Origin: Paludibacteraceae bacterium
GTDB lineage: Bacteria; Bacteroidota; Bacteroidia; Bacteroidales; Paludibacteraceae
NCBI GenBank assembly: GCA_045119955.1
Contig: JBGVEG010000162.1
Location: 17 to 64,016 of the forward strand
Length of the DNA: 64,000 nt
Reading direction: 5' to 3'
Part shown: one piece after another, positions 1 to 64,000 of the stretch
Layout of the letters: the number at the start of each line of letters is the position of its first letter
Position numbering within the stretch: position 1 is the first letter of the stretch
The notes under the pieces: generated by a model
Told to the model about the DNA's origin: nothing
The model's database searches: none
Seen by the model: only the letters and a program-made list of their open reading frames with translations
Program-made: the position numbers and the translations under genes

Positions 1-626
1 GTCACACCATCGGGGATAACAATGGAGGTAAGGGAGGAGCAACTACAGAAAGCATCATCTCCAATACTCGTCACACCATCGGGGATAACAATGGAGGTAA
101 GGGAGGAGCAACCATAGAAAGCATAAACTCCAATACTCGTCACACCATCGGGGATAACAATGGAGGTAAGGGATTCGCAACCAGAGAAAGCCCGCTCTCC
201 AATACTCGTCACACCATCGGGGATAACAATGGAGGTAAGGGATGAGCAATGATAGAAAGCCTTCTCTCCAATACTCGTCACACCATTTCCAATAACAATG
301 GAGGTAAGGGAGTAGCAATATTGGAAAGTATACTGTCCAATACTCGTCACACCATCGGGGATAACAATGGAGGTAAGGGAGGTGCAATTATAGAAAGCCT
401 CCTCACCAATACTCGTCACACCATCGGGGATAATAATGGAGGTAAGGGATTCGCAATATCGGAAAGCCCTCTCTCCAATACTCGTCACACGATAAGCCAC
501 TTTTTGAAACACTACGGTCTCGGGGATAATGATATCGCCCTCGTAACCTTTCTTTTGGATGACCTCTGCGGTCAAGTTTTCCTCATCGAGGCGGTATTTA
601 ATACCTTTGATGATTTTTTCTATCAT
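1..626 (-). CDS. BspA-like leucine-rich repeat (LRR_5-type) protein, C-terminal part cut off by the window edge
   Basis: Absent from the ORF track because it has no stop codon inside the window. Reverse-strand translation from the ATG at 626-624 reads [55 protein letters not shown], followed by ~23-aa units ([18 protein letters not shown]). It is still in frame at base 1 (...[19 protein letters not shown]). The N-terminus is almost identical to the two paralogues at 725-2260 and 2340-2918. Confidence 0.8.
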
Positions 627-724
627 AATTGTTATCTTTTTAGTTATTTGCTTTTGTACTATCTACCATCTACAGGGCTCTGCCCGTTCTACAGCGCAGC
701 GTCCTATAGCCTCAAAGAGGCGTC

Positions 725-2260
725 CTATATCTTCACCTCCCCATCGGTGCAATGGATAACTTTAGCTGGGACATTTTTCTTCCAAGCATAACCTAAATTT
801 ATCCCTTTCCACTGCGCTTTGGTGCCATTGAATGTGATGGAGGTAAGGGAGATGCAATCCTCGAAAGCATAATCTCCAATACTCGTCACACCATCGGGGA
901 TAACCATGGAGGTAAGGGATTTGCAACCCAAGAAAGCACACCATCCAATACTCGTCACAGTATCGGGGATAACCATGGAGGTAAGGGAGGAGCACTCTCT
1001 GAAAGCAACCTTTTCAATACTCGTCACACCATCGGGGATAACAATGGAGGTAAGGGAGGAGCAATCCCAGAAAGCCCCATCTCCAATGCTTGTTACGCTG
1101 TTAGGGATAGTAATGGAGGTAAGGGAGGAGCAACGCCAAAAAGCATCCTCTCCAATACTCGTCACAGTATCGGGGATAACAATGGAGGTAAGGGAGGAAC
1201 AACCCTCGAAAGCAGAATCTCCAATACTCGTCACACCATTTCCAATAACAATGGAGGTAAGGGAGGAGCACTCTTTGAAAGCACCCCCTCCAATACTCGT
1301 CACACTATCGGGGATAACAATGGAGGTAAGGGAGTCGCAACCGTTGAAAGCACCCCCTCCAATACTCGTCACACCATCAGGGATAATGGTGTTCTGGCAA
1401 CCGCGGATAAGTGTATTGGTCGCTGTGTGGATAATCGCGTTGCATTGCTCTCGACTATCATACACCGTATTACCTTCTGCTACTACCAAGGAGGTAAGGG
1501 AGGAGCAACCCCTGAAAGCACCACTTCCAATACTCGTCACACTATCGGGGATAACAATGGAGGTAAGGGAGGAGCAACCAGAGAAAGCACTATGTCCAAT
1601 ACTCGTCACACCATCGGGGATAACCATGGAGGTAAGGGAGGAGCAATCATAGAAAGCCTCCTCTCCAATACTCGTCACACCATCAGGGATAATGGTGTTC
1701 TGTCCACCGCGGATAAGTGTATTGGTCGCTGTGTGGATAATCGCGTTGCATTGCTCTCGACTATCATACACCGTATTACCTTCCCCTACTACCACAGAGG
1801 TAAGGGAGGAGCGACCATAGAAAGCCTGCTCTCCAATACTCGTCACACCATTTCCAATAACAATGGAGGTAAGGGAGGAACAATATTGGAAAGCGTACTT
1901 TCCAATACTCGTCACACTATCGGGGATAGTAATGGAGGTAAGGGAGGAGCAACCACTGAAAGCCCGCTTTCCAATACTCGTCACACCATTTCCAATAACA
2001 ATGGAGGTAAGGGAGGAGCAATCATCGACTGCCTCCTGTCCAATATTCGTCACGCTATCTGGGATAACAATGGAAGTAAGGTACTCACATTGGTAGAAAG
2101 CCCTCTCTCCAATACTCGTTACACGATAAACCACGTTTTGAAACACTACGGTCTCGGGGATAATGATATCGCCCTTGTAACCTTTCTTTTGGATGACCTC
2201 TGCGGTCAAGTTTTCCTTATCGAGGCGGTATTTAATACCTTTAATAATTTTGTCAATCAT
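725..2260 (-). CDS. BspA-like leucine-rich repeat protein (511 aa)
   Basis: Roughly 19 tandem ~23-aa units (SLTSIVIP[DN][SG]VTSIG..AF..C). Conserved N-cap [13 protein letters not shown] and C-cap FNGTKAQW...HCTDGEVKI. No hydrophobic signal peptide. Contains an internal 306-nt duplication (1375 vs 1681). Confidence 0.85.
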   Translation of the reverse strand: MIDKIIKGIKYRLDKENLTAEVIQKKGYKGDIIIPETVVFQNVVYRVTSIGERAFYQCEYLTSIVIPDSVTNIGQEAVDDCSSLTSIVIGNGVTSIGKRAFSGCSSLTSITIPDSVTSIGKYAFQYCSSLTSIVIGNGVTSIGEQAFYGRSSLTSVVVGEGNTVYDSREQCNAIIHTATNTLIRGGQNTIIPDGVTSIGEEAFYDCSSLTSMVIPDGVTSIGHSAFSGCSSLTSIVIPDSVTSIGSGAFRGCSSLTSLVVAEGNTVYDSREQCNAIIHTATNTLIRGCQNTIIPDGVTSIGGGAFNGCDSLTSIVIPDSVTSIGGGAFKECSSLTSIVIGNGVTSIGDSAFEGCSSLTSIVIPDTVTSIGEDAFWRCSSLTSITIPNSVTSIGDGAFWDCSSLTSIVIPDGVTSIEKVAFRECSSLTSMVIPDTVTSIGWCAFLGCKSLTSMVIPDGVTSIGDYAFEDCISLTSITFNGTKAQWKGINLGYAWKKNVPAKVIHCTDGEVKI

Positions 2261-2339
2261 TTTATTTATCTTTTTATTTATTTTTTACTATCTACCATCT
2301 ACAGGGCTCTGCCCGATCTACAGCGCAGCGATCTATCAA

Positions 2340-2918
2340 CTATATCTTCACCTTCCCATCGGTACAACGGACTACTGTCGTTGGTAATGATTCATTCCAC
2401 CCAGCTCCTAATTGGATTTTCTCCCATTGTGCCTTCGTGCCATTGAAACGGATGGATTTAAGGAAGCAGCAATCACGGAAAGCACAATCTCCAATACTCG
2501 TCACGCTATTGGGGATAACGATGGATTTCAGGTCGGTGCAGCAGAAAACTTCCTCTCCAATACTCGTCACACTATCGGGGATAACGACAGATGTAAGAGG
2601 TATGCAACCCTTGAACGCCCTATCTCCAATACTCGTCACACTATTGGGTATAACGATGGCTTCTAGGGAGAAGCAATCTTCGAATGCCTCCTGTCCAATA
2701 TTCGTCACGCTATCTGGGATAACAATGGAAGTAAGGTACTCACATTGGCAGAAAGCACCCTCTCCAATACTCGTCACGCGATAAGCCACTTCTTGAAACA
2801 CTACAGTCTCGGGGATAATGATATCGCCCTCGTAACCATTCTCTTGTTTGATGACCTCTGCGGTCAATGTCTCCTCTTTGAGGCGGTAATTAATACCTTT
2901 GATAATTTTTTCTATCAT
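2340..2918 (-). CDS. Short BspA-like leucine-rich repeat protein (192 aa)
   Basis: Same N-cap ([13 protein letters not shown]) and C-cap (FNGTKAQWEKIQLG...RCTDGKVKI) as 725-2260, but with only ~5 LRR units. Confidence 0.8.
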   Translation of the reverse strand: MIEKIIKGINYRLKEETLTAEVIKQENGYEGDIIIPETVVFQEVAYRVTSIGEGAFCQCEYLTSIVIPDSVTNIGQEAFEDCFSLEAIVIPNSVTSIGDRAFKGCIPLTSVVIPDSVTSIGEEVFCCTDLKSIVIPNSVTSIGDCAFRDCCFLKSIRFNGTKAQWEKIQLGAGWNESLPTTVVRCTDGKVKI

Positions 2919-2996
2919 AATATCAGTTAAGTTAAGTTAATTTTATTTTATACTAGAATTATTTACTTATCTGCCCTCTACAGGGATTTGCCCGAT

Positions 2997-4400
2997 CTAC
3001 AATATCTCTTCCCAGCCTTTTTTGATATTGCTGGCAATCTCTGCTTCGAAGATGTCGCGGACTTGTTGTTCGTCGGACGAATACGCCATATCGCGTTTGA
3101 TCATCTCTTTGCGGCTACTACTATAGTCGGTATGGTAGAAGATATAGGCAGGGAAACGTGGATTAGACTCTTTGTTAGTCTTCCAAAGCAAGAACTTATG
3201 AATCATCACTTTCTCGCCTGACACCTTCTTAAATACTCGGCGTGCCAATAGAGTACTTGGTTCCCCCTTTTGGTTGATGTTATCGTTTTCCTCGAACGGA
3301 CATATATCGCTGAGTTGGCTGACACGCACATCGGTAGGGTTGACAGATTTGTCGCTTCGTTCGCGGTCGATAGTCAATCCCAAAGCCGATACACCTGGTA
3401 CCATTCCCTGCATGAGCCATCCCTGCTCTGGATTGAATAACAAGATCGGATTGGTGCGGATCTTGTCGTCGTTGCCACGTGCTACGAGTTCCAATACCGA
3501 TAGCTCCATCACTATCTCTGGCTTCACCATCTGGTATGCCACTCCGCGTGAGTCAGACAACACATATTGCGACTCTACATGCAGGTTGCTCAAGCGCTGG
3601 GTGATAGCTTGGCGTTGTTCATCGTTGAGACCGTTGCTGCCAACGGCGAACATCTGCATGGTGCCATCAGGCAAGGCTACCGCAAACATCAAGTCGCGCA
3701 CCATGGTGATGGAAGTGGTATAGCCTATCACAGCGGCATCAATCGTATGGCGTGGTTTGATCTTCGCCACCATCAGATTGTCGGTATGCACAACTAATCC
3801 TTCTGCTCCCTGCTCTTCTACCCACTCTTGGTAGATCTGCTTTACCTCATCAATGCCCGCCACTTGGCGCATCTCCACAGGCATACAAAGGCGCGTGGTT
3901 TTATAGACAGTCTTGCCCTCTTTGTTCTGCGCTTTCAGGCGGAGAAGTTCCACCAGTTTGGTATGTACCTCACCGTAGTTTTGTGGACAAAAAGCCTCTC
4001 CATTGATGGAGATGATATCAAAGACTGCGAGCGACAGTTGGTCGCGCAATGTATCATCCGCCAATGCACGCGCTACATCGCCACATCGTGGACGCCCTTC
4101 TTCACGAGGCAGATAGAGCTCAGCAGCCATCACAGCGGTGCTGACACCTGCCTTGCCCATAAACCCTGCGAACATATCCATGCATTTGAGTTGATCGGCA
4201 CGCTGTTTACCATTGCTATTTAGCATAAAAACCTGCCCATCTTCATAGAAGAGGCATTGCATGTGTCCGTCAATTTTGCGTGTTACCCAAAACGATTCGC
4301 CTGCGAGGCGCGATTGGATCTTAGCCCCCTCCACAAGCATAAATTTGCTGGCTACATTCTTCTTGTAGTCAATAGCCATTTGTATGTATTGTTGGTTCAT
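2997..4400 (-). CDS. ATP-dependent DNA/RNA ligase-family nucleotidyltransferase with an OB domain and a WGR-like C-terminal extension (467 aa)
   Basis: Covalent nucleotidyltransferase motifs are present in canonical order and spacing: I K42-IDG, III AAELYL, IIIa LAVFDII, IV EGLVVH, V MVAKIKP. An OB-like segment follows (DAAVIGYT...FAVGSNGL). The last ~110 aa (KFLLWKT..AYIFYHTDY..SSDEQQVRDIFEAEIASNIKKGWEEI) resemble a WGR-domain pattern. The WGR call is tentative. Confidence 0.8.
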   Translation of the reverse strand: MNQQYIQMAIDYKKNVASKFMLVEGAKIQSRLAGESFWVTRKIDGHMQCLFYEDGQVFMLNSNGKQRADQLKCMDMFAGFMGKAGVSTAVMAAELYLPREEGRPRCGDVARALADDTLRDQLSLAVFDIISINGEAFCPQNYGEVHTKLVELLRLKAQNKEGKTVYKTTRLCMPVEMRQVAGIDEVKQIYQEWVEEQGAEGLVVHTDNLMVAKIKPRHTIDAAVIGYTTSITMVRDLMFAVALPDGTMQMFAVGSNGLNDEQRQAITQRLSNLHVESQYVLSDSRGVAYQMVKPEIVMELSVLELVARGNDDKIRTNPILLFNPEQGWLMQGMVPGVSALGLTIDRERSDKSVNPTDVRVSQLSDICPFEENDNINQKGEPSTLLARRVFKKVSGEKVMIHKFLLWKTNKESNPRFPAYIFYHTDYSSSRKEMIKRDMAYSSDEQQVRDIFEAEIASNIKKGWEEIL

Positions 4401-4504
4401 AATCTTTTCTTAGGTTAAAGGTTAAAGGTTAGAGGTTAAAGGCTGGTAATATGCGGCTATGCCGCCCTGCCTCTCGCCTTTCGCCTAATAGCCTTTTCGC
4501 CTAT

Positions 4505-5197
4505 TTAAACAGTTTTCAACTCCATATTAGTTAGTCGCAGTATGAGGGCGTAGCTGTCGCCTTGTACGCGGCCTTCCAAGAAAGCACGGTAGGGTGTACC
4601 GCCATTAGACATTACCACAGGTCCTACTCCTTTGTCACCACCGCCTAACAACATCATCGCATTGGCATCCGCCAATTTCTTAGCCATGTCGTATAGGAAG
4701 TCAAAGGTCAGACCATTGACATGCTGCACCTGATAACTCTTTTTGAATACGAACATACGCATAATACGGTCCTTAGGCATCAGTTTGCCTGTCCAGCGCA
4801 ATGGCACACCATCTAGTGCAATATTAGCAGGCAGGATGGTTTCTTGGCGCACCTCTTTCTCGCTGCCATCGGGCAAATAGACGTGCTCTTGGATCTTCAC
4901 ACCATAAGCCACCTTTTGGTTGGGTGAGAGATATACCTTTTTTAGCCCCTCTACTTTGAGTCCGAATTGCTCCATATCGATCTCAGGATCGGCAGCAATA
5001 AGTTGGTTTGCTAACTGGTCGGCATACTGCTCCAGCAGCACGGTATCAGTAGTGGAGGTGGTGAGTTTGAGTCGGCGTTCGCTGATACCGACGTGCCCCT
5101 CTGGTGTCTTATATACAGGGGTCAAGCGCTTTACTGCATTGCCAAATCCCACTTCGGCATCGCGCTTTACATCGTTGGATAGATTGATTTTTCGCAT
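4505..5197 (-). CDS. Hypothetical protein (230 aa), partner of the ligase
   Basis: Clean ORF, co-directional, 104 nt upstream of the ligase gene. I recognise no motifs in it. Confidence 0.6.
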   Translation of the reverse strand: MRKINLSNDVKRDAEVGFGNAVKRLTPVYKTPEGHVGISERRLKLTTSTTDTVLLEQYADQLANQLIAADPEIDMEQFGLKVEGLKKVYLSPNQKVAYGVKIQEHVYLPDGSEKEVRQETILPANIALDGVPLRWTGKLMPKDRIMRMFVFKKSYQVQHVNGLTFDFLYDMAKKLADANAMMLLGGGDKGVGPVVMSNGGTPYRAFLEGRVQGDSYALILRLTNMELKTV

Positions 5198-5317
5198 TGT
5201 GTTTCTTGTTGTGTATGGTGTAAAGTGTATGGTGTAAAGGCGATGATAATGCGGCTCTGCCGCTATCCACTGCCTTTAAACTTTAAACTCTGAACTTTAA
5301 ACTATGCGCCCCGCGCA

Positions 5318-5941
5318 TCAGAACATACTGAAATCTAATTCATCAATTTCTTCGATTACTTCTTCGTTTTCGTCAATAGTAGTCTGTTCAGCCAGCGATA
5401 CCAACTCAAAGGGTTGTGGATCGCCCGCAAAGAGGAATAGTCCGCTTGGTGTGTTGATAAGGTAACCATCGTTGTGATTGGTACTTTCGCGGTAGTTGAA
5501 ATCAAATTTGTAGATAGCTTCTCCCACCGCTGCTGCCAATTCGTCGTTCACGATTTGATACACAGCCTCCCAATCGTTGTCGAGAAACTGCTCTGTATTA
5601 ACCGTTTGCGTAAGAGGGATAGGCGCATCAAAGGATGAAGGATAGAGTATCAGTTCGTTTCCATCGTTGTCGTATGCCTTGAGGGCAGCCTTGTCCACCC
5701 AGCGGCCAGTGTCATCCACAGTGGCGTGTTTGAGTCCGCCGGATGGAATGATCAATGCATCGTCTGGCGATAGATATGCCGATGTGCATACTTCTCCATT
5801 TTTGTCGGTAGCCACCAATGCACTCCAACCGTATATTTTCTTGCGATCGAGTTTCACGGGTGCCGCAGCATAGTTTGTGCCAGATAGTGAAAAAATAAGT
5901 TCTTTTGCCATATTAAGAGTTGTTTTTATGTACGATTTCAA
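5318..5941 (-). CDS. Hypothetical protein (207 aa, or 197 aa from the ATG at 5911) with an SSB-like acidic C-terminal tip
   Basis: Clean ORF. The C-terminus EEVIEEIDELDFSMF is acidic and ends in a hydrophobic/aromatic residue, like the SSB partner-recruiting tail. The rest is unrecognised. Confidence 0.6.
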   Translation of the reverse strand: MKSYIKTTLNMAKELIFSLSGTNYAAAPVKLDRKKIYGWSALVATDKNGEVCTSAYLSPDDALIIPSGGLKHATVDDTGRWVDKAALKAYDNDGNELILYPSSFDAPIPLTQTVNTEQFLDNDWEAVYQIVNDELAAAVGEAIYKFDFNYRESTNHNDGYLINTPSGLFLFAGDPQPFELVSLAEQTTIDENEEVIEEIDELDFSMF

Positions 5942-5985
5942 TCATCTTCTGCCAAATTCTGACCATTGCCAATCATAGGTGTTAA

Positions 5986-7278
5986 TTATTGTAGTGATGG
6001 ATAGATTTGTTTGCCGTCTTTAAGTACAGTTACTTGTAAGCCGGGTAAGAGATTGTGCTTCTTCAAAGTCTCTAAAAATTTTTGAAAACTTTGAGTTGGT
6101 CTTTCGTCGGTGTACCAATCAGTTCGAACACGATATTCTGTATCAGCGATTTCAATCGTAGCATATACAGGAAAACTACCACTTGGAAGAGGTTCTGTAT
6201 TGGGTGCAAAGAGCGTATTATCGCCGTAAAAGTCTTTCTTATGAATATAGTTTTCAAAACGATCAATATCTTTCTGTGATTGTAGTTTGTCATATTGCTT
6301 TGCTAACTCTTCTATGATAGCATGTGCGGCTCTGCCTAACGAGGTATAGTCCTGTTTTATGTTTTCGGGGGCTATAATTTCTACTTTATGTGTACTGCTG
6401 ATATTTTTATATTTCTTCAGTACTGACGCTAATTCTTCATATATTTGCTTTTTTTCTAAATCATTATTTGCCACCGTAGCTGTTTCTATCGCAGTTGCAA
6501 ATAAATCAAAATTCTCATCAAGAAATTTCTTTAACTTTTCTTTTAATTCCTTTCCCATAGCCATAATGATTTTATCTGTTTGTTTTTCCACATTAACAGG
6601 TTTCTCCAATGTTAGAATATAATCCTTTAATATAAATTCTGTTCTTGGATTGAGATTAGGTAGTTGTAATAATGGTTCGATGATATTATCTACGATATCT
6701 TGGTAGGTAATACAAATAAATTCCTCACATTGTGGTAGTTGCGATTTATCACAACGATTGTAGATATATACATTTTCGAATCCATCTTTTTTTTGTGAGT
6801 ATTCCCGATGATATCTTTTTGTTTGTCCAATATCATTTTTATCTATTGTTTCGGGCGCATTCACTTTATTTTCGAAAATAACTCTAATATTCTTTGGCTC
6901 TGCTTCTATTTCTAAAATAATATCAACCCTATCACGATCTTTTCCTGCAACCTCTCTTTTTGCAGTACATTTAGTTATCTTGTCGGCAATGATTGGCAAA
7001 TGCTTGCCTAATTTCTTCTCATCATTATATATATTATTAATATTCTCCGTGACTTTTTTATTGATTAACTCAATCAAGTTCTCTGCAGGTGATACTAATT
7101 GGTGATCGGATGACGAATCAAACAACCATGCTAAAAAGTCGCTATGCTTGTTTTCGTCTCGATGAACGCCCACAATCTCCATCATGGATTTGGTTTGGTA
7201 GCGATTCTTCAGGAATTTAACACAACGTTGTTTGTTGAAGTTCTCCAACTTATTCTGTATTGTTTTATCCTTAGCCAT
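5986..7278 (-). CDS. PD-(D/E)XK nuclease-superfamily protein (430 aa)
   Basis: N-terminal H.DFLAWLFD motif, then a D...E.K core (RVDIILEIE...VIFENKVNA). The gene is clearly more AT-rich than its neighbours. Confidence 0.65.
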   Translation of the reverse strand: MAKDKTIQNKLENFNKQRCVKFLKNRYQTKSMMEIVGVHRDENKHSDFLAWLFDSSSDHQLVSPAENLIELINKKVTENINNIYNDEKKLGKHLPIIADKITKCTAKREVAGKDRDRVDIILEIEAEPKNIRVIFENKVNAPETIDKNDIGQTKRYHREYSQKKDGFENVYIYNRCDKSQLPQCEEFICITYQDIVDNIIEPLLQLPNLNPRTEFILKDYILTLEKPVNVEKQTDKIIMAMGKELKEKLKKFLDENFDLFATAIETATVANNDLEKKQIYEELASVLKKYKNISSTHKVEIIAPENIKQDYTSLGRAAHAIIEELAKQYDKLQSQKDIDRFENYIHKKDFYGDNTLFAPNTEPLPSGSFPVYATIEIADTEYRVRTDWYTDERPTQSFQKFLETLKKHNLLPGLQVTVLKDGKQIYPSLQ

Positions 7279-7297
7279 GAACTTAGTTATTTAGTTG

Positions 7298-7789
7298 TTA
7301 GTCGTTTATGTTCATGTCCTCATATCCATCTTGCTTTGTTAGGATGGAATAATAGACTTTGAGTACATAGCATGGATCGTATTCACATTCAGGTACCAAT
7401 ATGAGGCAGCAATCCTCAGGGCGAGCAAAGACAGTGTCATCTGCGACACACAATTCCTCAATGTCCATCACTAGTGTTTGCCTTTCCTCATCGGCACGAA
7501 CCGTGACATAGAATTTCAATGCATCATTATCAATGAATATTCCATCTATCTGCAAACGCAAAAAGTCACCTGCTGTCTCATCAAAATAAATCATTGTAGT
7601 TTCGCTATGCAGGTCATAGTCGTTGAACATATCTATAGATATATCTGCAGCAGATACATACGGATTGGTGGTCGCATGACGCAGGATAAGATGTTCTCTG
7701 CCCTGTTTCAGCATTTCATCTTTGATTTGTTGGCACAGCTGTATAAACTCTAAGCGTTGTTCTGCTCTTCTTTCTTCGTATGTTTTCAT
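7298..7789 (-). CDS. Hypothetical small acidic protein (163 aa)
   Basis: ORF 19 nt upstream of the PD-(D/E)XK gene and 42 nt downstream of the channel-like gene. AT-rich. No recognisable motif. Confidence 0.5.
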   Translation of the reverse strand: MKTYEERRAEQRLEFIQLCQQIKDEMLKQGREHLILRHATTNPYVSAADISIDMFNDYDLHSETTMIYFDETAGDFLRLQIDGIFIDNDALKFYVTVRADEERQTLVMDIEELCVADDTVFARPEDCCLILVPECEYDPCYVLKVYYSILTKQDGYEDMNIND

Positions 7790-7831
7790 ATACTTTGGGG
7801 TTGTAATGTATCGTAATATAGTTCGTTTTTT

Positions 7832-9178
7832 TTAGAATTCAATTTTTGTTGCATTTTTTTCAAAAATTTTATATCCACTCTTTTCACGGTCGCACAAATG
7901 TTGGTAATCAGTCTGCAACATTTCGCCTCCTAACACTTGATGAATACTCTCAGCCATGCGATAGGCGAACAACGAGCGAGAAGTATGTTTTGCCATCAAA
8001 TGGGCCCCGATGCGGATAGTAAACGAGTCGCATTCTGCACTGTCTTGACGCAAGCGATAAGCGATGTTGTTTTCAGAAAATGGGTATCGGTCGGAGTCTT
8101 CACTACTAAAATTGAAATCATAGTCAGCAAACATTGCCACTATACCCTCTTTAAGTGCTTGATACTTTTGGCTATCTACGATAGTGGGCTCTTTGCCATC
8201 GCGCATAGAAGAACTGAAGTGAATATGATTGCCGCCCTTATTGATATTCGTGACTTGGTGTAACAGGTATATATTCCAATGTCCTTCGCCTTGGCTCAGC
8301 AGCTTGAGATCGCGATAGAAATCTTGCTGTTGTTTATCATCGGTATTGTCCTTCATGTTGTAGTAGGAGGAGTTGTCTGTATCGCTTTCTATGCTTCGGC
8401 AAATGAAGTTGAATCCTCCAAACTGCGCGAGATAGTAGCCAAACCATTCGGTGGCTAATTCCACATGAGCAGAGGTCACAACAATGGTCACTTGACTTCC
8501 ACGATCTATGCAGCAACCATAGGAAGTATTGAGGCATCTATTCAGCACTACTAATCGGTCCACAGGATTTTCTGCTTCGGTTTGGATGGATGCCATATTG
8601 GCTAAGCAAAACTCAGGAAACATTTCGCACGCCTCCAATATATCTTTGGTATCCAAATGATACTTCACTTGCAATTCCGCAATAGGTTCGCATAGAGGTG
8701 CCATGTAGAAGTTGCCCTCTAATCCTTTCTCACGACGATAATCATTTACTCGGCGAGCCAAAGTAGGAGAGAACGATTTTTGCAAACGCGTGCGAAACTT
8801 ATGGAGTTCCTCTTGATGTTTGTCTTGCTCCATCGCTTCGCTAAAACCATTGGAGATTAAGCCCGTAGGAACAGCAAAGAGCGCAATCTTAAGCAAACAA
8901 AGTATCGCCCAAAGCACCTTACCAATGGCCGTAACTGGACTATGGACAATTACTGTTTCGGGCGGATTCTCCAAATATACCGTGAACGACCAAATAATAT
9001 TATCCCCCAAACTGGAATATACATCAGGCTGCGCAAGATGTTCTATCCAATAGAGAAGAGGCGAAATGATTAGGGTTAATGCGCAAATCACAATCATAGA
9101 AATAATTAGTTCGCGCTTGCAGAGATTGAGTCCTTTAAAGAAGAATCGAAATCCTTTGAGATAATTGTAATGTTTCAT
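7832..9178 (-). CDS. 2-TM potassium-channel-like (Ion_trans_2-like) membrane protein with a degenerate selectivity filter and a ~300-aa cytoplasmic domain (448 aa)
   Basis: TM1 is ELIISMIVICALTLIISPLLYWI. The pore-helix-like segment is DNIIWSFTVYL. ENPPETV sits where TVGYGD is expected. TM2 is TAIGKVLWAILCLLKIALFAVPTGLISNGF. A long soluble C-terminal region follows, with no motif I recognise. Confidence 0.55.
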   Translation of the reverse strand: MKHYNYLKGFRFFFKGLNLCKRELIISMIVICALTLIISPLLYWIEHLAQPDVYSSLGDNIIWSFTVYLENPPETVIVHSPVTAIGKVLWAILCLLKIALFAVPTGLISNGFSEAMEQDKHQEELHKFRTRLQKSFSPTLARRVNDYRREKGLEGNFYMAPLCEPIAELQVKYHLDTKDILEACEMFPEFCLANMASIQTEAENPVDRLVVLNRCLNTSYGCCIDRGSQVTIVVTSAHVELATEWFGYYLAQFGGFNFICRSIESDTDNSSYYNMKDNTDDKQQQDFYRDLKLLSQGEGHWNIYLLHQVTNINKGGNHIHFSSSMRDGKEPTIVDSQKYQALKEGIVAMFADYDFNFSSEDSDRYPFSENNIAYRLRQDSAECDSFTIRIGAHLMAKHTSRSLFAYRMAESIHQVLGGEMLQTDYQHLCDREKSGYKIFEKNATKIEF

Positions 9179-9435
9179 GTATCAATTTCGTTTTTTTAGT
9201 TGTCGTAGGAGTATGCACAAAAAAGTACTACTCTTACGTATTTGTAGCGAGGTTCTAGCAAAACCTTCAACGAGGATACGCAAAAGTAGCACGATATACG
9301 CGCTGACCCTGCCACTTTCCTCGTTTGTGTAATAAAACTGCTAGATTTCGCTACAAAAACTGGTGTGTCAGTATAATTCTATGTCCCGAATGCCGATTGT
9401 GGAGGCATTCGCAATTATCCGCTGATAATCGGTTG

Positions 9436-9443
9436 CAAAGGTA
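9436..9443 (-). promoter_or_regulatory. -7 promoter box TACCTTTG (Bacteroidota TAnnTTTG type)
   Basis: CAAAGGTA on the plus strand, ~255 nt upstream of the 7832-9178 gene start. Confidence 0.5.
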
Positions 9444-9549
9444 CAACATTTTTTGCATATATGCAACGAAAATGCAAAAAAATGCACTTTTTTATTGCAA
9501 CGAGCACACAAACTCACGCGCATATCGCGCTACTCAGGCGTTTCGGGTG

Positions 9550-9557
9550 CAAAGGTA
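9550..9557 (-). promoter_or_regulatory. Second -7-like box TACCTTTG
   Basis: CAAAGGTA on the plus strand, just downstream of the kinase stop and in tandem with the box at 9436. Confidence 0.4.
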
Positions 9558-9610
9558 GTGCATTTTGCAGATATACAAAAGGGCTTTTTTAGGCTTGTTA
9601 GAAAAGTACT

Positions 9611-10804
9611 TTAACGATGGCGCTGGAGCAGCAGATCCAATGCCTCTTGTGCGGCGGTGTCGGCTGGAGAAAAAAAGATAGAAGGATATTCAGGATGTAT
9701 ATGAGAGAGTTGATAGGCGAGATGGGGATAATAAGATAGATAATCCTCTTCTATCAATTGTCGATTTTCGGTATAGTGAAGCAAGTATTGGCGAAATAAA
9801 GTATTAATATCATTGGCAAATGCTCCCAAATAAGTAGTTGTAAATTCTTGATAGTGATATGGAATATTCATAAGGCTATCGCGATACGCACAGAATACAC
9901 TATCATAACTCTCATGAATAGGCGCAAGAATCGCTTCCTCATACGCCTGCTGTTGTGCCTGAGTAGCCATGTCCAATCGTTGCTGCACAGTAGGTACACA
10001 AAGCAACGAAATTGCCATTAGCAAAGTACAGATAATCAAAACGATAGGATATGATTTTGCACGGTGAATGGCACGGCGAAGTTGCAAGATATTTGCGTAG
10101 CGATGTGCTGCGTTCGCCTGGGTACATCGGCGCACTACGCAGCGGAAACGATGTGGAAAAAGCAACTGTATAATCTTGCCCAAAGCATAGATGTCCGTTC
10201 TGCAATCACTCTGCCCATTTTCAGTGAGCTGTTCGGGTGCAGCAAAAGTAGGCGTACAACCGATATTCCTTGCCAGATAAGCATCATTGTCCGACAGACC
10301 AAAATCAATCAGTTTGACATGGTTGCCATTGCGCGTGATCAATATATTATCAGGCTTGAGATCGCCATGCGTAATCTGTTTGGCGTGGATATAGTCTAAC
10401 GCCTCAATCAGTTCTAAAAGTACCCGTTGGCGTTCTGCGGATGAAGGACGTGTTTTTAACCATTCGGTGAGAGTCACTGCGTCCACATACTCCATAATGA
10501 TGGATAATCCAAACGGATCCACTTCGGTCAACCACCATAGGCGAACAATGAAAGGAGAATCCAATTGTTGCAACAATTCATATTCTCGTTGCAACAGAGC
10601 CTGATAACGTGATTTCTCGCCTATGGCAGGATGGATTGTTTTTAGTACAAACCATCTACCATCTTGCTGAAAACGAAAGACTTGGCTGTGGTGTGACTCG
10701 GACAATAATTCGTAATGTTCTGGCGAGTTGGGCACGGCTGAAGTCCATGAAGGATTGGCTATTAATTCGGAAGAAATCATCGTTTTTTGGGTTTGAGTTT
10801 GCAA
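9611..10804 (-). CDS. Hanks-type Ser/Thr protein kinase with a TM anchor and an extracytoplasmic tail (397 aa)
   Basis: VLK lysine, HGDLKPDNILI catalytic loop, DFGLS, FAAPE, and TM segment IVLIICTLLMAISLLCV. The true start may be Met9 (10780), because a TACTTTTG box lies at 10802-10809. Confidence 0.85.
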   Translation of the reverse strand: MQTQTQKTMISSELIANPSWTSAVPNSPEHYELLSESHHSQVFRFQQDGRWFVLKTIHPAIGEKSRYQALLQREYELLQQLDSPFIVRLWWLTEVDPFGLSIIMEYVDAVTLTEWLKTRPSSAERQRVLLELIEALDYIHAKQITHGDLKPDNILITRNGNHVKLIDFGLSDNDAYLARNIGCTPTFAAPEQLTENGQSDCRTDIYALGKIIQLLFPHRFRCVVRRCTQANAAHRYANILQLRRAIHRAKSYPIVLIICTLLMAISLLCVPTVQQRLDMATQAQQQAYEEAILAPIHESYDSVFCAYRDSLMNIPYHYQEFTTTYLGAFANDINTLFRQYLLHYTENRQLIEEDYLSYYPHLAYQLSHIHPEYPSIFFSPADTAAQEALDLLLQRHR

Positions 10805-10809
10805 AAGTA
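10802..10809 (-). promoter_or_regulatory. -7 box TACTTTTG for the kinase gene
   Basis: CAAAAGTA on the plus strand. It overlaps the first annotated codons of the ORF, which favours a start at 10780. Confidence 0.45.
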
Positions 10810-10821
10810 CAAAAAATATCG

Positions 10822-10829
10822 TATCTTTG
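10822..10829 (+). promoter_or_regulatory. -7 box TATCTTTG for the divergent gene 10850-11425
   Basis: Matches TAnnTTTG, 21 nt before the ATG at 10850. Confidence 0.5.
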
Positions 10830-10849
10830 CAAATTATTTGACAAAATTT

Positions 10850-11425
10850 ATGAAAACAAGCGTTAGTTCTCTACACCCTATGCTTCCTCGTTTGCGCGAA
10901 GCGGTTGAGCATCAATTGGGGTATCCTATCAAGAGTCAGCAGAGCGTATATGCACTCTGTGAGGCTCTGCGTGGCCAAATCAATGAAGATACTATTCGCC
11001 GTCTATGGGGACTGCGCAAGGATGGCTATGCCAGTGTACAACGTGCCACATTGGATATCCTGTGTAAGTACATCGGCGCACGCGATTGGGAGGATTTTCT
11101 TGCGCAAGCCATGGCAAATACCGATTGCGAATCAGAATTGGGTGCACAATTGCCACAGATTATTGCCGACCAATTAACTATCGGGCAAGAGGTAGAAATA
11201 ACATGGCTGCCCAATAGGCGATGCCGATTGGTGTTCTTGGGAGAGGCAAAATGGCGCGTGGAGGCGGTGGAAAACTCTAGCACATTGCAGGTGGGAGATA
11301 TGTTTGAGTGCCGCACATTCGTTGTCGGACAAATGGCGTACTTGGATTCGCTTACACGCGATGGAATATGCTTAGGCAGCTATCGCATCGGTATACAAAA
11401 TGGTGTAAGATGTGGTGCATTATAG
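10850..11425 (+). CDS. Hypothetical protein (191 aa)
   Basis: ORF 10787-11425 trimmed to the ATG at 10850 (MKTSVSSLHP...) because of the promoter box at 10822. No recognised motifs. Confidence 0.55.
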   Translation: MKTSVSSLHPMLPRLREAVEHQLGYPIKSQQSVYALCEALRGQINEDTIRRLWGLRKDGYASVQRATLDILCKYIGARDWEDFLAQAMANTDCESELGAQLPQIIADQLTIGQEVEITWLPNRRCRLVFLGEAKWRVEAVENSSTLQVGDMFECRTFVVGQMAYLDSLTRDGICLGSYRIGIQNGVRCGAL

Positions 11426-11477
11426 CATAACAAGGAGTCAACCTTTTTAGGAAACGGGACAACCTTTTAAGGAAAGC

Positions 11478-11614
11478 AATCTTAACAAAACGCACTTTTT
11501 GCAAGTTGGCGGTGTCGGGGAGTTCTCTCGGTGTTCTCAGGGTCGTCTCTCGGTGAAATTACCAATTCGATAGCAAAACGAAAAGAGAAAGAATCTTAAG
11601 AAAACGCACTTTTT
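11478..11614 (+). repeat. ~137-nt dispersed element, copy A
   Basis: AATCTTAACAAAACGCACTTTTT ... GGAGTTCTCTCGGTGTTCTC.GGTCGTC..TCGGTGAAATT ... AATCTTAAGAAAACGCACTTTTT. The same architecture recurs at 53865-54003. Confidence 0.75.
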
Positions 11615-11637
11615 GACAAAAAACAGAACTTTTAAAA

Positions 11638-11666
11638 AGCGCATTACCATCTGAGGATAATGCGCT
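11638..11666. terminator. Bidirectional intrinsic terminator
   Basis: AGCGCATTA / TAATGCGCT 9-bp stem with an 11-nt loop, A-run before and T-run after. It sits between the convergent genes 10850-11425 (+) and kbl (-). Confidence 0.7.
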
Positions 11667-11700
11667 TTTGATGTGTGAACTATGAGTGATTAGATATAAC

Positions 11701-12891
11701 TTACTCAAGGACCTTGAGGGCTTTGCCGACTTTAATGAAGGCCTCTATGCCGCGATCCAATTGTTCCGTCGTATGAGCCGCAGAGAGTTGCACGCGGATA
11801 CGCGCTTGACCTTGTGGCACTACTGGATAGTAGAAACCCGTCACATAAATACCCTCCTCTTGCAATGCCGCAGCGAACTCTTGGCTGAGTCGTGCATCGT
11901 ACAACATCACCGCGCAGATAGCTGACTCGGTTGGCTTAATATCAAAGCCCGCCGCTTTCATCTTGGTAATGAAGTACTCGGTATTGGCGTGCAAACGGTC
12001 TTGCAACTCGTTGCTACGGGTCAAAATTTCAAAGGTCTTCAATCCCGCCGCAGCAATCAGCGGAGGAATAGAGTTAGAGAATAAATATGGACGGCTGCGT
12101 TGGCGAAGCAAGTCAATGATTTCCTTCTTACCTGTGGTAAAGCCACCTACTGAACCACCGAAGGCCTTACCCAATGTACCCGTAATAATCTCAATCTTAC
12201 CGCGGAGGTCGTAGCGTTCGGTCACACCGTGACCCGTCTTACCTACTACACCCGCAGAGTGGCTCTCGTCCACCATCACGAGGGCATCGTATTTCTGTGC
12301 CAGTTCGTAGATCTTATCGAGTGGGCAGACATTGCCGTCCATGGAGAACACACCATCGGTAGCAATAATGCGGAAGCGTTGCGCTTGTGCTTTCTTGAGT
12401 TGCTCCTCGAGGTCCGCCATGTCGCCGTTGGCGTAGCGGTAACGCACTGCCTTACAGAGGCGCACGCCATCAATGATAGAGGCATGGTTCAGTGCATCCG
12501 AAATAATCGCATCTTGGTCGGTCAGGAGGGGCTCAAACAAACCACCGTTGGCATCAAAACAAGCCGCATAGAGGATAGTGTCCTCGGTGCCGAAGAAGTT
12601 GGAAATGGCTTGCTCGAGTTGCTTGTGGGTGTCCTGCGTACCACAAATGAAACGCACGGATGCCATACCATAGCCACGAGCGTCCATGCGGTCTTTGGCT
12701 GCCTGGATGAGTTCTTGGTTGTCAGCCAAACCCAAGTAGTTATTCGCGCAGAAGTTGATGACATCTTTTCCGCCTTCTACTTGGATGGCAGAAGATTGAG
12801 GCGTGATGATTACTCGTTCGTTTTTATACAATCCTGCCTCTTTGATATCAGACAGAATTGTTTGTAAATGTTTCTGAAATTCTCCGTACAT
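11701..12891 (-). CDS. kbl: 2-amino-3-ketobutyrate CoA ligase (glycine C-acetyltransferase)
   Basis: 396 aa, class-II aminotransferase fold, with typical Kbl sequence throughout (NFCANNYLGL, DESHS.G, GTLGKA). Confidence 0.9.
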   Translation of the reverse strand: MYGEFQKHLQTILSDIKEAGLYKNERVIITPQSSAIQVEGGKDVINFCANNYLGLADNQELIQAAKDRMDARGYGMASVRFICGTQDTHKQLEQAISNFFGTEDTILYAACFDANGGLFEPLLTDQDAIISDALNHASIIDGVRLCKAVRYRYANGDMADLEEQLKKAQAQRFRIIATDGVFSMDGNVCPLDKIYELAQKYDALVMVDESHSAGVVGKTGHGVTERYDLRGKIEIITGTLGKAFGGSVGGFTTGKKEIIDLLRQRSRPYLFSNSIPPLIAAAGLKTFEILTRSNELQDRLHANTEYFITKMKAAGFDIKPTESAICAVMLYDARLSQEFAAALQEEGIYVTGFYYPVVPQGQARIRVQLSAAHTTEQLDRGIEAFIKVGKALKVLE

Positions 12892-12911
12892 AAAAAACTT
12901 TGTTTTTGACT

Positions 12912-13038
12912 GCTTCGCGGTTAGAAGTGAGATCGCTTCGCTGTTAGAAGTTAGACCCTGGGAAGTCTATCAGCGCGGAGCGCGGTCTATCAGTATAACG
13001 GTCTAACAATGAAATGATCTAATAGCGTAGCGGTCTTA
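12912..13038. repeat. Low-complexity word repeats (GCTTCGC / GGTTAGA / CGGTCTAAC family)
   Basis: gcttcgcggttagaagtgagatcgcttcgctgttagaagttagacc ... ggtctatcag..gcggtctatcag..cggtctaac..gcgtagcggtctta. Related words occur at 21935-21960 and 44019-44075. Confidence 0.7.
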
Positions 13039-13045
13039 ATTTACA

Positions 13046-14389
13046 TTATACAATACCTTGCTCGAGCATGGCTTGAGCCACCTTCATGAAGCCAGCGATA
13101 TTAGCTCCCTTCACGTAGTCAATAGTGCCATCGGCTAGGCGACCGAACTTCACACATTGCTCGTGAATGGATTGCATAATATGGTGCAAACGTGCATCTA
13201 CCTCTTGTGCGGTCCAAGAGAGGTGCTCGCAGTTTTGTGTCATCTCGAGACCAGATGTCGCCACGCCACCTGCGTTCACCGCCTTACCAGGAGCGAAGAG
13301 TACGCCGTTGTGTTGGAAGTAGTGGATAGCGCCAGGTTGGCAACCCATGTTACTTACCTCGCAGCAGCACCAGCAGCCGTTAGCCTTCAATTCCTTAGCA
13401 TCATCCTCGCTGAGCTCATTTTGGAACGCACATGGGAGAGCAATATCGCAAGGTACAGACCATGCTTTCTTGCCAGCAGTGAAGTGTGCTTGTGCTGGGA
13501 ACTTATCTGCCATATCTTGCACCTTATTGCGGTTGCTTGAGCGCATAACGAGCATATAATCAATCATCTCAGCGGTGATACCCTCTGGGATAGCGCATAC
13601 GCCGTCAGGACCAGAGATAGCCACCACCTTAGCACCAAGTTCAGTAGCTTTTTGCGCAGCGCCCCAAGCTACGTTACCGAAGCCAGAGATAGCTACTGTC
13701 TTGCCCTTGATAGACTTGCCTGCCTCGTGCAGCAGGTGCTCGGTGAAATAAAGTGCACCATAGCCCGTTGCCTCTGGACGGAGGATAGAGCCGCCCCATG
13801 TCATGCCCTTACCAGTGAGCACGCCAGTGTGGTATTGACGAGCCAATTTCTGGTACATACCATTGAGGAAACCAATCTCGCGACCGCCTACGCCTACGTC
13901 ACCAGCAGGAACATCGGTATCCACACCTATGTTGTGCCAAAGCTCAAGCATGAAGGCTTGGCAGAAACGCATGATCTCCGCATCAGACTTACCTACTGGA
14001 TCGAAGTCAGAGCCACCCTTTGCGCCACCCATTGGGAGGGTTGTGAGGGCGTTCTTGAAGGTTTGCTCAAAGCCCAAGAACTTGAGCATACTGGGGTTAA
14101 CTGCTTTATGGAAACGCAATCCGCCTTTGTAAGGGCCGATAGCAGAGTTGAATTGCACACGATAACCGAGGTTGGTCTGTACCTGACCTTGGTCGTCCAC
14201 CCATGTCACACGGAAAGTGAAGATACGATCTGGCTCTACCATACGCTCCACGATCTTGGCTTTCTCAAACTCAGGATGTTGGTTGTACACTTCCTCGATA
14301 GACACAAGGACTTCTTCTACGGCTTGCAAATACTCTGCCTCGCCTGGGTGCTTCGCAGCAAGGTGCTGCATAATGTCGGTTACTTTCAT
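13046..14389 (-). CDS. gdhA: NADP-specific glutamate dehydrogenase
   Basis: 447 aa with the GGAKGGSDFDP active-site region and a GFGNVAWGAA dinucleotide fold. Confidence 0.95.
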   Translation of the reverse strand: MKVTDIMQHLAAKHPGEAEYLQAVEEVLVSIEEVYNQHPEFEKAKIVERMVEPDRIFTFRVTWVDDQGQVQTNLGYRVQFNSAIGPYKGGLRFHKAVNPSMLKFLGFEQTFKNALTTLPMGGAKGGSDFDPVGKSDAEIMRFCQAFMLELWHNIGVDTDVPAGDVGVGGREIGFLNGMYQKLARQYHTGVLTGKGMTWGGSILRPEATGYGALYFTEHLLHEAGKSIKGKTVAISGFGNVAWGAAQKATELGAKVVAISGPDGVCAIPEGITAEMIDYMLVMRSSNRNKVQDMADKFPAQAHFTAGKKAWSVPCDIALPCAFQNELSEDDAKELKANGCWCCCEVSNMGCQPGAIHYFQHNGVLFAPGKAVNAGGVATSGLEMTQNCEHLSWTAQEVDARLHHIMQSIHEQCVKFGRLADGTIDYVKGANIAGFMKVAQAMLEQGIV

Positions 14390-14417
14390 TGTAGTAATAT
14401 TTTTAAGGGTTGTTTTG

Positions 14418-14452
14418 TTATTGGCAATTGGTTATTGGCAATTGGATATTGA
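14418..14452. repeat. Heptanucleotide array (CNATTGG = CCAATNG family)
   Basis: ttattgg caattgg ttattgg caattgg atattga, lying between the gdhA start and its promoter box. Confidence 0.8.
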
Positions 14453-14462
14453 ATATCGGGTG

Positions 14463-14470
14463 CAAAGGTA
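14463..14470 (-). promoter_or_regulatory. -7 box TACCTTTG for gdhA
   Basis: CAAAGGTA on the plus strand, ~75 nt upstream of the gdhA ATG. Confidence 0.6.
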
Positions 14471-16708
14471 CTACTTTTTTCTCAAATACACAAAAAATGT
14501 GGTACCTTTTTCAGATGTTTGGAAACATATTTTTCCACCACTTCCTTCTACGATATTCTTCGAGATCGGCATACCAAGTCCCGCGCCCGTGTTCTTGGTG
14601 GTGAAGTTAGGCACAAACACCTTCTCCTGCATCTCCTCCGGAATACCTGGTCCGTTGTCGGATATGGAAATCTTGACCCAGTCCTTATTAGGATTGAGTT
14701 GTTCGTCCTCAATGGTCTGTTCGTTAGCAGGCTTGAGAATAACAATAATATCACTATCAGGTCGTCCCTCCATGGCTTGCAAAGCATTACGAAGGATATT
14801 GCTAAACACCTGCGTAATCTGATCTGCATCCGCCATAGCCATAACACCACTTTCGGGTCCTACATATCGGATAGGTACTTGGTCGGGGTTATTGCGCATG
14901 AGCGTAATGACCTTGAAGAGTTTGTTCGCCACATCTACCTTCGTCGGATTGACCTCGGGCATCTTAGCAAAAGAGGAGAAAGACTTGGCTATATGGCTAA
15001 GGTTGTCAATTTGGTCTATAAGCAACTGCGTAGAACGATTGAAGTACTCATTAAAACGCTCTGTGCCCTGGGTTCGTTGGAGTTGTTGCAGGGTGAGTTT
15101 CATAGGTGTGAGCGGATTGTTGATCTCATGCGCCACCTGTCGAGCCATGGTGCGCCATGCCATCTCACGCTCCGTGCGCGCCAGCCGCTCAGAGGACTCT
15201 TCAAGTGCATCAACCATCAGGTTGTACTGCGTGATAATCTCGCCGACCTCATCGGAGAAGACATACTCTATATGCTTGGCATCCGCACCTTGTTGGTGCT
15301 GCTTGAGCTGATCACTCACCACGCTTAGGGACGAAGTGATAGCATAGGATATACCCCAGACTATTAGGATAGAGATAAGCAACAGAATGATATACAAAGG
15401 CAGAAGTTTGACCATGAAGTTCTCCACGTGCATATTCATCTCTGTCTGCGAAATGAAACTGGGCAAAGCAATGTACCCTATCTTAGCATAGTTACCATTA
15501 ATAAACTCGGTGTAAGCGGAGAGATAGCGCACATTACCGATCTGCTCATATTGTACGAGCGAGTGTTCATCCGTAAAGAATGGTTCTGGTGCCAAGTGGC
15601 TAGGCAGCAAGCCCAAGTCAAACAACTGCGGCGTGGACGTACCAATAAGGCGACCATTGAGGTCATAGACGTGTATATCGGTCTCAAAAACGAAACTCAT
15701 GTCGCGCAAGTCCACATTGAGCGCAAGCGTATTGGAAGGCGATATAGACATATCCCAGAAATACATATTCTGGAGTGCCATCTGGACATATTTGGCTTTC
15801 TTGGAAAGGCGCAACTGCTGCGTCTCAATGAACAGTCGGCCGATATGCTCAATAGAAACCATGAAAATAGAGAGCAAGATCACCAACACCAATGGCGTCA
15901 AGACCAACTGGAACTTACCACTCAAACGCATACGGCGGAAACCACGATATTTCACCAGAGTAAAAATCGCGATAAAGAGCAAAATACCAATCATCGTTCC
16001 CGTAATGATATAGTACATGCGCAGTTTGGCTTTGGCGGAAGCACCGCCTTGTTGATCCGTATTCAGAATAGCTTGATAGGAGAAGTTATCAATATTCTCT
16101 GCTGTTTGTACGGAGCGTTTTTCTCCTATTTGGTTAGTAATCGAGAATAGATATAATCCGTCGGTGGAGTAGATTGGGTAGCTGTCCTCCTGCGCCTGCA
16201 ATGAGGTCAGTGTACAATATTCATCACCTCGAAACGGAGGTATAAAACGATTGTGCAAGAGAGGAGAGGTCACCGAGTAGTTATACTTAATGGGTATAGC
16301 TACAAGCACCTTATAGTCGCCTATCTGCTTGCGACAGCAGACACCCTGCGCATTGTCCCATTGCACAAAGTGCCACTGGTCATGGAGTTCCCATCTCGCT
16401 CGTTTGGAAGCGCTGAGCCAAGCATTGGACCAATAGACCAACTGGGAGTCCTTATATATATAAAATAGGATAGTCTTGTCGGCTTGGGTATAGTACCAAA
16501 TAGAATCGAAATTGTTCGTCTCAATGGCAGCCGAGACATGTGCCAACAACTCATTGGCACGGTGCTGCTGGTGGTGCAAAGTACGCTGCAAGCGCTTACC
16601 TCTCCATGTGGAAGATTGGCATGAACAAATGCCCAGCAACAAACCAAACAGGATAAATAATATACCTATTTTTCGTTTCACGCTGCAAAAATAATACTTT
16701 TTTTGCAT
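14471..16708 (-). CDS. Membrane sensor histidine kinase (745 aa), no adjacent response regulator
   Basis: N-terminal signal/TM segment, further TM segments, H-box HEINNPLTPM, N-box and G-boxes (DNGPGIP, GAGLGM). Confidence 0.85.
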   Translation of the reverse strand: MQKKYYFCSVKRKIGILFILFGLLLGICSCQSSTWRGKRLQRTLHHQQHRANELLAHVSAAIETNNFDSIWYYTQADKTILFYIYKDSQLVYWSNAWLSASKRARWELHDQWHFVQWDNAQGVCCRKQIGDYKVLVAIPIKYNYSVTSPLLHNRFIPPFRGDEYCTLTSLQAQEDSYPIYSTDGLYLFSITNQIGEKRSVQTAENIDNFSYQAILNTDQQGGASAKAKLRMYYIITGTMIGILLFIAIFTLVKYRGFRRMRLSGKFQLVLTPLVLVILLSIFMVSIEHIGRLFIETQQLRLSKKAKYVQMALQNMYFWDMSISPSNTLALNVDLRDMSFVFETDIHVYDLNGRLIGTSTPQLFDLGLLPSHLAPEPFFTDEHSLVQYEQIGNVRYLSAYTEFINGNYAKIGYIALPSFISQTEMNMHVENFMVKLLPLYIILLLISILIVWGISYAITSSLSVVSDQLKQHQQGADAKHIEYVFSDEVGEIITQYNLMVDALEESSERLARTEREMAWRTMARQVAHEINNPLTPMKLTLQQLQRTQGTERFNEYFNRSTQLLIDQIDNLSHIAKSFSSFAKMPEVNPTKVDVANKLFKVITLMRNNPDQVPIRYVGPESGVMAMADADQITQVFSNILRNALQAMEGRPDSDIIVILKPANEQTIEDEQLNPNKDWVKISISDNGPGIPEEMQEKVFVPNFTTKNTGAGLGMPISKNIVEGSGGKICFQTSEKGTTFFVYLRKK

Positions 16709-16725
16709 ATTTGCAAATTTTTTAG

Positions 16726-16733
16726 TACTTTTG
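16726..16733 (+). promoter_or_regulatory. -7 box TACTTTTG for 16784-17515
   Basis: TAnnTTTG match ~50 nt upstream of the ATG. Confidence 0.45.
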
Positions 16734-16783
16734 CGCTCGATTTTAGGTTATCATTGATAGATTAAAGGTAAAAGACAAAGATT

Positions 16784-17515
16784 ATGGTACATATTTTCAC
16801 TTCGTTGCTCTTGGGATTCTTAATGATACTTGATCCCTGCACCCTCTTCACGAGTATTGCAGCCATCGGCTATATAGATAAGGAAATCAACAACCGCCGC
16901 AAGGTGCTAATGAACGGACTCATGTTCGTGTTGGGCAAATTAGCCACATACACGCTACTGGCTATCCCCTTTATCATGGGTGCCCAAACTGATGGCATCA
17001 AGCATTTTCTCCATCATTGGGGCGAACCTCTGCTGGCAGCATTTATGATTATTTGCGGTGTACTACTACTCTTCACCGGCAGACACCATCATGAGCATGA
17101 CCACGGCATGAGCAAATGGCTAAAAAACACGGATAGTCAGAGTAGTGGTTTTTGGTCATTCATGTTAGGTATATTCTTTGCTATTGCTTTTTGCCCACAC
17201 CGTTTGGTGTATTTCTTCACCATGATTGACATAGCCATCACCCTACCCTTCTCATGGAACTGGGTGCTGCCTATTATTTTCAGTTTGGGTACAGGATTAC
17301 CAATTATGATTATAGCATGGCTCATCTCATATAGTGCGGTATCCATCAACACCTTAACTGGCAAGTTGCATGTTGTAGAGAAATGGGTACGTTATATCTC
17401 AGCAGCGTTATTCATCGGTTTTGGTATTTATCTGTGTGCGCACATCTTCGCACATGGACATAGTCACGAATGTGGCCATAACCGCGGGCATGCGCATTGC
17501 GAAATGGTAGATTAA
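16784..17515 (+). CDS. DsbD/CcdA-superfamily-like polytopic membrane protein with a His-rich loop and tail (possible metal-cation transporter)
   Basis: Six or so hydrophobic segments, DPC in TM1, the loop HHHEHDHG, and the C-terminal tail HGHSHECGHNRGHAHCE. Confidence 0.5.
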   Translation: MVHIFTSLLLGFLMILDPCTLFTSIAAIGYIDKEINNRRKVLMNGLMFVLGKLATYTLLAIPFIMGAQTDGIKHFLHHWGEPLLAAFMIICGVLLLFTGRHHHEHDHGMSKWLKNTDSQSSGFWSFMLGIFFAIAFCPHRLVYFFTMIDIAITLPFSWNWVLPIIFSLGTGLPIMIIAWLISYSAVSINTLTGKLHVVEKWVRYISAALFIGFGIYLCAHIFAHGHSHECGHNRGHAHCEMVD

Positions 17516-17518
17516 GAC

Positions 17519-18349
17519 ATGGGCTCTCCGAACTTCCGTTTCAAACAGTTCACTGTATGGCACGACCGTTGTGCTATGAAGGTCGGCACAGATGGTGTGC
17601 TATTAGGCGCGTGGTGCCCATTACCAATCGCCAATAACCCATCGCCAATAACCAATAACCAATCGCCTATAGCCAATCCCCCCTGCAGGGTCTTAGACAT
17701 TGGCACGGGCAGCGGGCTCATCGCCCTCATGCTGGCACAACGCCTCTCCTCCCAATCGCCAATAGCCAATAACCAATCGCCTATAGCCAATAGCCAATCG
17801 CCAATAGCCAATAGCCCATCACCAATAGCCCATATTGATGCCATTGATATAGACGCAAATGCCGTGGCACAAGCACAGGGCAACTTTGCCCTCTCACCTT
17901 GGGAAAATATGCTACACGCACACCACTCCACCCTACAAGATTGGCAAGCCGGAGGATACGACCTAATAGTGAGCAATCCGCCCTACTTTCAAGCCAGTCT
18001 CAAGAACCCCAACCAGCAACGTGCTACCGCTCGCCACACGGACAGTTTGAGCTATGAGGAGTTAATAGCACACGCAGCACGGCTGCTGAAAGACAGCGGT
18101 GTATTGGCACTCATACTGCCCATTGAAGCTGAGAGCGAGATACGGACATTAGCAGAACACAATCAGCTCTACCCTACCCATATCACCCATATCCATTCCA
18201 AGCCCAATAAACCTGCTAAACGGCTATTAATCGCGTTGAGCAAACAAGAACAAAGCGAGGAGCCACTCATCCGAACCTTCTACATAGAATCGGAAAGCGC
18301 TCCCCGCAGCCCAGAATATCAGGACTTAACCTGCGACTTCTACTTGTAA
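17519..18349 (+). CDS. trmN6: tRNA (adenine-N6)-methyltransferase, YfiC/TrmN6 type, carrying two in-frame heptamer-repeat insertions
   Basis: FKQF.V.HDRCAMKVGTDGVLLGAW, SAM motif LDIGTGSGLIALMLAQR, and catalytic NPPYF. The order matches the E. coli YfiC sequence as I recall it. Confidence 0.8.
   Translation: MGSPNFRFKQFTVWHDRCAMKVGTDGVLLGAWCPLPIANNPSPITNNQSPIANPPCRVLDIGTGSGLIALMLAQRLSSQSPIANNQSPIANSQSPIANSPSPIAHIDAIDIDANAVAQAQGNFALSPWENMLHAHHSTLQDWQAGGYDLIVSNPPYFQASLKNPNQQRATARHTDSLSYEELIAHAARLLKDSGVLALILPIEAESEIRTLAEHNQLYPTHITHIHSKPNKPAKRLLIALSKQEQSEEPLIRTFYIESESAPRSPEYQDLTCDFYL
17624..17679 (+). repeat. CCAATNG heptamer array inside trmN6 (insertion 1)
   Basis: ccaatcg ccaataa cccatcg ccaataa ccaataa ccaatcg cctatag ccaatcc. 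Encodes PIANNPSPITNNQSPIANP. Confidence 0.85.
17752..17835 (+). repeat. CCAATNG heptamer array inside trmN6 (insertion 2, 12 units = 84 nt)
   Basis: ccaatcg ccaatag ccaataa ccaatcg cctatag ccaatag ccaatcg ccaatag ccaatag cccatca ccaatag cccatat. Encodes QSPIANNQSPIANSQSPIANSPSPIAH, a 7-aa period. Confidence 0.9.
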
Positions 18350-19750
18350 CTAATCACGGCGAATGACACTGCCACCCACGGCTATGTTCTGCCGTATCAG
18401 TGGTGCACCCTTATAGGTAATCTTGCTGGCGCCCGCCGCCTGTGCCCACAGTTCGCGAACGACATTCACCTCCGCTTTGCTCGCACCTGCGCAGTTGATA
18501 TGCAAGGTCTGTGCCACGAGATCCTCTGCATCCAATTCGCCGGCACCCGCAATGGTGACACGCACCTCGTCTGCTGTTCCCGAGAGTTCTAACTGGCTCG
18601 CGCCCTTAGCATCTATCATCAGCGTTTGCACATGCAAATGCAATTCCGCTTGGGCTGCGCCGTTAAGGTCAAGTGCAAGCGAAGGTTGAGTCAGTATTTG
18701 TCCGTCCAGCATCTCAATCTTGCTGGCACCGTAAACAGTGATCTTGCGTAAGTCAGGCGAAGCAATCGCAAAATCCAGCATCACTTCATCCAGCGGCATT
18801 TGCGTGGTAACATCAATATAGAGTACGCTATCACGCACCTCAGCCAGCCAGTTATCCTCGCCCGTCACGAGAGAGTGCAACATATTGGTAGTCAACGTGG
18901 TTGAAGGTACTGCTGCTTGGCTCAAATGCAACTGAGCCGCTCCGCGGAGTTCCACACTATGATAGGCATCCAACTGCAAGGCCGAAGTCGCAACACCTGC
19001 ATCGTCCACATCAAAATCATCCATAGTCATTGCACTGAGAATCTGAGGCGCATGCTCGTAAGCGTGATAGAAACGCACCAACGAAGCGCTCCAAAAGATT
19101 ACCGACGCCACCCAAAAGAGTATCGTAATCCACCAGAAACGTGCTTTAGGGCCACGACGGGTACGCATGAATGTGACAATCGTATGCACAATCATGACGA
19201 TCGGTAATACCACAATCAGCAGTAGCGCAATCAACAGGAATAGGATAATGATACCATTGCCCTCCATCAAGACATCTGCCAAAGCAGAGACAAAAGGCAT
19301 TGTTGTCCCCATCGTGGTACCTGCGATCGTCACACCAAAGAAGGTAAACACCAAGGCACACAATACAATCAATCCAAACACAATCACTGGCAATGCTAAA
19401 ATAGCAAGTACCACATTCAGCGCAATACTGAACATACGTCTGCAACCATCGTTGTGCGAATGATCCACCCTGACCTTGGGACGGCTATTAGGTCCGAACT
19501 CCTTGGGTTCACCTATCTGTGCCTTCACCGACTGCACCATCTGCATACTAACCACTTGCACATTCTTGGCAAAGAGGGCCTTCTGAAACAGTTCTGCTAT
19601 GCGTGCTTCGAGGTCTGCCATCACTTCTTGGCGGTCCTGCTGTGGCAAGCGTTGCTCAATATCCGACAGGTAGTCGTGCAGACACTTATATGCATCATAA
19701 TCAATGTGATAAACTAAACCATTGAGGTTTATAGTACGAGTTTCGTTCAT
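18350..19750 (-). CDS. PadR-associated membrane protein with a C-terminal DUF2807/GIN-like beta-helix repeat domain (466 aa)
   Basis: N-terminal INLNGLVYHIDYDAY module, four TM segments, then repeated GA[AS][QK].E.. strands (GAAQLHLS, GASKIEM, GAAQAELHL, GASQLELSG, GAGELDA, GASKAEV, GASKITYKG). Confidence 0.55.
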   Translation of the reverse strand: MNETRTINLNGLVYHIDYDAYKCLHDYLSDIEQRLPQQDRQEVMADLEARIAELFQKALFAKNVQVVSMQMVQSVKAQIGEPKEFGPNSRPKVRVDHSHNDGCRRMFSIALNVVLAILALPVIVFGLIVLCALVFTFFGVTIAGTTMGTTMPFVSALADVLMEGNGIIILFLLIALLLIVVLPIVMIVHTIVTFMRTRRGPKARFWWITILFWVASVIFWSASLVRFYHAYEHAPQILSAMTMDDFDVDDAGVATSALQLDAYHSVELRGAAQLHLSQAAVPSTTLTTNMLHSLVTGEDNWLAEVRDSVLYIDVTTQMPLDEVMLDFAIASPDLRKITVYGASKIEMLDGQILTQPSLALDLNGAAQAELHLHVQTLMIDAKGASQLELSGTADEVRVTIAGAGELDAEDLVAQTLHINCAGASKAEVNVVRELWAQAAGASKITYKGAPLIRQNIAVGGSVIRRD

Positions 19751-19753
19751 AAT

Positions 19754-20074
19754 TTATTGCGTTATTTGGTTAATGGCTTGGCAAATGGATTGCCATTCTG
19801 CATCCAGTTGTGAGAGCAATTGTCTACCCTCCTCCGTCAGTGTATAATACTTACGTGGCGGTCCGCCCGTCGATTCCTGCCAACGATAGGAGAGCAATCC
19901 CTCGTTCTTCATACGCGTGAGCAAGGGATATACCGTACCCTCCACCACGACCAGTTGCGCATCCTTGAGCGTCTCAAGGATATCCGAGGCATAGGCCTCA
20001 TCGCGACTGATAATGCACAGGATACAGTACTCCAACAAGCCCTTGCGCATCTGACTTTTGAGATTAGAAATCAT
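19754..20074 (-). CDS. PadR-family transcriptional regulator
   Basis: 106 aa with the winged-helix signature EYCIL..I....YASDI...L......V.EGTVYPLL.R....GLL...W....GGPPRKYY.LT..G. Confidence 0.85.
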   Translation of the reverse strand: MISNLKSQMRKGLLEYCILCIISRDEAYASDILETLKDAQLVVVEGTVYPLLTRMKNEGLLSYRWQESTGGPPRKYYTLTEEGRQLLSQLDAEWQSICQAINQITQ

Positions 20075-20080
20075 AGAGAG

Positions 20081-20278
20081 TTACGAATTGAGTTGGTCGT
20101 AATTAGGCATCAGAATCATCAAGATAATGTACAACAGCAAGCCAGGGAAACCAGCCGTAAACATACTCAATGCCACGTATATTACGCGAATCAATGTAGG
20201 ATCTACATCCAGATACTCGGCTACGCCGCCACATACACCCGCCAAAATGCGGTTGGAAGAACGATACAGTTTTTTCAT
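20081..20278 (-). CDS. PspC-domain membrane protein (65 aa)
   Basis: LYRS..NRILAGVCGGVAEYLDVDPTLIRVIYV followed by one TM segment. Confidence 0.8.
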   Translation of the reverse strand: MKKLYRSSNRILAGVCGGVAEYLDVDPTLIRVIYVALSMFTAGFPGLLLYIILMILMPNYDQLNS

Positions 20279-20309
20279 TGTCTTATCTATTTTAAGTTAA
20301 TTAGTTTGC

Positions 20310-20744
20310 TTAATCATCTATGCGAACAAAACGTCCTTCGTGATCAAAGACCAACTCCAATCCGTTGTTCAACTCCACTTGTAGATAACGTTGCTCTACG
20401 ACGTACTCCACTACAAATAGGTCGCCGTAATGCATTTGCACATAGTTCACAATCGCGGCTGGTACGATACCCTCTGGCACAGGATTGCGCTTGCAGTCGA
20501 TTGACTCTAATACACCTTGATAATCAAAGTCCAGCTCCGTTGCATTCTTCAGATACACTTGATAATCATAATGCAATCCATCACGCTCGCGCTCCACATG
20601 CGCCACGTCCGACACATTATAATATTGTTGTACAAAACTCTGTGCTTTTGCAGGCAAATCTGCAAAACTCACCATACGCTCATTATCGGCACATGCTGCC
20701 AAAGAAATAATCACGGTTGCTACAATAGCTAACATCTTTTTCAT
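20310..20744 (-). CDS. PepSY-like (BLIP-like) lipoprotein (144 aa)
   Basis: Lipoprotein signal MKKMLAIVATVIISLAAC, LPAKAQSFVQQYY, and two repeated halves typical of PepSY-like proteins. Confidence 0.6.
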   Translation of the reverse strand: MKKMLAIVATVIISLAACADNERMVSFADLPAKAQSFVQQYYNVSDVAHVERERDGLHYDYQVYLKNATELDFDYQGVLESIDCKRNPVPEGIVPAAIVNYVQMHYGDLFVVEYVVEQRYLQVELNNGLELVFDHEGRFVRIDD

Positions 20745-20849
20745 AGGTCAAATAATTTAAAAGTTTTTACTCTTGTTTAAGTAGTAGTTCACTTATCACA
20801 GCTATACCTCAACATACGCAAATATCATGCCAAATATTGAAATACGATG

Positions 20850-20857
20850 CAAAGGTA
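20850..20857 (-). promoter_or_regulatory. -7 box TACCTTTG for the 20744->18350 gene string
   Basis: CAAAGGTA on the plus strand, ~105 nt upstream of the 20310-20744 start. Confidence 0.5.
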
Positions 20858-20993
20858 CTACTTTTTCTAATACTATGCAATACAAAGTACTGCAAATATG
20901 CGTTTTTTTACTTATTTTTCTTGTTTTTGCTAAGTAGAAGTAGCAAAATAGCCCCTATTTTAGGAAATTATTGGTTATGTGCATTTTTTTTTG

Positions 20994-21001
20994 TACCTTT
21001 G
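20994..21001 (+). promoter_or_regulatory. -7 box TACCTTTG for nadC
   Basis: Exact TAnnTTTG match ~50 nt upstream of the ATG at 21052. Confidence 0.55.
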
Positions 21002-21051
21002 TCGTCCCAATTCAAGCATTTACACCATTATACCATACACTATACACCTAT

Positions 21052-21918
21052 ATGGATACAAAAGAATTACAGAAACTCATTGCCATCTGGTTCGAAGAGG
21101 ACATTCGTGATGGCGATCATACATCGCTCAGTTGCATTCCTGACACCGAAATGGGTTGCCAGCAACTGATAGTCAAGGAAGAGGGTATCATCGCAGGTAT
21201 CGAGGTAGCCAAACACATCATTGCATACTTCGATGCCGAGTGCCGTATGGAGCAGTACATCGAGGATGGCACACACGTTAAGCCAGGCGACATCGCTTTT
21301 CGCGTCTATGGCAAGGAGCTCAGTCTCTTGCAGATTGAGCGCACTATGCTCAATGTCATGCAGCGCATGTCGGGCGTAGCCACCACGGCGCACCGCTACC
21401 AATCACTCATAGAGGGTACTGGTTGCCATGTACTGGACACTCGCAAGACCACCCCTGGTCTGCGTTATTTGGAAAAAGAGGCAGTGCTCATTGGTGGCGG
21501 TATGAATCACCGCATTGGTCTTTTCGATATGATTCTTCTCAAGGACAACCATGTGGATTTCTCAGGCGGTATCACCGCAGCTCTCACTCGTGCTAAAAAC
21601 TACTGCGAGGAGAAAGGCAAAGACCTCCGCATCGAGATTGAGACCCGCAACGAGGATGAGATTCGCGAGGCACTTGCAACGAATATACCAGACCGTATTA
21701 TGCTGGACAATTTCTCGCCAGCGCGCACCAAGGGGGCTGTGGAGATTATCCGTACCTGGGAGAAAGCGAATGGCAAGCATATTGAGATAGAGTCCAGCGG
21801 TGGCATCACCATTGATACGATCCGCAGCTATGCTGAGACGGGCGTGGACTTCGTGAGTGTAGGTGCATTGACCCACTCCATCAAGAGCCTTGATATGTCC
21901 TTCAAGGCTGTGAAATAA
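21052..21918 (+). CDS. nadC: Nicotinate-nucleotide diphosphorylase (quinolinate phosphoribosyltransferase)
   Basis: ORF 20971-21918 trimmed to MDTKELQKLI at 21052. Typical NadC sequence (EDI..GDHTS, DTRKTTPGLR, KDNH). Confidence 0.88.
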   Translation: MDTKELQKLIAIWFEEDIRDGDHTSLSCIPDTEMGCQQLIVKEEGIIAGIEVAKHIIAYFDAECRMEQYIEDGTHVKPGDIAFRVYGKELSLLQIERTMLNVMQRMSGVATTAHRYQSLIEGTGCHVLDTRKTTPGLRYLEKEAVLIGGGMNHRIGLFDMILLKDNHVDFSGGITAALTRAKNYCEEKGKDLRIEIETRNEDEIREALATNIPDRIMLDNFSPARTKGAVEIIRTWEKANGKHIEIESSGGITIDTIRSYAETGVDFVSVGALTHSIKSLDMSFKAVK

Positions 21919-22001
21919 AATAGAAGGCCTGCGGTTGTTAGACCACTTCGAGGTTAGAACATAGACTACCCTCAGGGCTATTAAACAAAAAATAATATAC
22001 T

Positions 22002-23795
22002 ATGACAATATTAGAAAGACTTTCTGCGCTACGCGCGCTCATGCAAGAGCATGGGGTATGCGCCTGCATTGTACCAGGCACTGACCCACATGCCAGCGAA
22101 TATATGGCTGAACACTGGACAGAGATGTCGTGGATCACTGGTTTCCTTGGCGAAACAGGTACTGCTGTCATCACACTCGACCAAGCCCTGCTTTGGACAG
22201 ACAGTCGCTATTACCTCCAAGCGGAGGCCGAACTGCAAGGCACGACAGTCGAACTGATGCGCGAGAGTGACATTGATTGCCCTACTATCCCTGAATGGCT
22301 ATGCAAACATATTCAAGGTACCGTTGCTGTCAATCCAGAAATGTATAGTGTCAATGGCTATCGCGAGTTGAAAGCCATGCTGGAAGAAGGCGCTCTATCA
22401 CTCGTTTCTATTGACCTCATCTCTCCACTATGGACAGAAAACCGCCCTGCTATTCCGACTTCTCTGCTCTACGAATACGAGGAGCAATACACAGGCGAAA
22501 GCGTAGCAAGCAAGTTGCAACGTGTGCGTCAAGCCTTGCAAGATAAACGTTGCGAAGCACTCGTTGTTTCTGCCCTCGATGAAATAGGTTGGTTACTCAA
22601 TATCCGTGGCAAAGACGTGGACTATACACCATGCCTGATTAGCTATGTGGTGGTAGAAATGAATAGGTGCACTATTTTCGTTGCGCCTAACAAGTTAGAT
22701 GCTTGCGCGCGCGCGTACCTTGAAAGAATAGGTGTATGCGTGCAAGATTACAATCAGGTATTTGACTATCTAAAGAATATAAATGCTACTGCCATCATGT
22801 ACGATGGTGGAAAAGTGAACGAAGCCTTATTTGAAGCCATCAACCCTGCGACCAATAAGGTCAATGTCAGTCCAAGTCCTGTGTTGAAGATGCAGAGTGT
22901 GAAGAATGCCACCGAACTGGCAGGCGAGCGTCTTGCCATGCGCAAGGACGCAGTAGCACTGACCCGTTTCTTCTATTGGTTGGAGAACGAGGCACTGCAA
23001 ACACCACAAACGGAAATTACCCTCGCAGCCAAACTCGGCGAGTTCCGCGCTATGGGCGAGAACTACACCGACGACAGTTTCTGTACGATTGCTGGTTGGA
23101 AAGGCAATGGTGCTATTGTGCACTACCATGCAACTCCAGAGGCATGTGCCACCATTGAGGGCGAAGGAGTGTTGCTACTTGACTCAGGCGGACAATATTT
23201 GGACGGCACTACCGACATCACCCGAACCGTTTGGATCGGCCAACCAGAGAATATCCCTGCGGCGGTGAAGCGTGACTATACGCTTGTGCTCAAAGGACAT
23301 ATTGCGTTGGCGCGTGCACGCTTCCCTAAAGGTACACGCGGCAATCAGCTCGATGTCTTGGCTCGCCAGTTCCTCTGGTCTGAGGGTATGACATATGGTC
23401 ACGGCACAGGCCACGGCGTAGGACACTTCATGGGGTGCCACGAGGGACCACAGAATATCCGCACGGACAACAATCCTAACCCATTGCAGGTGGGCAATGT
23501 ATGCTCCGACGAGCCAGGTATCTATCGCGCCAACGAGTATGGCATTCGTACTGAGAACCTCATCGCCGTGCGCGAGAGTCAAAATCTTGGGACACATGCT
23601 ACAGGCGAGACCTTCCTTGAGTTTGAAACACTCACATTGTGCTATTACGACACTCGTATGATTGATCTCGCACGCATGACGCCAGAGGAAATCAAATGGA
23701 TCAATAACTATCACGCATGGGTTTATGCAGAAATCGCACCAATGCTATCAGTTAAAGAGGCTGAATTCTTAAAAGAAAAATGTAAAGCATTATAA
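22002..23795 (+). CDS. Xaa-Pro aminopeptidase (M24B, aminopeptidase P family, 597 aa)
   Basis: Creatinase-like N-domains plus an M24 catalytic domain with DSGGQY, HGTGHGVGHF..HEGP and EPGIY. Confidence 0.85.
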   Translation: MTILERLSALRALMQEHGVCACIVPGTDPHASEYMAEHWTEMSWITGFLGETGTAVITLDQALLWTDSRYYLQAEAELQGTTVELMRESDIDCPTIPEWLCKHIQGTVAVNPEMYSVNGYRELKAMLEEGALSLVSIDLISPLWTENRPAIPTSLLYEYEEQYTGESVASKLQRVRQALQDKRCEALVVSALDEIGWLLNIRGKDVDYTPCLISYVVVEMNRCTIFVAPNKLDACARAYLERIGVCVQDYNQVFDYLKNINATAIMYDGGKVNEALFEAINPATNKVNVSPSPVLKMQSVKNATELAGERLAMRKDAVALTRFFYWLENEALQTPQTEITLAAKLGEFRAMGENYTDDSFCTIAGWKGNGAIVHYHATPEACATIEGEGVLLLDSGGQYLDGTTDITRTVWIGQPENIPAAVKRDYTLVLKGHIALARARFPKGTRGNQLDVLARQFLWSEGMTYGHGTGHGVGHFMGCHEGPQNIRTDNNPNPLQVGNVCSDEPGIYRANEYGIRTENLIAVRESQNLGTHATGETFLEFETLTLCYYDTRMIDLARMTPEEIKWINNYHAWVYAEIAPMLSVKEAEFLKEKCKAL

Positions 23796-23798
23796 TAT

Positions 23799-25604
23799 AT
23801 GAAATTAGAAGAAATACTCATTCCTCAAGTACAAGAGGTAGTTAAGAACTTATACGGCGTAGAGATCACCGCTCAACAAGTGCAGTTCCAGAAGACTCGC
23901 GCAGAGTTTGAAGGCGACATCACACTCGTCGTTTTCCCTTTCGTCAAAGCAGCACGCAAAGCTCCTGCAATGGTAGCACAAGAAGTAGGCGAAGCACTAT
24001 GTGGCGGACTCATTGAGAAATACAACGCAGTACAAGGCTTCTTGAACCTCAGCATTGCTCAAAGTTATTGGGTAGAACAACTGCAAGAGATTGCCCAAAA
24101 CAATAGTTTTGGACAATTGAGGCGAGAGGCGGAAGGCAATGAGGCGAAAGGCGAGAAACCATTAATGATGGTAGAATACTCTTCGCCCAACACCAACAAA
24201 CCGCTCCACCTCGGGCACGTGCGCAATAACCTGCTGGGTTACTCCATCGCTAAGATCCAAGAGGCCAATGGTTGGAACGTAGTCAAGACCAATATCGTGA
24301 ACGATCGCGGTATCCATATCTGCAAATCCATGCTCGCTTGGCAGAAGTTCGGCAACGGCGAGACACCTGAGAATAGCGGCAAGAAAGGTGACCACCTGAT
24401 TGGCGACTACTACGTGCGCTTCGACAAAGAGTATAAAGCGCAAATCAAAGAGCTCATGGCACAAGGCTTAGATGAAGAGACAGCCAAGAAAGAAGCACCC
24501 CTCATCAAAGAGGCACAAGCCATGCTCGTCAAGTGGGAACAAAACGACCCTGAAGTACGTGCCCTCTGGCAAAAAATGAACGAATGGGTATATGCTGGTT
24601 TCGATGAGACCTACCAACAAATGGGCGTTGGTTTCGATAAGATCTACTACGAAAGCGACACTTACCTCGTGGGTAAAGGCGAAGTAGAGCGAGGTCTAGC
24701 GAAAGGCGATTTCTACCGCCGCGAAGATGGCTCGGTGTGGGCTGACTTGGCACAAAACGGATTGGATGAGAAGCTCCTTCTCCGTGCTGATGGTACATCC
24801 GTCTATATGACCCAAGACATAGGTACAGCCAAACTCCGCTTCGAGGACTACCCGATCGACAAGATGGTATATGTAGTGGGTAATGAGCAAGAGTATCACT
24901 TCAAGGTGCTCAGCATCTTGCTTGACCGTCTGGGCTTCCCATTTGGTAAAGAGTTGGTACACTTCAGCTACGGTATGGTGGAGTTGCCAAACGGCAAGAT
25001 GAAGAGCCGCGAGGGTACAGTAGTAGATGCTGATGACCTCATGGCACAAATGATTAGTGACGCTAAGGAGATTTCAAAAGACAAAGTTAATACCCTCCCC
25101 GACATTACGGAGGAAGAAGCCAACGAGATTGCTCGTGTGGTAGGTTTAGGTGCGCTGAAATACTTTATTCTAAAGGTGGACCCACGCAAGAATATGCTTT
25201 TCAACCCAGAAGAGAGTATTGACTTTAACGGCAACACGGGTCCATTTATCCAGTACACCTACGCACGTATTCAAAGTGTGTTGCGTAAGGCAGGCGAAGC
25301 CCTCACCAATAGCCAATTGCCAATTGCCAATAGCCTGTCTGACAAAGAGCTCGCTCTTATCCAACGCCTCGTGGCGTATCCAGCAGCAGTGCGCCAAGCA
25401 GGTGATGAGTTCTCGCCAGCGGTGATTGCTAACTATGCATACGCCTTGGCATGCGACTTCAATAGCTTCTACCACGATCATAGCATTTTGAACGAAGCAG
25501 ATGCTGACAAACGCGCTTTGCGCCTTGTCTTGGCTCAAACTGTAGCCAAGGTCATCAAGAGTGCTATGGCACTGCTCGGTATTGAAGTGCCTAATCGAAT
25601 GTAG
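23799..25604 (+). CDS. argS: Arginine--tRNA ligase
   Basis: 601 aa with SPNTNKPLHLGH (HIGH region), a MSxR-like KMKSREG, and a C-terminal DALR anticodon-binding domain. Confidence 0.95.
   Translation: MKLEEILIPQVQEVVKNLYGVEITAQQVQFQKTRAEFEGDITLVVFPFVKAARKAPAMVAQEVGEALCGGLIEKYNAVQGFLNLSIAQSYWVEQLQEIAQNNSFGQLRREAEGNEAKGEKPLMMVEYSSPNTNKPLHLGHVRNNLLGYSIAKIQEANGWNVVKTNIVNDRGIHICKSMLAWQKFGNGETPENSGKKGDHLIGDYYVRFDKEYKAQIKELMAQGLDEETAKKEAPLIKEAQAMLVKWEQNDPEVRALWQKMNEWVYAGFDETYQQMGVGFDKIYYESDTYLVGKGEVERGLAKGDFYRREDGSVWADLAQNGLDEKLLLRADGTSVYMTQDIGTAKLRFEDYPIDKMVYVVGNEQEYHFKVLSILLDRLGFPFGKELVHFSYGMVELPNGKMKSREGTVVDADDLMAQMISDAKEISKDKVNTLPDITEEEANEIARVVGLGALKYFILKVDPRKNMLFNPEESIDFNGNTGPFIQYTYARIQSVLRKAGEALTNSQLPIANSLSDKELALIQRLVAYPAAVRQAGDEFSPAVIANYAYALACDFNSFYHDHSILNEADADKRALRLVLAQTVAKVIKSAMALLGIEVPNRM
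25306..25335 (+). repeat. CCAATNG heptamer array inside argS
   Basis: ccaatag ccaattg ccaattg ccaatag cc, encoding NSQLPIANS. Confidence 0.8.
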
Positions 25605-26661
25605 TAATCTTATTCTGGTGACAGAGCATGAGGGAGCCGTCTTCGCGGCGGAGATGCATACCTCCACCCTCGCAATAACGAAAGAGCTGGCAGTCCTTGC
25701 ACGGCTCTTTCTGTTTCATCCATTGACGGTTGCGGTAGTCCTTGAATCCATGCTCCCACACCTCCCAAAAATCATCTTTATAGATATTACCCTGATAGTA
25801 CTTACCGCGAATACTTGTACATGCAGATATACTACCATCAATCAAGATGGATGCCACACTCACACCTGCTGCACAATGGAAAAGATGATCACGTATCTCA
25901 CCTTCATAATCAGGCATAAAGCCCTCGCACGAGTACGACACATGCAATCCCTCTTGGCGTTTTTCTCGAATATAATCTAACACGTGGAGATGTTGCTCGG
26001 GCGTTAGTAGCAGTTCGGGATTATCTGCTGCACGTCCCATAGGATCAATCGTGATAAGTCGCCAGTTGCGCACTCCAATTGACCATAAGTATTCACGCAT
26101 CTCATCCAACTGAAGGATAGTGCGCTGATTCACGCAAGTAACTACGTCCCAAACGAGCGATGGCGTAGCCGCAGCCAGTTTAATCGCGCGGGTAGCACCC
26201 TCAAAAGCAAAGGGATGTTGGCGCAGCCAATTGTGGTTATCTTGCATGCCGTCAAAACTAATGGCCATGGAGCGTAAACCCGAAGCCATCAGTTCCTTGA
26301 AGCGTTTTTCTGTGAGTGCCAAACCATTGGTGACCATACCCCAAGGGTAGCCACGTTGCTTGAGCGCTTTGCCCACCTCGGCGAGATCTTTGCGCATCAG
26401 TGGTTCGCCACCGGAGATGATAATCAGCACCTTGTGTGGATCCACATGAGGCGTAATAGATTGATCTATCACACGGAGAAAATCTTCCGCAGGCATATCG
26501 GGTGTGACATCGTTGCTGGAGCAGTCGCTACCACAATGGAGGCAATGGACATTGCAACGGAGAGTGGACTCCCAAAAGAGTTGTTGCAGCGGGTGTAATT
26601 GCTGAAGGTTCTTGCGGCGAAGACGCTCAAGCTCGAATATGATGCGTTTGCGGAGGTTCAT
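25591..26661 (-). CDS. Radical SAM / SPASM-domain protein (356 aa)
   Basis: CNVHCLHCGSDC (CxxxCxxC) near the N-terminus and C-terminal Cys clusters including CKDCQLFRYC (Cx2Cx5C). The 3' end overlaps the argS 3' end by 14 nt (convergent). Confidence 0.85.
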   Translation of the reverse strand: MNLRKRIIFELERLRRKNLQQLHPLQQLFWESTLRCNVHCLHCGSDCSSNDVTPDMPAEDFLRVIDQSITPHVDPHKVLIIISGGEPLMRKDLAEVGKALKQRGYPWGMVTNGLALTEKRFKELMASGLRSMAISFDGMQDNHNWLRQHPFAFEGATRAIKLAAATPSLVWDVVTCVNQRTILQLDEMREYLWSIGVRNWRLITIDPMGRAADNPELLLTPEQHLHVLDYIREKRQEGLHVSYSCEGFMPDYEGEIRDHLFHCAAGVSVASILIDGSISACTSIRGKYYQGNIYKDDFWEVWEHGFKDYRNRQWMKQKEPCKDCQLFRYCEGGGMHLRREDGSLMLCHQNKITTFD

Positions 26662-26813
26662 GAGGAAAACTTCTTTATTAACGACAACTTAAACAACATT
26701 CCGCTCGCCAACTCCGCGAGCGGCAGGTGAATACTACGCACCTGCGCGGAGCGCACCCAACCGAGATGCAGTCGCCTTATTTCTTCTTAAGCTGGAGTTT
26801 GACATCTATGATA

Positions 26814-27476
26814 CTAAAATTGAATGCCGCAATCATATTCATAGAGTACATTAGCATCAAGTTCCTCAACATATACTCTATCAATTTCAAATGTCACAGC
26901 ATAGCGCTCGCGAACCAATCCTTCAAATTCAGACCAATAACATGCACTTATGAGAAATTTATCTCTCTCTTGGGTAATCTGAGGTGCAACCTTATGCTTA
27001 CCAGCAATAAAATGTTCACGCAAAATGTCGTAACCTTTCGAAGATTGCGAATAGATATAGTCACGATATGAGTAATTAGCATGCCATTGAAGAGGTAAAT
27101 AATGCCACATCTGAGACAAAAGATATGCTTGCCATGCCCCCATCTGCGAGTTCTCTACCTGCAAATAGTTCCAAAAATCATCTTCGAAATTAGTTGAGAG
27201 CCATTCACCTTGCTCATTATAAATCACAATAGGACTGGTATCTGCGAACATATCAAAAGTATCCTTATCATAGTAGGGAACGATTTTCATTGAATAATCG
27301 TCCTTCACTACAATTTTGTCCAGCAGAACTATTACATCGTTGTAGTTCTCGCCTTCTACCAATTGGGCGATTTGAATAGCCAATTCAGTTTCATCCCCAT
27401 ATGGTTCAGTAGGCGCGCTTGACGAACATCCTATCATCGCCAAACATAGAAATAGGTAAAAAAAGTATCTTTTCAT
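26814..27476 (-). CDS. Putative lipoprotein (220 aa) upstream of the radical SAM gene
   Basis: Lipobox signal MKRYFFYLFLCLAMIGCSSS. No other motif recognised. Confidence 0.6.
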   Translation of the reverse strand: MKRYFFYLFLCLAMIGCSSSAPTEPYGDETELAIQIAQLVEGENYNDVIVLLDKIVVKDDYSMKIVPYYDKDTFDMFADTSPIVIYNEQGEWLSTNFEDDFWNYLQVENSQMGAWQAYLLSQMWHYLPLQWHANYSYRDYIYSQSSKGYDILREHFIAGKHKVAPQITQERDKFLISACYWSEFEGLVRERYAVTFEIDRVYVEELDANVLYEYDCGIQF

Positions 27477-27510
27477 GTGCTTTGATAATTTACTTTTTCT
27501 TAAGTTGGAA

Positions 27511-27538
27511 AATAGACTACCAATGCGGGTAGTCTATT
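27511..27538 (-). terminator. Intrinsic terminator of rny
   Basis: AATAGACTACC / GGTAGTCTATT 11-bp stem with a 6-nt loop. On the minus strand it is followed by TTTTCC, 24 nt after the rny stop. Confidence 0.7.
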
Positions 27539-27561
27539 GCTTTTGATATATCTTATCGTTG

Positions 27562-29088
27562 TTACTTCGCGTAACTTACAGCACGTGTCTCGCGGATAAC
27601 GGTGATACGGATTTGACCAGGATAAGTCATCTCGTCTTGGATACGCTTCGCAATATCGAAGGAGAGCAACTCGGTCTCCTTATCGCTGAGTTTGTCTGCT
27701 CCTACAATCACGCGTAGTTCACGACCCGCTTGCAAGGCGTAGGTCTTGGTTACACCTGGATAAGACATAGCGATATTTTCCAAGTCGTTGAGGCGTTTCA
27801 CATATGCCTCTACAATCTCGCGGCGAGCACCTGGACGTGCACCCGAGATAGCGTCACAAGCCAAGACGATAGGCGCAATGATAGACTCCATCTCGCATTC
27901 CTCGTGGTGTGCACCTACCGCATTGCAGATATCGGGTTTCTCGCCATACTTCTCGCAGAGTTTCATACCCAATTGTGCGTGTGGCATCTCCATATCCTCA
28001 TCGCTCACTTTACCAATATCGTGGAGCAGACCTGCACGGCGTGCTTTCTTGACGTTCAAACCGAGCTCAGCAGCCATAGCCGCACAGAGGTTAGCTGTCT
28101 CGCGAGCGTGCATAAGGAGGTTCTGACCATAACTGGAACGGTACTTCATCTTACCAATCAAGCGAACGAGTTCTGGGTGCATGCCGTGGATACCGAGGTC
28201 GATGGTAGTACGCTTACCTGTCTCTATGATTTCCTCCTCGACTTGTTTGGTCACCTTAGCTACCACCTCTTCGATACGTGCAGGGTGGATACGTCCGTCT
28301 TGTACCAATTGGTGAAGTGCCAAGCGTGCAATCTCGCGGCGCACAGGATCAAACGCTGATAGTGTGATAGCTTCTGGCGTATCGTCCACCACGATCTCCA
28401 CACCCGTAGCAGCCTCCAGTGCACGGATATTACGACCCTCACGGCCAATGATACGACCCTTAACCTCGTCATTATCAATATGGAATACGGTAACCGCATT
28501 CTCCACAGTTGCCTCTGAGGCAATACGTTGGATAGATTGGATAATGATTTTCTTAGCCTCTTTATTGGCAGTCAGGCGTGCCTCGTCCATGGTGTCATTA
28601 ATGTACGCCATAGCAGCCGTCTTAGCTTCATCCTTGAGGGCATCCACGAGTTGTTTCTTAGCCTCTTCCGCAGAGAGACCAGAGATTTGCTCCAGCTGTT
28701 GCTCGGCGGCTTTTTGCAGACGGTCAATCTCTTGGGTCTTACGCTCAAGCGCTTTTTGCTGGTTCTCGATGTTTTGCTTTTGCGTATTCAACTCATTCTG
28801 TGCACGCTGCACTTCGCTTTGCTTTTGGTTGAGTTGTTGGTCACGTTGTTGTACGCGTTGCTCTTGTTGGTGGAGTTTCTGCTCCGCTTGGCGTACATGG
28901 TTCTCGTGTTCGAGCTTGAGTGCAATGAATTTCTCTTTTGCCTCAATGATTTTGTTCTTTTTGATTACTTCGGCCTCTTCTTCCGCCTTGCGGAGAATGC
29001 CTTTCGCAGAATAGCGGAAAAGGAGGTAGCAGATACCTGCTCCTGCTAATAACGCTACTATTGCGACAAGTGTGTTTACAATTATCAT
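27562..29088 (-). CDS. rny: Ribonuclease Y
   Basis: N-terminal TM segment, long coiled coil, KH domain ([15 protein letters not shown]) and HD domain (LLHDIGK). Confidence 0.95.
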
Positions 29089-29103
29089 AATATAGAATCT
29101 TTT

Positions 29104-29400
29104 TTAGTTATTATTTTGTAATGTATTTAGTATCAATTGATTTAGCTCTTGTATTTTCTCCTCTATAGGTTGCAAGCGATGAGCATGCGCATCGGCTTGC
29201 AGGTTAACCGCCATCTCCAATGCAACAAATACCCATATCTGTTCCGCTGAGTGGGTAGGTAACATCTTGCGGTAGTGGCGATAACGCTCGTTGATTTGCT
29301 CTGCTGCATTGCGGTAGAGCACCTCTTTGTCTGCCACCACATTCAGTGAGATATGGTGCGCATCGAGTTGGAGGGTGATATGTTGTTTGCGTGGTTCCAC
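29104..29400 (-). CDS. zapA: Cell division protein ZapA
   Basis: 98 aa, ZapA-like N-terminal strand pattern plus C-terminal helix, in the conserved position immediately upstream of rny. Confidence 0.7.
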   Translation of the reverse strand: MEPRKQHITLQLDAHHISLNVVADKEVLYRNAAEQINERYRHYRKMLPTHSAEQIWVFVALEMAVNLQADAHAHRLQPIEEKIQELNQLILNTLQNNN

Positions 29401-29406
29401 TTGTGT

Positions 29407-29694
29407 TTATTGTTTGAGTGCCTCGAGTGCGCGATCAACTTGCGCAATCAAGTTGGTGAGTCGTTGGCGTACACGGTCTCGTTGTTCGCCATCGGTCTGC
29501 TCTGCCAAGAGAGCATATGCGGTCTCCAGGTGGTTGTAGTCTGCCTTGAGTTGGAGGTAATCGGCATGAGTGCGCATCATCTCCTTGCGTTGGCGCTCGT
29601 TATCCTGCTGAATGTCAAGCAGTTGCTGCTGCAACTGGCGATACTGCGTGAGTAACGTCTCCAGATTGCTCTCCAGTGTTGCCAAACTCTTCAT
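29407..29694 (-). CDS. Small coiled-coil protein (95 aa)
   Basis: Heptad-rich, Q/L/E/R-rich sequence, 6 nt upstream of zapA. Confidence 0.55.
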   Translation of the reverse strand: MKSLATLESNLETLLTQYRQLQQQLLDIQQDNERQRKEMMRTHADYLQLKADYNHLETAYALLAEQTDGEQRDRVRQRLTNLIAQVDRALEALKQ

Positions 29695-29714
29695 TGGTAG
29701 CCCTTGTCACCGTG

Positions 29715-30794
29715 TTAGAAACTATAACCTACGCCCAAACCGAGTGTGCCTTTAAACTGTACACGCTCCGCTGCAATACCCTCTGCATCGGCAATCTTCA
29801 CACCATTGTAGTACTTGAGCGAAGTAGAGAGGGTTACGTTGAGGCACTTGAGGAACTGGTAGGAGATAGCCATATCCCAATCCACATCGAAGTTACCAAA
29901 GCGTTGGTTATTATCCTGATAACCAACATATTCCATACCCTCGTATGACTGATTGCCAAGACCTAAGTCAGCGTAGTATTGTCCAGCTGCATCCTTGTAG
30001 ATCTTCGTCTTATTCCAAGCATATGGGGTATAAAGTCCCACAGAAGTGATAATCTTCAGATCCTTATAGGTATAGTTGATAGCACCCTTGAGCGAGAGAC
30101 CCAATTCTGCACGCATATTGCAGTCATAGCTCTTCTCCACCAAACCTGTTTGCTCGTTCACCTCGTATTGCCATACTGCATATTTCTCTTTGAGTTCGTG
30201 CTCAAGGTCAACTTGGTCAGCCGCATACTTCTGTGCCATAGCATCACTCACATATACTGTTCTCAGACGGCCAGCAACTGGAGAGATATAGACAGAGAAT
30301 ATATTATTAGGTTTCCAGTCAATACCGACAGATATATCGGTATAGGCAGGTGCAAGGAACTTAGAAATAATAGGGTCGTATGCCTCTGAAACACCATATT
30401 TGCGACCAGGAGCGAACTGACTTTGGAAGCCCGCGGAGGCGGTCAAGTACCATGTCTTGGCCATTTCCCAACCAAACTTGGTGGTAAAATTAATCTTATC
30501 GCTTGACTTCTGAAATGGATCAAACTCCTGATCAATATAAGATAGTCCATATTCCAAGTCCAGGTTTGTTTCCCATGACATGCTATTCTCCGCATATAGG
30601 AGACGTACCTTGCCAAAAGCGACACCAGTCACATTGTTGTTACCACCTGCAGACCAGTTCACAAGCCCCGTAGCGCTGGCATTGAGACCTAAGACACCCG
30701 AGCACTTCCATGCTGATGGCTCTTTCTCTGCTTCTTGCGCAGAGATACTCATTGCCAAAATGAGTGAGAAGATAGATAGTAAGTATCTTTTCAT
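29715..30794 (-). CDS. Predicted outer-membrane beta-barrel protein (DUF3078-like, 359 aa)
   Basis: Signal peptide MKRYLLSIFSLILAMSISAQ, alternating beta-strand pattern, and C-terminal ...LGLGVGYSF. Confidence 0.55.
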   Translation of the reverse strand: MKRYLLSIFSLILAMSISAQEAEKEPSAWKCSGVLGLNASATGLVNWSAGGNNNVTGVAFGKVRLLYAENSMSWETNLDLEYGLSYIDQEFDPFQKSSDKINFTTKFGWEMAKTWYLTASAGFQSQFAPGRKYGVSEAYDPIISKFLAPAYTDISVGIDWKPNNIFSVYISPVAGRLRTVYVSDAMAQKYAADQVDLEHELKEKYAVWQYEVNEQTGLVEKSYDCNMRAELGLSLKGAINYTYKDLKIITSVGLYTPYAWNKTKIYKDAAGQYYADLGLGNQSYEGMEYVGYQDNNQRFGNFDVDWDMAISYQFLKCLNVTLSTSLKYYNGVKIADAEGIAAERVQFKGTLGLGVGYSF

Positions 30795-30836
30795 TGTTAT
30801 TCTTTACTAAAATATTAATTATTTATTGTTCATTTT

Positions 30837-31364
30837 TTAATATTGTGCAGCGTCATACACTTGATCGGCTATTTCACTGCCGACCATTTTCTCTATCAGG
30901 CAGAACGCGAAGTCGCTACTCAGTCCAGGACCTTTGGCGGTAATGATGTTCTTGGACTCTACGACCAGTCCATCAATATAACTCTCGCCAAGATACTCCT
31001 CAAAGCCGGGATAGCAGGTTGCTTGTTTGCCCTCAAGGATACCCAATCTGCCCAAGACTGAAGGAGCAGCGCAGATAGCAGCGATCAGTTTGTCCTGTTC
31101 GTTGTGTTTCACCAATAGTTGGCAGAGTGTCTCGCACTCGTGCAGTTTGGTAGCGCCACCTGGTAGGATAAGCATTTCTGCATCAGCGAAATCCGCATTA
31201 GCAATCAGCGTATCTGCTTTGACGGGTATATTATGCGCACCCATCACCCATTCTTGTCCAGTCACAGAAACGGTGGTCAGCGCGATATTTGCACGGCGCA
31301 AGAGGTCAATCGTAGTGATAGCCTCAATCTCTTCAAAACCATTGTCTAAAAAAATGTAGTTCAT
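30837..31364 (-). CDS. DJ-1/PfpI-family protein
   Basis: 175 aa with the nucleophile-elbow AAICAAPSVL and LILPGG. Confidence 0.85.
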   Translation of the reverse strand: MNYIFLDNGFEEIEAITTIDLLRRANIALTTVSVTGQEWVMGAHNIPVKADTLIANADFADAEMLILPGGATKLHECETLCQLLVKHNEQDKLIAAICAAPSVLGRLGILEGKQATCYPGFEEYLGESYIDGLVVESKNIITAKGPGLSSDFAFCLIEKMVGSEIADQVYDAAQY

Positions 31365-31375
31365 GATAAAAACAT

Positions 31376-32212
31376 TTAGTTGAGTTTGAAATTATAAGTT
31401 ATAGAACCTATTTGTTCTTTATCTCCTTCCGAAAATTTAGCCTTACGGGCAGCATCCAAAGCCAATTGTATCGTGTATTGGTCACTAATGGTTGTACCAC
31501 CAGCTTGAGAAACTTTGATGACATTACCCGCTTTATCCACACGGATCGAAACAACCACTCTACCCTCTTCCCTAAAATCTGTAGATGGTTTGGGCATACT
31601 CTTCATGCTTCGTCCCTGCAAAGACCACATATTGCCATCCACCTGTCCGAAGTTTTTGCCCACGGGATTCCCTTTGCTGGTGGTAGATGCTGTAGCCGTA
31701 GCATTATCGGCATTAGCCCCCTCAGTGGAGCCAGCTTGTCCGAATAGGGCTGCCATGGCTTGGGCTTTCTTAATGGCTTCTTCCTCGCGGGCTTTCTGCT
31801 CGGCAAGGGCTTTCTCTCGTTCTATGCGCTCCGCCTCAATACGAGCCTCTTCCTCGCGTTGCTTGCGGATGAGTTCTTGCTCCTCTGCCTCACGCTTGAT
31901 AAGATCCTCGTTCTGCTGCGCAAGCGTTAGGGACTCCTCATCCTCTTGCACCATGAGATCATTATCTGAGGGTTGTACAGGCGTAGGGGTTGGAGCAGCA
32001 GGTTGTTGTTCGACCTGCGTGATTGGGTCAGGCATTGGGAGCACATCTGGCATACCGCCACCCTCATCCGCATCGCCAAAGGTGATAACAATACCCTCGT
32101 CCTCCAATTGGATAGGTGCCACCATCGTCAGCTTGAAAAGCAATAGGAACAACAGCAATAGCAGAACAATCGTTCCACCCGCTGCAATGATATGTGATTG
32201 ATAGTCTTTCAC
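31376..32212 (-). CDS. tonB: TonB-family energy transducer
   Basis: N-terminal TM segment, Pro/Glu/Lys-rich spacer, C-terminal TonB domain. Overlaps exbD by 4 nt. Confidence 0.8.
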   Translation of the reverse strand: MKDYQSHIIAAGGTIVLLLLLFLLLFKLTMVAPIQLEDEGIVITFGDADEGGGMPDVLPMPDPITQVEQQPAAPTPTPVQPSDNDLMVQEDEESLTLAQQNEDLIKREAEEQELIRKQREEEARIEAERIEREKALAEQKAREEEAIKKAQAMAALFGQAGSTEGANADNATATASTTSKGNPVGKNFGQVDGNMWSLQGRSMKSMPKPSTDFREEGRVVVSIRVDKAGNVIKVSQAGGTTISDQYTIQLALDAARKAKFSEGDKEQIGSITYNFKLN

Positions 32213-32616
32213 TTCTTCGTGGCTATAACAATCTTCATCTTATGTTCGTTAGCAATATCCAGCACATTCACCACCTCGCGATAGGCAATATCCTGATCCG
32301 CATGCAGAGCGATATACATGGCGCTATCTTGTTGCTGAATAGTACAGAGATATGCCTCCAAGTCCTCCGCCAAGATAGGCATAGGTTTCTGACGACCAAG
32401 GGCCACATAGTAGTTACCCAGGTTGTCGATACTCACTTTAGCCACCACCTGCTTCGTCGTGCTTTTCGCACGTGCCTGTGGCAAGTTGATTTTAATATCA
32501 TTAGGCGAGGACATGGTACTCACCATCACAAAGAAGAGCAATAGCAAGAATATCAAGTCCGTCATGGAGGACATGGCAAATGTTGCCTCCACTCTATTTC
32601 GTCTTTTCAGTGCCAT
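32209..32616 (-). CDS. exbD: Biopolymer transport protein ExbD/TolR
   Basis: 135 aa, single TM segment (MTDLIFLLLLFFVM) plus a periplasmic domain. Confidence 0.85.
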   Translation of the reverse strand: MALKRRNRVEATFAMSSMTDLIFLLLLFFVMVSTMSSPNDIKINLPQARAKSTTKQVVAKVSIDNLGNYYVALGRQKPMPILAEDLEAYLCTIQQQDSAMYIALHADQDIAYREVVNVLDIANEHKMKIVIATKK

Positions 32617-32622
32617 AGTTTA

Positions 32623-32657
32623 GTGTAACGTGTAAAGTGTATAGTGTAAAGGCGAGG
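32623..32657. repeat. Heptamer array GTGTAAN
   Basis: gtgtaac gtgtaaa gtgtata gtgtaaa ggcgagg, filling the exbB-exbD spacer. Confidence 0.75.
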
Positions 32658-32659
32658 GG

Positions 32660-33367
32660 TTATACTGGCTCATTGAGCAAGTCCATGAACTCCATGGTAC
32701 GCGCCTCGAGTTGGCGTACTACACGGTCAATACGTGATACAAGGAAGTTGTATGCAAACATAGCCAGAATACCTACAATCAAACCACCGACGGTAGTCAC
32801 CATAGCTTGGTACATACCCTCTGACAAGGTAGAGATCTCTATCACACCGCTGGCGTTTTGCGCCATATTGAAGAAGGTCTGCACCATACCGAGCACCGTA
32901 CCCAAGAAACCAAGCATAGGTGCACCCGCAGCAATAGTCGCCATCAGTACCAATCCTTTCTCCAATGTACTTACCTCCAGGTTACCTACGTTCTCAATAG
33001 CCACTTGTACATCTTGCATAGGACGACCGATACGTGAGATACCCTTCTCCACCATACGAGCAGCAGGTGTTTCAGCACGTTGGCAAAGTTTGACAGCGGA
33101 ATCAATCTTACCCTCTTTGATATAATCGCGGATACGGTTCATAAAGGTCTTATCCTCTTTGGTTGCCTTGGTCAGCACCACCATACGTTCAATGAACAGA
33201 TAAAGCGCAAACGCCAACATCAATGCCAGCACGATCATAATCCAACCACCATACTGAGCCATGGCGAAGAGATTAATGGATTCTTGCATAGGTTGTTCTA
33301 CCGTTGCTAATGTGTCTTGTACAGCCGTCATAGCTGTATCCATGTTAGTTTGAATTTGAAAGAGCAT
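32660..33367 (-). CDS. exbB: MotA/TolQ/ExbB proton-channel protein
   Basis: 235 aa, three TM segments, and the conserved [14 protein letters not shown] segment. Confidence 0.88.
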
Positions 33368-34067
33368 ATTTGTATTGTTTAATCGTTTCTTGTATTCCTA
33401 AATATAATGCATCCGCAATGAGTGCATGCCCGATACTCACCTCATCCACCCAGGGGAAGGCAGTCACAAAGGCGCGAAGGTTACGCAGGTTGAGGTCGTG
33501 CCCCGCATTGAGTCCTAATCCTAAGTCGCGCGCCTTCTCTGCCGCTGCGCGATACATCGCAATCGCAGCATCAGGGTCATGGTCATATAGTTCGGCGTAA
33601 GGACCTGTATAGAGTTCTACCCTATCCGCTCCTGCCTTAGCAGCATACTCCACCATCTCCGCATCAGCATCCACAAAAACGGAAACGCGGATTCCTGCTA
33701 ACTTAAAACGTTGGATAATCGTTGTCAGTTTAGCCAAATGTGCCTTGGTATCCCAGCCATGATTGCTGGTCAACTGGTCATGTGCATCTGGCACAAGGGT
33801 CACTTGGGCGGGCTTCACCGCCAACACCAGATCCATGAAAGCAGGTTCGGGGTTTCCCTCAATATTAAACTCTGTTGTCACAATATCCTTCAGCGCATAC
33901 ACATCTGCGCGGGTTATGTGGCGTTCATCCGGACGAGGGTGAACCGTAATTCCCTCTGCGCCAAAGCCTTCGCAGTCTTTAGCAAACTGCTCCACATCAG
34001 GCAAGTTGCCACCGCGCGCGTTGCGCAGCGTGGCTACCTTATTAATATTTACACTCAATCGGGTCAT
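33345..34067 (-). CDS. pdxJ: Pyridoxine 5'-phosphate synthase
   Basis: ORF 33345-34118 trimmed to [19 protein letters not shown] at 34067. It aligns with the E. coli PdxJ N-terminus as I recall it ([16 protein letters not shown]). Confidence 0.9.
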
Positions 34068-34075
34068 AATCGCTG

Positions 34076-34083
34076 CAAAGGTA
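34076..34083 (-). promoter_or_regulatory. -7 box TACCTTTG only 8 nt upstream of the pdxJ ATG
   Basis: CAAAGGTA on the plus strand. Implies a leaderless or near-leaderless pdxJ mRNA if it is functional. Confidence 0.4.
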
Positions 34084-34098
34084 CAAAAAAAAATGCAC

Positions 34099-34258
34099 AT
34101 TTGCAAGCAAATGAGCAAAAAGTTTACTTTTTAGCGAAATTTGATTGCAAATGGGCTGCGTAGAGTGGCAGTAGCTTCGAGGTGGTCGAGTGAGCGAAGC
34201 AAACGAGATCGGTGCCCTCGAAGGTACAACCATGCCACTCTGCGCGAGGGCGTAGCCC
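34099..34258 (+). repeat. Composite element: AT-rich hairpin plus a long rod-hairpin repeat (MITE/REP-like), copy 1
   Basis: ATTTGCAA...TTGCAAAT hairpin (34099-34152). Then GGGCTGCGTAGAGTGGCAGTAGCTTCGAGG ... CCTCGAAGGTACAACCATGCCACTCTGCGCGAGGGCGTAGCCC (34153-34258). Homologous to 43469-43651. Confidence 0.8.
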
Positions 34259-34278
34259 GCATTTAGGCTACATAGCAT

Positions 34279-34848
34279 TTACACCGTTGGTTCAAAGAAC
34301 TGCTGCATTTCATCGAAACGAAAAACAGTATCCGAACCATACTTCCATAGGTGTTGGCGGATTTTAGCCATAGGCTTGTCCTCGCCGAGTCGCGTTTTGG
34401 AATAGAACTTATCTGCATAGCAGATCAAGCGCTCTTCAAGGGTGCGAGGCGTATAGTCTTGCAACGGAATGGGCAGTTGCTCGCGCATGATTTGCTCCAT
34501 GGTGATACCCGTACCTGTATGACGTTCTGCGACGGCAGCATGTTTGGGCAAGCCCTCTTGGCGGAGAATCTCTGCCCCTAAATAGCCATGCTCAATATAG
34601 GCGTGCGTACCCTTGCAGTGTATCTTAGGCGCATCGCAAAGTACCACGCCAATGTCGTGTAGCATCGCCGCTTCCTCCACAAAAGCAGGGTCTACTAAGC
34701 CCTGTTCTACCCATTCAGGATGCAAACGCAAGATAGCCAACGCGCGGTCAGCCACCTGACGAGAGTGGGCAAGCAAAATCTGCTGGAGTTCAGGATTACC
34801 TGCACAGTACTTGCTTATGATTGCTTCGTAATCTATCATTTGCCCCAA
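34279..34848 (-). CDS. HD/HDIG-domain phosphohydrolase (189 aa)
   Basis: H...HDIG motif (MLHDIGVV) and downstream His/Asp residues. Confidence 0.75.
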   Translation of the reverse strand: MGQMIDYEAIISKYCAGNPELQQILLAHSRQVADRALAILRLHPEWVEQGLVDPAFVEEAAMLHDIGVVLCDAPKIHCKGTHAYIEHGYLGAEILRQEGLPKHAAVAERHTGTGITMEQIMREQLPIPLQDYTPRTLEERLICYADKFYSKTRLGEDKPMAKIRQHLWKYGSDTVFRFDEMQQFFEPTV

Positions 34849-35711
34849 TTAAGTTTCTCTTTAAGGGACTGCATAAAGGTTTGCCCACTGATACGAACGA
34901 GTTTGATGGTGCGTTGGGAGCGCTCAATATGCAGCTGAATATCTTGGCTTAGAACCTGACTTCGTCCGTCCACACTAAGTAGGAAATTGCCATTGCGACT
35001 GCTGATCTTGACATCAATCTTGCTATCATCCAGCACCACCAAGGGACGGATATTGAGACTATGCGTTGCTACAGGTGATAGAATAATCGCATGCACATGG
35101 GGATCCAAAAGAGGACCACCTACACTGAGATTGTACGCTGTGGAGCCCGTAGGGGTGGCAATGAGTAGGCCATCCGCCTTATAGTTGTGTAGGTACTCGC
35201 CATTAAGCGTTACATCCACTGTTATCATGCTACTCAGACCTGACTTGAGGATAGCCACTTCGTTGAGAGCGTATGGAGAAGCAATCTTGCCATCATGCTG
35301 ACAGGTGACTTCCAACATACGACGCTGCTCTATAGTATAGTGATTACCAATGAGTTGTTCGAGAACGGAATCGACATGCTCTGTCTGCACCTCTGCCAGA
35401 TAGCCTAAGTGTCCGCAGTTGATACCCAATATCGGAATATCCAAGTGTCCAACCATGGAAGCTGTTGTCAGGAATGTGCCATCTCCACCTAAGGAAAGGG
35501 CAAAATCAATGGTATTGCCCGTATGCGCGACACAGTCCTCCACTGAAGGATACTCGCGATAGAGGGTCTCATGACGTAATTCCTGTGAGAGGACAATCTC
35601 CACATCGCGTTGCTGCAAGTAGTCGATGATATGCTTCACCTCTCGAAGCGTGTCGGAGCGTAGAGTATTTCCAAAGATAGCGATTGTCATATTTCTTTTT
35701 AATTTAGGCAT
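34836..35711 (-). CDS. nadK: NAD kinase
   Basis: 291 aa with the GGDGT motif (LSLGGDGTFL) and NE..I, TPTGSTAYNLS. Confidence 0.9.
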   Translation of the reverse strand: MPKLKRNMTIAIFGNTLRSDTLREVKHIIDYLQQRDVEIVLSQELRHETLYREYPSVEDCVAHTGNTIDFALSLGGDGTFLTTASMVGHLDIPILGINCGHLGYLAEVQTEHVDSVLEQLIGNHYTIEQRRMLEVTCQHDGKIASPYALNEVAILKSGLSSMITVDVTLNGEYLHNYKADGLLIATPTGSTAYNLSVGGPLLDPHVHAIILSPVATHSLNIRPLVVLDDSKIDVKISSRNGNFLLSVDGRSQVLSQDIQLHIERSQRTIKLVRISGQTFMQSLKEKLNWGK

Positions 35712-35738
35712 CCGGTGTCCGGATTCCGGAATCCATCA

Positions 35739-36689
35739 TTAGTTATTTACACGGATACCATTGAGCAGAGCCGCAGCATCCATGCGTTTCTTGCCAGGAA
35801 GTTGCAGTTCGAGCAAATCGATATAGCCATCGGCACAAGGCACGATGATATGTCCCTTCTGTTCAACGTGTTTCGTAATAGCCGCCTTATAGACTTTAGC
35901 TCCACGGAGTGCCTCTGCCAGAGGATGATTAACGGGCATCTCACCAATCCATGCTGCTGGGTAGGGACTAAGACCACGAATATGGTTGCGTACCTGCTCC
36001 GCATTGCGCGAAAAATCAATGGCACAGGTATCCTTAAAGATTTTAGGCGCTGGACGAAGTTCCAATGCATTATCTTGTGGGATAGTAGGCAGTTCCACGC
36101 CCCTATTCTCCGCCTCTATGATTGTATCGACAGTGCGAGTAACCAATTGAGCGCCCATCACCATGAGACGGTCATGAACCGAACCCACATTCTCGTCATC
36201 GGCGATAGGGATACGCTCTTGCAGGATGATATTACCCGTGTCAATCTCATGCTGAAGCATGAAGGTTGTAGCGCCAGTCTCCGTATCACCATTCATGACA
36301 GCCCAGTTGATAGGTGCCGCTCCACGGTACTGAGGTAGGAGCGAAGCATGCAGGTTGAATGTGCCCAAACGAGGCATGTTCCACACTACCTCGGGCAACA
36401 TACGAAATGCCACAACTATCTGTAAGTCTGCGCTGTACGATTTGAGTTCTACAAGAAAATTCTCGTCTTTAAGACGTTCAGGCTGCAAGATAGGCAGACC
36501 TGCAGAAAGAGCATATTGCTTCACGGCAGAGTACTGCAACTGATGTCCACGCCCAGCAGGTTTGTCCGGCATAGTGACTACTGCCACTACATTATATCCG
36601 CCTTCTACTAACGCACGAAGACTCTCGACTGCAAAGTCGGGAGTGCCCATATACACTATTCTTATATCCTTTTTTTCCATATTACCCAT
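35739..36689 (-). CDS. fmt: Methionyl-tRNA formyltransferase
   Basis: 316 aa with IVYMGTPDFAV, HASLLPQYRGAAPINWA and a C-terminal OB-like domain. Confidence 0.92.
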   Translation of the reverse strand: MGNMEKKDIRIVYMGTPDFAVESLRALVEGGYNVVAVVTMPDKPAGRGHQLQYSAVKQYALSAGLPILQPERLKDENFLVELKSYSADLQIVVAFRMLPEVVWNMPRLGTFNLHASLLPQYRGAAPINWAVMNGDTETGATTFMLQHEIDTGNIILQERIPIADDENVGSVHDRLMVMGAQLVTRTVDTIIEAENRGVELPTIPQDNALELRPAPKIFKDTCAIDFSRNAEQVRNHIRGLSPYPAAWIGEMPVNHPLAEALRGAKVYKAAITKHVEQKGHIIVPCADGYIDLLELQLPGKKRMDAAALLNGIRVNN

Positions 36690-36690
36690 T

Positions 36691-36725
36691 CCTTTACACT
36701 TTACACTCTACACTCTCCACCCTAC
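36691..36725. repeat. Heptamer array (CCTTTAC / ACTCTAC)
   Basis: cctttac actttac actctac actctcc accctac. This is the reverse complement of the GTGTAAA/GTAGAGT word family. Confidence 0.75.
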
Positions 36726-38122
36726 CTAAACGTGTGCGAGAAGCCCACACTGATAAATTCTTTGAATTGCATTTTGGTCTTTCGGTCTTCTGGCAGCTCT
36801 ACTGTGCTGTCGTATCGTGGGTGCACCATCAGCTTGGCAGAGAAATAGCGGTTAATAATGAAATCGACATCTACCTCCAACTCTGTTTCTATGCGCTTAT
36901 AATTGGTAAAGAAGTAGAAGGTCGTTTCCACTATGATCTCTCGGAGGGGTCGCCATTTCCAATCCAAACGCACGGAACTACCCAGTTCGCTGAGCGCATT
37001 CTTGCCTTGTTCTATACCATAATCACCCACATTGACCAGATCGGGGTCGCTATTGAGCGCATACACTACTTTGTATGTACCTGGAGAGATATTGATATCC
37101 AATCCTTTAACTGGTTTATAATCAATACCGACACCCCACGTAAACCGCACTGGTGTGAGGAGGGCAGAAGCCAACTCATACTTATTCTTGCGCCAGTTAT
37201 TCATTAAGTTCGTGCGCAGTTCCACATTGGTAGAGACATACCAGTGCTTGTGCAATTGGTAACCGAATTTACTATTCAGACGGAAGAGGTCGTCCGTTGT
37301 ATTGAGGATACGTAGCGAGTCACCGCTGACCGTACTAATACCAGCACGCCACTCGCCGACATTCTCCCAAGAAATATTATCCTTCTTGTAGTTCAATTTT
37401 CCTTTTGCACTCGCGAGCATAGCAAAAGCATTGGCGGCACCCTGATACCAGTTATCGGAGGCATAGTTCTGTGTGACTTGCAGGGAGAGGTTGAGTTCCT
37501 TGCGCCATGGGGAGTTCTGGTAGCGTATTGCTCGCTCAATATCCATACGGTCTTCCTCTAAGTCTTTAACGATAGCGCGCTTGACTTCTATATTCTCTAA
37601 TACCATGGATTTCAGGCGATTGGTATCGCTGACGGCAGTATAGAAATGTGCACAGTGAGTGGTAATATAGCGTCTGGCTTTGGCGCGAATAGCAGGAATA
37701 GTATATTCGTCATACTTAGTCGTATCAGTAAGCAGAGGGAAGGTGACGGGTATATACATAAGTTCCATGCATAGTGGGTGGGGATATTCCTCCCAGATTG
37801 TATCATTAGCATGCAGCAACTGGCTCTGGCGCGCCACCAACTCAAGCAGGATGGCATCTTCGTCCAAAGTAGCGGGAGCGTTGATACTATCCAATAGACC
37901 ATGTATCACGATGATTGTATCCTGATGGTCAATAGTCATCTGCACCGAGTCAGGGAGTTGCATGGGCACTGTGTCATGAGAAGCGATGAGCACCTGTGAG
38001 CTATCCACACGATTCGTGTCATTGGCAAGATCATGCAGCCAACTAATATCCATCACATCCTGCGCCCAAGCGGAAAGGGTAACACAGGAGAGGAGGAGCA
38101 ATATGTACGTTAATCGTCTCAC
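36722..38122 (-). CDS. Predicted outer-membrane beta-barrel protein (466 aa)
   Basis: Signal peptide MRRLTYILLLLSCVTLSAWAQ and a C-terminal half of alternating strands ending ...SVGFSHTFR. A W..G..N segment is similar to the one in 29715-30794. Confidence 0.5.
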   Translation of the reverse strand: MRRLTYILLLLSCVTLSAWAQDVMDISWLHDLANDTNRVDSSQVLIASHDTVPMQLPDSVQMTIDHQDTIIVIHGLLDSINAPATLDEDAILLELVARQSQLLHANDTIWEEYPHPLCMELMYIPVTFPLLTDTTKYDEYTIPAIRAKARRYITTHCAHFYTAVSDTNRLKSMVLENIEVKRAIVKDLEEDRMDIERAIRYQNSPWRKELNLSLQVTQNYASDNWYQGAANAFAMLASAKGKLNYKKDNISWENVGEWRAGISTVSGDSLRILNTTDDLFRLNSKFGYQLHKHWYVSTNVELRTNLMNNWRKNKYELASALLTPVRFTWGVGIDYKPVKGLDINISPGTYKVVYALNSDPDLVNVGDYGIEQGKNALSELGSSVRLDWKWRPLREIIVETTFYFFTNYKRIETELEVDVDFIINRYFSAKLMVHPRYDSTVELPEDRKTKMQFKEFISVGFSHTFR

Positions 38123-39036
38123 TTCGCTATCGGTCTTCTATACGCGCGTATAATAAGGTATATACCCCAGATGATGAATGGCAGGGAGAGTAGTTGACCC
38201 ATATTGAGCAGATGATCTGCTTCAAAAAGTTCTTGGTCGTTCTTAATGAACTCCAGCATGAAGCGTGTGAAGAAGATGATCTCTAAAAAGACACCCAACA
38301 AGAGTCCTTCGCGCTTGTATGCTTGGCCTTTCCAATACATGAGCCATGTCACCACAAAACCAACAATGCAGTAGATCATCTCGTATATCTGTGTAGGATG
38401 ACAAGGAACAGTCTGTCCGTCACGCACGAAGATAAAACCCCATGGCAGGTCGGTAGGTGTGCCATAGATCTCTGAGTTCATGAGGTTGCCGAGGCGAATG
38501 AGTGTAGCCGTCACACAGACACCGACAACAAGACGATCCATGATCCAGAGTAAGGATGTATGGAATTTCTTTTCTTTAGAGAACACCTTTTTATTGAGCA
38601 GCCATGCAGCAGTCAGCAGACCAATGGCACCACCGTGGCTAGATAAACCTCCCTCCCAAATCTTGAGGAGTTTGAAAGGGTGCTCGATATAAGGGTTGCG
38701 GTAGTTGATGGTCCAACCAAATATCTGTACTGGCTCGGTAGAGATACCCATATATTGGCAATAGGCCTTCATGCCTGGCAAAGTGACATCATGCCACTCA
38801 TAGAACCAGCAGTGTCCCACGCGTGCACCGATAATGAGACCAATGACCATCCACATAAAGAGTTTGTCGGTCCAGTCTACTGGGCAGTTCTCGTTTTTGT
38901 AGAGTTTAACTTGGATGAGGTAGCACAGATATATACCTATCGCCCACAGCAGCCCATACCAGCGGATGCCTCCTTCGCCTATGTGAATCAGAATAGGATC
39001 CACATCCCATATTACGGATAATAATTGACCTACCAT
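38119..39036 (-). CDS. lgt: Prolipoprotein diacylglyceryl transferase
   Basis: 305 aa, polytopic, with IRWYGLLWA and GGLSSHGGAIGLL signatures. Confidence 0.85.
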   Translation of the reverse strand: MVGQLLSVIWDVDPILIHIGEGGIRWYGLLWAIGIYLCYLIQVKLYKNENCPVDWTDKLFMWMVIGLIIGARVGHCWFYEWHDVTLPGMKAYCQYMGISTEPVQIFGWTINYRNPYIEHPFKLLKIWEGGLSSHGGAIGLLTAAWLLNKKVFSKEKKFHTSLLWIMDRLVVGVCVTATLIRLGNLMNSEIYGTPTDLPWGFIFVRDGQTVPCHPTQIYEMIYCIVGFVVTWLMYWKGQAYKREGLLLGVFLEIIFFTRFMLEFIKNDQELFEADHLLNMGQLLSLPFIIWGIYLIIRAYRRPIAK

Positions 39037-39040
39037 TGCA

Positions 39041-40000
39041 TTACAATTTATTTCCCAATATTGTATATCTCTCGTTACCGCGACGAATGTACATCATACC
39101 ATTTCGATCTATCACGATTTGTGCCTCTATTGTAGGAGCTATATCGGTAAGAGCCGTAGGGGTCTTGATTTCGTACTCCACCAAGCAGATGCGTCCCACT
39201 GCAGATGCATCGTGCGAGAAATGGAAGTACAATCGCTCGCCATCTACGCGCGCGCGTTCTAAAAGGTTAATAGGTATATTATAGGGTTCTGCTACAATAT
39301 CTGCTTCCGCCAGTAGTTCACCGTCGCATGTAGCACGTGTAATGCGGAGATGACATGGAGCAGCATCTGAGCCTTGCCATGATACAGCCAGCCCACTGTT
39401 AGTAGGTATATACGCAGGGTCTAAATAGAAGACATCATCCGCATGCGAGCTAACAACGGTCATCTCGGGGAAAATAGCAAGGCAGTCGGAGCAGGTAGAA
39501 TGATAGCCCTGATTATATGGCATACATATCACACGTCCGCCTGTGCCACCTACAGGATATATCTTTAGATACACAGGGGTCTTATCGCTAATATCCTCTA
39601 ATCCCAAACTTTCTAACTTTTTCTCAATAGCATCGCTATTAATATCGCGTGTTTGATTAGGCGAGAGGGTATATGAATACATTGCATTGGCAGATGAGCA
39701 TAGGGAATATATATCCAGTTTCACCTCGCAATCAGCATAGAGATATGCCGTGATACCCTGCTTAACATCTCCCAGTTTGGCAGTGTACCATACGGTTTCT
39801 GTTATGCGGGTATCTAATGGGAATGCAAACGTATGGCTTTCCTCTTTGCAGTAGCAATAGTGTGCTGGTAGTCCTGATAGCTTACGGAGCCACTCACATG
39901 TGGAACTCACTTTGTCGGGTACCGTAGCTGTATGCTCTGCCAGTAGGGCTGGCATAGCTGTTAGCACAAAGATGGTCAGTATATAGATTCGTTTCATCAT
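39041..40000 (-). CDS. Secreted hypothetical protein (319 aa)
   Basis: Signal peptide MMKRIYILTIFVLTAMPALLA. No recognised domain. Confidence 0.55.
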   Translation of the reverse strand: MMKRIYILTIFVLTAMPALLAEHTATVPDKVSSTCEWLRKLSGLPAHYCYCKEESHTFAFPLDTRITETVWYTAKLGDVKQGITAYLYADCEVKLDIYSLCSSANAMYSYTLSPNQTRDINSDAIEKKLESLGLEDISDKTPVYLKIYPVGGTGGRVICMPYNQGYHSTCSDCLAIFPEMTVVSSHADDVFYLDPAYIPTNSGLAVSWQGSDAAPCHLRITRATCDGELLAEADIVAEPYNIPINLLERARVDGERLYFHFSHDASAVGRICLVEYEIKTPTALTDIAPTIEAQIVIDRNGMMYIRRGNERYTILGNKL

Positions 40001-40014
40001 ACCACTAATATCGT

Positions 40015-43000
40015 TTATGCTTCCATTTTACCGTGACATTGTTTGTATTTCTTGCCCGATCCGCATGGACATGGGTCGTTTGGACGAGGTTTTTTCTCCA
40101 CGCGGAGTGGCTCAGGGCGCTGCATCTCGCGTGTATCGCGGTTAGCCGCAGCGGCTTGACCACTGGCAGCGGCAGCACGAGCTACGGCATCCTTCTGGGT
40201 GCGATAGCGTGAGTAGTCGTGACGTTGTTGTGCATGGGCTTGGCGTACCTCTTGTGGATCGCGGGTTGGTATTTGACCGCGGAGCAAGATAGCTATAGCA
40301 CGACGGTTGAAGCGGTCAAGCATCTGTTTGAAAATGTTGAACGACTCCAGTTTGTAGATGAGCAATGGGTCTTTCTGCTCGTAGCTGGCGTTTTGTACGG
40401 ACTGCTTGAGTTCATCGAGTTGGCGCAAGTGCTCTTTCCACTCGTCATCGATCACGAAGAGGAGCATGCGTTTCTCGAACTCGCGTACCACCTCGCGGCA
40501 CTCGGTCTCGTAAGCGGCTTTGAGGTTAACAGCCACGTTGTAGGCACGTTTGCCATCTGTGATAGGTACGAGGATATTCTCGTACATCGCGCCACGCTCT
40601 TCATAAACGTTCTTAATGACAGGGTATGCCACTTTCTGCAAGGTGTCCATACGACGTTTGAAGGTCTCCATGGCCTCCTCAGCGAGTTTGTCTGCCAAGA
40701 CATTCTCCTTGCCTGCGCGGAACTCATCCTCGGTGAATGGCACCTCCATTGCAAAGACTTGCATCACATCCATCTGCAATCCCTGATAATCCATTACCTC
40801 GCGAGCATCAGCCACTACTGATGCAGCGGTGTCATAAATCATATTGGTAATGTCCACGCCTATGCGCTCGCCCATGAGTGCGTGGTGGCGTTTCGCGTAA
40901 ATGACATTACGTTGTTGGTTCATCACATCATCGTATTCGATGAGGCGTTTACGGATACCAAAGTTATTCTCCTCTACTTTCTTCTGTGCACGTTCAATGG
41001 AGTCAGAGATCATCTTATGCTCAATCATCTCGCCCTCTTGGAAGCCCATGCGATCCATCAGACCAGCCAGACGGTCAGAGCCGAACATACGCATCAGGTC
41101 GTCCTCCATACTCACGAAGAACACACTGCTACCTGGGTCACCTTGACGTCCTGCACGACCACGGAGCTGACGGTCCACACGACGGCTCTCATGGCGCTCT
41201 GTACCGAGGATAGCCAAACCGCCTGCTTCTTTCACCTCAGCGGTGAGCTTAATATCGGTACCACGACCAGCCATGTTGGTAGCGATGGTTACCATACCCT
41301 TGCGACCTGCCTCAGCGACAATGTCGGCCTCGCGTTGGTGCAACTTGGCGTTGAGCACGTTGTGCGAAATCTTGCGCAGGTTGAGCATCTTACTGAGCAA
41401 CTCACTGATTTCCACGGATGTCGTACCAACCAATACAGGGCGACCTGCCTTGACCAGCTTGACAATCTCATCAATCACGGCGTTGTATTTCTCGCGCTTG
41501 GTGCGATAGATGCGGTCGTTCATATCCTCACGCGCGATAGGACGGTTGGTTGGTATAACCACCACATCCAGTTTGTAGATATTCCAGAACTCACCTGCCT
41601 CGGTCTCCGCTGTACCAGTCATACCAGAGAGTTTGTTGTACATACGGAAGTAGTTTTGCAGGGTGATAGTGGCAAAGGTCTGTGTAGCGGCTTCGACTTT
41701 CACATTTTCCTTGGCCTCCACCGCTTGGTGCAAACCATCTGACCAACGGCGACCTTCCATGACACGACCTGTCTGCTCATCGACGATCTTGACTTGGTTG
41801 TCATCAATGATATAGTCCACATCTTTCTCAAAGAGGGTGTATGCTTTCAGCAGTTGGTGTACGGTGTGTACGCGCTCTGACTTCACGCTGTAGTTAGCCA
41901 ATATCTCATCTTTCTTCTGACGTTTCTCCTCATCTGAGAGACCTGCTTTCTCAATCTCAGCCACCTCGCTACCCACATCTGGGAGCACGAAGAATTGGGT
42001 ATCCTCCATATTACCTGTCAGGGTATCAATACCCTTGTCGGTGAGCTCAATGGTCTTATGTTTCTCGTCAATCACGAAGTAGAGTTCGTCGGTGGCTATA
42101 TGCATATGCTTCTCATTCTCCTGCATATAGTACTCCTCGGTCTTCTGCAGACGGACTTTCACGCCTGGCTCGCTAAGGTATTTGATGAGGGCTTTGCTCT
42201 TAGGCATACCCTTGAAGCAGCGGAAGAGTGCCAACTCGCCTGCTTCTTTTTCTTTCTCGTCAGCGCTACTCATTTTGGCTTTCGCCTCAGCGAGCAACTT
42301 GGTAGTCAAGGTGTTTTGAGTACGAACGAGTAGCTCTACGCGGTGTTTGTACTCATCATACATCTGGTCTTCGCCTTTTGGCACAGGGCCGCTGATGATA
42401 AGTGGGGTACGCGCATCATCAATGAGGACAGAGTCCACCTCATCCACAATAGCGTAGTTATGTCCGCGTTGCACAAGGTCCATAGGGCTGGTAGCCATGT
42501 TATCGCGCAGGTAGTCGAAGCCGAACTCGTTGTTAGTACCAAATGTAATATCGCATGCGTATGCGCGGCGACGCTCGTCGGAGTTAGGTTTGTGCTTGTC
42601 GATACAGTCCACCGTGAGACCATGGAACATATAGAGAGGTCCCATCCACTCAGAGTCACGCTTGGCGAGGTAGTCGTTGACGGTCACCACATGTACGCCT
42701 TCGTGTGTCATAGCGTTGAGGAAGACAGGCAAGGTTGCCACGAGGGTTTTACCTTCACCCGTCGCCATCTCGGCTATCTTGCCTTCGTGGAGTACGACAC
42801 CACCTATGAGCTGCACATCGTAGTGCACCATATCCCATACGTGCTCGTTGCCGCCCGCTGTCCAACGATTGCTGTAGATAGCCTTGTCGCCATCTATCTC
42901 CACGAAGTCGAAGCGGCTATCGGCTGCCAGATCGCGGTCCATTTGGGTAGCGGTGACGATGATCTCCTCGCTTTGAGCAAAGCGGCGGGCAGTACTCTTG

Positions 43001-43341
43001 ACGATAGCGAAGACCTCAGGGAGGATCTCACGCAGTACGTCCTCGTATGCGGTTTTTATATCCTTCTGGATATGGTCTATTTCGTTATATACTTTTTCGC
43101 GTTTGTCAATCTCGAGATTTTCGATATTGGCCTTCATTTCAGCGATGCGTGCTTTCTTATCCGCCACGCGCTCTTGTATGCGTGCCATGAGGGCAGCGCT
43201 ACGCGCACGCAGTTCATCGTTGCTGAGCGCATCTATTTGATCGAAAACGACTTTGATTTTCTCTACATACGGCATAATCTCGCGCATATCTTTTTGCGAC
43301 TTATTGCCGAATAACTTAGTAATAAATTCTACTAAACCCAT
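40015..43341 (-). CDS. secA: Preprotein translocase ATPase SecA
   Basis: 1108 aa with Walker A ([10 protein letters not shown]), [19 protein letters not shown], and a C-terminal zinc finger [14 protein letters not shown]. Confidence 0.97.
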
Positions 43342-43443
43342 GTTTATTTACAATTTGACGATTTACTATTTACTATTTGTTTTCCCAACGGATTGGGATT
43401 TTAATTTATTGCGAATAGAGCACTCCATTCCAAATTAGCGCGC

Positions 43444-43451
43444 AAAGGTAC
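43444..43451 (-). promoter_or_regulatory. -7 box TACCTTTG for secA
   Basis: CAAAGGTA on the plus strand, ~105 nt upstream of the secA ATG. Confidence 0.55.
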
Positions 43452-43468
43452 AAAAAAATATGCACATA

Positions 43469-43742
43469 CACAAGTGTTTTGAGCGAAAATTTATTTTCAA
43501 GCTAAAAAACACTTGTGTATGGGCTGCGTAGGGTGGCAGTAGCTTCGGGGGAATGGGTGAACCAATTCGTTCGAACGGAGTAAGATAAGAATTGATTCAC
43601 ACAGGCGGCGTCCGAAGGTACAACATTGCCACTCTACGCGAGGGCATAGCCCGCATCTACACAAGTGTTTTGGGCGAAAATTTATTTTCAAGCTAAAAAA
43701 CACTTGTGTATGGGCTGCGTAGGGTGGCAGTAGCTTCGGGGA
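43469..43742 (+). repeat. Composite hairpin plus rod-hairpin repeat, one full copy and a tandem partial copy (~190-nt period)
   Basis: ACACAAGTGTTTT...AAAACACTTGTGT hairpin (43469-43518). Then GGGCTGCGTAGGGTGGCAGTAGCTTCGGGG ... CCGAAGGTACAACATTGCCACTCTACGCGAGGGCATAGCCC (43521-43651). The hairpin (43659-43709) and the left arm (43712-43742) are then repeated. Confidence 0.85.
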
Positions 43743-43822
43743 ACAATCTGTGTCCATCCGTGGGACATATATTCCCACTGATTGCAGAGATCTACACTGA
43801 TATTCTGTGTTTCCGTGGATCG

Positions 43823-43850
43823 CCTATTGCCTATTGCCAATAACCAATAG
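43823..43850. repeat. CCAATNG-family heptamer array
   Basis: cctattg cctattg ccaataa ccaatag. Confidence 0.75.
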
Positions 43851-43960
43851 ATGTTAATTTATAGATAGGCAAGATCTATCATACCCTCATCATACCCGAC
43901 AAAAAACATCTATGGCACTTATAAAACCCATTCCCCACATTGCCTCCATTAGGGATTGCA

Positions 43961-43999
43961 AGAAAAATCGCAGAAACTTATCTTTTCTGCGATTTTTCT
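43961..43999 (-). terminator. Strong (bidirectional) intrinsic terminator after the giant gene
   Basis: AGAAAAATCGCAGAAA / TTTCTGCGATTTTTCT perfect 16-bp stem with a 7-nt loop, 70 nt past the stop at 44072. Confidence 0.8.
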
Positions 44000-44018
44000 C
44001 TATTATCAAGTTCCCTCA

Positions 44019-44075
44019 GCGAAGCGGTCTAACAGCATTTAGGCGGTCTAACGTCCGATAGCGAAGCGGTCTTAG
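44019..44075. repeat. Word repeats GCGAAGCGGTCTAAC
   Basis: gcgaagcggtctaacagc..ggcggtctaacg..gcgaagcggtcttag. They overlap the stop codon of the giant gene and are the reverse complement of the words at 12912-13038. Confidence 0.7.
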
Positions 44076-47000
44076 TGCAGTATCTTATGCACTTCGTTCT
44101 CGCCGGTGATGACATATACGCCAGTGGCTGGGAGGGCGACATCTACTGCGGTTTGTACCATGCCTGAGTAGATGATTGCACCAGTCGCTGACATCACGCG
44201 CACATGTTGTGGCTCAGCTACTGCGATATTTACACCCGCTACCGTTGCAGTAATAAAGAGGTCATTGCCACCACCCACAGTTGGAATGTTGCCGCCTTGG
44301 TTAACATCAGTTGGGGTATTCTCTTTGCCGTAGTTAATCTTACCTGTGCGACCAATACTACGTGCTGGCATATTATTTTGCGTTGGTACATTTCCATAGA
44401 GGAAGGCAGTAGTAGGATAGATAATTTTATCCGTCGCAAATTGTAAAGGTTCAAATACCTCACTATTCATAAATGGCGCATACGAATTATAACTATATAC
44501 ATTCTGTCGATTTGTATTCAATTGTGCAAAGGTGCTATTACCTGTTACAATCATCTCATTGTTAGCAGGCACTTGTGTAAATATATTTCCATCAATAGTA
44601 TCGTTCAAGAAATCACGACCATTGATTACTTGCTTGCCATCCGTACTCTCGAAAACAAGGAACTTACCAGACCAATAATCCCAATAATCTCGATTTTCCA
44701 AAGATGCCTCACAACTTGGACAATATGGGAACATCAATGAATATGTTTCACCTTTATGAAGCAATATACCATCCAATGTATCAGCGACACTCAGCATATT
44801 CCATTTCACAGCAAAAGAATCTGCGTTTTGTGTTAATCCCCAATTGCCATCATTATGGTTTAGATAGAAGTTTGCTTCGCGCCAGTTCTTGCCAATATAT
44901 GGCACCAACTCTTGCATGCTACGCAAGTTATAGTCAGCCTCATTACCTTTATATAAACCGCTCTTCTTATCTTCCGTATATGCCCATTTCTTGTAAGATT
45001 GATAGATACCATCAAAGTCTTTATCCGAACCCATCGCCATCGCTACCGCAAAGAAAGCTGCAAAATCTGCATTATGGGTGGCTTGCTCTCTCAATATAGC
45101 AGTGCGGTTTCCATTATCAATTTGTTCTAAAGCTGCTTCAGAATAACTTTCAACCACATAGATATTTTCCACATTGAATGGAGCGGTAAAGGTTTGCCAT
45201 ACATCCGCCGTAGCTGTAGTTACATAATACACTCTGTCTGTAATGGTATATGCAGTATCACTCGTTACTTGGTATTGCAATGAATCACTAACGTATGTAA
45301 GGAGGTCATAACGCGCATACGTTTCATTATTGAATAATGTTTTCGCTGGCGTAGGCACCTCAAAAGGAGGTTGGTATGTATAATCCGTTTTATCGCCGAC
45401 TTTTGGTCCCGCAGTAATTACATCCCAAATATTCTTATCAATTTGACAATACATCAAATATTTGACTTCCTCGTTTTCTTCTATTGGTGTATCACCGCCG
45501 ACACGACCCTCTATGCCAGGAATACCAGCTCCAATTTCAGTCATACAAGCTTTCCATATAGACATATATTTATCCACCTCTGCTGTAACGCCACCCATAC
45601 CATCAGGAATCCAGAAATAGAATTGATTCTTTTTATCTGGAGTAACGCTATTGAGGCCATAGGTATAACCACTATTTTGATGATGCAGCAGCAAACCTTC
45701 TACATTGCTTGGAAACTCTACAATATGTGCCAGTTTAGTAGTAGTATTCAACACATCATTACCTCGCAGAATATATACATATTGTCCGAGGAACTTACCC
45801 GTTTCTCTATCTTTTGGGGCACCACCTTTTGATGTAACATGCTGACAAGCACGAACTCTGCATACCGATCCACCTCTAATGTATGTGTTTTTAGGTGTGC
45901 GCAAGCAATAAGTAGAATCAGACATCGTACCATCAGCTAAAGTATCCATAAGGTAATATTGACGATAAGATGGAGACACATACATCGGTCTTACAGTAAC
46001 CGTACCATCTAAGAAATTCACCGTTCCACCTACAGAGTCTGTACCAATACCATAGCACAATTGAATACCAGCATCATCTGAACCAAAATATCCAGAACGG
46101 TGAGAAATCGCCAACGTGGTCTTGTAGGTATCACTACCAATTTGAGAGTTCTGCAATTCTACTTGTCCACCTTTGAAGTTGACTTCAGTATGCTTATTAC
46201 CCATATCAATAGAAGGCGCATTGTTTGCTTGTTTCTTAAGAGCGAGGAAGCCATTGGTACGTATAGAGTCAGTCATCACATTATCTGCATCCACTGCCGT
46301 TGGCCATACATCATCAAAATTAAGCCTCGTTTTAGTTTTACGCACATACTCTTTATTAAACATGTGGATGTGAATTGGCGAAGACACTTGATACGCTTTC
46401 ATACCAACTGGTCCATCTGACACAATGCTCAAGCCAAAGAAACAACCATAATTACTACTGAGTAAGTTATCGCCTATGGTATGAATACTAACCTCAAATG
46501 GTGTATGTGTATAGTTCTGCAATTGTTCTTGGGGATCCACATTCTCAAATACAAGTACACCACCCGAACCGCGCGCATAGCCATCCGTAAAGACTTCACC
46601 TCCCTCTTTATCGCCATAGAAGCCATTACCATTTTTGGTTTTGTTTCGACTGAACACATGGAAGTCCTCAAGATAGATATCTAATTTTGCTCCATGTTTT
46701 CCGCGGAACAAGAATACTCCTTCTTGGTTCTTAGTATAACCTGTTGTAGCGTATGGGCAGAAACCAGTCATATATACGCGTAGCGGATTCGTTGCATCAA
46801 TATATACAACACCTGCGGTATCTGTAATGATTATATCAGCAACCACAGCTTTATCCTCTGTATTTGCATTATCGATTTTACCTACATACTGATAACCTCT
46901 GTATTGGTTTTCAGAGTTTGGTGCTTTCCTATATACATAGAATGGTGTCACCGCATTGGAACCGATATTGGTACTTCCATCTGCACTACCCTTCTTAGGA

Positions 47001-50000
47001 GCAGTAATATCTTTACCTTCAGCAGGGGTTGTTTCACCATAAATAAAGAGATAGTCGAACAAAGCGGTACCATCTTCGGCAAAAGCATTGGTGAGATTTA
47101 CCAAATGATGTTTATAATCTTTATATTCTTTGCTATGATAGGTATATCCATTGGGAATACCCGTGTAAATACCAGAATTACCAGCATTCTCTTTCACCAA
47201 ATATCCATCTGCACCCATAAGTGTCACTTGGGCAAGAACACTATTATCCTTTTTGTTACGAATAGTGATTGTACCCTCATCCAATGCCGAATTCTTTAAC
47301 CACTTGACACCTAAGAATATAGTATCTACTTTGTTTTTACCCAAGGCATTTGAGTGTGTTGTTTCGGTAGCAGTAACTGCATTATGCCAGTCTGTAGTAG
47401 TATATGCAGTATCCATTGATATTTGGAAAGCAGAGTCATTATCAATTTCAAACTCCACCTCTTGCAAATTGATAGCAATGACCTCTAATTTCTTCGGATT
47501 CAAATCGTTGTTTTCTGTACCAAATACCAATTTTGCAGGATTTACAATTACACTAGGATAACCCTCAATCACAAAATCTGACAAACGGATTTCCTTCAAG
47601 AGGACTGGAGCGTAATTTATTCGAACATAGCGCGTCGTGTAATTTAGTTCCTGTACAAAAACATTACTATTCATAGAATCGCGAGAGAGTGAAGCAGGAT
47701 AGAACGAACCTGATGTTCCATCTACACTCTCATAAACCGTCCATAGAGAATCTACAATAATCTCTTCACCAATAGCAGAGAATGCTTTGAAAGACACAAT
47801 ACTTGGAGCACCATTGAAAGCGAATGTTACCGAACGAACAAGTTCACTACCAGGGTTTTGCATTACTACTTGACGATTAGTAGCGTCCCACTGTACATAC
47901 GATGAAGCCTTTGTTATAAAGTGATATCTTTCTACATCATCCTCAGCCAACTTAATTGGTAATTCTTGAGGGAAATTGTATGCACTTACTATTACTCTGA
48001 CAGTATTACCGTCCTCGGTAGCTGTAAATTCATATTCATTCTCTACTGTGGTTGCAGTAGTAGAAATCGTGACGGTAGTTCTATAATATGGTGCACCTGT
48101 TGTGCCTAAGTTATCTGATTTTTCAGCAGTATATTTCAAACCTTGCTCGAGGCTAATAATTGGGATTGCGTTTTGCGTATGCGTAAGTACAATGGTTTGC
48201 TCGGACGTTTCATCTGCATAAATCGGTAAATAGATTTTAGCTGTATTTGCAGATATAAGCAATTCTGACACGCACACATCTGTTAATGTACCTACTTCAG
48301 ATGTGTTACTACCATACTGAATACGCACTTGGCAAGTAGTTGGATCCAATTGATAAGACACCTCTTCGCCAGAAGTCAAAGAAGACCATACCAAAATATT
48401 TCTCCATTCAGCGTTTTCTGATGAACGCTGCTGAATATTCCATGTGTTATTTCCAGTTGGCGTAAATGTTAGTTTGTCAGGTGTACCAGTAAAGCGGAAA
48501 ATCCATTCAGAACCAGATGATGTAGAGTTGAAATCTATGGTACTATTAGTAGTATTATAACTTACATTCGTACCCGCAAACAAACGTTTATTAAACTCTG
48601 TCAATCCACTTTCTTCATCTATACAGAATGGTATAGGATATACATTAGGATCAATTACTGCAATAGTTTTTGAAATAGTCTTTCCAAAATAAACTTGACT
48701 TTCCTCTTGAGTCGCAGTAATAGTAACGATACCCAAAGAATTTGGTTTCACCTTATAAGGGCTGTTTGTTCCATCACCCGAGATGGTAACAATACCCGTT
48801 TTAGGATTAACCTCAATTCCTGAAGCTGACAAATTGGTAGTTGCATCAATCAAGTTGAACTCAGAGGTTGTGGTATAAATAGGTTGTGGGAACTCAGCAA
48901 ACGCCAATGGGTTTGGACGCAAGTTAGCAGTAGCTTTTAGTGTAATTGTCACCGTAGTATCTTGGTCTATACCCGCATCGTCTTGATAAGTGGCCGTTAT
49001 AGACAGAGCACCTTCATGAGCACCCGCAAATTTTGGAGCATATACCAATTTTGCACTGGCATAAGGCATCGTAGATTTAGTTCCATAAGTAAACTCAAAT
49101 GGAGCTGCACATACATCAGTTGCTGGTGTCCAGGTAGCGAAAGCATTTGCCACATTGTTGCCATCTGCTGTAATAACAATAGGGAATGATAGTCTATCAT
49201 TTACCAATGTACCTGCCGTTGGCAATGAACATGTAGAACCATTAACATACTCCGTACCATTAATTGACACCTTGAATTTAGGGGTGTAATCTTCAGTCGC
49301 TTTGAGAATAATTTCTTCAGTATATACTACTGCATTTGAAGTCAAATCCTTACATTTCACAACCAAATGCTCGAAAATATTAGGATTGCCTACATTATGT
49401 CTATTTTTATGTGTATATTTAACTGGTATAGTCAATATCTCATTTGTTTTATCATAAACTATATTACCACTCAAAGTAAAGAAATCGTTGGGTGCTAACT
49501 CTACGACAAAGTTATTTTCTGTAACATTCTTATTTTCAGTATCTACATAACACAACACATTTTGTATTGTATCTTTGGGCAATGTAATAACAATAGAATC
49601 TCCAACTACTTTTGAAATCTGCAAAGACTGTGGCAAAGACCACATACCTAAACTCTTTATATAGGTATATGTTTCCTTAGGATTTGCATTTGCATCGACA
49701 TTTGCACCAGCAGAATATGGTTGTGTCGAATTTTTCACCTCATCATTGTGCAATTGAGCATTGGTAATTGCTATTTCGGGCCATCCTGAAATTTCATTAC
49801 CAACTTGATATGCTTGGTAAGTCTTTGCCTCAGTTCCTTTCACACCAAAATACACCTTACCATTACCATCGGAAGTAATATCCGCACCGCTTGAAGTGGT
49901 ATAGACTCCACCTCCATTAATCGTCACTTTACCATTTATCAACCAACGTGCATCTGTTAACTTCTCAGCCGTACGCTTTTTAGGGGCAGTGGAACTATAC

Positions 50001-52321
50001 GTATCATTCTCATACTCTGTATTGCCGGGTGTATATGGAACAGTCTTTACAACACTATTACCTGTACCAAAATATCCTATTGTGATTGGATTACCATTCG
50101 CATCGGTTCCAGAATACGAATTTTGGTCTTTGTCATATAGATATTGGCTTTGTGATACAATAAATTCAGAATTTTCATCCAATGACAATGTTGATCCCGC
50201 CATAAACGCAAGTCGTGACGATGCTGTAACCGCTGTATTTGTAATCGACACATCCATATTGTTATTAACAGGAAGGACAAAAGTACTGGAACTAATTTTC
50301 ATATCAAAATTAATCGTAATCAGCACTGTAATAGAGATACCAGGAAAGACCAACTCTATCTTGTCAACTCGCGCTTTAGAATCAGCGCCAGGAGTTCCTT
50401 CTATAATGAACTTTTGTCTATCTTCTGTTCTATCATAATATTTTATCAGTTTGGTTCCCTGTCCAATTTTAAAGAAACCAGAACCAGAAGAGTAAGTTGC
50501 ATTATCTGGTACTACAAACGCTGCGTTAGCAGAAAAATCTCCAAATGTACTGCCCAAACCGACTGCGGTCACTAATTTCTCAATAGCCTCATATTCCAAT
50601 ATCAATTTAGTCTCAATATTTTGTACAAAATACTGTCCAGCGGGGAATACGTCTTTCTCGTTTCCAGGAGATTCAAATACACCTCCTATCACAGCACCTG
50701 CCAATGCTCCTAAATTATTTAAATCAACACCTACCATTCCTACGGTAGCATTTCCACCACGCCAATCGGCGATTTGGAAAGATTCGTAAACCAATGCACC
50801 CGCCTTAGCCGTGATTGAACTTGTTTCTGGATTACCAATTATATATCCTAATGCAGATAATACGCCACCCGACTCTATGGTGATATGACAATTCTTACCC
50901 ATATCCATACGTCCATACGAATATGGTGTACCATTCATCGGTTGGGTCTTGGACATTTTCGCATACACACTTATCGCGCCGCCATTCTTAACCGTAATCG
51001 TGGTGTTATCCTCCATTGTGAGATACTTCTTACATTTAATGGCAGTACGGGTAGCACCACTAACAAAATCATTAATAGTCACATCTCCTCTGCTCACAGT
51101 ATAAGCATCATCACCAGGAACAAGGAGAGTTACACCCGAAGGAATATCATATTCACCCGCGGCAAGATAACCCGATTGATAAACCAACACTACACCAGAA
51201 CCGTTGGCAGCTTTAATTGCATGATTCAAATCATTATAATATACACCATCTTGACCCCTAATCATAAACATGGCATATCTATCTTCTACAAATTCCGCAG
51301 AAATCTCATCACCATCTAAAGTGGTATAAATATATGGATTTTCGCTCGTAGATTCTTGCTCAGCAAATACCCACCTATCAAATCGATAACCACTTTCAGC
51401 ATCTGCTGTAAGAGTATATGTATCAGCATTTTCCATTATAATAGTAGTATCTGCACTATTATTAGAGAATGTTTTAGTATGGAAATCACTACCACGCAAA
51501 TATGTATAAGATCCCTTACCAACGGTCGGTGCTTTAAAAGTAATTTTAATATTCTCATATATATTGACGGTGATTATGTGCTTCGAATTATTAGTAGCAG
51601 TAAGAGTAATCGTAAACACATCTCCCTTTTGCGCATTCTGTAATGCAGTAACCTTAAACTCAACAATATGCTCTCCTGTTGCAGGAACCGATGTAGCATC
51701 AACACCATCTACTTTCTCAACAACACAAGTAAGATCACTAGTTAATTGATCTCCCTTTCTGACTTCTATCTCAAAATCAGCAGCATTATATACTGTTGTA
51801 CTAAAAGGTTCAGTATTTTCATCTGCAGTTTTGGTAATACCAATTGTTGACCTATTACATTGAATAATAGATTTGAATACTGCATAACAAGTCTCTGTAG
51901 TAGGTTGCGATTCTGTTTTACTTGTCACATTAATTGTCCGTGAAAATCTAGTCGTTCCTGTTGCACTATTTTGAATGAGACTATTTCCATTTTCTGTAGT
52001 ACTCCAACCATAATGGCTATAGCCCTCACTGGCTAAAGCATACAAATAATATGTGTGCGTACTATTGGTACTTCCGGTTGAAGAAGAAAATCCTCCTTCG
52101 GCATTATCCTTGTAATCTCCAACATTTGGTGTACTATTGTTAGCATTAGTTACCCATACTTTTCCGCCTCCAGTAGCCGCTACTCGTACTTCCATTTTCG
52201 AATAATACGTGTCCCAGGCTGCAGCAGTAGCAGAGAACAACAAACACACAACAACTATTGCCAATCGCATCACATGATTGAACAACGATGATTTGAAAAA
52301 TTGTGAAAAAATACTTTTCAT
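44072..52321 (-). CDS. Giant cell-surface protein (2749 aa) with a T9SS-type C-terminal sorting domain
   Basis: N-terminal signal (MRLAIVVVCLLFSATAAA; alternative start at 52270). InlB-B-repeat-like modules (YYLYALASEGYSHYGW, YTLTADAESGYRFDRW). Long beta-rich, Thr/Asn/Gly-rich body. The last ~80 aa (...VRVMSATGAIIYSGMVQTAVDVALPATGVYVITGENEVHKILH) match the Por_Secre_tail pattern. Confidence 0.8.
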   Translation of the reverse strand: MKSIFSQFFKSSLFNHVMRLAIVVVCLLFSATAAAWDTYYSKMEVRVAATGGGKVWVTNANNSTPNVGDYKDNAEGGFSSSTGSTNSTHTYYLYALASEGYSHYGWSTTENGNSLIQNSATGTTRFSRTINVTSKTESQPTTETCYAVFKSIIQCNRSTIGITKTADENTEPFSTTVYNAADFEIEVRKGDQLTSDLTCVVEKVDGVDATSVPATGEHIVEFKVTALQNAQKGDVFTITLTATNNSKHIITVNIYENIKITFKAPTVGKGSYTYLRGSDFHTKTFSNNSADTTIIMENADTYTLTADAESGYRFDRWVFAEQESTSENPYIYTTLDGDEISAEFVEDRYAMFMIRGQDGVYYNDLNHAIKAANGSGVVLVYQSGYLAAGEYDIPSGVTLLVPGDDAYTVSRGDVTINDFVSGATRTAIKCKKYLTMEDNTTITVKNGGAISVYAKMSKTQPMNGTPYSYGRMDMGKNCHITIESGGVLSALGYIIGNPETSSITAKAGALVYESFQIADWRGGNATVGMVGVDLNNLGALAGAVIGGVFESPGNEKDVFPAGQYFVQNIETKLILEYEAIEKLVTAVGLGSTFGDFSANAAFVVPDNATYSSGSGFFKIGQGTKLIKYYDRTEDRQKFIIEGTPGADSKARVDKIELVFPGISITVLITINFDMKISSSTFVLPVNNNMDVSITNTAVTASSRLAFMAGSTLSLDENSEFIVSQSQYLYDKDQNSYSGTDANGNPITIGYFGTGNSVVKTVPYTPGNTEYENDTYSSTAPKKRTAEKLTDARWLINGKVTINGGGVYTTSSGADITSDGNGKVYFGVKGTEAKTYQAYQVGNEISGWPEIAITNAQLHNDEVKNSTQPYSAGANVDANANPKETYTYIKSLGMWSLPQSLQISKVVGDSIVITLPKDTIQNVLCYVDTENKNVTENNFVVELAPNDFFTLSGNIVYDKTNEILTIPVKYTHKNRHNVGNPNIFEHLVVKCKDLTSNAVVYTEEIILKATEDYTPKFKVSINGTEYVNGSTCSLPTAGTLVNDRLSFPIVITADGNNVANAFATWTPATDVCAAPFEFTYGTKSTMPYASAKLVYAPKFAGAHEGALSITATYQDDAGIDQDTTVTITLKATANLRPNPLAFAEFPQPIYTTTSEFNLIDATTNLSASGIEVNPKTGIVTISGDGTNSPYKVKPNSLGIVTITATQEESQVYFGKTISKTIAVIDPNVYPIPFCIDEESGLTEFNKRLFAGTNVSYNTTNSTIDFNSTSSGSEWIFRFTGTPDKLTFTPTGNNTWNIQQRSSENAEWRNILVWSSLTSGEEVSYQLDPTTCQVRIQYGSNTSEVGTLTDVCVSELLISANTAKIYLPIYADETSEQTIVLTHTQNAIPIISLEQGLKYTAEKSDNLGTTGAPYYRTTVTISTTATTVENEYEFTATEDGNTVRVIVSAYNFPQELPIKLAEDDVERYHFITKASSYVQWDATNRQVVMQNPGSELVRSVTFAFNGAPSIVSFKAFSAIGEEIIVDSLWTVYESVDGTSGSFYPASLSRDSMNSNVFVQELNYTTRYVRINYAPVLLKEIRLSDFVIEGYPSVIVNPAKLVFGTENNDLNPKKLEVIAINLQEVEFEIDNDSAFQISMDTAYTTTDWHNAVTATETTHSNALGKNKVDTIFLGVKWLKNSALDEGTITIRNKKDNSVLAQVTLMGADGYLVKENAGNSGIYTGIPNGYTYHSKEYKDYKHHLVNLTNAFAEDGTALFDYLFIYGETTPAEGKDITAPKKGSADGSTNIGSNAVTPFYVYRKAPNSENQYRGYQYVGKIDNANTEDKAVVADIIITDTAGVVYIDATNPLRVYMTGFCPYATTGYTKNQEGVFLFRGKHGAKLDIYLEDFHVFSRNKTKNGNGFYGDKEGGEVFTDGYARGSGGVLVFENVDPQEQLQNYTHTPFEVSIHTIGDNLLSSNYGCFFGLSIVSDGPVGMKAYQVSSPIHIHMFNKEYVRKTKTRLNFDDVWPTAVDADNVMTDSIRTNGFLALKKQANNAPSIDMGNKHTEVNFKGGQVELQNSQIGSDTYKTTLAISHRSGYFGSDDAGIQLCYGIGTDSVGGTVNFLDGTVTVRPMYVSPSYRQYYLMDTLADGTMSDSTYCLRTPKNTYIRGGSVCRVRACQHVTSKGGAPKDRETGKFLGQYVYILRGNDVLNTTTKLAHIVEFPSNVEGLLLHHQNSGYTYGLNSVTPDKKNQFYFWIPDGMGGVTAEVDKYMSIWKACMTEIGAGIPGIEGRVGGDTPIEENEEVKYLMYCQIDKNIWDVITAGPKVGDKTDYTYQPPFEVPTPAKTLFNNETYARYDLLTYVSDSLQYQVTSDTAYTITDRVYYVTTATADVWQTFTAPFNVENIYVVESYSEAALEQIDNGNRTAILREQATHNADFAAFFAVAMAMGSDKDFDGIYQSYKKWAYTEDKKSGLYKGNEADYNLRSMQELVPYIGKNWREANFYLNHNDGNWGLTQNADSFAVKWNMLSVADTLDGILLHKGETYSLMFPYCPSCEASLENRDYWDYWSGKFLVFESTDGKQVINGRDFLNDTIDGNIFTQVPANNEMIVTGNSTFAQLNTNRQNVYSYNSYAPFMNSEVFEPLQFATDKIIYPTTAFLYGNVPTQNNMPARSIGRTGKINYGKENTPTDVNQGGNIPTVGGGNDLFITATVAGVNIAVAEPQHVRVMSATGAIIYSGMVQTAVDVALPATGVYVITGENEVHKILH

Positions 52322-52360
52322 TTTTTTATTTTTTTAATTAAACTTCTATTTTGATTTATA

Positions 52361-53605
52361 TTAAGCAACAGCTTGTGTTACTAATCGTTGCAGGATATTC
52401 GATTGTTTCAATAGAACAATGGCAAAAGCCAACGTAAGAATAATATGGGGAGTATCTACCAACATGTGAGGCACCAATACCATCACTAAGCACCATACTA
52501 TCAAAACCACAGCGTATGGCAATGCCCAATACTTGCGCCATTTCCAACAAATAACAGGCAAGATGTTAAATGGAATGAGCAACCAGTTCCAATGTGCTGT
52601 AGGGAAGGGCAAATATGCCACCCACATCATAACCATCATAAATATTCCAGCTAAGGTTTGCAAGGATAATATCGTATAGTCTATGCCATTACCTATAGTC
52701 TCCATCCATTTTCGTTGGCTAAAGAATATCGTAGCCAAAGATAATAATGACAATAACAATAATACTATTGCCACGTGGATAGGTTTAATCATTGTGGCTG
52801 TCATCACTTCAGATGTAGTATGTACTGTTAGCTCGTCTGACAGAATAGGTTTGCTACATAATGTCGTGTTATGCCATAATGCCAACAATTGCAAAGGGAA
52901 AAGGACTTTCTTGGCGGTGCTCATATTCACATTATCCACGTATGAACTGCCAAGAATAGAATTAATCAGGAATAGTTGCCAAGGCGCTTCTTGTGCATAC
53001 ATATTCATCAATTCATGCATCGTGTGTTCAGGTTCGCCCAACCATTGAGTTTGCACACTATCCTTTGGATAAGCAGTTGCAATGGCACGATTGATATACT
53101 GCGAAACCATTTGTGCACAACTACCTGCCACACAGTCGTATGGTCGGTCGTAACCTTTAGCAGTACTTTCATCCAAGATACGCCATAGTTCAGTTTCTAC
53201 CTGTGGAGGTAAAAACATAACATATTCGGTAATACCTCTAAACTCCTCTTCTATATATTGCTCTGTCGGAACGGCAATAAGTCCCATGGTTGGACGAATA
53301 ACGATATATTCTAACGCAGCCGCATCACTATGGATTGAGATATACGAGAATACATAATCCAAATCGAAAGCAGGACATTGCAAGCGCAAAGCAGCGTGAC
53401 CAAAAATAGAATATACGCGTACATCACTGGGCTGCGAGATAAGTAGCGACACCGTCACAAAATCCTCCGCTGTGCGATCCACATGGTCATTGAAGACCGT
53501 ATCCACATACTGCCCCTCTGCATCCACAATCTGTGCGGATACGGAGAAAGTGCCAGCTACAAGGAGCAGGAGGGAGAGGAATAATATGTTCAATCGTTTT
53601 TTCAA
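52361..53605 (-). CDS. DUF4105 / Lnb-like membrane protein (periplasmic N-domain plus C-terminal multi-TM domain, 414 aa)
   Basis: Signal peptide MKKRLNILFLSLLLLVAGTFSVSAQ, VYSIFGHAALRL motif, and five hydrophobic helices in the C-terminal third. It lies 39 nt upstream of the giant gene. Confidence 0.5.
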   Translation of the reverse strand: MKKRLNILFLSLLLLVAGTFSVSAQIVDAEGQYVDTVFNDHVDRTAEDFVTVSLLISQPSDVRVYSIFGHAALRLQCPAFDLDYVFSYISIHSDAAALEYIVIRPTMGLIAVPTEQYIEEEFRGITEYVMFLPPQVETELWRILDESTAKGYDRPYDCVAGSCAQMVSQYINRAIATAYPKDSVQTQWLGEPEHTMHELMNMYAQEAPWQLFLINSILGSSYVDNVNMSTAKKVLFPLQLLALWHNTTLCSKPILSDELTVHTTSEVMTATMIKPIHVAIVLLLLSLLSLATIFFSQRKWMETIGNGIDYTILSLQTLAGIFMMVMMWVAYLPFPTAHWNWLLIPFNILPVICWKWRKYWALPYAVVLIVWCLVMVLVPHMLVDTPHIILTLAFAIVLLKQSNILQRLVTQAVA

Positions 53606-53643
53606 AACGCTTGTTGGTGTAGGGCGTAGAGTGTTGCTTGGGG

Positions 53644-53675
53644 CTATTGGCTATAGGTAATTGGCTATAGGCAAT
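53644..53675. repeat. CCAATNG-family heptamer array (CNATNGG orientation)
   Basis: ctattgg ctatagg taattgg ctatagg caat. Confidence 0.75.
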
Positions 53676-53864
53676 GTTTACATCGCTTTGCTCTATACTG
53701 TTTTTATGTTGTCGCCCGAGGGCGTTTGCTATCTGTTTCGCGACCACCATAAGACATCTATAGGACATCTATAGCACTTCTGTAGCTCTTATTTGTGAGC
53801 ACGGTTCAACGGTCACTTTTGCGGCGGAGCCGCAGGTATATTTTATCGAAACAATAGAAAGGGG

Positions 53865-54003
53865 AATCTTAACAAAAAGCACTTTTTAATGGCTGGGAGT
53901 TGGGTCGGAGTTCTCTCGGTGTTCTCTCGGTCGTCAGTCGGTGAAATTGGGGTAAATATAAGAGAAGATACAGAAACATCAATCTTAATAAAACGCACTT
54001 TTT
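53865..54003 (+). repeat. ~137-nt dispersed element, copy B
   Basis: AATCTTAACAAAAAGCACTTTTT ... GGAGTTCTCTCGGTGTTCTCTCGGTCGTCAGTCGGTGAAATT ... AATCTTAATAAAACGCACTTTTT. Same orientation and architecture as 11478-11614. Confidence 0.8.
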
Positions 54004-54066
54004 CGTTTCTTTACTATTGTTTCAATATTTCAAAGGTCACTTGCGCGGCGAAGCCGCTGTTTTTTA

Positions 54067-54097
54067 GGTTAAAGGTTAGAGGCGAGAGGCTAAAGGC
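54067..54097. repeat. Heptamer array GGTTAAA / GGCGAGA
   Basis: ggttaaa ggttaga ggcgaga ggctaaa ggc. Confidence 0.75.
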
Positions 54098-54252
54098 ACA
54101 GAGTTCTCGGCGGACAACCGCCGAAATGCACCCCGAGCACTAAACCAGTGGCGAGAAGCAATTCTCTTTCTACGATTACCCGAATAATATTCGGGATAAT
54201 GGACAAAGAAAGAACAACTACCGTGAGCAGCAATAAACAAAGAACAACTACT

Positions 54253-54288
54253 AATATGTACACATGCGGGGGCGCATGTGTACATATT
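54253..54288 (-). terminator. Strong intrinsic terminator after the 817-aa gene
   Basis: AATATGTACACATGCG gggg CGCATGTGTACATATT, a perfect 16-bp stem starting 8 nt past the stop at 54296. Confidence 0.75.
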
Positions 54289-54295
54289 ATATATA

Positions 54296-56710
54296 TTACT
54301 CCGCCAATGTAGTCGTCAATTGACCTTCCAACTCGGTCAGGAAACGCACATACAAGTAGCCATCTGCATCTACATATTGAGCCAAAGGAGCCAAAATAGC
54401 CTTGCTCAATACCACATTACCCTCAGCAGGCACTTCGGTATAGTTCACCACATCCTTATGATAAATAGCCACGGCGAACTCGCAGTCCTTAGCCACGAAG
54501 GTATGCAATGCACCCTTGCCTGTCCAAACGAGATTTACACCACTTGCCAACCATGCCTCATAATCAATGCGATAGATGTCAAACGCATTACCAAGGTTCA
54601 AAGTCAGTTCTGCTACTGGCTCGAGCAATGTACTTGCTGCCACACATGGGCTCACAGGTTTTTCCTCTGGAAGAACGGTGAGAATCAATGTAGCTTGGTA
54701 GTCGCAACCATTCTCATCTTGGAGGGTAATGGTATATTCGCCTGACTCGGCGTAAACAGTACCATGCCACTCATAGGTCTCAGCGAACTTAACGGTTACC
54801 TCCTCAGTAGTTGCAGGTGTTTGAGGATAAACGGTGAGGGTGAGGGTGATAACGCTATCGCAACCGTTCACATCTTGCAATGTAACGCTATACTCGCCTG
54901 ATGCGGTATATTCTTGATCATGCCAGGTATAAGTCTCGCCGTAGCAAACAGCGGCTTTCTCATTGGTCACTGGCACCTCTGGAAGAACGGTCAGGTCGAG
55001 AGTCACGATGCTATCAGCGCCATTAGCCGATACAGTAGTATAGGTGTATTCGCCTGACTCCGTGTAGGTTTGACCGTTCCACTCGTAGGTCTCGCCGAAG
55101 CAAACAGTAGCAGACTCGGTGGTGTAGATTGGATCGAGTACTGGACCTTCTGGGTCAGTTTCTGCTGGTTTAGCGGAGGTAAAAGTAATATTACCTTGAC
55201 GACTTGTTGCAATACGAAGATAAATAAAACCATCAGCCTCCAAAGTTGCCCCCCAGGCATCTAACACATCTGCTTTCGTTGTTACTGTTTTGTTTGCAGG
55301 AACACTAATCACACCTAAACGCTCAGGATCAGTAGTTGCGAAGTCACAATAAGACGCAAGATATATGCTCAATCCTCCACGTTGTTCCCATTTAACATCA
55401 AAATCATAATTCGCCCAGTCTTTATAATCCATACGATAAACAGTCTTATCCGATGTTGGGCTGACAAATGTTTGACCCGAGGTAATCAGGATGGTATTCT
55501 CAACACATGAAGATACATTCCACAACGAAGGAGTCAATGTGGTTGCTTTATTACAAACAAAACGAACATACAGATAATCATCCGTAGCAGATGCACCTAA
55601 ATTAGCAATATCACCTTTTGAAAGTTGCAATTTGCGTTGGTTAGCCTCTTTGCTGAATGGATATACAGAAAATACATTCGCATCGCCCACCTCAAACTCA
55701 GGTGTATTAGATACATGCATAGCCATCAAGTATTGAGTATTAGCCAAGAACTCTGTAGATTTCCAAGTTTTAGGGAAGCAGAATACGCGGCTATCATTAG
55801 CTTGCAATTGTACGGACTCATTATGCTTGAGCAAGATAGCATCGCCTTGAATCTCACCCAATGGAATACGCTCAATCACCAATTTACCAGGAGCATCAGA
55901 AAGCACCTTACCATAGAAGACACCCGCACCAATCCAATTGTCAATAGCTGCTTGCATATCAGATGGAGTCAGCACCTTATTGGTATTGGCATCTAAATCG
56001 TATTTTGCTCGGATATATATACTTGCATCAGTAGGTGTGAAACGGCACTCATCTTCTGCCACCCAAACACGTGCAGGTTGCTCACCTACCCATACAAAAC
56101 GAACCTCCTCGTCTTTCCACTCTGAGAAAGGCAAGACAATCATCTTGTTAGAATCATTAGCAGCAATCTCAATCGTATCGCTCAACTTAGCATAATGGCC
56201 ATTCTCCATACAATCTTGGAAAGTTGGGTCTGGGGTCAAACGAATCTCACCACCATCAGGGAAATACACTTTCACAAAAGCTTGGATATCGTGGGTCAAA
56301 CCATATTCGGTCAATTGGTCACGATAACGCTCGTCAATAGACAAGTCCCACTCTACTTTGCCGTCTCGAACCACCTTATCACACATAAACTCCACTGGCA
56401 AAGTCAAGCCCAACATCTTCAAGATATTAATAACACTATCCAATTTATGGTCATGACTATAATCACCATACTGGCAAGTAAAATCAATTTGTACCTCAGG
56501 ACTCCATGTGCTATTATCTACATCAGGAGAAAAATATACATGCAATGGCAAATCCCATGTTGAGGCGGTGTACCACAATTCATCATCAGCATTCACATGA
56601 GCAGTATAACTCTTATCTACAGGAATAGGATCCTCACAAGAGAGACCCGATTGCGCCATCATTGAAGTGGCGAAGAACACTACAAAAAGTGTTGAGAAAA
56701 AGTGTTTCAT
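54296..56710 (-). CDS. Secreted repeat protein (804 aa from the ATG at 56710) with three tandem C.GETY.W...Y..SGEY modules
   Basis: ORF 54296-56749 trimmed to MKHFFSTLFVVFFATSMMAQ (signal peptide). Several ~200-aa domains end in G[YF][LI]Y[VL]R[FI]. Three ~47-aa repeats: CFGETYEWNGQTYTESGEYTY..., CYGETYTWHDQEYTASGEYSV..., FAETYEWHGTVYAESGEYTI... Confidence 0.7.
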   Translation of the reverse strand: MKHFFSTLFVVFFATSMMAQSGLSCEDPIPVDKSYTAHVNADDELWYTASTWDLPLHVYFSPDVDNSTWSPEVQIDFTCQYGDYSHDHKLDSVINILKMLGLTLPVEFMCDKVVRDGKVEWDLSIDERYRDQLTEYGLTHDIQAFVKVYFPDGGEIRLTPDPTFQDCMENGHYAKLSDTIEIAANDSNKMIVLPFSEWKDEEVRFVWVGEQPARVWVAEDECRFTPTDASIYIRAKYDLDANTNKVLTPSDMQAAIDNWIGAGVFYGKVLSDAPGKLVIERIPLGEIQGDAILLKHNESVQLQANDSRVFCFPKTWKSTEFLANTQYLMAMHVSNTPEFEVGDANVFSVYPFSKEANQRKLQLSKGDIANLGASATDDYLYVRFVCNKATTLTPSLWNVSSCVENTILITSGQTFVSPTSDKTVYRMDYKDWANYDFDVKWEQRGGLSIYLASYCDFATTDPERLGVISVPANKTVTTKADVLDAWGATLEADGFIYLRIATSRQGNITFTSAKPAETDPEGPVLDPIYTTESATVCFGETYEWNGQTYTESGEYTYTTVSANGADSIVTLDLTVLPEVPVTNEKAAVCYGETYTWHDQEYTASGEYSVTLQDVNGCDSVITLTLTVYPQTPATTEEVTVKFAETYEWHGTVYAESGEYTITLQDENGCDYQATLILTVLPEEKPVSPCVAASTLLEPVAELTLNLGNAFDIYRIDYEAWLASGVNLVWTGKGALHTFVAKDCEFAVAIYHKDVVNYTEVPAEGNVVLSKAILAPLAQYVDADGYLYVRFLTELEGQLTTTLAE

Positions 56711-56769
56711 ATCAATTAAATTTACAATTTGACAATTTACTATGTACAATTGATGTACAATTTTCTTAT

Positions 56770-57864
56770 TTAGTCATTTACTTGTGTACGACATTTAGTA
56801 CGCACATACATTGCTACAATATACAACAAAGCGATGAGCAATAATGGGAGAATATCGCCAACAGGTGTAAGAGATCCCCAATAGTAATGACGACCATTAT
56901 AATTATAAAATCCTTCACCACTAGCAATAGCCGCTAAATACCATTCTTTCCAATCATCAAATGACGGAGCTTCGCCCATGCCTGAATTCCAATAACCTGC
57001 AATAAAAGCATCATAAACGTTTCTTAAAGAACCATCATCAAAATAGAAATCACCATTTTCATCTCGATAAGCACCACCATTCGAAATAGCCCAAGTGTCA
57101 AACCATACCCACCACAAATCATCAAAACCTTGTGCATTCTGTCTTCCGCGGACACCCATACGACCGCCACCACCGAACATGCCTGTATATTGACCATAGT
57201 TAGCAGAGCCAGAATAATCCATTGCTGTATAACCGCCATAGAAACCATTGCTCATACCCGCATTTGCAGCATTCGTCATAGCCATCACAGGATTCTCGGC
57301 TGCCATCTGAGCTAAGTTCTCACCCGCAGCAACAGTCATATCGCTACGACGAGCAGTGCTATAAGCGATAGGTGAGATACCTACCCCTGCCCCTCCCAGG
57401 GAAGGGGTTGATAAACCAGAATTGGATCGGCCATTGGACATAGCACCGCCACCCATAGCACCACCATTGCCACCGCCACCATAGCTATGGAAGGTCTGGC
57501 TGGATGTGGTGTAGAGACCTTGACTGCTCCCCGCACCACCAGAGGTTAAAGGTGAAAGGTTAGAGGTTAAAGGCATGGAGTTCACACCATATGATATTGT
57601 GTATGCGCCCGCGTATGAAGGAGCAGCACTATGACGCATAGTACGAGAGGGCGACAAGGTCATCACCCCACCATCATTAGAAGGTCCTGCAAAGGTCGCA
57701 TTCGTATATGCCGCACCATTATTAGAATAAGCAGGTGCTTCACCATAGGTGTCGTGGATATTCCAACCTAATTTCTCATCATTCGCCGTCTGCAACCAAA
57801 TAATTCCACCGCACAACACTGCTACCAGGACAACGGCAATAAATACATTTACGTTTCTTTTCAT
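56770..57864 (-). CDS. Gly/Ser/Ala-rich protein (364 aa) with a TM segment at each end and a Trp/Tyr-rich C-terminal domain
   Basis: N-terminal TM VNVFIAVVLVAVLCGGIIWL, a ~200-aa low-complexity region, an aromatic domain (FDDLWWVWFDTWAISNGG...), then TPVGD + ILPLLLIALLYIVAMYV + RTKCR at the C-terminus. It lies 20 nt upstream of the 817-aa gene. Confidence 0.65.
   Translation of the reverse strand: MKRNVNVFIAVVLVAVLCGGIIWLQTANDEKLGWNIHDTYGEAPAYSNNGAAYTNATFAGPSNDGGVMTLSPSRTMRHSAAPSYAGAYTISYGVNSMPLTSNLSPLTSGGAGSSQGLYTTSSQTFHSYGGGGNGGAMGGGAMSNGRSNSGLSTPSLGGAGVGISPIAYSTARRSDMTVAAGENLAQMAAENPVMAMTNAANAGMSNGFYGGYTAMDYSGSANYGQYTGMFGGGGRMGVRGRQNAQGFDDLWWVWFDTWAISNGGAYRDENGDFYFDDGSLRNVYDAFIAGYWNSGMGEAPSFDDWKEWYLAAIASGEGFYNYNGRHYYWGSLTPVGDILPLLLIALLYIVAMYVRTKCRTQVND
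57544..57574. repeat. GGTTAAA heptamer array inside the 364-aa CDS
   Basis: ggttaaa ggtgaaa ggttaga ggttaaa ggc. Read on the minus strand it encodes PLTSNLSPLTSGG. Confidence 0.75.
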
Positions 57865-58277
57865 CTTACTTTTTTAAAATTCTTATATCTTATCAAACAA
57901 ACTATTATTCAATCATTTACCACACTCATCATCTGAACCTTGTTTGACCGATAACCGAATCCCTAAGAAACGATATGTACATAACAAAGCGCAGACCTCG
58001 AGTTGCCTATTCGCAGTTCGAGGCCTTCGCATTGCCCACCTAATAAATAAACAACAGGAAACCTACGCTGATATGACGATACAATACACCCAGAACGGCG
58101 TATCGTACTATGAGTCATACCCATAGGCATCTACTGTTACTTTGGTCTTTATTAGGTTTCAAAAGTTGCGAAGTTTCGAACTACAAAACGCAAAGCGCCA
58201 ATAAACGCTATTTTAAATATGTCTAAAATCCACCCTTTTTTACGAAGAGACACTTCCCTCCAGCGTAGATTCGGGTG

Positions 58278-58285
58278 CAAAGGTA
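58278..58285 (-). promoter_or_regulatory. -7 box TACCTTTG, candidate promoter of the 364-aa/817-aa pair
   Basis: CAAAGGTA on the plus strand, ~415 nt upstream of the ATG at 57864. Implies a long leader. Confidence 0.45.
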
Positions 58286-58526
58286 CTACTTTTTTTTGAA
58301 TGTACAAAAGATTCTGCGATTTTTTTGTAAAAAAGTGTCATTTTCGTAATTTTTGTCCTATTATCTTAACAAATGACACTTTTTGAGCCGCTATACGATT
58401 AACAGGACAAGTATTCCGCTGATAATCAAGCAATTACTTAAGCAATCGCCCTATATATAGCATCCATAAGCCGGGAACCGAAGGAGGATTGGCAACCAGA
58501 CGCCGGAAGCCGGGAGCCACACATTA

Positions 58527-58565
58527 CACAGAACAACGGCTGCGGGTCTCGCAGCCGTTGTTCTG
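58527..58565 (-). terminator. Intrinsic terminator of murQ
   Basis: ACAGAACAACGGCTGCG ggtct CGCAGCCGTTGTTCTGT, a perfect 17-bp stem 25 nt past the murQ stop. Confidence 0.8.
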
Positions 58566-58589
58566 TATAGTGTGTAGTGTCAAACAGGC

Positions 58590-59408
58590 TTAGTTCTCTG
58601 CACGGTAGGCATCAACCGCCTTCTTCACACTGCCATGGAGCAGAAGCAGATCTTTAGCCTTATCATACTCCAGACCCAACTCCTCAATAATCATACGTGT
58701 ACCACGGTCCACCAACTTCTTATTGCTGAGCTGCATGTTCACCATCTTATTGCCCTTCACACGCCCCATCTTAATCATCGTGATGGTCGTAATCATGTTA
58801 CAAACCAACTTTTGCGCGGTACCTGATTTCAGACGAGTAGAGCCCGTCAAGAACTCAGGACCTACCATAGGCTCAATAGCAATCTCAGCCACCTGACCCA
58901 CTGGCGAACCAGGGTTGCAAGACACAGATGCGGTCAAACAACCAAACTCGCGCGCGCGCTCGAGCGCGCCTATCACATAAGGTGTCGTACCTGAAGCAGC
59001 AATACCTACCACCGTATCCAAGGTAGTGATATTGTGATCAAGCAACTCCTGCCATGATTTCTCCTGATCGTCCTCCGCGTTCTCCACAGGATTACGCAAC
59101 GCTGTATCACCACCTGCGATAAGACCAATCACAAATGATGGTGGCATACCAAAAGTAGGAGGAATCTCGCTGGCATCCAACACGCCCAAACGGCCACTGG
59201 TACCTGCACCCATATAGAAGATACGACCGCCCTTCTGCATGCGCTCCACAATACCCTCTACCAACTTCTCTATCTGAGGAATACACTCACGGACAGCCAA
59301 AGCTACCTTTTGATCCTCCTCATTCATCTCACGCAACAACTCGCCCACCGACTTCTGATCCAGATTATCGTGCAGCGAGGTTTGCTCAGTTACTTTTACA
59401 AAATCCAT
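58590..59408 (-). CDS. murQ: N-acetylmuramic acid 6-phosphate etherase
   Basis: ORF trimmed to MDFVKVTEQ at 59408, because the upstream gene ends at 59440. SIS domain with GAGTSGRLGVLDASE and GIAASGTTPYV. Confidence 0.9.
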   Translation of the reverse strand: MDFVKVTEQTSLHDNLDQKSVGELLREMNEEDQKVALAVRECIPQIEKLVEGIVERMQKGGRIFYMGAGTSGRLGVLDASEIPPTFGMPPSFVIGLIAGGDTALRNPVENAEDDQEKSWQELLDHNITTLDTVVGIAASGTTPYVIGALERAREFGCLTASVSCNPGSPVGQVAEIAIEPMVGPEFLTGSTRLKSGTAQKLVCNMITTITMIKMGRVKGNKMVNMQLSNKKLVDRGTRMIIEELGLEYDKAKDLLLLHGSVKKAVDAYRAEN

Positions 59409-59439
59409 AATAGACAATTTTTGAGTGGTGAATGGTGAA

Positions 59440-60297
59440 TTACATGGTAGGTACAAGATTCTTCTTGTGGTACTCCTTCAAGCCCTCCATAGGACCTTGG
59501 AGAATCTTACCCACTTGGAAGCCATTGTCCGCCAAAACCTTCTTCAATACATCTTGGTAGTAATAAGCGATTGAACCAATGAAACCAACTGGCAAAGCAG
59601 GATACTGTGGCAAAATACGCTTAGCGAAATAATCAAAGTGGTCGTAAACGAGTTGTGCAATCAATGGATTATCCATATTCTCAGAGCAGAACTTGCTCAA
59701 TGAGGCTAAGTAACGATTAGGGAAAGGTTTACGATACACATTATCAATAATATCAGCTGCAGTCACGCCATATTGTGCTTGAAACTTCTCCTTGAGTTCC
59801 TCACTCAGTTGGTTCTTGAAGAGGTCAGACACGAGGCGCTTGCCGAGCACAGCACCACTACCCTCATCGCCCAAGATAAAACCAAGCGCAGGCACGTTCT
59901 TCTCAATCTCCTTACCGTTCCAAAGGCATGAGTTACCACCTGTACCCAAGATACAAGCTACACCACGCTCCTCGCCCAATACACCACAAGCAGCACCAAC
60001 CATATCTGAGTACACCTCTACCTTGGCAGACTTGAAGATAGTCTCAAGTGCATATGCCACTACAGGACTCTTCTCTGGAGTACAACCCGCTCCGTAGAAA
60101 TAGACATTAGCGATAGTGCCAGCCCACATGGAACGAGCCATCTGAGGAAGCAACTGGTTATTTACACTGTTCTTAATTGCGTCAGAAGTTTGTTGAAATG
60201 GATTGATACCATCCGTAAAAAACTCCTCACAATGGCCGTTAGCCGCCATTAAGCACCAATGGGTCTTTGTAGATCCCGAATCTGCTATTAAAATCAT
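59440..60297 (-). CDS. BadF/BadG/BcrA/BcrD-type sugar kinase (GlcNAc/MurNAc kinase, MurK-like)
   Basis: 285 aa with MILIADSGSTKT (phosphate-1), ILGTGGNS and GDEGSG motifs. Directly upstream of murQ. Confidence 0.75.
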   Translation of the reverse strand: MILIADSGSTKTHWCLMAANGHCEEFFTDGINPFQQTSDAIKNSVNNQLLPQMARSMWAGTIANVYFYGAGCTPEKSPVVAYALETIFKSAKVEVYSDMVGAACGVLGEERGVACILGTGGNSCLWNGKEIEKNVPALGFILGDEGSGAVLGKRLVSDLFKNQLSEELKEKFQAQYGVTAADIIDNVYRKPFPNRYLASLSKFCSENMDNPLIAQLVYDHFDYFAKRILPQYPALPVGFIGSIAYYYQDVLKKVLADNGFQVGKILQGPMEGLKEYHKKNLVPTM

Positions 60298-60380
60298 ATC
60301 ATTAAAATTTATGTTGTTTTCCTATGGTTATTTCCTATGGTTGCTTTCAAACGCACGAACTCCACACCAAAAGCAGTTTG

Positions 60381-60388
60381 CAAAGGTA
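60381..60388 (-). promoter_or_regulatory. -7 box TACCTTTG for the kinase-murQ operon
   Basis: CAAAGGTA on the plus strand, ~85 nt upstream of the ATG at 60297. Confidence 0.55.
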
Positions 60389-60503
60389 CTATTTTTTTTT
60401 CATGCGCGCAAGTGCATATACCCTATTTATGTTGCATAACATATAAAAAGCTTTTTTTTCTCAAAAAAGCACGCAACCGTTTGCAACACTCACAAAAATA
60501 TTG

Positions 60504-60511
60504 TACCTTTG
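60504..60511 (+). promoter_or_regulatory. -7 box TACCTTTG for nagB
   Basis: Exact match ~33 nt upstream of the ATG at 60544, divergent from the box at 60381. Confidence 0.55.
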
Positions 60512-60543
60512 CAGCACGATATATCAAAAAATCTACTAAACAT

Positions 60544-62535
60544 ATGAGAAACAATCTTAGTCAAATGATTTCTCTGAGTAAAATCGAGGAGAAATTGTAT
60601 CGCCCTGCGAACGCGTATGAGCAATCACGCGTTACGCGCATGGAACATGTGCACACCACCATTCACGAGAAACCTCAAGAGGGTATTGCCAGTGTTGCTC
60701 AACGCATTGCCAAAGTCATCCGCGAGCGCGAAGCCAGTGGCAAAATGACTGTATTGTCATTGGCATCTGGTCGCTCCATGCGCGACATCTTCGTGGAACT
60801 CGTGCGTCTGCACAAGGAGGAGGGCTTGAGCTTCAAGCATGTCATCATCTTTGGTTCCTACGAGTTCTATCCACTCAGCGACAAGTCACTGGGTAGCATG
60901 GCACAAATCCAAAGTCAGTTGATCGACCACATAGACATCCTACCTGAGAACGTACACACCTTCCCAGGTGACCTACCTAAAGAGACCGTCTTCACCTTCT
61001 GCGAGGAATATGAGAAAGCGATTGTAGAGGCAGGCGGCATTGACATCCAGGTATTGGGTATCGGTCAATGCGGTAACATCGCCATGAACGAGCCAGGTAC
61101 ACAACCTAACTCATCCACCCGCTTGGTCATCATGGACAACAACTCTCGTGTAGATGCTAAGTCCCTGTTCGGTAACGTAGCACAAGTGCCTACCTGCGCC
61201 ATCACATTGGGTATAGAGACTATCCTCAAAGCCAAAGAGGTGATTCTCGTAGCGTTTGGTCAGCACAAAGCAGGCATCGTGAAACAAGCCATCGAGGAGG
61301 TAGCATCTGCAGAGTGCCCAGCATCGTACTTGCAACTGCATAAGAATGCATCCATCGTACTCGACTTGGAAGCAGCCAACAAGCTCACTCGCATTAATCA
61401 TCCATGGAAGGTGACCAACTGCGAGTGGACAGACCAATTGGTGCGTCGCGCTGTCGTTTGGCTCTGCGAGCAAACCAAGAAACCTATCCTCAAGCTTACA
61501 AACAAGGATTACAACGATTTCGGTCTGAGCGAACTCATTACCAAATATGACTCTGCATACAAGTGCAACATTAAGGTATTCAACGACCTACAACACACCA
61601 TCACTGGCTGGCCAGGCGGTAAGCCAAATGCAGATGACACCAACCGCCCTGAGCGCGCTAATCCATTCCCAAAAGACATCGTAATCTTCTCTCCTCACCC
61701 AGATGATGACGTGATCTCCATGGGTGGCACCTTCCAACGCCTCATCAACCAAGGTCACAACGTGCACGTAGCATACGAGACCAGCGGTTGTATCGCTGTT
61801 TGCGACGAGGAGGTAGTACGCTTCATGGACTTCATGAAGGGTTACAAGCAAATGCTGTTGCCTGAAGACCAAGTGATTGAGAAGAAGTACGATGAGTACA
61901 TGAACTTCTTCAAGAACGAGAAGGTAGGCGACAACGACACCCGCGAGATCCTCAACCTCAAAGCCCTCATCCGCCGCGGCGAGGCTACCGCAGCATGTCG
62001 CTTCATGGGCTTGCCAACCGACCATATCCACTTCCTCAACTTGCCATTCTACGAGACAGGTACCATCAAGAAAGGTCCTCTCTCACAAGCCGATGTGGAC
62101 ATTGTGAAAGCCCTCTTAGAGGAAGTAAAACCACAACAGATCTTCGCCGCAGGCGACTTGGCAGACCCTCACGGTACACACCGTGTATGTCTGGATGCTG
62201 TACTCGCAGCATTGGACGAACTGAAGCACACCGCCGCATGGGACGAGTGGCTCAAGGACTGCCGTATCTGGATGTACCGTGGTGCATGGATGGAGTGGGA
62301 GCTTGACCTCATCGAGATGGCTGTACCAATGTCACCAGAGGAGCTCCGCTCAAAACGTAACTCTATCCTCAAACATGCCAGCCAAATGGAGTCTGCGCCA
62401 TTCATGGGCGATGACGAGCGTCTGTTCTGGCAACGCGCAGAGGACCGCAACCACGACACCGCGAGAATGTACTCCGATCTGGGATTGGCTGAGTATGAGG
62501 CCATAGAGGCGTTTGTGCAATATCATATCTTGTAA
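60544..62535 (+). CDS. nagB: Long-form glucosamine-6-phosphate deaminase (NagB domain fused to a LmbE/PIG-L-like domain, 663 aa)
   Basis: ORF 60337-62535 trimmed to MRNNLSQMIS at 60544. The N-terminal half resembles NagB/6-PGL (LASGRS, GIGQCGNIAMNEPG). The C-terminal half carries SPHPDDDVISMGG (the LmbE HPDD motif). Confidence 0.8.
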   Translation: MRNNLSQMISLSKIEEKLYRPANAYEQSRVTRMEHVHTTIHEKPQEGIASVAQRIAKVIREREASGKMTVLSLASGRSMRDIFVELVRLHKEEGLSFKHVIIFGSYEFYPLSDKSLGSMAQIQSQLIDHIDILPENVHTFPGDLPKETVFTFCEEYEKAIVEAGGIDIQVLGIGQCGNIAMNEPGTQPNSSTRLVIMDNNSRVDAKSLFGNVAQVPTCAITLGIETILKAKEVILVAFGQHKAGIVKQAIEEVASAECPASYLQLHKNASIVLDLEAANKLTRINHPWKVTNCEWTDQLVRRAVVWLCEQTKKPILKLTNKDYNDFGLSELITKYDSAYKCNIKVFNDLQHTITGWPGGKPNADDTNRPERANPFPKDIVIFSPHPDDDVISMGGTFQRLINQGHNVHVAYETSGCIAVCDEEVVRFMDFMKGYKQMLLPEDQVIEKKYDEYMNFFKNEKVGDNDTREILNLKALIRRGEATAACRFMGLPTDHIHFLNLPFYETGTIKKGPLSQADVDIVKALLEEVKPQQIFAAGDLADPHGTHRVCLDAVLAALDELKHTAAWDEWLKDCRIWMYRGAWMEWELDLIEMAVPMSPEELRSKRNSILKHASQMESAPFMGDDERLFWQRAEDRNHDTARMYSDLGLAEYEAIEAFVQYHIL

Positions 62536-62629
62536 TCCGGACGCCGGCTGCCGGTCGCCAGCCCAAAAATGGACGCCGGAAGCCGGCCTTCGAAAAAAAC
62601 TGACAACAACCAATTAATTTATAAACAAT

Positions 62630-64000
62630 ATGAAGAATATCACATGTTTTATTCCTTTCCAAAGCGAGGAACAAGTAAAAGCTACCGTTGCTAACTTGAA
62701 GGCTCAAGAGCTCGTAGCTGACATTCATTTCATCCACGGTGACATCCGCTCTACAGCAAACGTTCGAGAGATCGCTGCTAAGGCCAACACCGAATACACC
62801 TTGATTTACACCAAGTACACCACCCTCTCATTCGTACTCTTCGCTCTCGAGCGTATGGAGGCACTCATCGAGGACACCAAGGCAGCTATGGTTTATGCAG
62901 ACCACTTCAACCAAGTAGGTGAGATTCGCACCAACGCTCCTGTGATTGACTACCAATTGGGTTCTGTTCGCGATGACTTTGAGTTCGGTTCTGTACTCTT
63001 CTATCGCACCAGCGCTGTGAAAGAGGCAGTGGCTCGCATGGATGTAGATTATCAATACGCTGGTCTCTATGACCTCCGCCTCAAAGTTAGCCAAAAGGGC
63101 GCTTTGGAGCATATCAACGAGTACCTCTATTACGATGTAGAGCTCGACAACCGTACCACTGGCGAGAAAAACTTCGACTACGTAGATCCTAAGAACCGTG
63201 GCGTACAAATCGAGATGGAGAAAGCTGTTACCCAACACCTCAAAGATATCAACGGTTACCTCGCTCCTGGCTTCAAGGATGTAGATTTGCTCGGCGGTGG
63301 CTTCGAGTATGAGGCATCTGTGATTATCCCTTGCAAGAACCGCGTTCGTACCATTGGTACCGCTATCAAGAGCGCGCTGAGCCAAGTAGTGAAAGCTCCT
63401 TACAAATACAACGTTATCGTTGTAGATGACAACTCAGAGGACGGCTCTGTAGATGTTATCAAGAGCATCGTTGCTGAGGGTCATGATAACCTCGTGTATA
63501 TCGCTCAAGACAAGACTTGGCACGCTATCGGTGGCAACTGGAACGTAGCGCTCCACCACGAGAAATGCGGTCGCTTCGCTATCCAATTGGACTCTGATGA
63601 TACTTACTACGATGAGAACACCGTACAAAAGTTCATCGATGCATTCCACGAGCAAAACTGCGCAATGGTGGTTGGTACCTACCAATTGACCGACTTCGAC
63701 GGCAATATGATTCCTCCTGGAGTAATCGACCACAAGGAGTGGACACCAGACAACGGTCGCAACAACGCACTCCGTATCCACGGTCTTGGCGCACCACGTG
63801 GTTTCTATACCCCAATGCTCCGCACCATCAACTTCCCAACTACTAAGTATGGTGAGGATTATGCAGTAGGTTTGCGCGTAAGCCGCGAGTATCAAATCGG
63901 TCGTATCTATGACGTAGTGTATAACTGCCGTCGTTGGGATGACAACTCTGATGCTAACTGCGATATCGTGACCATGAACAACAACCACTTGTACAAAGAT
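62630..64000 (+). CDS. Family-2 glycosyltransferase-domain protein, 3' end beyond the window
   Basis: Not in the ORF track because it has no stop in the window. ATG at 62630 (MKNITCFIPFQSEEQV...). It stays in frame for 457 codons to base 64000 (...NNNHLYKD). The GT-A signature is SVIIPCKNR...VIVVDDNSEDGS...QLDSDD. Confidence 0.8.
   Translation, partial: MKNITCFIPFQSEEQVKATVANLKAQELVADIHFIHGDIRSTANVREIAAKANTEYTLIYTKYTTLSFVLFALERMEALIEDTKAAMVYADHFNQVGEIRTNAPVIDYQLGSVRDDFEFGSVLFYRTSAVKEAVARMDVDYQYAGLYDLRLKVSQKGALEHINEYLYYDVELDNRTTGEKNFDYVDPKNRGVQIEMEKAVTQHLKDINGYLAPGFKDVDLLGGGFEYEASVIIPCKNRVRTIGTAIKSALSQVVKAPYKYNVIVVDDNSEDGSVDVIKSIVAEGHDNLVYIAQDKTWHAIGGNWNVALHHEKCGRFAIQLDSDDTYYDENTVQKFIDAFHEQNCAMVVGTYQLTDFDGNMIPPGVIDHKEWTPDNGRNNALRIHGLGAPRGFYTPMLRTINFPTTKYGEDYAVGLRVSREYQIGRIYDVVYNCRRWDDNSDANCDIVTMNNNHLYKD

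What the first reader, a model, noticed from the sequence alone, without database searches (positions are those of the whole stretch)
2997..5941. ATP-dependent ligase with a WGR-like tail plus two unrecognisable partner genes: candidate undescribed repair or defence module
The 467-aa ORF carries all ligase nucleotidyltransferase motifs in canonical order (K42-IDG, AAELYL, LAVFDII, EGLVVH, MVAKIKP) and an OB-like domain. It also has a ~110-aa C-terminal extension whose pattern (KFLLWKT / AYIFYHTDY / SSDEQQVRDIFEAEIASNIKKGWEEI) looks like a WGR domain, the DNA-break-sensing module of PARPs. All bacteria rely on NAD-dependent LigA for replication, so an additional ATP-type ligase is accessory.

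Two co-directional ORFs lie directly upstream (230 aa and 207 aa), and I recognise no motif in either. The 207-aa protein ends in an SSB-like acidic tip (EEIDELDFSMF), which suggests recruitment of a partner protein. The three genes are separated by two spacers built on the same plan: heptad arms around a GCGGC-TNT-GCCGC hairpin.

Possible readings are a Ku-independent end-joining or nick-repair device, a phage-type recombination cassette (annealing protein + SSB-like protein + ligase, with a PD-(D/E)XK nuclease just upstream), or an anti-phage or anti-nuclease repair system. I cannot place it in any named defence or repair system.
Basis: partly seen in the sequence, partly recalled or inferred. 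Interest (0 to 1): 0.8.

Follow-up and report, generated by a model that had tools for sequence, protein, structure and literature searches.

The report
Hidden two-subunit Ku-like end-joining cassette
The two "unrecognisable" genes next to this accessory DNA ligase are each predicted to fold like Ku, the ring protein that grips broken DNA ends, so the trio looks like an unannotated, horizontally spread DNA-break-joining kit in gut Bacteroidales and many other bacteria.

Summary
Three co-directional minus-strand genes are present: A (197 aa from ATG 5911), B (230 aa) and a 467-aa ATP-dependent DNA ligase with all catalytic motifs.

They form a tight, conserved cassette. In 88 related loci from at least 10 phyla, B is in 88 by construction, A in 82 and the ligase in 76. 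The order is A-B-ligase and the median gaps are about 15 nt.

A and B match no model in Pfam, NCBIfam, PHROGs or PADLOC, and public records call them hypothetical. AlphaFold models of both were low-confidence. Even so, each retrieved only Ku in its top 50 PDB fold matches (probability about 1). The A model also picked out just the two phage Ku proteins in the viral library. Profile-profile comparison with an 89-sequence Ku alignment was not significant.

Best reading: a Ku-like heterodimer plus a dedicated ligase, working as a minimal end-joining module on chromosomes. B has no match in the plasmid or phage collections.

The WGR idea for the conserved basic ligase tail got no sequence support and could not be tested by fold. 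The hairpin spacers are lineage-specific insertions, not part of the module. The upstream PD-(D/E)XK gene is not co-conserved.

This is a new variant of a known kind. Confidence is moderate, about 0.6.

The parts
5318..5911 (-). Gene A, 197 aa (the ORF is open from TTG 5941; the probable start is ATG 5911). Predicted Ku-fold subunit 1.
   Evidence: Homologues all start MAKEL. There is no family hit. The AF2 model has mean pLDDT 60.5, with confident parts at residues 1-20 and 90-165. Foldseek against the PDB: all top 50 hits are Ku, best 9i91_A with E 6.3e-4, prob 1.0 and TMq 0.42. In BFVD the only two significant hits are phage Ku proteins.
5321..5416 (-). Disordered acidic C-terminal tail of A (about residues 166-197) ending in the conserved tip ...ELDFSMF. 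Inferred partner-recruitment peptide.
   Evidence: pLDDT is below 50 for residues 166-197. The tip is invariant in close relatives and kept as LDF[SGD]M[MF] across phyla.
5198..5317 (-). A-B spacer: a long imperfect hairpin with a GCGGCAGAGCCGC core and heptad arms. Lineage-specific insertion.
   Evidence: It is present only in L009 and L010 among the related loci. The median A-B gap elsewhere is 14.5 nt.
4505..5197 (-). Gene B, 230 aa. Predicted Ku-fold subunit 2 and the most conserved member of the trio.
   Evidence: 1553 homologues. 486 clusters at 50% identity. No family hit. The AF2 model has mean pLDDT 54.5. Foldseek against the PDB: all top 50 hits are Ku, best 8v53_A with E 1.2e-3 and prob 1.0, but TM is only about 0.29. 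The motif FVFKKSYQVQH...FDFLYDMAKKLA lines up with Ku MFDRSYFLEPD...SYVLLAKTLA.
4401..4504 (-). B-ligase spacer: a second hairpin element on the same plan (GCGGCATAGCCGC core, AGGCGAAA / CCTTTAA arms).
   Evidence: Its right arm is also 79% complementary to the left arm of the A-B spacer, so the two bracket gene B.
2997..4400 (-). ATP-dependent DNA ligase, 467 aa: nucleotidyltransferase domain, OB domain and C-terminal extension.
   Evidence: Pfam PF01068 and PF04679. NCBIfam NHEJ_ligase_lig at 1.9e-16 but far below the cut-off. The family profile hits archaeal and Lig1-type ligases at 4e-24, human LIG1 at about 1e-18 to 2e-19, LIG4 at 1e-12 and Mtb LigD-LIG at 5.7e-9.
3780..4322 (-). Ligase nucleotidyltransferase domain (residues 27-207) with motifs I (K42), III, IIIa and IV. 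Motif V (K213, K215) lies just beyond, at about 3756-3764.
   Evidence: Invariant K42, G45, E94, E200, G201, K213, K215.
3348..3701 (-). Ligase OB domain (residues about 234-351) ending in motif VI, R348-x-D350-K351.
   Evidence: PF04679 is found in 41 of 41 homologues. R348, D350 and K351 are invariant.
3000..3278 (-). Conserved C-terminal domain of the ligase (about residues 375-467, ending ...IKKGWEEIL). All its invariant residues are basic. Fold unknown; WGR-like by pattern only.
   Evidence: Alignment of 40 tails, with invariant R387, K392, K402, K410, R430 and K460. No Pfam WGR hit. No PARP hit. A colinear but non-significant alignment to the PARP1 WGR.

Best explanation
The trio is a compact, self-contained DNA double-strand-break end-joining cassette of a previously unrecognised type.

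Proposed mechanism:
- A and B are two very divergent Ku-fold proteins. They probably assemble into a heterodimeric ring that threads onto DNA ends, as the bacterial Ku homodimer and eukaryotic Ku70/80 do.
- The ligase seals the ends. It has a Lig1/LigB-like nucleotidyltransferase + OB core, no N-terminal DNA-binding domain and no LigD polymerase or phosphoesterase modules.
- The flexible acidic tail of A, with its invariant hydrophobic tip (LDFSMF/M), probably recruits a partner. The most likely partner is the ligase, through its family-specific C-terminal domain, whose invariant residues are all basic.
- With no polymerase or nuclease module, the system would mainly rejoin clean or compatible ends, or nicks.

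The cassette is chromosomal, patchily distributed across phyla and sits in variable regions, so it spreads horizontally.

Shown: gene structure, catalytic motifs, co-conservation and order, absence from the libraries, and the predicted Ku-like folds.
Inferred: heterodimer formation, end binding, the tail-to-ligase contact, and the in vivo role.
For: 1. Fold. Two independent AF2 models each gave Ku, and only Ku, in their top 50 PDB matches (bacterial Mtb and B. subtilis Ku, Ku70/80) with probability about 1.0. In the viral library the A model hit exactly two proteins significantly, both Ku. The next hit followed at E 0.095 and prob 0.21.

2. Context, which AF2 did not see. The adjacent gene is an ATP-dependent DNA ligase whose best NCBIfam match is the NHEJ ligase domain.

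3. Co-conservation. A is in 82/88 loci, B in 88/88 (by construction) and the ligase in 76/88, with most misses at contig ends. The order is fixed and the median gaps are 14.5 and 17 nt. The loci span Bacteroidales, Lentisphaerae, Myxococcota, Desulfobacterota, Bacillota, Chloroflexi, Actinomycetes, Verrucomicrobia and Marinimicrobia. A and B are the tightest pair, as expected for a heterodimer.

4. Colinear motif and secondary-structure correspondence with Ku. A 'PVKL' matches Ku 'PVKV'. A 'PIPLTQTV..EAVYQI..IYKFDF' matches Ku 'IEVLEFV..RSYFLEP..AIVHFTL'. B 'FKKSYQVQH / FDFLYDMAKKLA' matches Ku 'FDRSYFLEP / SYVLLAKTLA'.

5. The low-pLDDT stretches (A 22-86, B 69-133) fall where Ku has the dimer-dependent bridge arms.

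6. One B-family member carries a lysine-rich HC2 tail (PF07382). The same Pfam domain is found on some mycobacterial Ku proteins.

7. The ligase is catalytically complete: motifs I to VI are invariant.

8. The neighbours are unrelated from locus to locus, so the trio is self-sufficient.
Against: There is no sequence-level support for Ku:
- The Pfam and NCBIfam Ku models miss A and B, and also miss 41 and 67 diverse family members at E<=10.
- hhalign against a 10-sequence and then an 89-sequence Ku profile is not significant (P 0.14-0.49).
- A and B show no detectable similarity to each other.

The AF2 models are weak:
- Mean pLDDT is 60.5 and 54.5, and only one of five models reached even that.
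- They were built from shallow alignments of sequences about 70% identical or more.
- TM-scores to Ku are modest (0.42 and 0.29).

Some lineages keep A+B without a nearby ligase (L001-4, L025, L063, L075, L083). One has B+ligase without A (L071).

No biochemistry exists.
Confidence: 0.6

Rival explanations
1. Same parts, but the biological role is conflict-related rather than housekeeping repair. In this reading a Ku-like/Gam-like end-capping pair plus a ligase shields and reseals chromosomal or incoming DNA cut by restriction enzymes, CRISPR, phage nucleases or interbacterial DNase toxins. It would be a damage-tolerance or counter-defence module carried in genomic islands.
For: The phyletic spread is patchy and cross-phylum. 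The trio sits in variable regions whose neighbours include scattered defence genes: ZacABC, type IIG RM, mad2/mad8, MzaA and HEC-05. In the window it lies next to the PADLOC candidate PDC-S26. Recurrent Bacteroidales neighbours are conflict-type sets, such as Sno-like helicase-kinase-VWA-PP2C-AAA and AAA_5+DUF2201.
Against: No defence partner recurs. The most frequent Pfam families among 129 neighbours occur only 3 times. The trio is absent from phage, plasmid and IMG/VR collections. Some loci are flanked by plain housekeeping genes (L071). A, B and the ligase have no PADLOC hit.
Confidence: 0.2
2. A and B are not Ku-like and the fold matches are artefacts of poor models. They could instead be novel single-strand-binding or annealing or scaffold proteins. 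A would be an SSB-like protein with an acidic tip, working with the ligase in nick or gap repair or in recombination.
For: The models have low pLDDT. There is no sequence-profile similarity to Ku. The acidic tail and hydrophobic tip of A resemble the SSB C-terminal tip in plan.
Against: Two unrelated sequences both converged on Ku, exclusively, in two libraries. No OB-fold SSB or Rad52/RecT/ERF protein appeared among the top fold hits. No SSB or SSAP family hit was found in Pfam, NCBIfam or PHROGs. The match agrees with the ligase context, which the structure predictor did not know.
Confidence: 0.12
3. The enzyme is an RNA-repair ligase, and the trio repairs broken RNA, such as tRNA or rRNA cut by ribotoxins, rather than DNA.
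For: Weak secondary Pfam hits to RNA_ligase in 15 of 41 homologues and to PNKP_ligase in 10 of 41. The WGR domain, which the tail resembles by pattern, is said to bind RNA in other proteins (PMC7470946).
Against: The DNA-ligase OB domain PF04679 is in 41/41 homologues, with an invariant motif VI. The best solved relatives are all DNA ligases, at 4e-24 to 1e-12. The partner folds are those of a dsDNA-end binder.
Confidence: 0.05

Closest known systems
Bacterial NHEJ: Ku homodimer (PF02735) + LigD
   Same: An operon that pairs DNA-end-binding Ku-fold protein(s) (predicted) with an ATP-dependent DNA ligase. The distribution is sporadic and shaped by horizontal transfer, as described for canonical NHEJ (PMC7719229). 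A flexible C-terminal tail on a Ku-like subunit could recruit the ligase, as the Ku C-terminus does (abstracts of PMC4889933 and PMC9638933).
   Different: There are two different subunits instead of one homodimer-forming Ku. Neither is detectable by any Ku sequence model. The ligase lacks the POL and PE domains, scores 60 bits against a 227.75-bit cut-off for the NHEJ ligase model, and has a core closer to archaeal and Lig1-type ligases than to LigD-LIG. It also carries a family-specific C-terminal domain. The tail on A is acidic, whereas the extended Ku C-terminus is lysine-rich.
Eukaryotic Ku70/Ku80 heterodimer with DNA ligase IV
   Same: A two-subunit Ku-fold end binder plus a dedicated ligase. 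From my own knowledge, not tested here: Ku80 ends in an acidic stretch with a hydrophobic tip (...EEGGDVDDLLDMI) that recruits a partner (DNA-PKcs). The tail of A (...EEIDELDFSMF) has the same plan.
   Different: A and B have no vWA or SAP domains. There is no XRCC4/XLF. No sequence similarity is detectable. The current view is that the Ku70/80 duplication arose in early eukaryotes (PMC11936186), so any two-subunit arrangement here would be an independent event.
Stand-alone bacterial ATP-dependent ligases (LigC; the NT-OB_2-WGR ligases noted by Williamson & Leiros 2020)
   Same: An accessory ATP-dependent ligase with only NT+OB plus an appended domain. Ligase-WGR fusions exist in delta-proteobacteria and Planctomycetes (PMC7470946).
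   Different: The OB domain here is of the PF04679 type, not OB_2. Pfam WGR is absent from all 41 tails tested. The PDB match to LigC is weak, 4e-8.
Phage Ku and Mu Gam (end-binding proteins of mobile elements)
   Same: The A model matches phage Ku proteins by fold. The idea of a small, mobile end-binding module is shared.
   Different: The cassette was not found in 50,697 phages or in IMG/VR. It brings its own ligase and has two subunits.

Membership tests
Bacterial Ku (Pfam PF02735 / NCBIfam Ku) | Significant match to the Ku sequence models | tested here: not met
   There is no Ku hit for A or B, and none in 41 A-family and 67 B-family members at E<=10. hhalign against an 89-sequence Ku profile gives P 0.25 and 0.37.
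Bacterial Ku (Pfam PF02735 / NCBIfam Ku) | Ku core fold (beta-barrel with bridge/pillar arms) | tested here: inconclusive
   Foldseek with both AF2 models returns only Ku in the top 50 PDB hits (prob about 1.0; E 6e-4 for A and 1e-3 for B) and only Ku in BFVD. But the models have mean pLDDT 60.5 and 54.5, and TM is 0.42 and 0.29.
Bacterial Ku (Pfam PF02735 / NCBIfam Ku) | Forms a dimeric ring that threads onto dsDNA ends | not testable with these tools
   No multimer prediction or biochemistry was available. The strict adjacency of A and B is only indirect support.
Bacterial Ku (Pfam PF02735 / NCBIfam Ku) | Genomic linkage to an ATP-dependent DNA ligase | tested here: met
   The ligase lies directly downstream in 76 of 88 loci across phyla.
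LigD (multidomain NHEJ ligase) | LIG domain reaching the NHEJ_ligase_lig (TIGR02779) or DNA ligase D cut-off | tested here: not met
   60.2 bits against a cut-off of 227.75, and 47.7 against 373.2.
LigD (multidomain NHEJ ligase) | Primase-polymerase (POL) and phosphoesterase (PE) domains in the protein | tested here: not met
   Apart from weak overlapping nucleotidyltransferase-superfamily hits, only NT and OB domains are found in 41 homologues of about 450-510 aa. No POL or PE family was among the families shown for the 129 neighbours (top 25 only).
ATP-dependent DNA ligase superfamily (PF01068 + PF04679) | Nucleotidyltransferase motifs I, III, IIIa, IV, V, an OB domain and motif VI | tested here: met
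   K42, E94, E200/G201, K213/K215 and R348/D350/K351 are invariant and F127 (motif IIIa) is nearly invariant. PF01068 is above the cut-off. PF04679 is in 41/41 homologues. PDB DNA ligases are hit down to 4e-24.
WGR domain (PF05406) | Match to the WGR sequence model, including the W-G-R motif | tested here: not met
   0 of 41 ligases hit at E<=1. The motif position reads T-D-[YF]-S-S. The tail profile finds no PARP in the PDB sequences at E<=10.
WGR domain (PF05406) | WGR fold (antiparallel sheet plus helix) | not testable with these tools
The only lead is a colinear but non-significant hhalign alignment to the PARP1 WGR (P 0.63).
SSB (OB-fold single-strand binding protein) | N-terminal OB fold plus an acidic C-terminal tip | tested here: not met
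   The acidic tip is present. There is no SSB family hit, and the fold search returns Ku, not OB-fold proteins.
Single-strand annealing proteins (Rad52/RecT/ERF) | Match to an SSAP family by sequence or fold | tested here: not met
   There are no hits in Pfam, PHROGs or NCBIfam. None appears among the top fold hits.
Known anti-phage defence systems (PADLOC-DB v2) | Any of the three proteins matches a PADLOC model | tested here: not met
   There are no hits for A, B or the ligase. Only the unrelated upstream gene hits, to PDC-S26.

The most novel reading that the evidence does not exclude
Bacteria possess a second, sequence-invisible lineage of Ku. It is an obligate two-subunit (A/B) ring with its own Lig1-like ligase, recruited through an acidic C-terminal tip. 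It forms a mobile three-gene end-joining system present in at least 584 species-level genomes across 10 or more phyla. These include gut and rumen Bacteroidales in which the Ku sequence models would find nothing. That would be a prokaryotic parallel, or possibly a relative, of the Ku70/80 heterodimer arrangement. It would mean that NHEJ capacity in bacteria has been systematically under-counted.
Probability: 0.45. Interest if true: 0.85.

Novelty: new variant of a known kind. Interest (0 to 1): 0.72.

Why it matters
Surveys that use the Ku and LigD sequence models find NHEJ only sporadically in bacteria (PMC7719229). Current reviews describe bacterial Ku as a homodimer, with the heterodimer treated as a eukaryotic innovation (PMC11936186, PMC12784961).

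A conserved A/B + ligase cassette that those sequence models cannot see would matter in four ways:
- It would add an end-joining route to many anaerobes of the gut and rumen.
- It would change estimates of which bacteria can survive double-strand breaks without a template. This is relevant to CRISPR-based killing or editing of Bacteroidales, to phage therapy, and to the mutagenic capture of foreign DNA.
- It would offer a very small three-protein end-joining kit for biotechnology.
- It would give a new comparison point for how Ku heterodimers and tail-mediated partner recruitment evolve.

It also defines three uncharacterised domains (A, B and the ligase tail) that current libraries lack.

Tried and rejected
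- Sequence libraries for A and B (Pfam, NCBIfam, PADLOC, PHROGs) gave nothing. Scans of 41 and 67 diverse members at E<=10 showed no recurrent family.
- Profile searches of the B family and of the ligase tail against PDB sequences gave only noise.
- hhalign of A against B gave no similarity.
- hhalign of A and B against Ku profiles was not significant, first with 10 sequences and then with 89 sequences after a metagenome scan for Ku. Three extra viral scans for more Ku sequences added only one new sequence.
- The third large protein search, seeded with Mtb and B. subtilis Ku, returned only near-identical mycobacterial Ku and so gave little profile diversity.
- Phage or plasmid origin is rejected: there is no tblastn hit for B in either collection and none in IMG/VR. 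A viral scan with the diverse alignment A3 failed for lack of a conserved stretch.
- A conserved fourth gene is rejected. All-against-all clustering of the ORFs from 88 loci shows only A, B and the ligase are general. LRR_5, DUF2779, a 395-aa protein and the 448-aa protein occur in 10-21 loci each. 129 neighbours from 26 diverse loci share no family.
- The spacer hairpins as functional parts of the module are rejected.
- They are not intrinsic terminators either: the scan found no more sites than in shuffles, and none in the spacers.
- An Rfam scan of three related loci (L005, L001, L066) found no known RNA upstream of gene A; the single Rfam match is an unrelated sRNA about 5 kb downstream of the ligase in L066.
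- Literature searches for a described Ku-like pair plus ligase in Bacteroidales found nothing.

Full report
**Observation.**
The minus strand of 2997-5941 carries three co-directional ORFs.
- Gene A is the 207-aa ORF that opens at TTG 5941. All homologues begin MAKEL, at the ATG at 5911, so the product is probably 197 aa.
- Gene B is 5197..4505, 230 aa.
- The third gene is a 467-aa ATP-dependent DNA ligase, 4400..2997.

All but F127 of FDI (nearly invariant) are invariant in an alignment of 41 homologues from many phyla: K42, G45, E94, E200, G201, K213 and K215, plus motif VI R348/D350/K351. Pfam finds the nucleotidyltransferase domain and the PF04679-type OB domain. PF04679 is detected in 41 of 41 homologues. 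A profile of the family matches solved DNA ligases:
- archaeal and Lig1-type ligases at 4e-24
- human LIG1 at about 1e-18 to 2e-19, for most entries aligned through motif VI
- LIG4 at 1e-12
- the Mtb LigD ligase domain at 5.7e-9
- LigC at 4e-8

NCBIfam's closest model is the NHEJ ligase domain, but it scores 60 bits against a cut-off of 227.75. So this is a complete DNA ligase of its own subfamily. It lacks both the Lig1 DNA-binding domain and the LigD POL and PE modules.

**The partners by sequence.**
A and B match nothing in Pfam, NCBIfam, PADLOC or PHROGs. The public records that name them call them hypothetical proteins. Both are nevertheless large, strongly conserved families. B has 1553 hits and A has 588 in the 5.8-billion-protein set. 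B has 486 clusters at 50% identity in the representative library.

**Co-conservation.**
A scan of one genome per species with the B alignment found 584 or more relatives. The 80 best loci come from:
- Bacteroidales (Paludibacteraceae, Prevotella, Bacteroidaceae, Muribaculaceae, Alistipes, Tidjanibacter), at 45-81% identity, most above 60%
- Lentisphaerae, Myxococcota, Desulfobacterota, Bacillota/Clostridia, Caldilinea, Actinomycetes, Verrucomicrobia, Marinimicrobia, Saprospiraceae and others, at 42-56%

In these loci plus 8 metagenomic ones, family HMMs find B in 88/88 (by construction), A in 82/88 and the ligase in 76/88. Four of the six loci without A have fewer than 510 nt upstream of B. 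Several loci without the ligase end within 1.7 kb of B.

The order is A-B-ligase in most loci, and the median gaps are 14.5 and 17 nt. All-against-all clustering shows no fourth general member. Among 129 neighbours from 26 diverse loci the most frequent Pfam families occur three times.

There are exceptions. A+B occur with no ligase within several kb (3 kb or more) in L001-4, L025, L063, L075 and L083. The ligase is degraded in L041 and L064. B+ligase occur without A, between pheA and a methionine gamma-lyase gene, in L071.

The trio is a real module, and A-B is its tightest pair.

**What A and B are.**
AlphaFold2 models were built from alignments of close relatives, the only sequences the tool would accept. 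Both were weak.
- A has mean pLDDT 60.5, and is confident only for residues 1-20 and 90-165.
- B has mean pLDDT 54.5.
- In each case only one of five models reached these values.

Even so, Foldseek against the PDB returned Ku, and only Ku, in the top 50 for both.
- For B the best hit is the Ku homodimer 8v53 (E 1.2e-3, prob 1.0), followed by 9i91 (Mtb Ku), Ku80 chains of many Ku70/80 entries and 9vnq (B. subtilis Ku). TM is about 0.29.
- For A the best hit is 9i91_A (E 6.3e-4, prob 1.0, TMq 0.42 over 197 columns), followed by 9vnq, 8v53 and Ku80 chains.
- Against the viral library the A model gave exactly two significant hits, a Caudovirales 'Ku-homolog' and Mycobacterium phage Dylan Ku. The next hit was at E 0.095 and prob 0.21.

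Three points make an artefact unlikely. Two unrelated sequences converged on the same unusual fold. The match is specific in two libraries. The fold is the one that works with the neighbouring enzyme, which the predictor did not see.

The low-confidence stretches (A 22-86, B 69-133) coincide with the part that forms the dimer-dependent bridge in Ku. A monomer prediction would be expected to handle that part badly; this is inference.

**Sequence-level tests against Ku were negative.**
I recovered real Ku sequences in three ways:
- Mtb and B. subtilis Ku from the PDB
- phage Ku proteins
- 80 diverse metagenomic Ku proteins

I then compared profiles. hhalign gave P values of 0.14-0.49. A against B gave nothing. 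The Pfam Ku model missed all 108 diverse family members.

In the first comparison, though not significant, the alignments were colinear and paired the Ku hallmark segments with conserved segments of A and B:
- A 'PVKL' with Ku 'PVKV'
- A 'PIPLTQTV..EAVYQI' with Ku 'IEVLEFV..RSYFLEP'
- A 'IYKFDFNYR' with Ku 'AIVHFTLRN'
- B 'FVFKKSYQVQH...FDFLYDMAKKLA' with Ku 'MFDRSYFLEPD...SYVLLAKTLA'

The predicted strand and helix order matches. One B-family representative ends in a lysine-rich HC2 tail. The same Pfam domain is appended to some mycobacterial Ku proteins.

I conclude that A and B are probably Ku-fold proteins too diverged for sequence methods. My estimate is about 0.75 for the fold and about 0.6 for the whole mechanism. 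They should not be filed as members of the Ku family as currently defined.

**The tail of A and the tail of the ligase.**
A ends in a disordered acidic stretch with a conserved tip. The tip is EEIDELDFSMF in Bacteroidales and LDF[SGD]M[MF] across phyla.

The ligase carries a conserved domain of about 90 aa after motif VI. All its invariant residues are basic (R387, K392, K402, K410, R430, K460), and it ends in KKGW. A tip-to-tail recruitment contact is the most economical inference, but it is untested.

- The Pfam WGR model hits none of 41 tails at E<=1.
- The W-G-R position reads T-D-Y/F-S-S.
- The tail profile finds no PARP in the PDB sequences.
- An alignment to the PARP1 WGR is colinear (FPAYIFY..HTDYSS with NRYWIFRSWGRVG; IKKGW with TGNAW) but not significant, P 0.63.

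Ligase-WGR fusions have been noted in other bacteria (PMC7470946), but those have the OB_2-type domain, not PF04679.

**Where the cassette lives.**
B has no tblastn match in 72,556 plasmids or 50,697 phage genomes, and none in IMG/VR. The flanks differ from locus to locus. Some are housekeeping genes (L071). Many are variable-region genes, and defence genes appear here and there: ZacABC, type IIG RM, mad2/mad8, MzaA and HEC-05. Recurrent Bacteroidales neighbours include:
- BspA-type LRR_5 genes, sometimes inserted between B and the ligase
- DUF2779
- a Sno-like helicase-kinase-VWA-PP2C-AAA set
- AAA_5+DUF2201
- DUF1281_C proteins

In the window the trio lies at the end of a 64-kb contig, followed by two LRR_5 genes. 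Upstream is a low-GC stretch (35%) with the PDDEXK_4/PDC-S26 gene. A homologue of that gene lies near the trio in only one other locus (L073). So the PD-(D/E)XK gene is a neighbour, not a partner.

**The spacers.**
The two intergenic hairpin elements are real. They are shared only with the two closest relatives, where the number of repeat units varies. Elsewhere the genes abut. They are lineage-specific insertions. Their arms are also complementary across gene B. Two further GCGGC-N3-GCCGC copies, one of them with similar heptad arms, lie at 53.8-54.1 kb.

**Comparison and novelty.**
Functionally the nearest system is bacterial NHEJ (Ku + LigD). This cassette differs in four ways:
- It has two distinct subunits that Ku sequence models cannot see.
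- Its ligase is non-LigD, with a Lig1-like core and a new C-terminal domain.
- It has no polymerase or phosphoesterase module.
- One subunit carries an acidic recruiting tail.

Literature searches found no description of it. Current papers describe bacterial Ku as a homodimer and place the Ku70/80 duplication in early eukaryotes. I rate it a new variant of a known kind. Interest is high because it would be a widespread, unannotated end-joining system in gut anaerobes. That is tempered by its reliance on low-confidence models and the absence of any sequence-level or experimental confirmation.

Noticed in passing
window 4401-4504, 5198-5317, 53821-53833, 54045-54130: This is a family of intergenic hairpin elements with a GCGGC-N3-GCCGC core (4 copies against 0.03 expected). 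At three of the four sites it is flanked by arrays of 7-8-nt units (AGGCGAAA / CCTTTAA / GTTTAAA / CTTTACA). The unit number varies between close relatives (L009, L010). The arms of the two spacers are 79% complementary to each other and bracket gene B. Their function is unknown; they may be intercistronic RNA structures or a small mobile repeat.
   Followed up: partly
window 5986-7278 (and 7298-7789): A PD-(D/E)XK protein (PDDEXK_4; PADLOC candidate PDC-S26, E 3e-21) and a 163-aa orphan lie in a 35% GC stretch, against about 46% GC around it. This looks like a separate insertion between the trio and the 448-aa gene that accompanies the trio in other Bacteroidales loci.
   Followed up: partly
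window 7832-9178: A 448-aa protein with a hydrophobic N-terminal region (by eye; phrog_7872 5e-9 on residues 19-130) and no Pfam hit. It recurs within a few kb of the trio in 10 Bacteroidales loci and lies directly after the ligase in L032 and L036. It could be a lineage-specific accessory gene.
   Followed up: partly
window 725-2260 and 2340-2918; L001-L004, L012, L017, L042: BspA-type LRR_5 repeat genes follow the ligase and end the contig. Their repeats create long spurious antisense ORFs. In several related loci an LRR_5 gene sits between B and the ligase, so these genes seem to insert repeatedly into the cassette.
   Followed up: partly
window 9611-10804; L066 15942-17009; L021; L029; L049 12103-20487: A protein-kinase-like gene lies upstream in the window, and homologues lie near the trio in three other loci. 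In 8-10 loci the ligase is followed by a Sno-like helicase (AAA_34 + Helicase_C_4), Pkinase, VWA, PP2C and AAA set. This is a possible conflict or signalling system that shares islands with the trio.
   Followed up: partly
P0285, P0251 (B-family representatives); L061 3633-5165: Some B homologues carry C-terminal additions: a lysine-rich HC2 tail in one and a SAM domain in another. One ligase (L061) ends in a lysine-rich KKKAKKK... tail. These look like DNA-binding extensions of the kind seen on canonical Ku.
   Followed up: no
L071 8702-13397: A Gracilibacteraceae MAG has B+ligase only, with no A. The pair is wedged between pheA (chorismate mutase/prephenate dehydratase) and a methionine gamma-lyase gene. 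This could be a homodimeric variant or a decayed copy.
   Followed up: partly
L005 17046-19519; L025 1586-4242: An AAA_5 (MoxR-like) ATPase + DUF2201 (VWA-like/metallopeptidase) pair recurs close to the trio. AAA_5 was also the top family (3 hits) among neighbours from diverse phyla.
   Followed up: no
window 44072-52321: A single 2749-aa ORF lies in a low-GC (about 38-41%) stretch of the contig. It was not examined.
   Followed up: no
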